32,239 bases of DNA from a virus (taxonomy: Duplodnaviria > Caudoviricetes): IMG/VR virus record IMGVR_UViG_3300020042_011096, positions 1 through 32,239 of that record; one strand, written 5' to 3'. The position numbers were made by a program, and so were the translations under genes. The stretch's first letter is position 1. Each line of letters opens with the position of its first letter. Shown here piece by piece: positions 1-32,239 of this stretch. The notes below the pieces were generated by a model, which searched no databases, was not told the origin of the DNA, and saw only the letters and a list, made by a program, of their open reading frames with translations.

Positions 1-121
1 GCCTCACGACAAGCTGCTGAACAAGCTGCATATATGCAATATGGTAATGCTGCCTTGCAAGCTGCTGTGCAAGGTACTGGTAAATTTGCCGGTGCTATGA
101 GTGAAGCTGAAGCTGCACAAA
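1..121. repeat. Terminal direct repeat, copy 1 (circular assembly overlap)
   Basis: Bases 1-121 are identical to 32119-32239. Confidence 0.97.
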
Positions 122-2553
122 GCGCATTGGAATCACAAGCAATTCAAGCGTCTGCTGCTGCACGTGCCATTGAAGGTGGTAATGTTCCAGTGGTTGAGGG
201 AATTCCAGTAGAAGGTTCTGCAGAAACTGCTGGAACTATAGCTCCATACCAAATGCCAAAATTTGGCTTTTTCAAGGAAGGAGAATCACCGCTAGCTGCT
301 CCAAGTACTCCACCGGCTGTTATTGCTCCACCGGATGCTAATCAAGTTGTGTCTGCAACTGATCCAGCAACTGAAGCAGAAATGCGTCACCTGATGCTTA
401 ATGAAGATCTTGATAAGCAATCGCAACAACGTGGTTTTGCAAATCAGGCTGCAGAAATGGGTTTAACACCTACACCTAAGCAAGCAGAAGCTGCAGCCAT
501 GAAAGCCGCTGATGTTGCAGTATTATCCGATGCTTTAAGTCCAGAAAATCAAAATATGGGAACAGCTGTTTCTCCTGGCATAACTGCATCAAATGCAGCA
601 CTAGGTGTTGCGCGTCGTGATGCAGATGGTGGTGCTGCACTGCCATTTACGTATAGTGCTCAAACAACTTCTGAGCAACTAAAGCCAAGAGTTGAATCAG
701 ATGTGTTTAATCCAACTGCCAAGGCAATGCGTGATCAGGCTAAAAAGGATGCTGTTATTGAGGCAGCTACTACCGGTGGAACTGCAGCAAAAAGAATTCT
801 TTCAGGACCAATTAGTGTTCCAGAAGTACCAGCCATGGCAGCGCCAGTAGTACCAGCAGCGCCAGTATCTCGCGTTGATGCAGGAGGTGGTGCTGCACTG
901 CCATTTGTTGAACCTAGCGCCGTTGATCAGGGCACTAGTAATATATTGCGCAAAACTTTACAGAGAATGCAAACAGCAGACGTTCAAGAAGTGGCTACTC
1001 CAGCTGCCCTTCAAGCAGCTATAGATAGTCCTGCCGTAGCTCTACCGGCTGATACAAAACTATCTGCAGCTCCAGCTGAAGTTCAACGTGCGGCGCAGGG
1101 ACCGGCTGGAGAAGCACTAGTGCCTAAAGTAAGTGATATTATGCCTATTCCCGGCATGGGCGGCGGTCTAAGTATCCCAGATCCACAAGCTATATTAACT
1201 CGCAGCACTCCAGAAGAAGATAAAGTTTATACAACGCAAATGTCAGCTGATATAGATAAACAAATCGCTGACCTAAAGCTACGCACTGGATTAGATATCA
1301 ACAAGCCTGCTGTTGCCAAAAGCATAGAAGCAGCTGGTAAGATTACAGGCTATACTCCACCAGCATATCCAAAGACTGCACGTGAACTTGCAAAAGAAAT
1401 AACAGACCAAGTTTGGAAGACTAGACCTCCTGGAAATCCATTGACGGCTTTGTTCATGCGAGATAACAGCGCACTCAACAAGCAGATTGCTGAAGATAAG
1501 GCTTTTCTTATAATCAGTGGAGCGCGTACAAAACATTCGGCTGAACATTTAGATAACTTTGTCAAGCTTGAAGAGTTTAAAACTAAGCAAAGTTTAGATG
1601 CCCGTAGAATGGATTTGCTTGAAGCTCAGGCATTGTATAATAATGCCAGGAGTGATAAAGCTGTTCGCTTTAAGACGGATTTGCCAAGTCCCGAACGCAA
1701 CAAACTGCAGGGATTGGACCTAGCTCAAAGATCATTAAGCAATTTATCAGAAACAACACGTGCCGCATTAGATGAAGGAAAAGGTCTGCCTCTTGGGACT
1801 GATCGTGCAATGGCAGAGGCATATGTTAAACTAAATGCTTCAAAACAAGGTAGCGATTCAGCTAGTATATCTGCTGGTACCGGTCTTCTAGGAGGAGCTA
1901 GTCTAAGTATTAGTCAAGCTAAATCAGGTAAACCGCTAGATGAAAAACTATTATTGGAATCTTTCAACGCCGTTGACCAGTCTGGCTGGACTCCAACGCA
2001 AAAAATAATGCACATGGAAAAGTTTAAAACTATCCAGAATCTTGGTAAGGCACTTGAAGGTGGCAAGCTAACAGATGCTGACTATGTTAAGTATGTTCAA
2101 ATTCTTATTAATAGCAGCGATCCACAAACGTATCTAATGTCAATTAATCGTCTTATGAAAGATAATTATGAAAACTACAATACGTATAAGACCAACTTAG
2201 GTGGAACCTACGAATCTAGTGCACTAGTTGGATTTGAACCTAAAAGTCCAGATTCGCTTTTCTTTAACGAAAAAGAGATAGCTTCTGCCTTTGCTGCACC
2301 GATTGGTGCAGAGGCGGCTAGACTGGCAGAACAAGGTCGGACTTATGGTGGACCAGGAACTTCTGTAAATCCACTAGTATCCGGAGCTGCAGGTACGATT
2401 CAAGCTTTAATAGCTAAATTGGCTACTCTAAATCCTAATAGTGCTGACGCAAATGCTATTAAAGCCGAAATCGCAAGATTACAAGCAGAAGCAAAAGCCG
2501 CTGCAGCTGCTGCCGCTAGCGGTAGTAGTGGTGGCAATCCAGATTTAGAATAA
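1..2553 (+). CDS. Large Ala/Pro-rich putative internal virion/ejection protein, 3' part (true start at 32035 across the circular join, ~878 aa)
   Basis: Frame is continuous from ATG 32035 through the overlap into the 34..2553 ORF. Low-complexity N-terminal half, helical C-terminal half; lies in a run of large Ala/Gly-rich genes after the tail genes. Function inferred from position and composition. Confidence 0.6.
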   Translation, partial: ASRQAAEQAAYMQYGNAALQAAVQGTGKFAGAMSEAEAAQSALESQAIQASAAARAIEGGNVPVVEGIPVEGSAETAGTIAPYQMPKFGFFKEGESPLAAPSTPPAVIAPPDANQVVSATDPATEAEMRHLMLNEDLDKQSQQRGFANQAAEMGLTPTPKQAEAAAMKAADVAVLSDALSPENQNMGTAVSPGITASNAALGVARRDADGGAALPFTYSAQTTSEQLKPRVESDVFNPTAKAMRDQAKKDAVIEAATTGGTAAKRILSGPISVPEVPAMAAPVVPAAPVSRVDAGGGAALPFVEPSAVDQGTSNILRKTLQRMQTADVQEVATPAALQAAIDSPAVALPADTKLSAAPAEVQRAAQGPAGEALVPKVSDIMPIPGMGGGLSIPDPQAILTRSTPEEDKVYTTQMSADIDKQIADLKLRTGLDINKPAVAKSIEAAGKITGYTPPAYPKTARELAKEITDQVWKTRPPGNPLTALFMRDNSALNKQIAEDKAFLIISGARTKHSAEHLDNFVKLEEFKTKQSLDARRMDLLEAQALYNNARSDKAVRFKTDLPSPERNKLQGLDLAQRSLSNLSETTRAALDEGKGLPLGTDRAMAEAYVKLNASKQGSDSASISAGTGLLGGASLSISQAKSGKPLDEKLLLESFNAVDQSGWTPTQKIMHMEKFKTIQNLGKALEGGKLTDADYVKYVQILINSSDPQTYLMSINRLMKDNYENYNTYKTNLGGTYESSALVGFEPKSPDSLFFNEKEIASAFAAPIGAEAARLAEQGRTYGGPGTSVNPLVSGAAGTIQALIAKLATLNPNSADANAIKAEIARLQAEAKAAAAAAASGSSGGNPDLE

Positions 2554-2569
2554 AAAATAGGTAAATAAT

Positions 2570-3715
2570 ATGGCTAAAATACAAATAGAAACAGCTAAAG
2601 ATGGCAAAACATATCTAGATGAAATAGAAGATACTGCACTGCAATCTACCAAGGAAAAACTAGAAGCAAAAGGATATTCCTTTAAGATAGTAGGACCGCC
2701 TTTGACTGAAGCCCAAGCTACCGGTATCATACCTACAGTTCAGGCAGAAGCTAGCCGCAAAGAATCAATGGTTGGTGGATTGTTACAAGGCGTCAGTCTA
2801 GGTACCGAAGATGTGTTGGGAGCCGACAAAGAAAGTATTCGTCTTCGTCAAGAGGCTGAACACCCTTATATATATGGTGCCAGTAAGTTTCTAGGATCGC
2901 TAGTACCAGGCATGGGTATGGCTGCAGGTGGAGCTGCGCTTGGTACAGCTAGTCCACTAGGACCGGGTGTTGGTACTGCAGTTGGTGGTGCAGCTGGCGC
3001 TGGACTTGCCGGTTTGATTGAATCATATGCGAGCAAAGAAACACCACCAGAAGGCAAAGGATTACCTAGCGTTAGCGATATGGCAATGGGTTTAATTTCG
3101 GGTGTTACTGAAGGTGTTGGTGCAAAGGTAGCTCCATTAGCTAGGAATGTATATCGTTCAGCACGTGATAAGCTTATTGGCAAGGAAATGGTTAAAGGAG
3201 CTACTGAACTATCTGAAATATCAGCTGAAGAGATAGCTAAAAAGTTAAATATTTTTAAACGTATACGTGACAAAGTAGCAGCAAATAAAAAACTAACTCA
3301 AATTGATGACTTGCTTAAAAGGTCTGATGAAGAAATATATGACGAACTAGATCCTAAAGATGCATCAGATATGTTGGTAATTAAAAGAGACATGGAAGCT
3401 AGCATTGCTGCAGAAGGTGGGACTAATCTTGGTAAAGTTGATAGCAGGATTGAAGTATTGGAAAATCAACTTAAGGCTGCAGAAGCTGCTACAGCACGTG
3501 CACTGTCTAATCCAGTTGTGGGTGGAGCAACAGCTGCGCTACCAATGGCAGTGCCAGATGTGGATATATCAGAAGAACAGCGGCTAGCCCTACAGAAAAA
3601 AGCTATTGAACGAGCCTATTATGAGGCACAACGTAGCAAGCTGGGCGCGCAAGCTGGAACAGCTAGCTCAATATATGAACCCAGTCCATCGGGTGTCCGC
3701 AAAGGTTCAATATAG
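2570..3715 (+). CDS. Putative ejection/DNA-transfer protein with glycine-zipper hydrophobic segment
   Basis: 381 aa; GMGMAAGGAALGTASPLGPGVGTAVGGAAGAGLAGL has GxxxG repeats typical of podovirus ejected proteins. Confidence 0.6.
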   Translation: MAKIQIETAKDGKTYLDEIEDTALQSTKEKLEAKGYSFKIVGPPLTEAQATGIIPTVQAEASRKESMVGGLLQGVSLGTEDVLGADKESIRLRQEAEHPYIYGASKFLGSLVPGMGMAAGGAALGTASPLGPGVGTAVGGAAGAGLAGLIESYASKETPPEGKGLPSVSDMAMGLISGVTEGVGAKVAPLARNVYRSARDKLIGKEMVKGATELSEISAEEIAKKLNIFKRIRDKVAANKKLTQIDDLLKRSDEEIYDELDPKDASDMLVIKRDMEASIAAEGGTNLGKVDSRIEVLENQLKAAEAATARALSNPVVGGATAALPMAVPDVDISEEQRLALQKKAIERAYYEAQRSKLGAQAGTASSIYEPSPSGVRKGSI

Positions 3716-3750
3716 TCTCGGTCTAAAATACTAAATAGAGGGATATTTAA

Positions 3751-6700
3751 ATGCCAACACCTTGGGATCAGAAAAAGAAAGCTGAAATGGCTCGTATGCT
3801 AGCAGAGGCTGAAGCTGACGCTATTAAGGGTTCAGACACGCCTGATAGTTTACTTTCAACACGTGGTTTTACCTTTGGTGGTCCAGAAGGTGGTTGGGAA
3901 GCATTCAAAGCTGGTTTTGGTAAAGAAGCTACATATGGCTTTGGCGACGAAGCAGCTGCAGCACTTTCCGGTGTTGAGACTACTGACGAAGAACGTATAG
4001 CAACCAATGAAGAAATGGATGCTGTTATAAATAAAAATGCCATTAATGCCGCATTAGGCTTTGTTGGTGGCGTAGTTCCTGCTGTTGCAACTCTAGGTTA
4101 CGGTGCTATTACGAATGCAGCAACCAAAGCAGCTACAGCAGCTGGTATGGCAGCTGGTAAGCTAGCGGCAAAAGAAGTAGTTAAAACTATTACTCCAAAA
4201 ATGGCTGTTGGAATCAATGCAGCTGAAGGCGCTGTTAGTGGTGTTGGCGAAGGTGAGGGAGTTGAAGGACGCATAGTAGGCGGCATTACAGGCGCTACAA
4301 TAGGTGGTCTTGTAGGCAGTGCTGCACAAGCAATTCCAGGTGTCACGCGTGCTGTAGCAGATACAGTTAGCAATGATAGAAAAATACAAAATGCTGCCAG
4401 TGAAATGGCCAAAGAAGATGCTGAACGTTTGGCAAGAGAGCTTGCTTTTCAGCAAAGCATAAAAGTAAATAAGTTTAATACTGGATATCCGTTACTTGAT
4501 GATGAAATAAAATCATTAAACAAACAAAAGGTAGCTGCTCGTAGAGAAGGAGATAAAGCAGCTGAAGCAGAAATAGACGTAAAACTTAAACCACTTAATG
4601 CATTAAAAACACAGAAACGCCCAGAACTTGCAACAGAAGCAGCAAGACTCGCAGCATTAGAAAGTAATAAAAATGCTGCCTTTACTAAAACCGGCTTTAG
4701 AGCGTCTATGACAGATGACGAGCTAGAAGCCGCAGCTGATGCATTAGAAGTTGCAAAAGCAGTTAAAGGTAAAAATCCTATTATAGTTCCACCTGAACGA
4801 AGTGTAGATGCATATGCACGCGAAAAGGATAGACGTTTAAATCCAAGAGCTAGAACTAATAAAAATCCTTATGGTAACGATCCAGCAGAAGAAGCTACAA
4901 AATTTGAAGATATAGATATAGGTGCAGAAGAAAAAGCTATTGAGACTGCAGTAAAAACAAGTCATGCAGCACGCAAAAAAACACAATCACGCGAATTCTT
5001 TAATAATCGTAGATTTTATGATCAAAATATTGATGACATAGAAGTTAAAGATATTTTAAAAAATCCAAATCATCCATTATTAGCGGAACCAATTCAAGCA
5101 GCTGCTAGCGCCAATAAAGGCTATCAACTAGCTATTAATGAGTGGCAAGCAAACAAAAATAAAAACTGGAAAACCGGTGAACGTGATTATATAAAGACCG
5201 GCGAAGAATTAATGCTTATGAATAGTGATTTAGCTCCAGTTCAACGTAGCAAATTAGCTTTTAAAGATAAGCCGGATCCAAATCAGCCCGGTGGATACTT
5301 GATTTCAGAAGAACCAGCGGTTAAAGATTTATATAAACCAAACAATACCGATGTTACTTGGGAACGGCAGGATACTTTTGGCCAAGGAGTATATGGTAGA
5401 GTTTATCCAGTAATTGATAGAAATGGTAAACCTAAAGCTGCAAAAATATCTTTTGTTGATATTATGAATCGTAGTATAGCAGCTGAAAGCCATGCGCACG
5501 AAAAAGAAGTAGCACGTGCTATACAAAATGTCAAAGCTAATGCAACGCCAACTGAAAAAAGTTTATATCTAAAACATTTTCCCGACTTTGAACAAGTACT
5601 TGATCGGCCAGATAATTCATCCGGTTATATATTTGTTATGGACGAATTGCGTCCAATGAATGATATTGAAAAAGCTGAACTATTTGAAGGACGTACAATA
5701 TTAAAAGAACTTTTAGAAAAAAAAGGTTATAAAAATGTAGACGCATATATGGATCCTTCTGGTAAAGATTTTATATTACCTATTGATAGCGACTTTTCTG
5801 CGCATCCTGCACCAGCTATTATGGCTAATTTACCTTGGAAGGATAAATATCGTCGTGTTTTATCTGCCGATGATTATAACAATATGACACCACGTGTTCG
5901 TAGTGCTTACAAAGCATTAGAGTTTATGTCATCAGTGAAGGGTATTGGCTGGGGCGATCTACATGCTCTTGGTAATGCCATGATTAATCCAAAAACTGGT
6001 GATTATGTTTTTCAAGATGTTGGTTTATTTCAATTACGTGATGCTTCAAATGCGCTGCATCGCTACGATAAAACTAGAAATTATGATCAACGCCTGCAGG
6101 CAGAAGTAGCTGGTGCCGAAGCACGTGTTGGCGATGCAGAAGCATTAGCAGCCGATATAGCTGAAAATGAAGCAATTGCTGCAGCACGTGCGCCTCGTCC
6201 TCTTGCTGATAAAGCAACAGTTGAACGTGCGCGTGCAGCAGCTAAAGATATAAAAGCATTATCACCGGCTGAAATGGCTAGACGATTTAAACAACCTAAT
6301 CGTAGTGCTGGCGCTATGGCTGCTGAACCGGGTTTTTATGAAGATGAAAATGGTCAAATGATGTTTTGGTCTGGCCAAGAAATGCGCAGTGTAAAACCAA
6401 ATGCTATTAGCACTAGACCTGCAGCTGCACCAGAACAAATGGAACTTGATTTTACAGAACAAATGGAACTTGATTTTACAGAACGTAATAACAATGTAGC
6501 ACTAGAACTTGCAAGACGAGATACGCCGTCAAATAAGAAATTTCCAGGAAAGCGTGCGCCCTCTCCACGGTCGCGCATGGCTCGTTCAAAAAAACCAACT
6601 ACGACTGCTATGGTACCACTTGATTCTGAAGCTATGATTGATAGAGCTAAAGGTCCAGGTATTCTTAGTCGCATTGGTAAAGCATATAGAAGTGCTACTA

Positions 6701-7164
6701 ATACTCCAAATCTTAAAGAGTTTAGAGAAGAAAGAAACTATCTTGAAAGTGATTATGATTTCTCTTATGCAAAACTAGCAAATGCTACAACTGAACGAGA
6801 AATAAGAACTGCTGAACGTGAACTAGATAAAGCTTATGATGATTTACGTGTGCATATTATCAGATATCCAGATATCATTGAATTACAAGATAAAGTAGAC
6901 TATGCGAATGAAATGGCTGCAAGGGTATACCGACGTATTGAAGCTAATAAAATTGGTGATTTGACCGATGAAGAAATTCTACAAAGAAGATTAATGAATA
7001 GAAAAGATCTAAGGGCTTTGCGTGCTGATGCTGAAAATGTCGGACAGGAGAAACGAGCTGTTGCACGTCAAATAGAAAACGTATTTTATAATTATCCGGA
7101 CCTGAAAAGAGAACTAGCTCCCGATCATCCTGTGCGCGCAGCTCGCCGAGATTGGCAAAGATAA
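3751..7164 (+). CDS. Large multidomain putative ejection protein: N-terminal Gly-zipper region, central protein-kinase-like domain, tandem QMELDF motif
   Basis: 1137 aa; SD GAGGG. Kinase-like motifs in order: GQGVYGRVY, AAK, HEKE, YIFVMDEL, WGDLHALGN, FQDVGL. Confidence 0.75.
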   Translation: MPTPWDQKKKAEMARMLAEAEADAIKGSDTPDSLLSTRGFTFGGPEGGWEAFKAGFGKEATYGFGDEAAAALSGVETTDEERIATNEEMDAVINKNAINAALGFVGGVVPAVATLGYGAITNAATKAATAAGMAAGKLAAKEVVKTITPKMAVGINAAEGAVSGVGEGEGVEGRIVGGITGATIGGLVGSAAQAIPGVTRAVADTVSNDRKIQNAASEMAKEDAERLARELAFQQSIKVNKFNTGYPLLDDEIKSLNKQKVAARREGDKAAEAEIDVKLKPLNALKTQKRPELATEAARLAALESNKNAAFTKTGFRASMTDDELEAAADALEVAKAVKGKNPIIVPPERSVDAYAREKDRRLNPRARTNKNPYGNDPAEEATKFEDIDIGAEEKAIETAVKTSHAARKKTQSREFFNNRRFYDQNIDDIEVKDILKNPNHPLLAEPIQAAASANKGYQLAINEWQANKNKNWKTGERDYIKTGEELMLMNSDLAPVQRSKLAFKDKPDPNQPGGYLISEEPAVKDLYKPNNTDVTWERQDTFGQGVYGRVYPVIDRNGKPKAAKISFVDIMNRSIAAESHAHEKEVARAIQNVKANATPTEKSLYLKHFPDFEQVLDRPDNSSGYIFVMDELRPMNDIEKAELFEGRTILKELLEKKGYKNVDAYMDPSGKDFILPIDSDFSAHPAPAIMANLPWKDKYRRVLSADDYNNMTPRVRSAYKALEFMSSVKGIGWGDLHALGNAMINPKTGDYVFQDVGLFQLRDASNALHRYDKTRNYDQRLQAEVAGAEARVGDAEALAADIAENEAIAAARAPRPLADKATVERARAAAKDIKALSPAEMARRFKQPNRSAGAMAAEPGFYEDENGQMMFWSGQEMRSVKPNAISTRPAAAPEQMELDFTEQMELDFTERNNNVALELARRDTPSNKKFPGKRAPSPRSRMARSKKPTTTAMVPLDSEAMIDRAKGPGILSRIGKAYRSATNTPNLKEFREERNYLESDYDFSYAKLANATTEREIRTAERELDKAYDDLRVHIIRYPDIIELQDKVDYANEMAARVYRRIEANKIGDLTDEEILQRRLMNRKDLRALRADAENVGQEKRAVARQIENVFYNYPDLKRELAPDHPVRAARRDWQR
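6431..6484 (+). repeat. Perfect 24-bp tandem duplication encoding EQMELDFT twice
   Basis: cagaacaaatggaacttgatttta occurs twice, followed by cagaac. Confidence 0.95.
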
Positions 7165-7202
7165 TATTTAAATATGTTACGAATATAACAAGAGGAAATG
7201 AT

Positions 7203-7544
7203 ATGGGACACATGATGCGAAAAGGAATGGGAAATGGTGCTTGTCCAATGTGTGGAGAAGACCCATGTGCTTGTGAATCTAAAATGGAAGGGGGTGAGGA
7301 AGAAGGTTACGAAAGTGCTGAAGGCGACAATGAGTCAGAAGATTCTGGTGAAATGGACGTAGAAGCTCTAAAGCAAGAAGCTATCTCAGCCCTATTTGAT
7401 AAAGGTACTGACGATATGCTCAAGAAAGAAATTGCACAAGCACTAGCTGATGGCGATTTTGAACACGTTAGTATGTTGCTCGCTGATAGTAAAGGTCCAG
7501 GAAAGAAGCCAAAAGGCATTGCCGTTATGATAGGAGTAAAGTGA
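7203..7544 (+). CDS. Acidic hypothetical protein with N-terminal Cys cluster (CPMCGEDPCAC)
   Basis: Start reassigned to ATG 7203 after SD AGAGG. Confidence 0.75.
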   Translation: MGHMMRKGMGNGACPMCGEDPCACESKMEGGEEEGYESAEGDNESEDSGEMDVEALKQEAISALFDKGTDDMLKKEIAQALADGDFEHVSMLLADSKGPGKKPKGIAVMIGVK

Positions 7545-7741
7545 TGATTGAACAACTATTAACAGCCGCAAATCTCAACAGCGCCGTTGTGCTTATGCTG
7601 GCGCTGCTGACCAAAGATTTCGTCGTGGGGATTCTACGCGCAGTCTCTAAAAAGTTACTCACAGACAAAGACAAAAAAAATGACGCTATTGGTGTCACAG
7701 CAGGCGTAATCGCAGATAGCCTGGACCAAGTAAAGAAATGA
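7541..7741 (+). CDS. Small membrane protein, possible holin
   Basis: 66 aa with hydrophobic SAVVLMLALL..FVVGIL and a charged C-terminus; overlaps both neighbours; SD AGGAG. Confidence 0.55.
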   Translation: MMIEQLLTAANLNSAVVLMLALLTKDFVVGILRAVSKKLLTDKDKKNDAIGVTAGVIADSLDQVKK

Positions 7742-7953
7742 AATGCTTAAAGTGCGGCTGCGAACACGATGACGATGAAGAAGGCGTTGATGGCGTTGAT
7801 GAAGAACTTGATGCGTCTGAACTAGAAGAAGCAATGGCACTTATGAAAAAGCTTGATATGAAGAAATACTTTGTCAAAGATATTTTTATCATGCGTGATA
7901 AACTTAATGGTATACTAAAAGAAGACGAAGACGAGGGTGATTACAATGAATAA
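7738..7953 (+). CDS. Small acidic protein with N-terminal CxxCxC motif
   Basis: MKCLKCGCEHDDDEEG...; ATGA overlap with the upstream gene. Confidence 0.7.
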   Translation: MKCLKCGCEHDDDEEGVDGVDEELDASELEEAMALMKKLDMKKYFVKDIFIMRDKLNGILKEDEDEGDYNE

Positions 7954-8089
7954 TTTGTATGATAATATAAGAAAGAAACGAGCAAGAGGTGAACCTCCTG
8001 CAAAACCGGGTGAAAAAGATTACCCCACAGGTATTTTAGAAAAGCTAGCAAGAGAAGCAGCAGAAAAAGAACAAAAGAAGAAAAAGTAA
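7946..8089 (+). CDS. 47-aa basic phage protein (below the ORF-track cutoff)
   Basis: MNNLYDNIRKKRARGEPPAKPGEKDYPTGILEKLAREAAEKEQKKKK; SD GAGGG; TAATG coupling to the next gene. Resembles a small 'LYxNIxxKRxRGExxxKPGxKxxP' family I recall from aquatic phages. Confidence 0.75.
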   Translation: MNNLYDNIRKKRARGEPPAKPGEKDYPTGILEKLAREAAEKEQKKKK

Positions 8090-8331
8090 TGGCTGAATAC
8101 AAAGGACGTAAAGTAACACTAAACAAACCAATGAGGGGTGACCGTAAGAAGTTTAAGGTATATGTTATGAACCCAGAAAGCGGTCGTGTTATTAAAGTTG
8201 AGTATGGCGATCCAAATATGCGCATACGTAAATCTAATCCAGCTGCCCGAAAGAGTTTTCGTGCTCGTCATAGATGTGAAAGTCCTGGACCTAAAACAAA
8301 AGCCCGGTACTGGTCGTGCCGCAATTGGTAA
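8089..8331 (+). CDS. Conserved basic phage protein of unknown function (RKSFRARHxC...ARYWSCxxW family)
   Basis: 80 aa; motif recognised from environmental phage proteins. Confidence 0.8.
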   Translation: MAEYKGRKVTLNKPMRGDRKKFKVYVMNPESGRVIKVEYGDPNMRIRKSNPAARKSFRARHRCESPGPKTKARYWSCRNW

Positions 8332-8344
8332 GAGGGTATACGAA

Positions 8345-8419
8345 ATGATTAATTTTTTGTTTGGATTTATAATTGCAATCAGTATTTTAAATTTTGTTCG
8401 CGATGTGGACGGTATATGA
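8345..8419 (+). CDS. 24-aa hydrophobic peptide
   Basis: SD GAGGG; MINFLFGFIIAISILNFVRDVDGI. Confidence 0.5.
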   Translation: MINFLFGFIIAISILNFVRDVDGI

Positions 8420-8496
8420 TTATATCATATATATTTGCTGTTTTGCTTGTTCTGCTTTGTGTCTATGAGTTCGTAAGAGCATTCGGGCACAAATGA
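8416..8496 (+). CDS. 26-aa hydrophobic peptide
   Basis: ATGA overlap with the previous ORF; MIISYIFAVLLVLLCVYEFVRAFGHK. Confidence 0.5.
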   Translation: MIISYIFAVLLVLLCVYEFVRAFGHK

Positions 8497-8518
8497 TTAT
8501 GGGGGGTGTGGGGGTATT

Positions 8519-9142
8519 ATGAAAAGAGTTATACTGAGTTTAATATTAGCATTAACAACAAGCTGCTGTCATTTGTTTCAGCTGGATACAGCTGACGTAA
8601 TTGAGGTAGGAGCTGTATCGGTTGTGCGTGTTAAGACTGCAACCGGTTACTGTTCTGGATTTGCATTGGATAGCAGCACAATTGTAACAGCTGCTCATTG
8701 TGTCAGTACACCCAATGCGTATATAGAATGGGGAAGCAAAGTTATTCTAGGAGTCGTAGTTGCAGCTGATGTTACAAACGATGTAGCAATAATTAAAAGT
8801 TTATATCCAGCAGACGGTCTATTAGGATTAATGCCAAGGACTGCTAAGTTACGTAGAGGTGACCAACTTGTTACAGTTGCTTTTCCTGGATGGGCTAATG
8901 TTCAAAATGCATTTGAACTTGGAGTCGTAATTGACAGCGATGAAAACGTAATATTAACTTTAGATAGCTGTTTGCCTGGAGATAGTGGTGGAGCAGTCTT
9001 AGATGTATATGGACAGGTTGTTGGACTGTGCAGTCGTGTATCACCACGAATTGCTATGTACCCGGGTTCTGAAGGTCTTGAGCATTCTCATAGAGATGTA
9101 GCCATCGTGATACCTATCCAGAAAGCATTAGATTTGCTGTGA
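8519..9142 (+). CDS. Trypsin-like (S1) serine protease, probable lipoprotein
   Basis: TAAHC (His), NDVAII (Asp) and PGDSGG (Ser) triad motifs; N-terminal MKRVILSLILALTTSC looks like a signal peptide with lipobox Cys. Confidence 0.9.
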   Translation: MKRVILSLILALTTSCCHLFQLDTADVIEVGAVSVVRVKTATGYCSGFALDSSTIVTAAHCVSTPNAYIEWGSKVILGVVVAADVTNDVAIIKSLYPADGLLGLMPRTAKLRRGDQLVTVAFPGWANVQNAFELGVVIDSDENVILTLDSCLPGDSGGAVLDVYGQVVGLCSRVSPRIAMYPGSEGLEHSHRDVAIVIPIQKALDLL

Positions 9143-9154
9143 TGAGTTTAAACG

Positions 9155-9186
9155 AGAAGACCCGGCTTGTGACCGGGTCTTTTCTT
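9155..9186. terminator. Intrinsic terminator between convergent genes, probably bidirectional
   Basis: aagacccgg-cttgtga-ccgggtctt followed by ttctt. Confidence 0.8.
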
Positions 9187-9225
9187 GAAGAGCTTATATT
9201 TGATTCTGTTAGACGTTCTAAATAA

Positions 9226-9600
9226 TCACTTTCGTTCCTGATATTTAAAACCAACAGAACCAGCCATATCATTTTCACAATCATACAAACCAATCTGAGA
9301 AGCTAATTCATTTTGCTTTTCATTTGACCACACTAATTGCAAATATTTTTCTGTTTCAAAGCTTTCAGATGGATATCCTGGAATCTCTTTTTGCCAGAAA
9401 ACAGTGTACACTGTGTGCTCGTTATTAACGACAGCTTGTGCCTGATGATCAAAGCTAGCGTTTGTTTCGGTGTTGATATCAATTATAAGTCCGAGTGAAC
9501 CGTGTCTTTCGGTTCTAACAGGTTTATGTGGAAAGTCATAACGCACAAGATCCCCAACTTGTAATCCGCTTAGTGGTTGAATAAAATATTTCTTAATCAT
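9226..9600 (-). CDS. Hypothetical protein, KOW/SH3-like pattern
   Basis: LQVGDLVRY...GLIIDI...YTVFW pattern. Confidence 0.6.
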   Translation of the reverse strand: MIKKYFIQPLSGLQVGDLVRYDFPHKPVRTERHGSLGLIIDINTETNASFDHQAQAVVNNEHTVYTVFWQKEIPGYPSESFETEKYLQLVWSNEKQNELASQIGLYDCENDMAGSVGFKYQERK

Positions 9601-9806
9601 TTTGAATATCCGTTGGCGGCGTTATAACCGGTTACGTGAATTACGGCAGTACTGCCTTCAAAAGAATTCATTTTCTTCAAGTGGACGGTTTTACATATAG
9701 GGCAAGACACCTGCAAGATTCTACCATCATCAGCTACATCTTTCAGTGATACCAATAATTCTTGAATGGCATCACAATTCATACATTTAACGTTATATAA
9801 AGGCAT
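9597..9806 (-). CDS. FmdB-family zinc-ribbon protein
   Basis: Start reassigned to 9806 (SD AGGAG); MPLYNVKCMNC...CPICKT...LKKMNS. Confidence 0.8.
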   Translation of the reverse strand: MPLYNVKCMNCDAIQELLVSLKDVADDGRILQVSCPICKTVHLKKMNSFEGSTAVIHVTGYNAANGYSK

Positions 9807-9849
9807 TTTAAATCTCCTGAGCATATATGCTCTAATATATATAGTCTGA

Positions 9850-10323
9850 TTATTGAGCAACGGCAATGTTTTGTTTGTGATCCTGAATGATATGCATCTC
9901 TTGTTTAGCATTTAGATAAGCTTGATGTGCTTCTTGTTCAGTTTCGTATAGTCCAAGAAATTTATTTTTGCGATTTATCACTATCTTCGCTTTCCATTTT
10001 TTATTAATGCTATCCCAATGATAGCCCTTGGCTTTGGTATTGAACAAGTTTTCTTGGTGTGTAACTAATCTTAAATTTGACAATAAGTTATTACTTTTGT
10101 TTCCGTCAATATGATCAATGTATAGTCCTGCAGGAATAGGACCATTAGCTAATGCATATATAACACGATGAAGATATATGTTTTTTGGTTTTTTTGTTTC
10201 TGGATTCCAGATTCCGTGGGATATATAACCGTTACAGTAACACCAGGCACCATAAGCTTCCACGGCATCACGGAACTTATCGTCAATCATTAATTCAATC
10301 TTGCTTTTTCGTTTCTTGCCCAC
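9850..10323 (-). CDS. HNH endonuclease with C-terminal AP2-like DNA-binding domain
   Basis: LHRVIY...IDHIDGNKSNNLLSNLR...ENLFN; KWKAKI...FLGLYETEQEAHQAY; GTG start with SD GAGG. Confidence 0.92.
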   Translation of the reverse strand: MGKKRKSKIELMIDDKFRDAVEAYGAWCYCNGYISHGIWNPETKKPKNIYLHRVIYALANGPIPAGLYIDHIDGNKSNNLLSNLRLVTHQENLFNTKAKGYHWDSINKKWKAKIVINRKNKFLGLYETEQEAHQAYLNAKQEMHIIQDHKQNIAVAQ

Positions 10324-10331
10324 AAATCACC

Positions 10332-10751
10332 TCATCCAATCGTTATAGCTTGCTGACGATTCTTGGTAGACCAAGACACATGGACCCAGCCACTGCCAAG
10401 AACATCTGGCTTGACGTATTCTAGTATGAGTTGGTCAAATTGCAAGTTAAATTTAATCCAGTCAAATAACTGTTGATTATCAATTCCGGAAATCTCTATA
10501 TCAGCTGCACAACCGGTCATGTGTTGGCTGTTTCTTGCTCCACCGATGGCTTTATTAAGTTTAAGGCATCTATAACCACTATTAATAGTTACTGGCATTC
10601 CAAAATGAGTACGTACCTTCTCAAGCACATTGACACAAAGAGCTTTAAGATTTTCAATTTCAACTGGAGAAGGATTGTTTTCAATCCCTTTCCGACTAGC
10701 TGTTTGGCTTTTTGTAAATTCAGTCAAAGAAAAATTTTCTGATAGTTTCAT
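10332..10751 (-). CDS. Peptidase M15A-type Zn endolysin
   Basis: MKLSENFSLTEF, INSGYRC, SQHMTGCAAD, DQLILE, WVHVS; start reassigned to 10751 after SD GAGGG. Confidence 0.9.
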   Translation of the reverse strand: MKLSENFSLTEFTKSQTASRKGIENNPSPVEIENLKALCVNVLEKVRTHFGMPVTINSGYRCLKLNKAIGGARNSQHMTGCAADIEISGIDNQQLFDWIKFNLQFDQLILEYVKPDVLGSGWVHVSWSTKNRQQAITIG

Positions 10752-10780
10752 ATTTATTACTTCCCTCTTATTAGTAGGAC

Positions 10781-10817
10781 AAAAACAGAGAGCCTGAAGG
10801 CACAACTTTCAGGCTCT
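10781..10817 (-). terminator. Intrinsic terminator/attenuator just upstream of the endolysin
   Basis: 10-bp stem agagcctgaa/ttcaggctct (10789-10817) followed on the minus strand by ctgttttt. Confidence 0.75.
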
Positions 10818-10948
10818 TTGAAATACATTTAATCACAGGAGTTACAAAATGTCAAAACAAACTAAATGTATTTTTTTCCCTAAAAGAATAATACGCTTGC
10901 ACAGAAGTAACTAAAAGTCACTGACACTTACTGTTTTCAGTAGTGTCA
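10781..10948 (-). ncRNA. Candidate ~165-nt small RNA or attenuated leader of the lysis operon
   Basis: Bounded by a near-consensus sigma70 promoter and a terminator; contains three hairpins. Confidence 0.55.
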
Positions 10949-11070
10949 GGATCAGTATAGACCCTGTCTTCTGGAATGTCAAGGTCTTCTTCAGAGATTT
11001 CTTCTTCAAGGAGAAAATCCAGGAATTCTATAATTGTATCTATTTCTAAGAGCATGATGTTTTTATTCAT
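10918..11070 (-). CDS. Possible 50-aa highly acidic protein
   Basis: MNKNIMLLEIDTIIEFLDFLLEEEISEEDLDIPEDRVYTDPDTTENSKCQ; no SD, and it overlaps a promoter. Confidence 0.4.
   Translation of the reverse strand: MNKNIMLLEIDTIIEFLDFLLEEEISEEDLDIPEDRVYTDPDTTENSKCQ
10954..10982 (-). promoter_or_regulatory. Sigma70-type promoter
   Basis: Minus strand TTGACA-17 nt-TATACT. Confidence 0.8.
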
Positions 11071-11099
11071 ACAAGTAACTAGTATCTGATTAGTAGAAA

Positions 11100-11400
11100 A
11101 GCAGTTTATATTTCAGTCTTTCTTGTTATTTGACAGCTTTATGACTGAGGTCTTTTCTTTTTTCGTTAGACACAGCTTCAGTTAACTATATAGGCGAGCG
11201 TAAAGCCTCGCAGAGGCTGCGCATCGCCGTTGGTAAGTCAGTCAAAGTACAGTCTCTTCTGTTTTTTATTCAGTCAAAGTACAGTTTTTTTATTTAGTTT
11301 CTTTTTCTTTTACTGACTCAATCACCGGTAGTAATCTAATCCACGTAAAGAACCCCTATACAATGTTACTGTAAATCAGTTCAGTAATACAAGCTGTTAA
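11100..11400. other. Candidate replication origin region
   Basis: Part of the longest non-coding stretch. GC-rich nested hairpin at 11193-11228; 16-bp direct repeat at 11238-11253 and 11270-11285; adjacent T-rich tract; many TCAGT/ACTGA motifs. Confidence 0.4.
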
Positions 11401-11424
11401 ACTTGCACTACATCTGATTGAAGA

Positions 11425-11650
11425 AAACTGGTACCGATTGCCAGTTTCGTATTTGGGTACTCTAGTCGCCAGGACTATTTGTGGTCAACACTAGGTAAAT
11501 CTAATGAGGACGAATACGAAGAGAGTCCGATATCGTGAGCTTTCATTAGGAAAGCCTATCACTCGTCTTCTCGCGGTACCGGAACTATATGTCCCGTTAG
11601 TATAAGTAGCATGACTTACCGCGAAACGCCAGCTCTATTGCTAGATTTCG
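11425..11650. ncRNA. Candidate multi-stem structured RNA or ssDNA element
   Basis: Nested inverted repeats at 11425-33/11439-47, 11445-55/11511-21, 11539-44/11550-55 and 11571-78/11617-24; no ORF of 60 aa or more. Confidence 0.4.
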
Positions 11651-11689
11651 GGAGAAAAAGAAAAAAACTTGTTCAAGCAGCTAGAGGTC

Positions 11690-11718
11690 TTGATCTATTC
11701 ATATTTTAGGTCTAGACT
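11690..11718 (+). promoter_or_regulatory. Sigma70-type promoter for the HNH gene
   Basis: TTGATC-17 nt-TAGACT just upstream of SD CAGGAG. Confidence 0.6.
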
Positions 11719-11737
11719 AGAAGAACAGGAGTTACAC

Positions 11738-12199
11738 ATGAGCAGACCCATAAATGTTACAGACAGAACTAACGTTGAGATTACGGTAGACGAAAAGATG
11801 GTAGATAAAGTCTTGCAGTACGGCAGCTGGTACCGTAATGCTAATGGTTATATTGTTATTGACCAAGAAACCGAACGTGGCCAAATAACGCAGGTATTAC
11901 TGCACCGACTGGTTTATGAACTAGCGTTCGGACCACTAGCCAAGGGTCAGTACGTTGAGCATCTTGATGGTGATCAGGATAATAACCTGCTAGACAATAT
12001 TACTATTGTTAATACCCGTCATTATCTTGACAGCTTGACTAACCGACGTGGATACTTCTGGCATACAAAACGCCAACTATGGCAAGCCCAAGTCTCATTT
12101 AACGGTAAAACAAAAATTCTTGGTTGGTATAAGACAGAAATAAAAGCTTATGAAGCGCATATGAAGGCACGAACCATTTACAAGCTAGCCAGCGTTTAG
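11738..12199 (+). CDS. HNH-AP2 protein with divergent active site
   Basis: Start reassigned to ATG 11738 (SD CAGGAG); LHRLVY...VEHLDGDQDNNLLDNI; AP2-like WQAQV...LGWYKTEIKAYEAH. Confidence 0.85.
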   Translation: MSRPINVTDRTNVEITVDEKMVDKVLQYGSWYRNANGYIVIDQETERGQITQVLLHRLVYELAFGPLAKGQYVEHLDGDQDNNLLDNITIVNTRHYLDSLTNRRGYFWHTKRQLWQAQVSFNGKTKILGWYKTEIKAYEAHMKARTIYKLASV

Positions 12200-12201
12200 G
12201 C

Positions 12202-12230
12202 TAGACAGCCTGACTGACACCTGCTATGAT
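12202..12230 (+). promoter_or_regulatory. Sigma70-type promoter with extended -10
   Basis: TAGACA-17 nt-TATGAT, preceded by TGc. Confidence 0.7.
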
Positions 12231-12250
12231 GGCTAACCCAGGAGCACACA

Positions 12251-12394
12251 ATGACCCGCGCAGAACAAATCAAAAGCCTACTTAGCCAGCTTCAAGAAAT
12301 GAATCTCTCTGTGGAAGAACTAGTTCTTTATAGTTCACCTCCACTTGCAGATGATGAAGCTGAATACGATGAGAATACAGTCTTTGACTTCTGA
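12251..12394 (+). CDS. 47-aa protein with acidic, Phe-terminated tail (below the ORF-track cutoff)
   Basis: SD CAGGAG; MTRAEQIKSLLSQLQEMNLSVEELVLYSSPPLADDEAEYDENTVFDF; has its own promoter and terminator. Confidence 0.8.
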   Translation: MTRAEQIKSLLSQLQEMNLSVEELVLYSSPPLADDEAEYDENTVFDF

Positions 12395-12398
12395 TATG

Positions 12399-12427
12399 AC
12401 ACCCGCCTAAGAGCGGGTGTTTTTTTT
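12399..12427 (+). terminator. Intrinsic terminator
   Basis: acacccgc-ctaaga-gcgggtgt followed by a T-run. Confidence 0.9.
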
Positions 12428-12436
12428 GGTAATGTC

Positions 12437-12778
12437 ATGAAATATGCTAATATACTAATACATCAGGAGAAGTTGCTGATTGTATTTGAATACTTACGCC
12501 AGTTACCAGATAAAGTGACAAACCTGCATAAACTACATGAGGATTATCTAGCATTTTGTCGCGCCAAGGTAAGCATTAAATATGCCATTGGAAAGTTTTC
12601 TTTTGCTGGGATAATCCAGAAATTAGGTTGTAGACGGTGCAGAAGCACAGCTGCTAGCCGTTGGATATTGCCTGATGAGTTTGATGTAGAGGAGTTGATA
12701 GAGCTGATCTCAGAAGAGACAAATCGTTTAATAGCCATTGGCGACGATGCACGTGCTAATTTTGATAGATTGAAGTAG
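12437..12778 (+). CDS. Putative winged-helix DNA-binding protein resembling the C-terminal domain of D5/P4-alpha-type primase-helicases
   Basis: LHEDYLAFC...IGKFSFAGIIQKLGCRRCRS...RW pattern. Confidence 0.5.
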   Translation: MKYANILIHQEKLLIVFEYLRQLPDKVTNLHKLHEDYLAFCRAKVSIKYAIGKFSFAGIIQKLGCRRCRSTAASRWILPDEFDVEELIELISEETNRLIAIGDDARANFDRLK

Positions 12779-12785
12779 GAGATAT

Positions 12786-13079
12786 ATGCTAATCCCCAAG
12801 ATGAATGAATCATTCTATGCCCTCGTAAGTGTTTGGCTAGCCCGTATGCAATCAATATTTGATATCATAGATGATGCCAAGATACGTATCCATTATGAAT
12901 TTGGTGAGATATATCTTGGCATAGAGATTGCACCTAGTGAGGATATTAACGAAGGTCTAATGTGGTCTGGTACCAACAGCACGCTTATTGTGGATGAAGC
13001 TGAATGCTACCACGTATGTATCCGATATAACTCTATATTGGCTGACATGTATGAATCTGCAATGCGCGATAACCGATAG
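12786..13079 (+). CDS. Hypothetical protein
   Basis: 97 aa; SD AGGAG. Confidence 0.7.
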   Translation: MLIPKMNESFYALVSVWLARMQSIFDIIDDAKIRIHYEFGEIYLGIEIAPSEDINEGLMWSGTNSTLIVDEAECYHVCIRYNSILADMYESAMRDNR

Positions 13080-13082
13080 ATA

Positions 13083-13109
13083 CGGGTTATTATTAAATAT
13101 AATATTACT
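13083..13109 (+). promoter_or_regulatory. Degenerate copy of the CGGGTTATT...AATATTA element, upstream of the scaffold gene
   Basis: cgggttattattaaatataatattact resembles the 16111 and 28862 copies. Confidence 0.5.
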
Positions 13110-13149
13110 GGACCATAGTGGTCCTGCAATTCTCTTAGGAATAAAAACT

Positions 13150-14034
13150 ATGTCATTTGATAATAACGGCGGTAGTGATAATACTAATTTGGGTGATTCG
13201 CCATCACCGGCTGGAGAAAGCTCCGAACTAGACAGCGTTGGATCGTCCGCTAACGAACCACCAATGTCAGCAAGGGACTTCCTGTCTAAGCGTCAAGGGA
13301 TCAACGAAAAGCAAAACATTGCTAATCGTAGGGCAGCTAGATTGACGAACGCTGAATCTGAAGGATCTGTAGCGGGTTCCGAAGAAGAAGCAAGCGATGA
13401 AGAGGGTGGTTCGCAACTATCCAAAAAGGCAGTTGAAAAGGAACGTGATGTTCCTAATCCAAAGTTTCAGCAACGCGTAGATAAGTTAACTGCACGATAC
13501 CATGAGGCAGAAAAGAAAGCAGCTCAGAAAGACGTAGAGATTGAGAAGTATAAAAAAGCAACCGATATACTCCAGAAAGAACTGGAGCGCGTTAGCAAGT
13601 ATGCAAAACTAGATCCACGTGAAGAGCGCATTAAGCAGCTAGAATACGAACGAGAAGTAGAACAGTTCACTAATGGCTTGAGTACCAAGCAAGAAGAAAT
13701 TTATAATTCTTCGGTGACTGAGCATCAGATTCAGTCCAGGGCTGATGAAATCCTGGATGAAGTAAATGAGCTAGCTCAAGAATATGATATGGTATCTCCA
13801 GAAGAAATATTGATTGCGATGAGAGACAGAGGAGAAACTGCAACACAGGCTGCTCGTAGCTTGCACAATGCCCGCCTAGCGCGTGCTAACAAGCGAAATG
13901 TAAGCCATCCATCAACGGTTGGTCGTACCGGTGCACAAGGAACAAATCCAGTTGAACAGCCCTATCGTGGTGCTTCAACTATCAAGGACTTCTTTAATGC
14001 CCGTATTGCTGAACGTGATGGTAAAGCAAAATAG
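13150..14034 (+). CDS. Capsid scaffolding protein
   Basis: Start reassigned to ATG 13150; acidic disordered N-terminus, coiled coil (KFQQRVDKLTARYHEAEKK); directly precedes the capsid gene. Confidence 0.75.
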   Translation: MSFDNNGGSDNTNLGDSPSPAGESSELDSVGSSANEPPMSARDFLSKRQGINEKQNIANRRAARLTNAESEGSVAGSEEEASDEEGGSQLSKKAVEKERDVPNPKFQQRVDKLTARYHEAEKKAAQKDVEIEKYKKATDILQKELERVSKYAKLDPREERIKQLEYEREVEQFTNGLSTKQEEIYNSSVTEHQIQSRADEILDEVNELAQEYDMVSPEEILIAMRDRGETATQAARSLHNARLARANKRNVSHPSTVGRTGAQGTNPVEQPYRGASTIKDFFNARIAERDGKAK

Positions 14035-14081
14035 TATTAAATCAACCGACCTAATAGGTCAAAAACAAGAGGTATATTTTT

Positions 14082-15458
14082 ATGGGTATTGGAAATCTAA
14101 ATGCGACTGATGTCGTCGCTTTCGCTGCACGCGAAGGCAACAAGATGATTGAAGCGCAAGTTAATATGAAAGCAAAGCTTTTCGCGGCTCTTGATAAGAC
14201 GCCGATGAAGGGTCGTCGTGCGGTAATCAACGTTGTCAATGGTGGTCTATCCTCAACCGCGCAGGTTTTGGACTTTGGCGCGCTTCCAACGGAAGCCGCT
14301 ACAGTTCCAGCGCAAGGTTTCGTTGACGCTGTTGGTTATGTTTCACGTTTGGGTCTTGGTCGTATCGCGCTTGAAACCCTTTCAGGTGTTGATGACTCCG
14401 CTGACCTCCTAGATCTTCAGCTGCAGATTGCTGCTGATGACATGGCTCGTCAAATTGGTCGTTCAGTGTTTGGTTCAGAACTTGCTGCTCCAACTGTTGC
14501 CGGTTCAACGGTCACTCAAGCCATCGCCAGTGGTGTAACCGTCATGACTGTTGTTTTCACTGGCGGTCTAAGTGACTTCCGTGAAGGCGAAGCTTATGCT
14601 TACGAATCTTCACTCGCAGCAGCCGTTGCTCTTTTCAATTCGTTTATGGTGCTCTGCACTAACGTCGCTATCACCTCTGATAACGTTGTTACTGTAACGT
14701 TCATCTGCGGTCCCGGTGGTGTTCCTGGCTACACGGCAGGAACCCTTTCCGACCAGCTAGTTGGTGCTAACGGTACTGCCGGTGTTATCCGTACCGCTGA
14801 CCGTTTCTTCCTACGTGGTAATCGCTTGGAACCAGCTGCTGGTACGACAGTTGGTACTCAGACGGCTCGCGGTGCCAGCAACCTTGGTATCGTAGATCTT
14901 CAGCTTGTGACCAGCCAGTCAGCGACTCTTCACGGTCTTCCTGCTGGTGCTAACGGTTGGACTGGTCTTACCTTTACTGGCGTTGGTTCACCAACTGCCG
15001 AATTGTTCATGGGTAAGTCTAAGATCCTTCAGGCACGTGCTGGTGTTGCTCCTACGCATCTTGTTCTTGGCACTCTTGCTTCCGGTGCCTATGGTGCCGC
15101 GCAGATCACCAATGGTACGGGATTCGGTCTTGGCGCTGCTCTAACTCAGCCACGCCGCAATGTTGATGGTAAGCTTGACAAGTATGGGAAGGACGGTGAT
15201 ATGGAGTCGGGACTTGCGATGTTTGGTCGCCCAGTTCTTATTGACGACAACTGCCCAACGACTGAAGCCTTTATGATCAATAAGGATTACCTGAAGATTG
15301 GCGAATGGAAGAAACTATCTGCTGAAGACGAAGGTGGTTCCCCGCTCTTGCTCAGCCGTTCAACCTACAGCAAGGAAGTTCAGTTCAGCTGCATCTACAA
15401 TATGATTGCGCGCAAAAGAAATGCGCATGCTCGTCTCACCGGTGTAACTATTGTCTGA
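14082..15458 (+). CDS. Major capsid protein (probable HK97 fold with insertion domain)
   Basis: 458 aa; follows scaffold. D-x-A-R-Q-I-G-R backbone-helix-like segment, FGRPVLIDDNCP...AFMIN, and C-terminal RNAHARLTGV; high-expression-like codon bias; strong terminator downstream. Confidence 0.85.
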   Translation: MGIGNLNATDVVAFAAREGNKMIEAQVNMKAKLFAALDKTPMKGRRAVINVVNGGLSSTAQVLDFGALPTEAATVPAQGFVDAVGYVSRLGLGRIALETLSGVDDSADLLDLQLQIAADDMARQIGRSVFGSELAAPTVAGSTVTQAIASGVTVMTVVFTGGLSDFREGEAYAYESSLAAAVALFNSFMVLCTNVAITSDNVVTVTFICGPGGVPGYTAGTLSDQLVGANGTAGVIRTADRFFLRGNRLEPAAGTTVGTQTARGASNLGIVDLQLVTSQSATLHGLPAGANGWTGLTFTGVGSPTAELFMGKSKILQARAGVAPTHLVLGTLASGAYGAAQITNGTGFGLGAALTQPRRNVDGKLDKYGKDGDMESGLAMFGRPVLIDDNCPTTEAFMINKDYLKIGEWKKLSAEDEGGSPLLLSRSTYSKEVQFSCIYNMIARKRNAHARLTGVTIV

Positions 15459-15505
15459 GCTAGCATAAGGAATATACTGCACCAGTTCCTGCAGTATGTT
15501 AGAAG

Positions 15506-15533
15506 GACCGGCAGAAATGCCGGTCTTTTTTTT
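15506..15533 (+). terminator. Intrinsic terminator after the capsid gene
   Basis: gaccggca-gaaa-tgccggtc followed by T8; preceded by a second hairpin at 15471-15500. Confidence 0.92.
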
Positions 15534-15606
15534 ACTTAACATGTCTTTTGCCTATGCATTATACTACTTATTATAGCAGGTTAGACTGCAGTACAGGAGC
15601 ACACAG

Positions 15607-16089
15607 ATGAAAAATAATATAGTTGATAATGGTAATGGCACAAGCACGGTAATAATAGATTCTAAGAAGCATGGTATTAATCTAATACTTATTGACACAG
15701 ATATGGTAGATATGGCCAGCAAGATACGTTGGTGTGTCAATGATAGCAGACCAACCAAGGCAGGTCCATCACGTTATGCAGTAGGGTACCAAGACGGCAA
15801 GTTAATTAAAATGCATAGATACCTGCTCAATACACCACGCCACCTACAAACAGACCACATTAATGGTGACCGATTGGACAACCGGCTGTGTAATCTACGT
15901 GGTGTCTCAAATCAAGAAAATAGTTTTAATCAGAAAAACAGCAAAGGCTATAGCTATAATGCACGTTCAAGAAAGTGGCAGGCACATATTAAAATTAATG
16001 GTAAACTGCTATACTTGGGACTATATGCTACTCCAGATGAAGCACACGCAGCATATGTAGCAGCCAAAACAGTATGGCATAAAATCTAA
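15607..16089 (+). CDS. HNH endonuclease with AP2-like domain
   Basis: MHRYLL...TDHINGDRLDNRLCNLR...ENSFN; KWQAHI...YLGLYATPDEAHAAY; SD CAGGAG. Confidence 0.92.
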   Translation: MKNNIVDNGNGTSTVIIDSKKHGINLILIDTDMVDMASKIRWCVNDSRPTKAGPSRYAVGYQDGKLIKMHRYLLNTPRHLQTDHINGDRLDNRLCNLRGVSNQENSFNQKNSKGYSYNARSRKWQAHIKINGKLLYLGLYATPDEAHAAYVAAKTVWHKI

Positions 16090-16095
16090 AACAAC

Positions 16096-16139
16096 TAACC
16101 CGGTACCAGCCGGGTTATTTTATTCAGAATATTATTATG
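16096..16139 (+). promoter_or_regulatory. Hairpin plus 29-bp repeated element, candidate late promoter
   Basis: taacccgg-taccag-ccgggtta; 16111-16139 is identical to 28862-28890. Confidence 0.6.
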
Positions 16140-16520
16140 GAACTAGTACTATCAGTCCGAAGCAAACAGCGCCTATTTGACCGTAAGATGGCTAGAGAAG
16201 GATACGCTGCAAAGATATGTAAGTGGGAAGATAGAAATGAGTGTATGTTGACTCATATTGATAGAGTAAATACTACTGCTGGTGTTATTACATATAGAGT
16301 TAAACGTAATAATAACATGGGTGAATTCAATAGCGCTATCTACAATATACGTGCTAGCCGTATAATCCGTGATACCGACCGTATGCTTAGAGCTTTCAGA
16401 GATCCACAAGAGCGTCAAGCACGTATGGACGCTGTCCGCCAGCAAGAACTGCGAGATGAACTTAAAGATAAGTTCCGTGCTATGTGCAATCGTAACATGT
16501 TCTTTGGCCAAATAGGATAA
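16137..16520 (+). CDS. Hypothetical protein in the head module
   Basis: 127-aa ORF between capsid/HNH and adaptor. Confidence 0.7.
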   Translation: MELVLSVRSKQRLFDRKMAREGYAAKICKWEDRNECMLTHIDRVNTTAGVITYRVKRNNNMGEFNSAIYNIRASRIIRDTDRMLRAFRDPQERQARMDAVRQQELRDELKDKFRAMCNRNMFFGQIG

Positions 16521-16527
16521 ATAATAT

Positions 16528-17187
16528 ATGTCATTGAATATAACATCTGCAATCGCTAGAGTAAGAAACTATCTGGACGATCAAAACAATGGTACAGATG
16601 CTCGTTGGAGTGATGCTGAAATAAAGCTATCTCTTGAACTAGCACTAGACGTAGTAACCACTGAAGCAGTTCAGGGCGGCGTGCATCAGCAATTTCGTCA
16701 AGTAGCTACTAGCACTGTTTCTGGTGGGCTTATTACGGTTCTAAGCAATATAAAGATTATTTCTGTATTCATGTCAAATGGTAATAGCCGAGTAGCAATA
16801 CTTCCAGCTGCTCCAAGAAATCGTTCTTTTATTGACCGTGCTACCAGCGGCACAATTGAATATGATTATATCGCAAAGAATAATGTCAACTGGGCTTCAG
16901 CCACACCGGGCACTGAAATAATAACTTATGGTGGTGTAGACATAGACGATAATATCTTTGACGCTTATCTGTGCTGCATCGCTGCCATGGACCTAGTAAT
17001 CAAAGAAGGCGAAGTATCTCCAGTATTAGCAGATAGAACTGAAAAATACCGTAGAGGTGTGATGGGCAGTCCAATTACTGGACAAATCCAGGTATTTACC
17101 GGCACACGTAATCAGCTAGCTCCTGCAGCCTATTACCAGCTGTATTACTATAAGAAATCGCCAACTACTTTGGAAGTATACCGCTAA
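16528..17187 (+). CDS. Head-tail adaptor (podovirus tubular protein A-like)
   Basis: AIARVRNYLDD...RWSDAEIKLSLELAL N-terminal helical pattern; adjacent to the portal gene. Confidence 0.7.
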   Translation: MSLNITSAIARVRNYLDDQNNGTDARWSDAEIKLSLELALDVVTTEAVQGGVHQQFRQVATSTVSGGLITVLSNIKIISVFMSNGNSRVAILPAAPRNRSFIDRATSGTIEYDYIAKNNVNWASATPGTEIITYGGVDIDDNIFDAYLCCIAAMDLVIKEGEVSPVLADRTEKYRRGVMGSPITGQIQVFTGTRNQLAPAAYYQLYYYKKSPTTLEVYR

Positions 17188-19004
17188 TGAATAAAAATAC
17201 ATACTCAAAAACTGAACGTGAGAATATCGTCGGCGATAAAGAACAGATATTAGGTTTGTTAGAAGAACTAAAAATACTGCCTGCCACTGTCTTTCGCCGC
17301 ACGCTAAATCAAGGTCGTGCTAATGAAAAGATTGCAAGTGGTAATCTCAGTACAGATAGCATTATCCGTAATAATCTCACAAATGCTTATGCAGACCAAG
17401 ATACTCCACGTGCTCCACAGCAAATATTAAATAATCTTGTGCTTACTTGGGCTGCTCTTATGAGCAAAGACCGTCAGTCTGTTTATGCTGTGCCAGTATC
17501 AAACAACCTAAATAACACCAGCGCAGCTGAAATATTCACAAAGATTATTGAATACACGGAGGCAGAAGAAGATATTAGTTACAAGTGGCACACAACCGCT
17601 ATTTATAATGCATTCCATGGCAGTGCATTCATGTATATCTATTTCAATCCAGAAAAGCAACGTGTTTGCTGGAAGCCATTAAGTATATTTGATGTTTATA
17701 TAGACGACAAGGCTGATGCGGCTGATATTGATTATGTTGTCATTCGGGAATACATTGACCCATGGACAGCAGAAGAAATGATATCTCAGAATAATCCAGA
17801 CTATAATGGTGAACCACCTGTTGAGAAATATCAAGACGGTGCTGGTTATGACCACGATGGCGTAGCTAAATACTGCATATGGTATAAGCCTTGTCCACGC
17901 TACAAGACCGGACTGTATGCCTGCATCATTGGCGGCGAACTAGTAGAAAGTACAGAATATCCTTATGTCTTCAAGGACAAAGATGGAGAAAAAGATATTG
18001 CACTATTACCGGTTGCTTGGTGGTATTGCCGTAAGAACCGTGGTACATCACTAGGATTAACTTGGGCAAGTGATTGCGCTCCACTACAAGTAGCACTAAA
18101 CGAACTAAATAGCAAGCTGTTACGTAATGCTCAGATTAGCCAAAGCTATTTGGTTATTCCAAAGAGTTTAAATAACAATGAAGGCTTTGACCAAGTCAAC
18201 CAAATCATATCTACAGACCCTGGCAGTGACATGGGCAATATTAACTGGGTCAATCCTGCGCCTATTGATCCTAATCAGGTTAACGAAAAAGAAAACTTAA
18301 TTCGCAGCATGTATGATAGTGCTGGTATCAGTCAGCAAACTGCCGGTCAAGCCGGTGGTAGTTCAGGCAGAGCTTTGGCCTATCAAGCCGAACTTGACAC
18401 ACAAAAGCACGCTGATGCCTTTAAAAGCTTTGAGGTTGCAATCCAGCAAGCTTGGCAACTAGACCTGAAACTAAAACAAAAATATTATACTGTGCCACAA
18501 AAGATGTTATTAGATGATGGCATGACAGATATAGTATATTCAGGTACAGATATCATGGGCGTAGATATTAGACTTGAAGCCCGTTCTGCACGTGAAGGCG
18601 CACAATCAACCAAGGTACAAAATGCCAAGGGTGATATCGCTAACGGCTTGGCTGGTCCAGAAACCCTGACAGGCTTATTGCCAGATAGCGCCACGCAGAT
18701 TAGTGGAGCAATCGCCGAAGACCTTATAAACCGTTATATTGCTGGGGAAGAAGTGCAAATCACTCCTGAAACAGTTGACCCAGCTTCATTTGTAAATGCG
18801 CTAGATAAGAAAATAAAATCTGCATTACTTAATAGAGATATTAAAACTGCAGAAGAACTTAACGCTTTCAAAACGCAGTTCTTAAAAGATATGGCTATGC
18901 AACAGCAACCAAGTGCTGAACAACAGTCCAGTGCTGGACAACCTGCTGCACAACCATTACCTGAAAGTGTTACAAATGAAAATATTTCAGCTCAACCCCA
19001 ATAA
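17187..19004 (+). CDS. Portal protein (P22-like)
   Basis: 605 aa; helical; LQVALNELNS, AGISQQTAGQ...SSGRALAYQAE motif; Gln-rich tail. Confidence 0.85.
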   Translation: MNKNTYSKTERENIVGDKEQILGLLEELKILPATVFRRTLNQGRANEKIASGNLSTDSIIRNNLTNAYADQDTPRAPQQILNNLVLTWAALMSKDRQSVYAVPVSNNLNNTSAAEIFTKIIEYTEAEEDISYKWHTTAIYNAFHGSAFMYIYFNPEKQRVCWKPLSIFDVYIDDKADAADIDYVVIREYIDPWTAEEMISQNNPDYNGEPPVEKYQDGAGYDHDGVAKYCIWYKPCPRYKTGLYACIIGGELVESTEYPYVFKDKDGEKDIALLPVAWWYCRKNRGTSLGLTWASDCAPLQVALNELNSKLLRNAQISQSYLVIPKSLNNNEGFDQVNQIISTDPGSDMGNINWVNPAPIDPNQVNEKENLIRSMYDSAGISQQTAGQAGGSSGRALAYQAELDTQKHADAFKSFEVAIQQAWQLDLKLKQKYYTVPQKMLLDDGMTDIVYSGTDIMGVDIRLEARSAREGAQSTKVQNAKGDIANGLAGPETLTGLLPDSATQISGAIAEDLINRYIAGEEVQITPETVDPASFVNALDKKIKSALLNRDIKTAEELNAFKTQFLKDMAMQQQPSAEQQSSAGQPAAQPLPESVTNENISAQPQ

Positions 19005-19017
19005 AGAGGATTAATTT

Positions 19018-19656
19018 ATGTCACAACTAGAAGCCTTCGCTACATTCAAATCACCGTCCACACAAATCTATAACTTGTCTGCGCTTAGCACTACGCCAAC
19101 CAGCTTGCTATTTGATACCAATCCAGGAACACGTGCTGCTACTGGTCTAGGTACTACCACTATTACTTGCGCCAATACTTTTGGTATTGAGCCCGGTATG
19201 CAAGTTGTATCTGTAGCTACACTTGTTATCCCTGCTGAAACATATGTTGTATCTGTAAATCCAGGTGTCAACATTGTTGTTAGCCGTGTTATTGCTGCAG
19301 CTGTTGGTAGTGTTAGATTTATAAATAATAATAAAACTATTATTGCTCGTCTACGTATCAGCAATCTGTCAACGGTTAACGCTGTTGCTATTCAGTTTTC
19401 AGATATTACGCAGGTAACACTACCAACTATTAACGGTAATACCGCAGGCTTTACAGCTACTGCCACAACTGCACCAACATTTACTGCTTCAACGTTTGCA
19501 TGTTCAGCTTCAACTGCAGTAGCTATTGGCGATGGCATCCGCATTCAGCCAGCCACTACACTTGAGATTAATATCGGTCTAAATACTCGCCTATGGATTG
19601 TTGCTTCTGCTGCAGCCACGCCGGTTCAAGTTGCTGCCATTCTACAAAACGGCTGA
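19018..19656 (+). CDS. Putative structural/decoration or tail protein
   Basis: 212 aa; Thr/Ala-rich with beta-strand character. Confidence 0.55.
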   Translation: MSQLEAFATFKSPSTQIYNLSALSTTPTSLLFDTNPGTRAATGLGTTTITCANTFGIEPGMQVVSVATLVIPAETYVVSVNPGVNIVVSRVIAAAVGSVRFINNNKTIIARLRISNLSTVNAVAIQFSDITQVTLPTINGNTAGFTATATTAPTFTASTFACSASTAVAIGDGIRIQPATTLEINIGLNTRLWIVASAAATPVQVAAILQNG

Positions 19657-19673
19657 TATATAGGAATATAATC

Positions 19674-20597
19674 GTGAAATTTGGTAACTTTTCTGGAATG
19701 AATAATAGCCTTTGCGGAGGATTGTCAGGTCAATCTTCTGTATATGCTCCTGTTGCTGGACGTTTATGGACGCCATCAACTTGGCAATTGCGAGGTGGTA
19801 TAACAACTGCCGGTACATTTGCTGGTGGCGTGTCTGAAACAGCACCACAGGCTTTATGGTGGAATGCGCCCGGTAACGGAATCTATTTTAGTGGTACCAC
19901 TAGTGGACAATTAAAATTATATACAGGCGGATCGGGATATGATTTAAATAGTTTTTTGAGTGGCAGTTCCGGGACCAGTGTATTACTAAAAGCAATTGAT
20001 GGTGTCACTGACGTCTTACCATGCGCTATAGCTCTTTCAGCTAACGGTTTAAATTTATTTAGTATCAGCTCCAGTCAAGGCAAAATATTTAAACATACAC
20101 TAGGAACTGCTTTTACGCCATCAACGGTTGTTGCAACAGCTGCACAAGAAAATGCGCTAAACTTTGCTACTTCTACCGGTCCGAATGGACTGTCATTTAT
20201 TGAAACAGGCGGCGCTTGCAAGTTATTGATTTGCAATGAAGGTGCAAATCGCGTTATTCAAGTATATAGTATGAGTGCGGCATTTGATTTAACAACTTTA
20301 GCACAAACCCAAACTCAAACTGCACCTACTACTGATCCTTTTGGATGTTGCTGGATGGATAGTGGAAATAAATTTGCTATTGTTGACAGCTCAGCTGGTA
20401 ACGTTCGTTGTTATACAACATCACCTGCATTCACAATTACCACTATAACTTCTAGCAGTCATTACGACTCTATAGATTTAACTAGTCTTGGTTTTGCCGG
20501 TGGCACGTTTACTGATATTCAGTTTAATACAGCCGGAACGCGAATGTATCTAACAGAGCAAAACGGTGACCGTATGGTCCAATTTGGTATGACCTAA
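19674..20597 (+). CDS. Beta-propeller repeat protein, putative tail/receptor-binding
   Basis: GTG start at 19674 after AGGA; repeated blades such as IALSANGLNLF...KHTLGTAF, QVYSMSAAFDLTT and IQFNTAGTRMYL. Confidence 0.65.
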   Translation: MKFGNFSGMNNSLCGGLSGQSSVYAPVAGRLWTPSTWQLRGGITTAGTFAGGVSETAPQALWWNAPGNGIYFSGTTSGQLKLYTGGSGYDLNSFLSGSSGTSVLLKAIDGVTDVLPCAIALSANGLNLFSISSSQGKIFKHTLGTAFTPSTVVATAAQENALNFATSTGPNGLSFIETGGACKLLICNEGANRVIQVYSMSAAFDLTTLAQTQTQTAPTTDPFGCCWMDSGNKFAIVDSSAGNVRCYTTSPAFTITTITSSSHYDSIDLTSLGFAGGTFTDIQFNTAGTRMYLTEQNGDRMVQFGMT

Positions 20598-20600
20598 TAT

Positions 20601-21221
20601 ATGACATTAAGATATCCAGCACATAGGGTAAATGCAATTGAAAAGTATGTTGCTGAAAGCATAACTTCAGCAGCAGCTGCCGCAATCATACCCCTCACAG
20701 ACCGCACGTTGGTCCGTCTTGCGTTTTCTGGTGCTGGTACCATAGACTTAGAGGCTGGAACAGAAGACGGCTTATATCGCATCCTAATAGCAGAAACTGT
20801 TGCGGGAACAACACAATTAATAAATAGTGCGACTGTCTTACTGAACTCTAGCTGGCAACCAGCTGCAGCAGGTGAAGTACTAACGGTTATGTGGAATGCG
20901 ACTATTTCTAGATGGTGTGAAGTAGCTCGTTCTGCAGTTTCTGGTGGTGGCGGTGGCGGAACATATGGAACAATTAACGTAACATTTTCAAGGTCTGTGC
21001 ACAGTATAACAACAACAGTTCTTGATGCAGGGGTTCTTGTTGGCTCTAATATAGTAGTTAGTGTTGGTATACCTGCAAGTCGTGATCTAGATGAATTAGA
21101 AATGGCACCGTGCGTCGCAGCAGTTGGCACAATTGTTCCAGGCGTAAGCTTCCAAGTCATAGCGGTTTCAATTGATGGTGATGCTGAAGGCATCTACGTT
21201 TTAAAATATACGAGGAATTAA
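20601..21221 (+). CDS. Putative tail/structural protein, two domains joined by a poly-Gly linker
   Basis: 206 aa; SGGGGGGT linker. Confidence 0.55.
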   Translation: MTLRYPAHRVNAIEKYVAESITSAAAAAIIPLTDRTLVRLAFSGAGTIDLEAGTEDGLYRILIAETVAGTTQLINSATVLLNSSWQPAAAGEVLTVMWNATISRWCEVARSAVSGGGGGGTYGTINVTFSRSVHSITTTVLDAGVLVGSNIVVSVGIPASRDLDELEMAPCVAAVGTIVPGVSFQVIAVSIDGDAEGIYVLKYTRN

Positions 21222-21224
21222 ACA

Positions 21225-22685
21225 ATGGCAATAATATCAACCGGAGCTGCAACCGCAGGAAAAGCAGATGTAGATGGCAACTTTAATCTAAACGTCGTCA
21301 CTCCACAGACTGAATCACAGGCTGGTTTCGTACAATTGTCTTCAGAAGTTGATGCTGGCGATGTTTTAGGAACACGCACAGTGCGTGCTCTTGAAGTGTC
21401 TCAGGATTATCGTCTTCGTGTTGGTACTGATAGTCCACTCTTTAATTTAAGTTTTGAAGGAATTATCATTCCGCAAGCACATCTTCAGCAATCATTTGTT
21501 ATACATACAATTGCTCAAAGTGGTGGCTTTCTGAATCTAAACAACGGAGGCAGCACTGCAGTTGGTTCTAGCAGTATACGCACGTATCGCACATTTCCAT
21601 TAATCGGTTCATACCCAACATATTCTGATATGTGGATCCGCGAAACCAATGCTACTGCTACTAATTTTATTAGTGAATGGGGTTTTGGGTATGCTTCAGT
21701 AAGCACCGTGCCAACTGATGGTATTTTCTTCCGTCGTATTTCTTCAGGTCAATTGCAAGCTGTTGCTAGTTTTGGTGGTACAGAAACTTCCACAGTTATA
21801 ACAACAACAAATATCCCGGCTAGAGATGGCACCGGTGTGTATGATCCTGCTGAAACAAGTCACTATCTAATTGCAAATAATAATGATAATGTTGCATATT
21901 GGATTAATGATGTATTAGTTGCAACCATAAACACACCAGCAGGACAAGGTGGACCAACATCTTCATCATTGCAACCGTGTTTTGCGCGTGTATATACAAC
22001 TGCAGTCGCTTCACTAGGACGTCGTCTAGAAGTAGGCTTCTTGCAAGTCGCTGGTGGTGATATTGTTACACATAAACCATGGGGACACCAAATGGCTGGT
22101 TATGGTGGTGGTGCTTATCAAACACAACCGGGCACTGCAAGTGGTCAAACAGCTACATTTGCTGTTGGTACTGCTCCAGCTGCCGCAGGTGCTTGGACTG
22201 CTTCAACTGCGCCTGCAACAAACAGCTTAGGTGGTTTATGGACGTCACCGGTTACATTACCAATTGGTGCAGAATCTGATTATCCGATATTTGCTTATTT
22301 AAATCCGATTGGTAGCAATGCTTTACCGGGTAAAAATTTATATATCACCGGTGTCAAAGTAAATGAAACAATTGTCACAACTGCATTAGGTGCAACAGCC
22401 AATACACTAATATGGGGTATTGGTGTTGGCTCAACTGGCAGTACTCTTGCAACAGTTGACGGTGCGGCTTCTGTCGGACCACGTCGCGTTGTTATTGGTG
22501 CTCAAGCGTTTGCCGCATCAGCCGCAGCAGGTACAATATCATCTACTGCTCCAACGCTTGACTTTACTGCAGCCCCAATGGTTTGTCCACCGGGTGCATA
22601 TATACACGTTACATTACGATTAGCTACTGGCGTTGCAGCCGGTGCTTTACGCGGTTCAGTAACAATAATTGGTTATAACGAGTGA
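21225..22685 (+). CDS. Putative tail fibre/spike protein (beta-rich, possibly lectin-like)
   Basis: 486 aa; Thr/Gly/Ala-rich; position in the structural cluster. Confidence 0.55.
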   Translation: MAIISTGAATAGKADVDGNFNLNVVTPQTESQAGFVQLSSEVDAGDVLGTRTVRALEVSQDYRLRVGTDSPLFNLSFEGIIIPQAHLQQSFVIHTIAQSGGFLNLNNGGSTAVGSSSIRTYRTFPLIGSYPTYSDMWIRETNATATNFISEWGFGYASVSTVPTDGIFFRRISSGQLQAVASFGGTETSTVITTTNIPARDGTGVYDPAETSHYLIANNNDNVAYWINDVLVATINTPAGQGGPTSSSLQPCFARVYTTAVASLGRRLEVGFLQVAGGDIVTHKPWGHQMAGYGGGAYQTQPGTASGQTATFAVGTAPAAAGAWTASTAPATNSLGGLWTSPVTLPIGAESDYPIFAYLNPIGSNALPGKNLYITGVKVNETIVTTALGATANTLIWGIGVGSTGSTLATVDGAASVGPRRVVIGAQAFAASAAAGTISSTAPTLDFTAAPMVCPPGAYIHVTLRLATGVAAGALRGSVTIIGYNE

Positions 22686-22694
22686 GGTATAAGT

Positions 22695-22931
22695 ATGGAA
22701 TGGCTGCAGAATAATATATTTCAGGTTATAACGCTGGTTTCCAGCACTTTCACGTTTGTTTGGATATTGTCTAAACACTATTTTGGCTTAGAGAATCGTA
22801 TCCAGAACGTAGAAGTGGAAATAAAACGTCTAAACGATAAACTGGATAAGGATCTGATTGACCTTAAGAGCGTCGTTGAAGAACTACGCAGCGATCTAAA
22901 AGAGCTGATGAAGCTTGTAATCCAGAGATGA
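22695..22931 (+). CDS. Single-TM coiled-coil protein, holin-like
   Basis: Hydrophobic IFQVITLVSSTFTFVWIL followed by a heptad coiled coil; SD GAGG. Confidence 0.6.
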   Translation: MEWLQNNIFQVITLVSSTFTFVWILSKHYFGLENRIQNVEVEIKRLNDKLDKDLIDLKSVVEELRSDLKELMKLVIQR

Positions 22932-23033
22932 CCTAAAACTTATAATAATAGAATATAGGTATTAATAACGCTTTACATTAACTGTAAGGCGCTTATATAC
23001 TTGTATATGCATTATAATGCACAGGAGAATAAT

Positions 23034-23372
23034 ATGCAAATTAGAAATATTTATCGTGAAGGCATGTCAGTTGAGCTTTTTGAACAGGCAACCATTGCAA
23101 GTCAGTGGGCTGTGCTTGAGATTATGTCTGAAGACGACGTTGCAGTCAAGAATGGTGGGATTATTCTATCCAGCGGTGCAGTAGAAAGCAAGACTGGCGT
23201 ACTACTTTACCGATTAGTTAATGGTGGTGACAGCTTTACCCACATTTGGGCAGCTGAACCCGGTGACTTATTCTTGATTAGCCATCTTGCTGGTGACCGC
23301 ATTGGCAAGTTTGTATTCGTTGACCAGCAGGACGTACTGATGAAGTATGGCAAAAATGTTTTCAAGGACTGA
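23034..23372 (+). CDS. Divergent GroES/Cpn10-like co-chaperonin
   Basis: Start reassigned to 23034 (SD CAGGAG); mobile-loop-like GGIIL, PGDLFLI, and C-terminal FVFVDQQDVL. Confidence 0.7.
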   Translation: MQIRNIYREGMSVELFEQATIASQWAVLEIMSEDDVAVKNGGIILSSGAVESKTGVLLYRLVNGGDSFTHIWAAEPGDLFLISHLAGDRIGKFVFVDQQDVLMKYGKNVFKD

Positions 23373-23375
23373 AGT

Positions 23376-23627
23376 ATGGCAACTAAAAAGAATACACCAG
23401 TAACTGCAGCTGAATTACGCGTAGCACTAAGCAAGCTCGGCTCATCTGCTATTACTATACTAAATGATATACTAGTTGATAAAACTGTTGACAACAAACT
23501 TAAAGTGGATGTTTGCAAGTTTATCATCAGCCAAGTACTTGACGATCCAGCCATCCTTAACAATGGCGGTGATAATCTAGTCAAGCTAGCTGAAATACTA
23601 CGCGCTCCTGTTAAGGACGTCAAGTGA
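23376..23627 (+). CDS. Putative terminase small subunit
   Basis: 83 aa, helical; overlaps the start of the large terminase. Confidence 0.55.
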   Translation: MATKKNTPVTAAELRVALSKLGSSAITILNDILVDKTVDNKLKVDVCKFIISQVLDDPAILNNGGDNLVKLAEILRAPVKDVK

Positions 23628-25090
23628 TTAAACCTAATACAGAGAATCTGGTAAAAGTAAGCGAACTTATAAATGTCATGGACCAGAGTACCGGTGAACT
23701 GAAGCCATGGCGTTTATATTCTCACCAGATTCGTGTATTAGAACACTTAATATCTCATGACCGGTCAATATGGCTAAAAGCACGTCAGCTTGGTATAAGC
23801 ACGCTGATGACATATTATGTATTAATGTTAGGTATACTTAATGCAAATATAAGAGTTGCTGTTGTCGCTGATAACTTTAATAACAGTATTGGATTACTAG
23901 AGAAAATCCGTGATATTTGCAATCAGCTTGGCATTAACCTAAATACAGATAATCAAAAACGCCTTATACTTGGTAATGGTTCTTCATTTGACGCCATTAC
24001 TGTTAACTCAGCATTAGGACAAGACAACACAGCTGGTCGGTCCAAAACATTTCACGTATTATTACTCAGTGAAGCTGCATACTACAATAACTCACATGCT
24101 GTATTCGCATCATTAACGTCATCTGCTATTCCAGATGCGATTATCATTGTAGAAAGTACTGCTACTCCAAGCAAGAACATGTTCAGGAGTTTATGGGATG
24201 GCAGTAACTATTTTAAAAGTTTCATCTCAATGCAAGAGCATGATAACTACATTAAAGAAGAAGCTGCTATATCTGATGACGAGTTTAAATTGCTGCAGGA
24301 GCAGTTTGGTTTCACATCCAGACCACACGCCGCCTTTTGGTCATACAAGCTTCAGAATGAATTTGGCGGCGATACAAATAGGTTGCTGCGCGAGTATCCA
24401 ATTCTTGAAGCACACAGCTGGTCCAGTGCTAGCGGTAGATTCATTGATACTGACCCACTTATCCGGCAAGCAGTGCGCACTATAAGCAAAACACAAATAT
24501 ATACAGAAGCTGTATTAGGTGGACATTATATATTCGGTGTTGACGTTAGTGCTGGTGTAGGTAGAGACTATAGCTCTATCGTTGTATATGACCTAAAGAA
24601 CAAACAGATAGCAGGCTTGTATCATTCCAACACCGATAAGATGGATACAATAGCTCAAGAAATTAAAACTCTGCATAGCTATTTCCGACCACACAATATC
24701 TATATAGAGAAGAACGGTATTGGTGGCTTCTGGCTTATCCCTGAGTGCCAAAAGCTAGGTATACCAGTAAATGATATTGTTACGACTGAAGCGTCAAAGT
24801 ATGCTGGATTGCTATTAGTCAAACAAGCAATAGAAACTGGATATCTGTCTGCTGATGCCCACTTCAGCAGTGAAGCCAGTAGCTTAACGTATTCTCTCAA
24901 GGGAGAAAAAGAACAATTTAATCATGCAGGAGATAGTTTGATGGCTTGTAGTTTTTGTCTACTAAAGGCAGATGATTATAAATACGCTGTCAATTTACCA
25001 CCACCGCGACCAACAGCACCATCAGGTGCGTGGGATATGGAGCGTAGCTTGCGGATTGGTGAGAAGCAAAAAAGGCGGAATAAAGAATGA
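23624..25090 (+). CDS. terL: Terminase large subunit
   Basis: Walker A KARQLGIST, Walker B LLLSEAA, coupling motif IVESTA; nuclease motifs GVDVSAGVGRDYS, IEKNGIG and GDSLMA. Confidence 0.95.
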   Translation: MIKPNTENLVKVSELINVMDQSTGELKPWRLYSHQIRVLEHLISHDRSIWLKARQLGISTLMTYYVLMLGILNANIRVAVVADNFNNSIGLLEKIRDICNQLGINLNTDNQKRLILGNGSSFDAITVNSALGQDNTAGRSKTFHVLLLSEAAYYNNSHAVFASLTSSAIPDAIIIVESTATPSKNMFRSLWDGSNYFKSFISMQEHDNYIKEEAAISDDEFKLLQEQFGFTSRPHAAFWSYKLQNEFGGDTNRLLREYPILEAHSWSSASGRFIDTDPLIRQAVRTISKTQIYTEAVLGGHYIFGVDVSAGVGRDYSSIVVYDLKNKQIAGLYHSNTDKMDTIAQEIKTLHSYFRPHNIYIEKNGIGGFWLIPECQKLGIPVNDIVTTEASKYAGLLLVKQAIETGYLSADAHFSSEASSLTYSLKGEKEQFNHAGDSLMACSFCLLKADDYKYAVNLPPPRPTAPSGAWDMERSLRIGEKQKRRNKE

Positions 25091-25503
25091 ATTATTTTAG
25101 ACAGCTATTTGAGAATACAAGTATCGCCGATAAGGCTCTTACGGAATCTGAGCAGATTGAGCTTGAAGAACTAGAGGAAACAATAGAACTTGCAAAGACC
25201 GACCTGTATGGCAGAATCAAGCTTTATGTTGACATGTACTTGACGCCAACCCAGGCACGTCGTTGGTACCTTTATTTCAACACAGGATCAATCAGGAGCG
25301 TCGCTGAAGCAGAAGGCGTGTCAACTGCCGCAGTTTCCAAGAGCCTTATAGGAACGCGTCCTAATGAAAGTTCAACTAGCAGGATCAAAAGTCCTGTGGA
25401 CAAGCTGCAGAAGATTGTGCTAGCAGATGTGGAAATACAATCACTGCTACTGCGCATCCGCACGGCTAGTGATGCCATAAACGAAATCAAGGAGGGATAT
25501 TGA
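25087..25503 (+). CDS. Sigma70 region-4/HTH-type transcription regulator
   Basis: LTPTQARRWYLYF..GSIRSVAEAEGVSTAAVSKSL. Confidence 0.75.
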   Translation: MNYFRQLFENTSIADKALTESEQIELEELEETIELAKTDLYGRIKLYVDMYLTPTQARRWYLYFNTGSIRSVAEAEGVSTAAVSKSLIGTRPNESSTSRIKSPVDKLQKIVLADVEIQSLLLRIRTASDAINEIKEGY

Positions 25504-25504
25504 T

Positions 25505-25789
25505 ATGAGAAAAGAAAACATTAAAAGTATACAACCCGTAGAAAATAACGAATCAGAAGAACTGCTATCAGCTATCGTCAGCGAGTTAGCATCCAGCGAG
25601 GACTTTATCTTGACGTATATCAAGACGCTGTGCATTGTCAACGGTGGCCAGTTCAACCTAGATGAACTACGTGATAGGTATGGCTGGCGTCTTGCAAAGG
25701 TTCAGGCATTATCAAGTGCCATCAACCATTTTGCTGCACGTGGACTTGTAAAGCGTGGTGCGACTACGAATGACTGCAGTTTGGCGTGA
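25505..25789 (+). CDS. Putative winged-helix DNA-binding protein
   Basis: ILTYIK...NLDELRDRYG...LSSAINHFAARGLVKR; SD GGAGG. Confidence 0.55.
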   Translation: MRKENIKSIQPVENNESEELLSAIVSELASSEDFILTYIKTLCIVNGGQFNLDELRDRYGWRLAKVQALSSAINHFAARGLVKRGATTNDCSLA

Positions 25790-25898
25790 TATTTGTTGTC
25801 TGCAGCATTAATGCTCGTAGATACATAGTGTAACGCCCAACACCCCAGCCGGGTAAATTCTCTATCTAAGCCGGTACTGGAGCTGTATAGGAAGAGTA

Positions 25899-27290
25899 TT
25901 AACTAGCCATTGGTAGTCTAAAACCACGTATATCTGCAGACGCTGTTACAGATATGTAGTTAACGCCATCACCAAAACCTAGACGTATACCTGTGCCTAT
26001 TACTGCAGGTGGCGTAATTACCAATGTGGTCACTTCTTCGCTAGCATATTCAGTTGAGTAATTGATGATAGTATATAGACCAGCATTATCTCGTTTGATG
26101 TTGCTTTTAATCGTATAACTATTAGTCTGGCCAGTTGCAATATATCTGCAGTTAATATTCCAAGTTACTTGATAGCTGCTATTGATAGGTAAATCAGTCA
26201 GGAATACGTAGCTGGGATTACCGGCAGAAGGTGGATTAGCATAACTAACGTAATTTAAATTAATAGCGTGTGCATCTTCAACAAAGCCACCACCATCTAA
26301 GACTTTGGCTTGTGTAAATGTACCGGTACCGCTATTGGGACTGGATGTTGCAAATATATTCCCATTATCTGTTGTGAGATAACGTCCAGCAGATAATAGT
26401 GTAAAACTGTCAGCTGTTGGTATGCTAACTAACGTACAGCCGATAACAATATTATTTTTGCCAGTATTCTTGATGCTACCGGTTGGTTGCTGTTGTGTAA
26501 CAACCAATCTAGCACCCATTCCAAAAAAGTTATTACCGACAAACGAACGATTATCATATATACGAAAATAATCATTAAGTCCGTTGAATTGTCCACTGTT
26601 CCAAACGCCAACGTTGGTGCACACCATACTATCTGAGCCAATATTTTGTGTATTGAGGCTGGTTTCGGTTATATTCGCATTTACATTGCGCAACATTAGA
26701 CCATTAATGTTGCAATTATATAATACTAAATAAGATGTGATAGGAAAACTGCCATTTAAATCATAACTAGCAAATACATTCCACACATTGTGCAGTTTGC
26801 AATTGACAATATTGGTCGTATTCATGTCAGTGCTATTGATGCCGTCGTCAGAGCTTAAATCGCCTGCTATAAAAGCGCCGAATGGTATAGAATTATCACT
26901 ATTGATAGTTAGGTCTTTAAAGGTATACTTGCAGACCGGTGGAGTTATATCAAATTTTCCATAATCAAATACTGGAAGACTAGTATTACCAGCCTGATTA
27001 TAATTCCAATAGCCAGTTTCTGTTTTATTACCATTGTATATGCGCGCACCGCTAGTTGCTTGTATTATGATTTCCCGTGGCTGACTTTCCCCAAATTTAA
27101 AGCGACGCAATTTGATAGGCTCAGTTATAACAATATCACCGGCTATTTCAATAGTACCAACGCCACTAGGCAACTGATATAGTTTTGTAAGCGCAGCCTT
27201 TAGTTCAGCAGCACTATATACTTTGATAACAGCATTTTGGCTTTTAGCTTCACCAACGCCAAATGCTCGTTTAGCTCCAGGTATAATCAT
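25899..27290 (-). CDS. Putative tailspike/beta-helix protein
   Basis: VYSAAELKAAL...GTIEIAGDIVITEPI...IIIQA is a typical beta-helix cap; Asn-rich body. Confidence 0.6.
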   Translation of the reverse strand: MIIPGAKRAFGVGEAKSQNAVIKVYSAAELKAALTKLYQLPSGVGTIEIAGDIVITEPIKLRRFKFGESQPREIIIQATSGARIYNGNKTETGYWNYNQAGNTSLPVFDYGKFDITPPVCKYTFKDLTINSDNSIPFGAFIAGDLSSDDGINSTDMNTTNIVNCKLHNVWNVFASYDLNGSFPITSYLVLYNCNINGLMLRNVNANITETSLNTQNIGSDSMVCTNVGVWNSGQFNGLNDYFRIYDNRSFVGNNFFGMGARLVVTQQQPTGSIKNTGKNNIVIGCTLVSIPTADSFTLLSAGRYLTTDNGNIFATSSPNSGTGTFTQAKVLDGGGFVEDAHAINLNYVSYANPPSAGNPSYVFLTDLPINSSYQVTWNINCRYIATGQTNSYTIKSNIKRDNAGLYTIINYSTEYASEEVTTLVITPPAVIGTGIRLGFGDGVNYISVTASADIRGFRLPMAS

Positions 27291-27300
27291 TTAATATTCC

Positions 27301-28833
27301 TTAATTACTTGGACGGTTCTTGCCAATACCCTTGGTTACCAAGTCAATAACAGGACCAATCTTGGTTCCACCGCTATCAAAGTATACTTCAACATCTGGA
27401 CTATCAACGCGAACAGCACGTTGCATTCGTCGTGAGCGCATTTCACGTTCAAGCAAATTACTTGACGCACTCCACAAGCTTGTGTTGACCACTAAGGCGT
27501 TCTGTGGAGGAGGAGTGATAGCAGCTTGAAAACTTGACCTTACGTAACTATACTGAGCTTGTCCAGGTCTATCAGCTGATGTAGTTATCTCGCGTACAAC
27601 AGGTGAGCCTTGTGGATCGCTTGGAACGTTCACACAAACACCGCCACCGACTTTAAGACCGGTAGGATTTGGGACTGCAGCTGTAGGCGTAGAAGCATAT
27701 TCAACTGTACCGAACATACTAATGGCTGCAGAGTTGGTAAGAAATATATTTTTTCCATCCTTATCTTTTAGGATGCCAACAACAGTAAATGGCTGTCCAC
27801 CAACTAGATCCCAGCCATAGTTCTGTGATGGATAAATCCAAGTAATCTTTCCGGTATCAATATCAATGAATGCACTTTTTTTATCTATAGTTACGACAAA
27901 GCCGTCGTCGGTGCCAAATATTGTTCCAGTACGATAGTCGCCACTCGCACCGGGACCAACTGCTTCTGTTTGATAATGCCGATTTCGGTATGTAGTCAAT
28001 GGACGCTTCTGGAACTCACCAATAGTGATAATACCATCTTCTATGAGTCCAATGCTTGTACCACGTGCTGTAGCAGCATTATTACTATATGCGCCTTGAT
28101 ATCCAGGCATTTTACCGATAACACCTTGAAATTGGAAGCCAGACAAACCGTCAGGTGGGATAGTATAGGTAGCATCTGTGCACACAACGATCAGTGAACC
28201 ACCTTCACCGGCTTGAAACATATCAAGAACTGTGCCACCAAAGGCAATAGTATTAGGACCACAGATAGTACGTGGTTCTGTGCCGGGATCAGAAAAAGAA
28301 ATTTGGTTAGCATATGCCCAAACAAAGCGGTCAGCAAAACTAGCAACACGTCCAGGATATAGTGTCAAGTTAGGCGTATCTGGATTTATGCTTGGTTGTT
28401 TTTCAGCCTTGGCCAATGTTCCACCGATAAAGCCCCACAATGGGAAAGGTATGCTGGCACTGCTAACAATTATTTGATTATAGTTAACAGCTACTGCAAA
28501 TGGCTCAATGTTACCGAGTATTGGAGCTGTGCCAAGCTGATCGCTAGCCATCCAATACATTTGTTCGTCGTAGATGTGTTGGTATACAAAACCGTTATTA
28601 GCCCTATCAAACAAATAATGAAAAACTTGACCGCTATTGGCACTCTCAACAGAAAAACCAAATACAAATGACGTAGTAGTGCCAACAGATGTGCGTTCGT
28701 GCGCAGCATTATATATACCAAATAGATCTGCAGTCTGTAGGATTGTACAAAGTCCAGGTCGGACCTCTAGACCTCGTATGGTATCAACTACATTGTGGAA
28801 CTCTGACGCGTTAGTATTTATTTGTATTTCCAT
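27301..28833 (-). CDS. Putative tail nozzle/head-closure protein (P22 gp10 / T7 gp12-like)
   Basis: 510 aa; beta-propeller character; RPGL near the N-terminus and FADRFVWAYANQISFSDPG. Confidence 0.6.
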   Translation of the reverse strand: MEIQINTNASEFHNVVDTIRGLEVRPGLCTILQTADLFGIYNAAHERTSVGTTTSFVFGFSVESANSGQVFHYLFDRANNGFVYQHIYDEQMYWMASDQLGTAPILGNIEPFAVAVNYNQIIVSSASIPFPLWGFIGGTLAKAEKQPSINPDTPNLTLYPGRVASFADRFVWAYANQISFSDPGTEPRTICGPNTIAFGGTVLDMFQAGEGGSLIVVCTDATYTIPPDGLSGFQFQGVIGKMPGYQGAYSNNAATARGTSIGLIEDGIITIGEFQKRPLTTYRNRHYQTEAVGPGASGDYRTGTIFGTDDGFVVTIDKKSAFIDIDTGKITWIYPSQNYGWDLVGGQPFTVVGILKDKDGKNIFLTNSAAISMFGTVEYASTPTAAVPNPTGLKVGGGVCVNVPSDPQGSPVVREITTSADRPGQAQYSYVRSSFQAAITPPPQNALVVNTSLWSASSNLLEREMRSRRMQRAVRVDSPDVEVYFDSGGTKIGPVIDLVTKGIGKNRPSN

Positions 28834-28890
28834 ATTATTGATGTTTAAATCAACCCGAAGGCGGGTTATTTTATTCAGAATATTATTATG
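28834..28890. promoter_or_regulatory. Divergent control element with central AACCCG-aagg-CGGGTT inverted repeat
   Basis: 54-bp gap between divergent ATGs; each strand reads CGGGTT, an AT-rich spacer, then ATG. Confidence 0.65.
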
Positions 28891-29262
28891 AATGATGAAC
28901 TAACACCAGAAGAGCAGCGACTAATCAAACAAATAGAAGAAGGCAAGCAGGAAGGCGGCTTTGGAGCGTCACTTGGCTCCTCAATCGGCACTGTTGCCGG
29001 TGGTATTGGTGGTGCTCTATTAGGTATACCAACTGGCGGCGCTTTGTCTGTGCCCCTAGCTTTGCAAGGTGCTGGTATAGGTGGTGCTCTCGGCGGTTCA
29101 ATCGGTGGTCTTATTGGGACCGGTACTGGCGGTGCAAAAGTCACTGCTGCTGAGAAACAGCTATCAGCACTACAGGCAGCAAAGAATAAAGGCGATATTG
29201 AGAAAGGAGCCAGAATGGCTGCTTTTGAAAGGCTTCTTGGTAAATACAGCACGCTTAGCTGA
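28888..29262 (+). CDS. Small glycine-zipper protein, putative pilot/ejection protein
   Basis: GASLGSSIGTVAGGIGGALLG...GAGIGGALGGSIGGLIG. Confidence 0.65.
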   Translation: MNDELTPEEQRLIKQIEEGKQEGGFGASLGSSIGTVAGGIGGALLGIPTGGALSVPLALQGAGIGGALGGSIGGLIGTGTGGAKVTAAEKQLSALQAAKNKGDIEKGARMAAFERLLGKYSTLS

Positions 29263-29286
29263 TTAAAATTATAGAGAATATACAAT

Positions 29287-29826
29287 ATGGCAATCACAAA
29301 CGGATCCACAATAACAGCCGCTGACCTTGATTCTATCTGGGAAACAGGGTTAGAGACGTTGCGTATACGTACGCAGTCAGTTGCTGGCTCTAGTTCCAAT
29401 ACGCCTTATAAGCAATACTGTGAAATAGTTCGTTTTGATGGAATAGTCACCAGTACCCTTGAACACAGACGCAGTGCAGTGTTTGTGCCACGTACAGATG
29501 TTATTGTTAGAGGTATTAGAGTGTACTGTCAATCAGCAACGCTTGGTATTATTGCAACTGCTAGCATTCCAGCTCAAATCTATAAAGATAATAATATTGT
29601 AGGCGGAAATATAAAGGGTTCTCTTACTGCTACTGCTACATCTGCTGCAGCTGCTCTTTATAGTAATAGTGGAGCAGCAGTTAATTTAGGTTTAGGCGTC
29701 GGTGGTGTTGGATTATTTACGTTTCTAGCCGGTGATAATATAGAGATTATCGTCTCAACAAATAGTGCCACAGCAGCTAATGTAACGGTTAGCTTGCTCC
29801 TTGAAACAGTGATGGTAAATAGATAA
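29287..29826 (+). CDS. Putative tail protein
   Basis: 179 aa; begins MAITNGSTITAADLD, a tail-collar-like start. Confidence 0.55.
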   Translation: MAITNGSTITAADLDSIWETGLETLRIRTQSVAGSSSNTPYKQYCEIVRFDGIVTSTLEHRRSAVFVPRTDVIVRGIRVYCQSATLGIIATASIPAQIYKDNNIVGGNIKGSLTATATSAAAALYSNSGAAVNLGLGVGGVGLFTFLAGDNIEIIVSTNSATAANVTVSLLLETVMVNR

Positions 29827-30896
29827 TGTTTATACCTAAAAAACCACCGGTTAGATTTCTGCCAAATGAAATATTGTCTCCAGAAGCCATTAATGAAAAC
29901 AATGGACATTTTACCAAGGCGTTTAGACAACAGGCAGACGCGCAAAACTGCCATTGGTCAACTACATATTGTATAGTGCCAAATGCTAGCACTACATTAA
30001 CATCAGTCACACCAAACTTATCAAGTATAGGCGCAAGACTTGCACCAACTGCTGCTTTTCGCGCAATCAACTCTAATCCTGATGTAGTTATTGAGAGTGT
30101 AACAATAAATACATATTATACCAGCACTGTCCCTTGGACTATAACAATTGCTGCTGGTGAAGTAATTACTTTTCCAGTAAGAGACGCGTCATTAGCATTG
30201 GTGCCATATCTGGGCGGTAACTTCGTAACGCTAATGAACAGACTTTGTACCGGTACGGTTATAGACGTTACTACTTTACCGGTGGGCGTATCCATCACCA
30301 AGCTTGACATTACTGTTGGCTTTCGTAGTGATAAGTATGCAAGCGGCAACTACACTAGTGCTGTATTAAAACCAAATTTAAATCTACCATATTTTACCGA
30401 TGCTAGCGTTGCAGATGCTACTGTATTTGCCGCAATGAAGACACAGCTTGAGACTGCAGCCACTAGTGCCGTAGCCGGTATTCCCTTTCGTTGGATTTGT
30501 GCTGAATTCAATAGCATTACTAGTGCTAGCAACGCAAATCTAAGATTTAGAGCAATTCCCAGCTTTCTGGATCCTGCAATCGCATTATCTGGAGTAGGAA
30601 GCAACTTACGCATTATAGGTGCTTATGCAATTGGCTCTGTTACCGGTGGCACAATTGGTGATACAATCAGATTTGGATTAGCCACGGCAGCTGGTGCATT
30701 TGTAGTTAACTTATCTCCAACGTTTGTTGGTGGTGCCGGTGCGTATGGTTTTACAAGTGGTAATATCGCAACGTTGGCCAATTCTGTAGCATTAACTGCT
30801 GCTAGCAGTCTGCCAGCCGACGATAGATATATCCAAATCACAATAACAGGAACTGCCACGGTTACTACTGGCACTGTTTATCTACTAGTTCAATGA
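29826..30896 (+). CDS. Putative tail protein
   Basis: 356 aa; FLPNEILSPEAINEN N-terminus; TAATG coupling. Confidence 0.55.
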   Translation: MFIPKKPPVRFLPNEILSPEAINENNGHFTKAFRQQADAQNCHWSTTYCIVPNASTTLTSVTPNLSSIGARLAPTAAFRAINSNPDVVIESVTINTYYTSTVPWTITIAAGEVITFPVRDASLALVPYLGGNFVTLMNRLCTGTVIDVTTLPVGVSITKLDITVGFRSDKYASGNYTSAVLKPNLNLPYFTDASVADATVFAAMKTQLETAATSAVAGIPFRWICAEFNSITSASNANLRFRAIPSFLDPAIALSGVGSNLRIIGAYAIGSVTGGTIGDTIRFGLATAAGAFVVNLSPTFVGGAGAYGFTSGNIATLANSVALTAASSLPADDRYIQITITGTATVTTGTVYLLVQ

Positions 30897-30906
30897 GGAA
30901 ATAAAA

Positions 30907-31995
30907 ATGGCTGTTTATAATAAAGGAAAGATAAAACCTAGACCACTTGCTGGTACTGCAGCTAGTTCTGCTCAACAACTGGCTACTCAGGTTGCACAAA
31001 AGCAAGCATCTGGTCCAGTACCAAATGGTCCGCTTGATACTACTGGACGTCAAAATACTGCACGTCCTGCGGCTTCTGGTCCATTGCGTGCACCTACTGG
31101 TTTACCAGCTGGTAATTACGGTGCAGATGGTCCAACCAATCCAATTGGTGACCTAAATAAAAGCCGAGAGCTAGCTGCGGCTGCAACACTGCCACCGCCT
31201 AGTGGCAACAGGTTCACAGGTCCTAAAGCAGTTACCGGTAGCTTTACCGGTACTCCTCCTCCCTTTGATGTCAAAGATGGCAAACTAGTTACTCCACCTC
31301 CACAGACCGAGCAGGAAATGGTTGATGCTGCTGTACGTAAGCTATTAGAAGACCAATCAGTAAATACTGAAAAAGAACGCGCCGCTATGCAAGATGAAAT
31401 GAAAGTAGCCGAAGCACGCGACATTCAATCAATGCGTGCACGAACCGGTCTTGGTGGCATGGGTCTTACCGGTGCAGCCGGTGCTATGGAAAGTCAGGTT
31501 CGTACCGAAGGTGCACGTAAACAAGCACTTACGACTGCTGAGTTTGATAGGGCGGCTCGTCAAGAAGAACTGTCAAGAACTATTGCTGGTCTTGAAGCTA
31601 AGTTTGGTAAAGATGCTGCAGACCGTGCACGTGAAGGCTTTGATATTGAGAAAGAGCTAGCTACAGAAGAACTGGGTCCAATGCGCTCTATGTATCCAGA
31701 AGGTCCAGATGGTGATGCTGAGTTTAATGCAGCTAAAAAAGCAGCTAAAGCTAAAGAAATGATAGATAAGAAAAAAGGTGAAGCTGGTGCTGCTAAAGCA
31801 GGTTCGGCAACTGAGATGCCTGTCGGAGCTACTGATAAAGAGATTGAAAAATATGTTAAAGCATTACCAAGTAGACAAGTTGGTTTTGGCCTAGGTGGTA
31901 TGGATCCAGTAGTAAGTGGTCCACATTTTGTCTTGGGTAAAGCATTTTATGTTTATCGTCGTCAAGATGATGATACTCTATATAAGGCTTCCTAG
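30907..31995 (+). CDS. Putative ejection/internal virion protein
   Basis: 362 aa; Pro-rich N-terminus, helical RARTGLGGMGLTG region; SD GAGG. Confidence 0.55.
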   Translation: MAVYNKGKIKPRPLAGTAASSAQQLATQVAQKQASGPVPNGPLDTTGRQNTARPAASGPLRAPTGLPAGNYGADGPTNPIGDLNKSRELAAAATLPPPSGNRFTGPKAVTGSFTGTPPPFDVKDGKLVTPPPQTEQEMVDAAVRKLLEDQSVNTEKERAAMQDEMKVAEARDIQSMRARTGLGGMGLTGAAGAMESQVRTEGARKQALTTAEFDRAARQEELSRTIAGLEAKFGKDAADRAREGFDIEKELATEELGPMRSMYPEGPDGDAEFNAAKKAAKAKEMIDKKKGEAGAAKAGSATEMPVGATDKEIEKYVKALPSRQVGFGLGGMDPVVSGPHFVLGKAFYVYRRQDDDTLYKAS

Positions 31996-32034
31996 GGCTT
32001 GGATTTATAAATTTATTATTAGAGGAAATATAAT

Positions 32035-32239
32035 ATGTCACTTAGAGATTATCTACTAACACGAATGGCAGTGCGTGCAGACTCCCGTCAACGCGAACTT
32101 GACCTAGAACAAGCACGTGCCTCACGACAAGCTGCTGAACAAGCTGCATATATGCAATATGGTAATGCTGCCTTGCAAGCTGCTGTGCAAGGTACTGGTA
32201 AATTTGCCGGTGCTATGAGTGAAGCTGAAGCTGCACAAA
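32035..32239 (+). CDS. 5' part of the gene continuing at position 1
   Basis: SD AGAGG, ATG 32035 (MSLRDYLLTRMAVRADSRQRELDLEQARASRQAAEQAAYMQYG...), in frame with 34..2553. Confidence 0.85.
   Translation, partial: MSLRDYLLTRMAVRADSRQRELDLEQARASRQAAEQAAYMQYGNAALQAAVQGTGKFAGAMSEAEAAQ
32119..32239. repeat. Terminal direct repeat, copy 2
   Basis: Identical to 1-121. Confidence 0.97.

Follow-up and report, generated by a model that had tools for sequence, protein, structure and literature searches.

The window analysed here is the whole stretch of 32,239 nucleotides, which corresponds to the entire record (32 kb) of a podovirus-like freshwater phage. The record carries direct terminal repeats of 121 bp, with which the CheckV estimate of 19% completeness is at odds, and the contig on which a relative is found has a comparable length (31.7 kb). 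The features that are discussed below are the following:

1..2553, plus strand: 3' part of a gene for a cysteine-free protein of about 878 aa, a putative ejection protein; the gene starts at 32035 and crosses the terminal repeat; no clamp-like motif
2570..3715, plus strand: cysteine-free neighbour of 381 aa, a putative ejection protein; no clamp-like motif
3751..7164, plus strand: cysteine-free protein of 1137 aa, a putative ejection (internal virion) protein of the polyvalent type (absence of Cys; N-terminal look-alikes; ART-PolyVal-like inserts in relatives)
5356..6039, plus strand: protein-kinase-like domain, aa 536-763 (invariant residues; Foldseek; phrog_18305; stand-alone relatives that pass the Pfam Pkinase cut-off)
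6431..6484, plus strand: perfect 24-bp tandem duplication (Tandem Repeats Finder; single copy in the relatives L003, P0002 and P0003; contigs of the runs X1-X3)
6436..6453, plus strand: copy 1 of a hexameric clamp-binding-like motif, QMELDF, Q896-F901 (fit to the consensus of PMC11139829; residues 893-901 modelled in the DnaN pocket)
6460..6477, plus strand: copy 2 of the hexameric clamp-binding-like motif, Q904-F909 (translation; outside the confident contacts of the best model)
6514..6615, plus strand: basic patch past the motif, aa 922-955, with 11 Lys/Arg and 1 Asp/Glu (composition; poorly kept in relatives)
14082..15458, plus strand: podophage-type major capsid protein (NF033394, E 1e-13, below its cut-off)
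17187..19004, plus strand: portal protein (phrog_156, E 2e-12)
23624..25090, plus strand: terminase large subunit (phrog_2, E 2.5e-25)

An M15 endolysin, three HNH proteins and a trypsin-like protease are further encoded in the window. The original prediction had described a genome with no replication enzymes, and indeed the scanned ORFs (38 against Pfam and PHROGs, 26 against NCBIfam), many of which are without any match, yielded neither a polymerase nor a helicase or primase. To terminases of cultured phages the identity is only 23-27% among the matches listed. Scans of viral_contigs with the terminase, the 1137-aa protein and the alignment A1 yielded no relative, a metagenome scan yielded two short loci, one of them identical to the window, and tblastn with the kinase domain as query gave no match at E values up to 1 among 50,697 phage records.

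The gene of the 1137-aa protein closes a series of Gly/Ala-rich genes whose products contain no Cys (362, about 878, 381 and 1137 aa), and Cys is absent from all eleven kinase-bearing members of its family. Its N-terminal part is nearest to unnamed phage clusters; the nearest named one is the P22 gp16 ejection domain at 0.90, which is a lead only. From the gene position, the absence of Cys in these eleven members and the N-terminal look-alikes we infer that it is likely an ejection protein, which is packaged in the head and injected with the DNA. No Pfam family was found in it at E 0.01, and thus no LPD or other named polyvalent domain; NCBIfam gave nothing. The effector domains vary among its relatives, as they do in phage polyvalent proteins: P0002 contains a second kinase, inserted directly after the motif, P0004 and P0072 contain an ART-PolyVal-like insert, which remains below the cut-off, and P0138 and P0143 combine an ART-PolyVal domain above the cut-off with a related kinase. 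Since the relatives swap their cargo domains in this way, the protein resembles, by its sequence, a polyvalent protein, though one in which no named LPD domain is found. The basic patch at aa 922-955 is a possible DNA contact; a DNA-binding domain was not recognised in the 1137-aa protein.

Aa 536-763 comprise a Gly loop (G544/G546/G549), K565, E584, the catalytic loop D736-L-H738...N742 and D756-V-G758. We take these residues, from kinase anatomy, to be the Gly loop, the beta-3 Lys, the helix-C Glu, the catalytic Asp and the Mg-binding Asp, so that these features of the protein-kinase-like superfamily are present. G544, G546, G549, K565, E584, D736, H738, D756 and G758 are invariant in the six aligned proteins. 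AlphaFold gives a model of low overall confidence (mean pLDDT 46.9). Kinase folds make up all of the Foldseek matches listed for it, the majority of them protein kinases; the best E value is 1.3e-3 and none reaches 0.001, and methylthioribose kinase, a small-molecule kinase, is included. The kinase match of phrog_18305 in PHROGs is weak (E 0.008), and when solved structures were searched by sequence for the kinase domain, only chance matches came up. A profile search collected 142 proteins, many of which are stand-alone relatives of 250-500 aa, several of them above the Pfam Pkinase cut-off. The similarity stops shortly past the DxG, where the stand-alone relatives end, and beyond residue 757 the model is of low confidence. 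The catalytic loop reads W-x-D-[LM]-H without an insert in 11 of 11 members, and DVG, DIG, DTG or DMG is found at the DFG position among the nine members listed. We speak of a predicted kinase.

Tandem Repeats Finder assigns 6431-6484 to a 24-bp tandem with 2.2 copies and a 100% match, which is the stronger of just two tandem arrays in the whole window. The repeat lies in frame within the ORF 3751-7164 and is translated as EQMELDFTEQMELDFTE, in which the two QMELDF copies start at Q896 (nt 6436) and Q904 (nt 6460), that is with a period of eight residues and with two residues only between them. Both copies sit about 130 residues past the kinase-fold domain, in agreement with the predicted position downstream of a kinase domain. 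The stretch is modelled by AlphaFold as coil with a pLDDT of about 30, which is, with a shallow alignment, no proof of disorder.

The perfect duplication, as it had been read from the letters, is also seen in contigs from freshwater runs, one of which may be the source sample. In run X2 one contig of 151 bases spans 6377-6527 with 0 differences, in X1 a contig of 54 bases lies exactly on the repeat at higher depth, and in X3 a contig covers the repeat with just 10 bases at its left; in X4 the repeat is uncovered. Because it is present in contigs of X1-X3 and the single-copy form occurs in no contig of the four runs, an artefact of the assembly is improbable. The two copies are without any base difference, the three nearest relatives (L003, P0002, P0003) contain a single copy, and an exact tandem copy is found in none of the 10 other kinase-bearing family members. 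As judged from these comparisons the doubling is recent and private to the lineage of the window. The second copy would be a recent slippage duplication, which at most aids rebinding to the same pocket.

Clamp-binding motifs are defined as Q-phi-x-[LM]-[FL] and Q-phi-x-[LM]-x-[FL] with mostly acidic flanks, as given in the available text of PMC11139829; examples of the hexameric form are RQLVLGL of Pol IV and the Hda-like QLPLxL (PMC11139829, PMC3919608). QMELDF at aa 896 and 904 agrees with the second form, if the Met in its second position is counted as aliphatic, and the assignment to a hexameric QxxLxF type therefore stands against the published consensus. It is one position away from LQLELDF, a peptide that was selected on the clamp by phage display and binds with low-micromolar affinity (as given in PMC11139829). 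Aa 896-911 include six Asp/Glu and no Lys/Arg, so that the acidic flanks and, as far as the coil prediction goes, the disordered setting of the hexameric motifs are found here as well. PIP boxes read Q-x-x-hydrophobic-x-x-aromatic-aromatic; QMELDF, with T and E at positions 7-8 after Q, was rejected as a PIP box. Besides the Q-aliphatic-x-L-x-F spelling, the acidic flanks and the disordered setting, the motif would share with the hexameric motifs of bacterial partners the pocket in which it is modelled. It differs from them in that it is carried by a protein of a phage structural cluster with a kinase fold, not by a DNA enzyme, and in that it is doubled head to tail; its binding is a prediction.

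One hexamer of the loose pattern arises in about 6% of 2000 shuffles of the 1137-aa protein, and one of a strict pattern, which was composed after the sequence had been seen, in 0.9%. The second copy adds nothing to these figures because it is a DNA copy of the first. Among the 40 ORFs of the window that were tested, the 1137-aa protein holds the sole strong motif of its kind; the remaining two motif matches are in the portal and in a 362-aa protein.

Conservation in homologs had been proposed as a check of the motif. For that purpose a hand-picked core set of 18 proteins, with N-terminal-only matches and the probable chance matches QLMLLE and QLLLLR, was set aside and the eleven kinase-bearing members were used. 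A hexamer of the wide pattern Q[LIVM]x[LMF]x[FLI], which was set after the sequences had been seen and allows Phe at position 4, is present in 8 of the 11 members (shuffle mean 1.7, maximum 6 in 500 shuffles; reversed pattern 0 of 11) and in 5 of 7 lineage representatives (shuffle mean 1.1, maximum 4). Counted by the published pattern, the numbers are 7 of 11, one match (QLLLI) being probably spurious, and, with the same match included, 4 of 7 lineage representatives, which is marginal (0.052 of the shuffles are as high). Four members carry the motif past the kinase (QMELDF, QMEFDF) and group together on one side of a branch (91/93), and in four others it sits at an N-terminal position common to them (QLELPL twice, QLPLPI, QLKFPF). 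No member occupies both sites, and three (P0005, P0006, P0074) have a hexamer at neither of them. For this small sample and a post-hoc pattern, loss at one site and gain at the other would fit a short linear motif under selection.

Among relatives the motif is not tied to the kinase. Of 97 stand-alone relatives of the kinase 6 contain it, against 7.7 expected, and no enrichment is seen in 16 other long kinase relatives. The peptide EQME[LF]DF occurs at 44 viral loci, which fall into 24 families when grouped by BLAST, compared with 4 loci for the reversed peptide, which is the sole control; some of these matches fall in portals or very short frames. At one locus (L044) it is found in an LPD38 polyvalent protein, P0007, whose similarity to the 1137-aa protein is limited to a match of 12 of 13 residues at the motif. 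Homologs of P0007 were picked on its motif-free C-terminal region, and in the 64 whole proteins the published motif occurs 64 times, with 44 expected, a maximum of 57 in 60 shuffles and 28 occurrences of the reversed motif. Within residues 250-700, a range picked after the whole-protein result, 8 of 12 clusters formed at 50% identity contain the published motif, and 9 motifs compare with 1.1 expected and a maximum of 4 in 200 shuffles. P0007, which had been found via the motif, was dropped from that test, as were 7 of the 63 others, which are shorter than 1700 aa. In the same residues, variants that have E, K, R, N, D or T at the Gln position do not exceed chance. In the LPD38 proteins the pentamer and hexamer forms interchange, multi-copy arrays occur, and the motif is common in LPD38 proteins without a listed kinase family.

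As a general rule the motif was therefore rejected as a kinase-specific targeting module: it is unenriched in the kinase relatives and common in LPD38 proteins without a listed kinase family. Since the stand-alone relatives show no excess of it, these comparisons suggest that the motif belongs to the scaffold and linkers of ejection proteins, whatever their cargo. An LPD38-bearing polyvalent protein is described in the available text of a cryo-EM and proteomics preprint (10.64898/2026.04.10.717836) as abundant in virions and proposed as an ejection protein, which supports an ejection role for the LPD38 comparison family.

A complex prediction with DnaN was another proposed check. Residues 880-922 were modelled with two chains of E. 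coli DnaN, a stand-in that may differ from the clamp of the host. The complex score is 0.68 in all three runs and 0.00 for the best of three controls; the mark used for this score is attained by 51 of 78 solved pairs and 2 of 108 mismatched pairs. The contact agreement is at least 59%, and the pLDDT of the partner is 48-50. In the model Q896, M897, L899 and F901 contact the DnaN residues 172-177, 242, 247 and 360-365, which form the pocket named in the available text of PMC11139829, so that copy 1 is predicted in the canonical pocket. Because many clamp-peptide complexes have been solved and the clamp is that of a stand-in host, the model is a likeness and not binding.

It had further been suggested that the two copies matter by occupying both pockets of one clamp dimer, which would give a high-avidity lock. 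The clamp dimer has two such pockets (PMC11139829) and two copies are present, however the spacing speaks against this arrangement: with two residues between the copies, the eight-residue period reaches at most about 29 Å when fully extended (at 3.6 Å a residue), compared with a central channel of 35 Å between the symmetry-related pockets. Although two DnaN protomers were offered, the confident contacts are limited to one of them and to copy 1, and none of the ten relatives has the tandem. On spacing and complex model two-pocket binding was rejected, and we consider it nearly excluded.

The hexamer could instead be chance sequence of a linker, or bind another partner such as a virion protein, with the doubling as neutral slippage. 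The frequency of the loose hexamer in the shuffles, the EQME[LF]DF matches in portals and very short frames and the three relatives without the motif would fit this, as would the flanks, which are conserved in the closest relatives about as well as the motif. It accounts poorly for two mutually exclusive family sites that hold different spellings of one consensus, for reversed and non-Gln controls that remain at chance and for a model that docks QMELDF in the known DnaN pocket, and we regard it as rather improbable. Consensus, homologs and model together suggest that QMELDF is likely a working beta-clamp-binding motif, and for functional clamp binding overall our confidence is high, short of certainty.

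As to what the clamp contact would serve, our confidence is lower. Even odds can be given to our best reading, which is a clamp tether that brings an injected predicted kinase to clamp-coated DNA. The 1137-aa protein would be packaged in the phage head and injected along with the DNA, and QMELDF in its flexible linker would grip the host sliding clamps on DNA weakly, with micromolar strength. Clamps pile up behind forks and stay on the DNA as a docking platform (PMC4284645, available text), and a tether of that kind would therefore enrich the predicted kinase near DNA-working proteins, i.e. those of replication, repair and DNA-sensing defence. The purpose may be to render the cell permissive to a phage that relies on the replisome of its host. 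A precedent for such steering is the T7 kinase, which is directed to nucleic-acid-binding proteins by a DNA-binding tail, as described in the available text of PMC13645617.

The main rival to kinase targeting is a tether for scaffold and replication, in which the motif serves the ejection scaffold and the injected protein recruits clamps or docks the genome near forks for replication by host Pol III or for repair. It would suit a phage in whose scanned ORFs no polymerase, helicase or primase was detected, and whose sole strong motif of this kind among the ORFs tested sits on a protein of the ejection type; that the motif accompanies ejection scaffolds irrespective of the cargo points in the same direction. 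Nevertheless the protein has merely the poorly kept basic patch in place of a recognised DNA-binding domain, and 3 of 11 relatives do without the motif, and so we hold this explanation to be possible but doubtful, somewhat ahead of chance sequence.

The original prediction had left open whether the tether hijacks or inhibits the replisome. The predicted docking on the clamp is supported by consensus, model and homologs; inhibition is the weaker option, because for its own replication the phage apparently relies on the host. An inhibitory protein would act as a competitive clamp sponge, which keeps Pol III, Hda or repair partners of the host off the clamp on entry or upon late accumulation. Over-expressed MuC of phage Mu is, as far as the available description goes, lethal through its clamp motifs and disturbs DnaA regulation, and multi-copy arrays in LPD38 proteins as well as the copy added here by the doubling would be expected of a sponge. 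Ejection proteins are delivered in few copies per virion. Against these few copies stand many clamps on DNA (PMC4284645), and the micromolar affinities of the peptides compare with nanomolar ones for the Pol III core and the clamp loader (PMC11139829), both according to the available texts. In addition most family members have a single copy and the phage appears to need the host replisome, which makes a sponge quite unlikely.

Phage proteins with clamp motifs are known. MuC of phage Mu engages the host clamp through clamp-binding motifs (PMC12867686, available text) and shares with its relatives in the Mor/MuC family two clamp motifs per protein. MuC is a small transcription activator, made during infection, whose pentameric motifs lie at both ends; the 1137-aa protein, in contrast, is probably injected and has a kinase fold and hexamers with a spacing of eight residues. 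The Twort protein Gp168 is likewise aimed at the host beta clamp, however it plugs the DNA channel and blocks loading, and the hydrophobic pocket is not used (as described in PMC11139829, available text).

On the kinase side, T7K (gp0.7) is similar as a phage kinase with a C-terminal element that would bias it toward DNA-associated proteins. It contains a DPV motif and a DNA-binding shut-off domain (PMC13645617), whereas the 1137-aa protein has DVG and showed no domain of that kind, would be tethered through a clamp motif and is encoded among virion genes. Membership in the T7K group was rejected for lack of DPV, of any tblastn match in the phage records and of a shut-off family in PHROGs; the word clamp does not occur in the available text of PMC13645617. 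The polyvalent proteins of Iyer et al. 2017 (PMC5512222) are large modular phage proteins with swappable kinase and ADP-ribosyltransferase domains, for which injection was proposed, and their kinase clade may resemble the predicted kinase in the loss of a C-terminal subdomain. In contrast to them, no LPD domain was detected here and the catalytic loop is without the His-insert-Asp arrangement. Membership in that clade was rejected, as W-x-D-[LM]-H without an insert between His and Asp is found in all eleven members. Kinases in polyvalent proteins are described in that paper, and the word clamp has 0 occurrences in its main text. In the literature searched, which largely excludes subscription papers, we found no report of clamp motifs in ejection proteins or of their pairing with a kinase. 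A clamp motif on a phage protein is thus already known from MuC; its combination with a kinase on an ejection protein was not found reported.

The single motif and its turnover within the family hold the interest, and the duplication itself is minor. Next to the transcription activator (MuC) and the channel plug (Gp168), an injected enzyme would, if true, be a third use of the clamp among the phage systems compared. Tentatively, and with less confidence than in the tether itself, clamp motifs may be a general address label of ejection and polyvalent proteins, and the 1137-aa protein the first virion-delivered, clamp-tethered kinase, which would phosphorylate proteins of the replisome or of DNA defence before expression of any phage gene. 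The clamp motif would offer a starting point for the variable linkers found in polyvalent proteins, and it would explain how a few delivered copies of an enzyme reach their DNA-bound targets.

The hexamer of the probable ejection protein also occurs in other viral proteins. At the motif, residues 299-311 of P0007, an LPD38/GHKL polyvalent protein encoded at locus L044, are identical to the window protein (6415-6453) in 12 of 13 positions, while apart from this stretch the two proteins are unrelated. Convergence or exchange of a linker are the two alternative origins of such a match. Several viral loci also encode small proteins which end in QME[LF]DF or largely consist of it:

L012, 3992-4114
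L004, 375-521
L006, 1958-2233
L008, 3971-4174
L047, 3929-4357

One of these is a frame of 40 amino acids with two copies of the motif, and another is an excisionase-like helix-turn-helix protein carrying it at the C-terminus. These proteins are candidates for stand-alone clamp binders.

Among the relatives of the window protein, P0002 carries an additional, complete kinase-like domain (from residue 946 onward) as an insertion immediately C-terminal of its single QMEFDF, which places the motif between two kinases. In the relatives P0004, P0071-P0073, P0075 and P0076 a second and weaker stretch, QPE[LMI]xI, follows about 12-14 residues C-terminal of the hexamer at the N-terminal site, and is possibly a degenerate partner motif. 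A profile search also revealed a large set of unnamed stand-alone kinase-like proteins of 250-500 amino acids (P0077-P0208), in which the similarity stops at a DxG motif close to the C-terminus. The Atlas clusters matching this set are viral.

Further genes of the window are:

8519-9142, trypsin-like serine protease (Pfam), downstream of the ejection cluster
9850-10323, 11669-12199 and 15607-16089, HNH endonucleases (Pfam, PHROGs)
12437-12778, 113-aa ORF
25087-25503, 138-aa ORF
25899-28833, minus strand, two large tail-like genes within the plus-strand structural block

The start of the protease resembles a signal peptide, and three HNH endonuclease genes lie within one 32-kb genome. Neither the 113-aa nor the 138-aa ORF matched a named family in Pfam, PHROGs or NCBIfam; the shorter may resemble D5-type primases at their winged-helix end, and the longer may contain a helix-turn-helix-like stretch.

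Two features are candidates for control elements or an origin. A 47-nt repeat with 83% identity (16108-16154 and 28859-28905), with one copy just ahead of each of two start codons (16137 and 28888), is a candidate late promoter or regulatory site. The long AT-rich gap between divergent genes (10806-11668), which includes a 30-nt direct repeat (11229-11290), is a candidate origin or control region.
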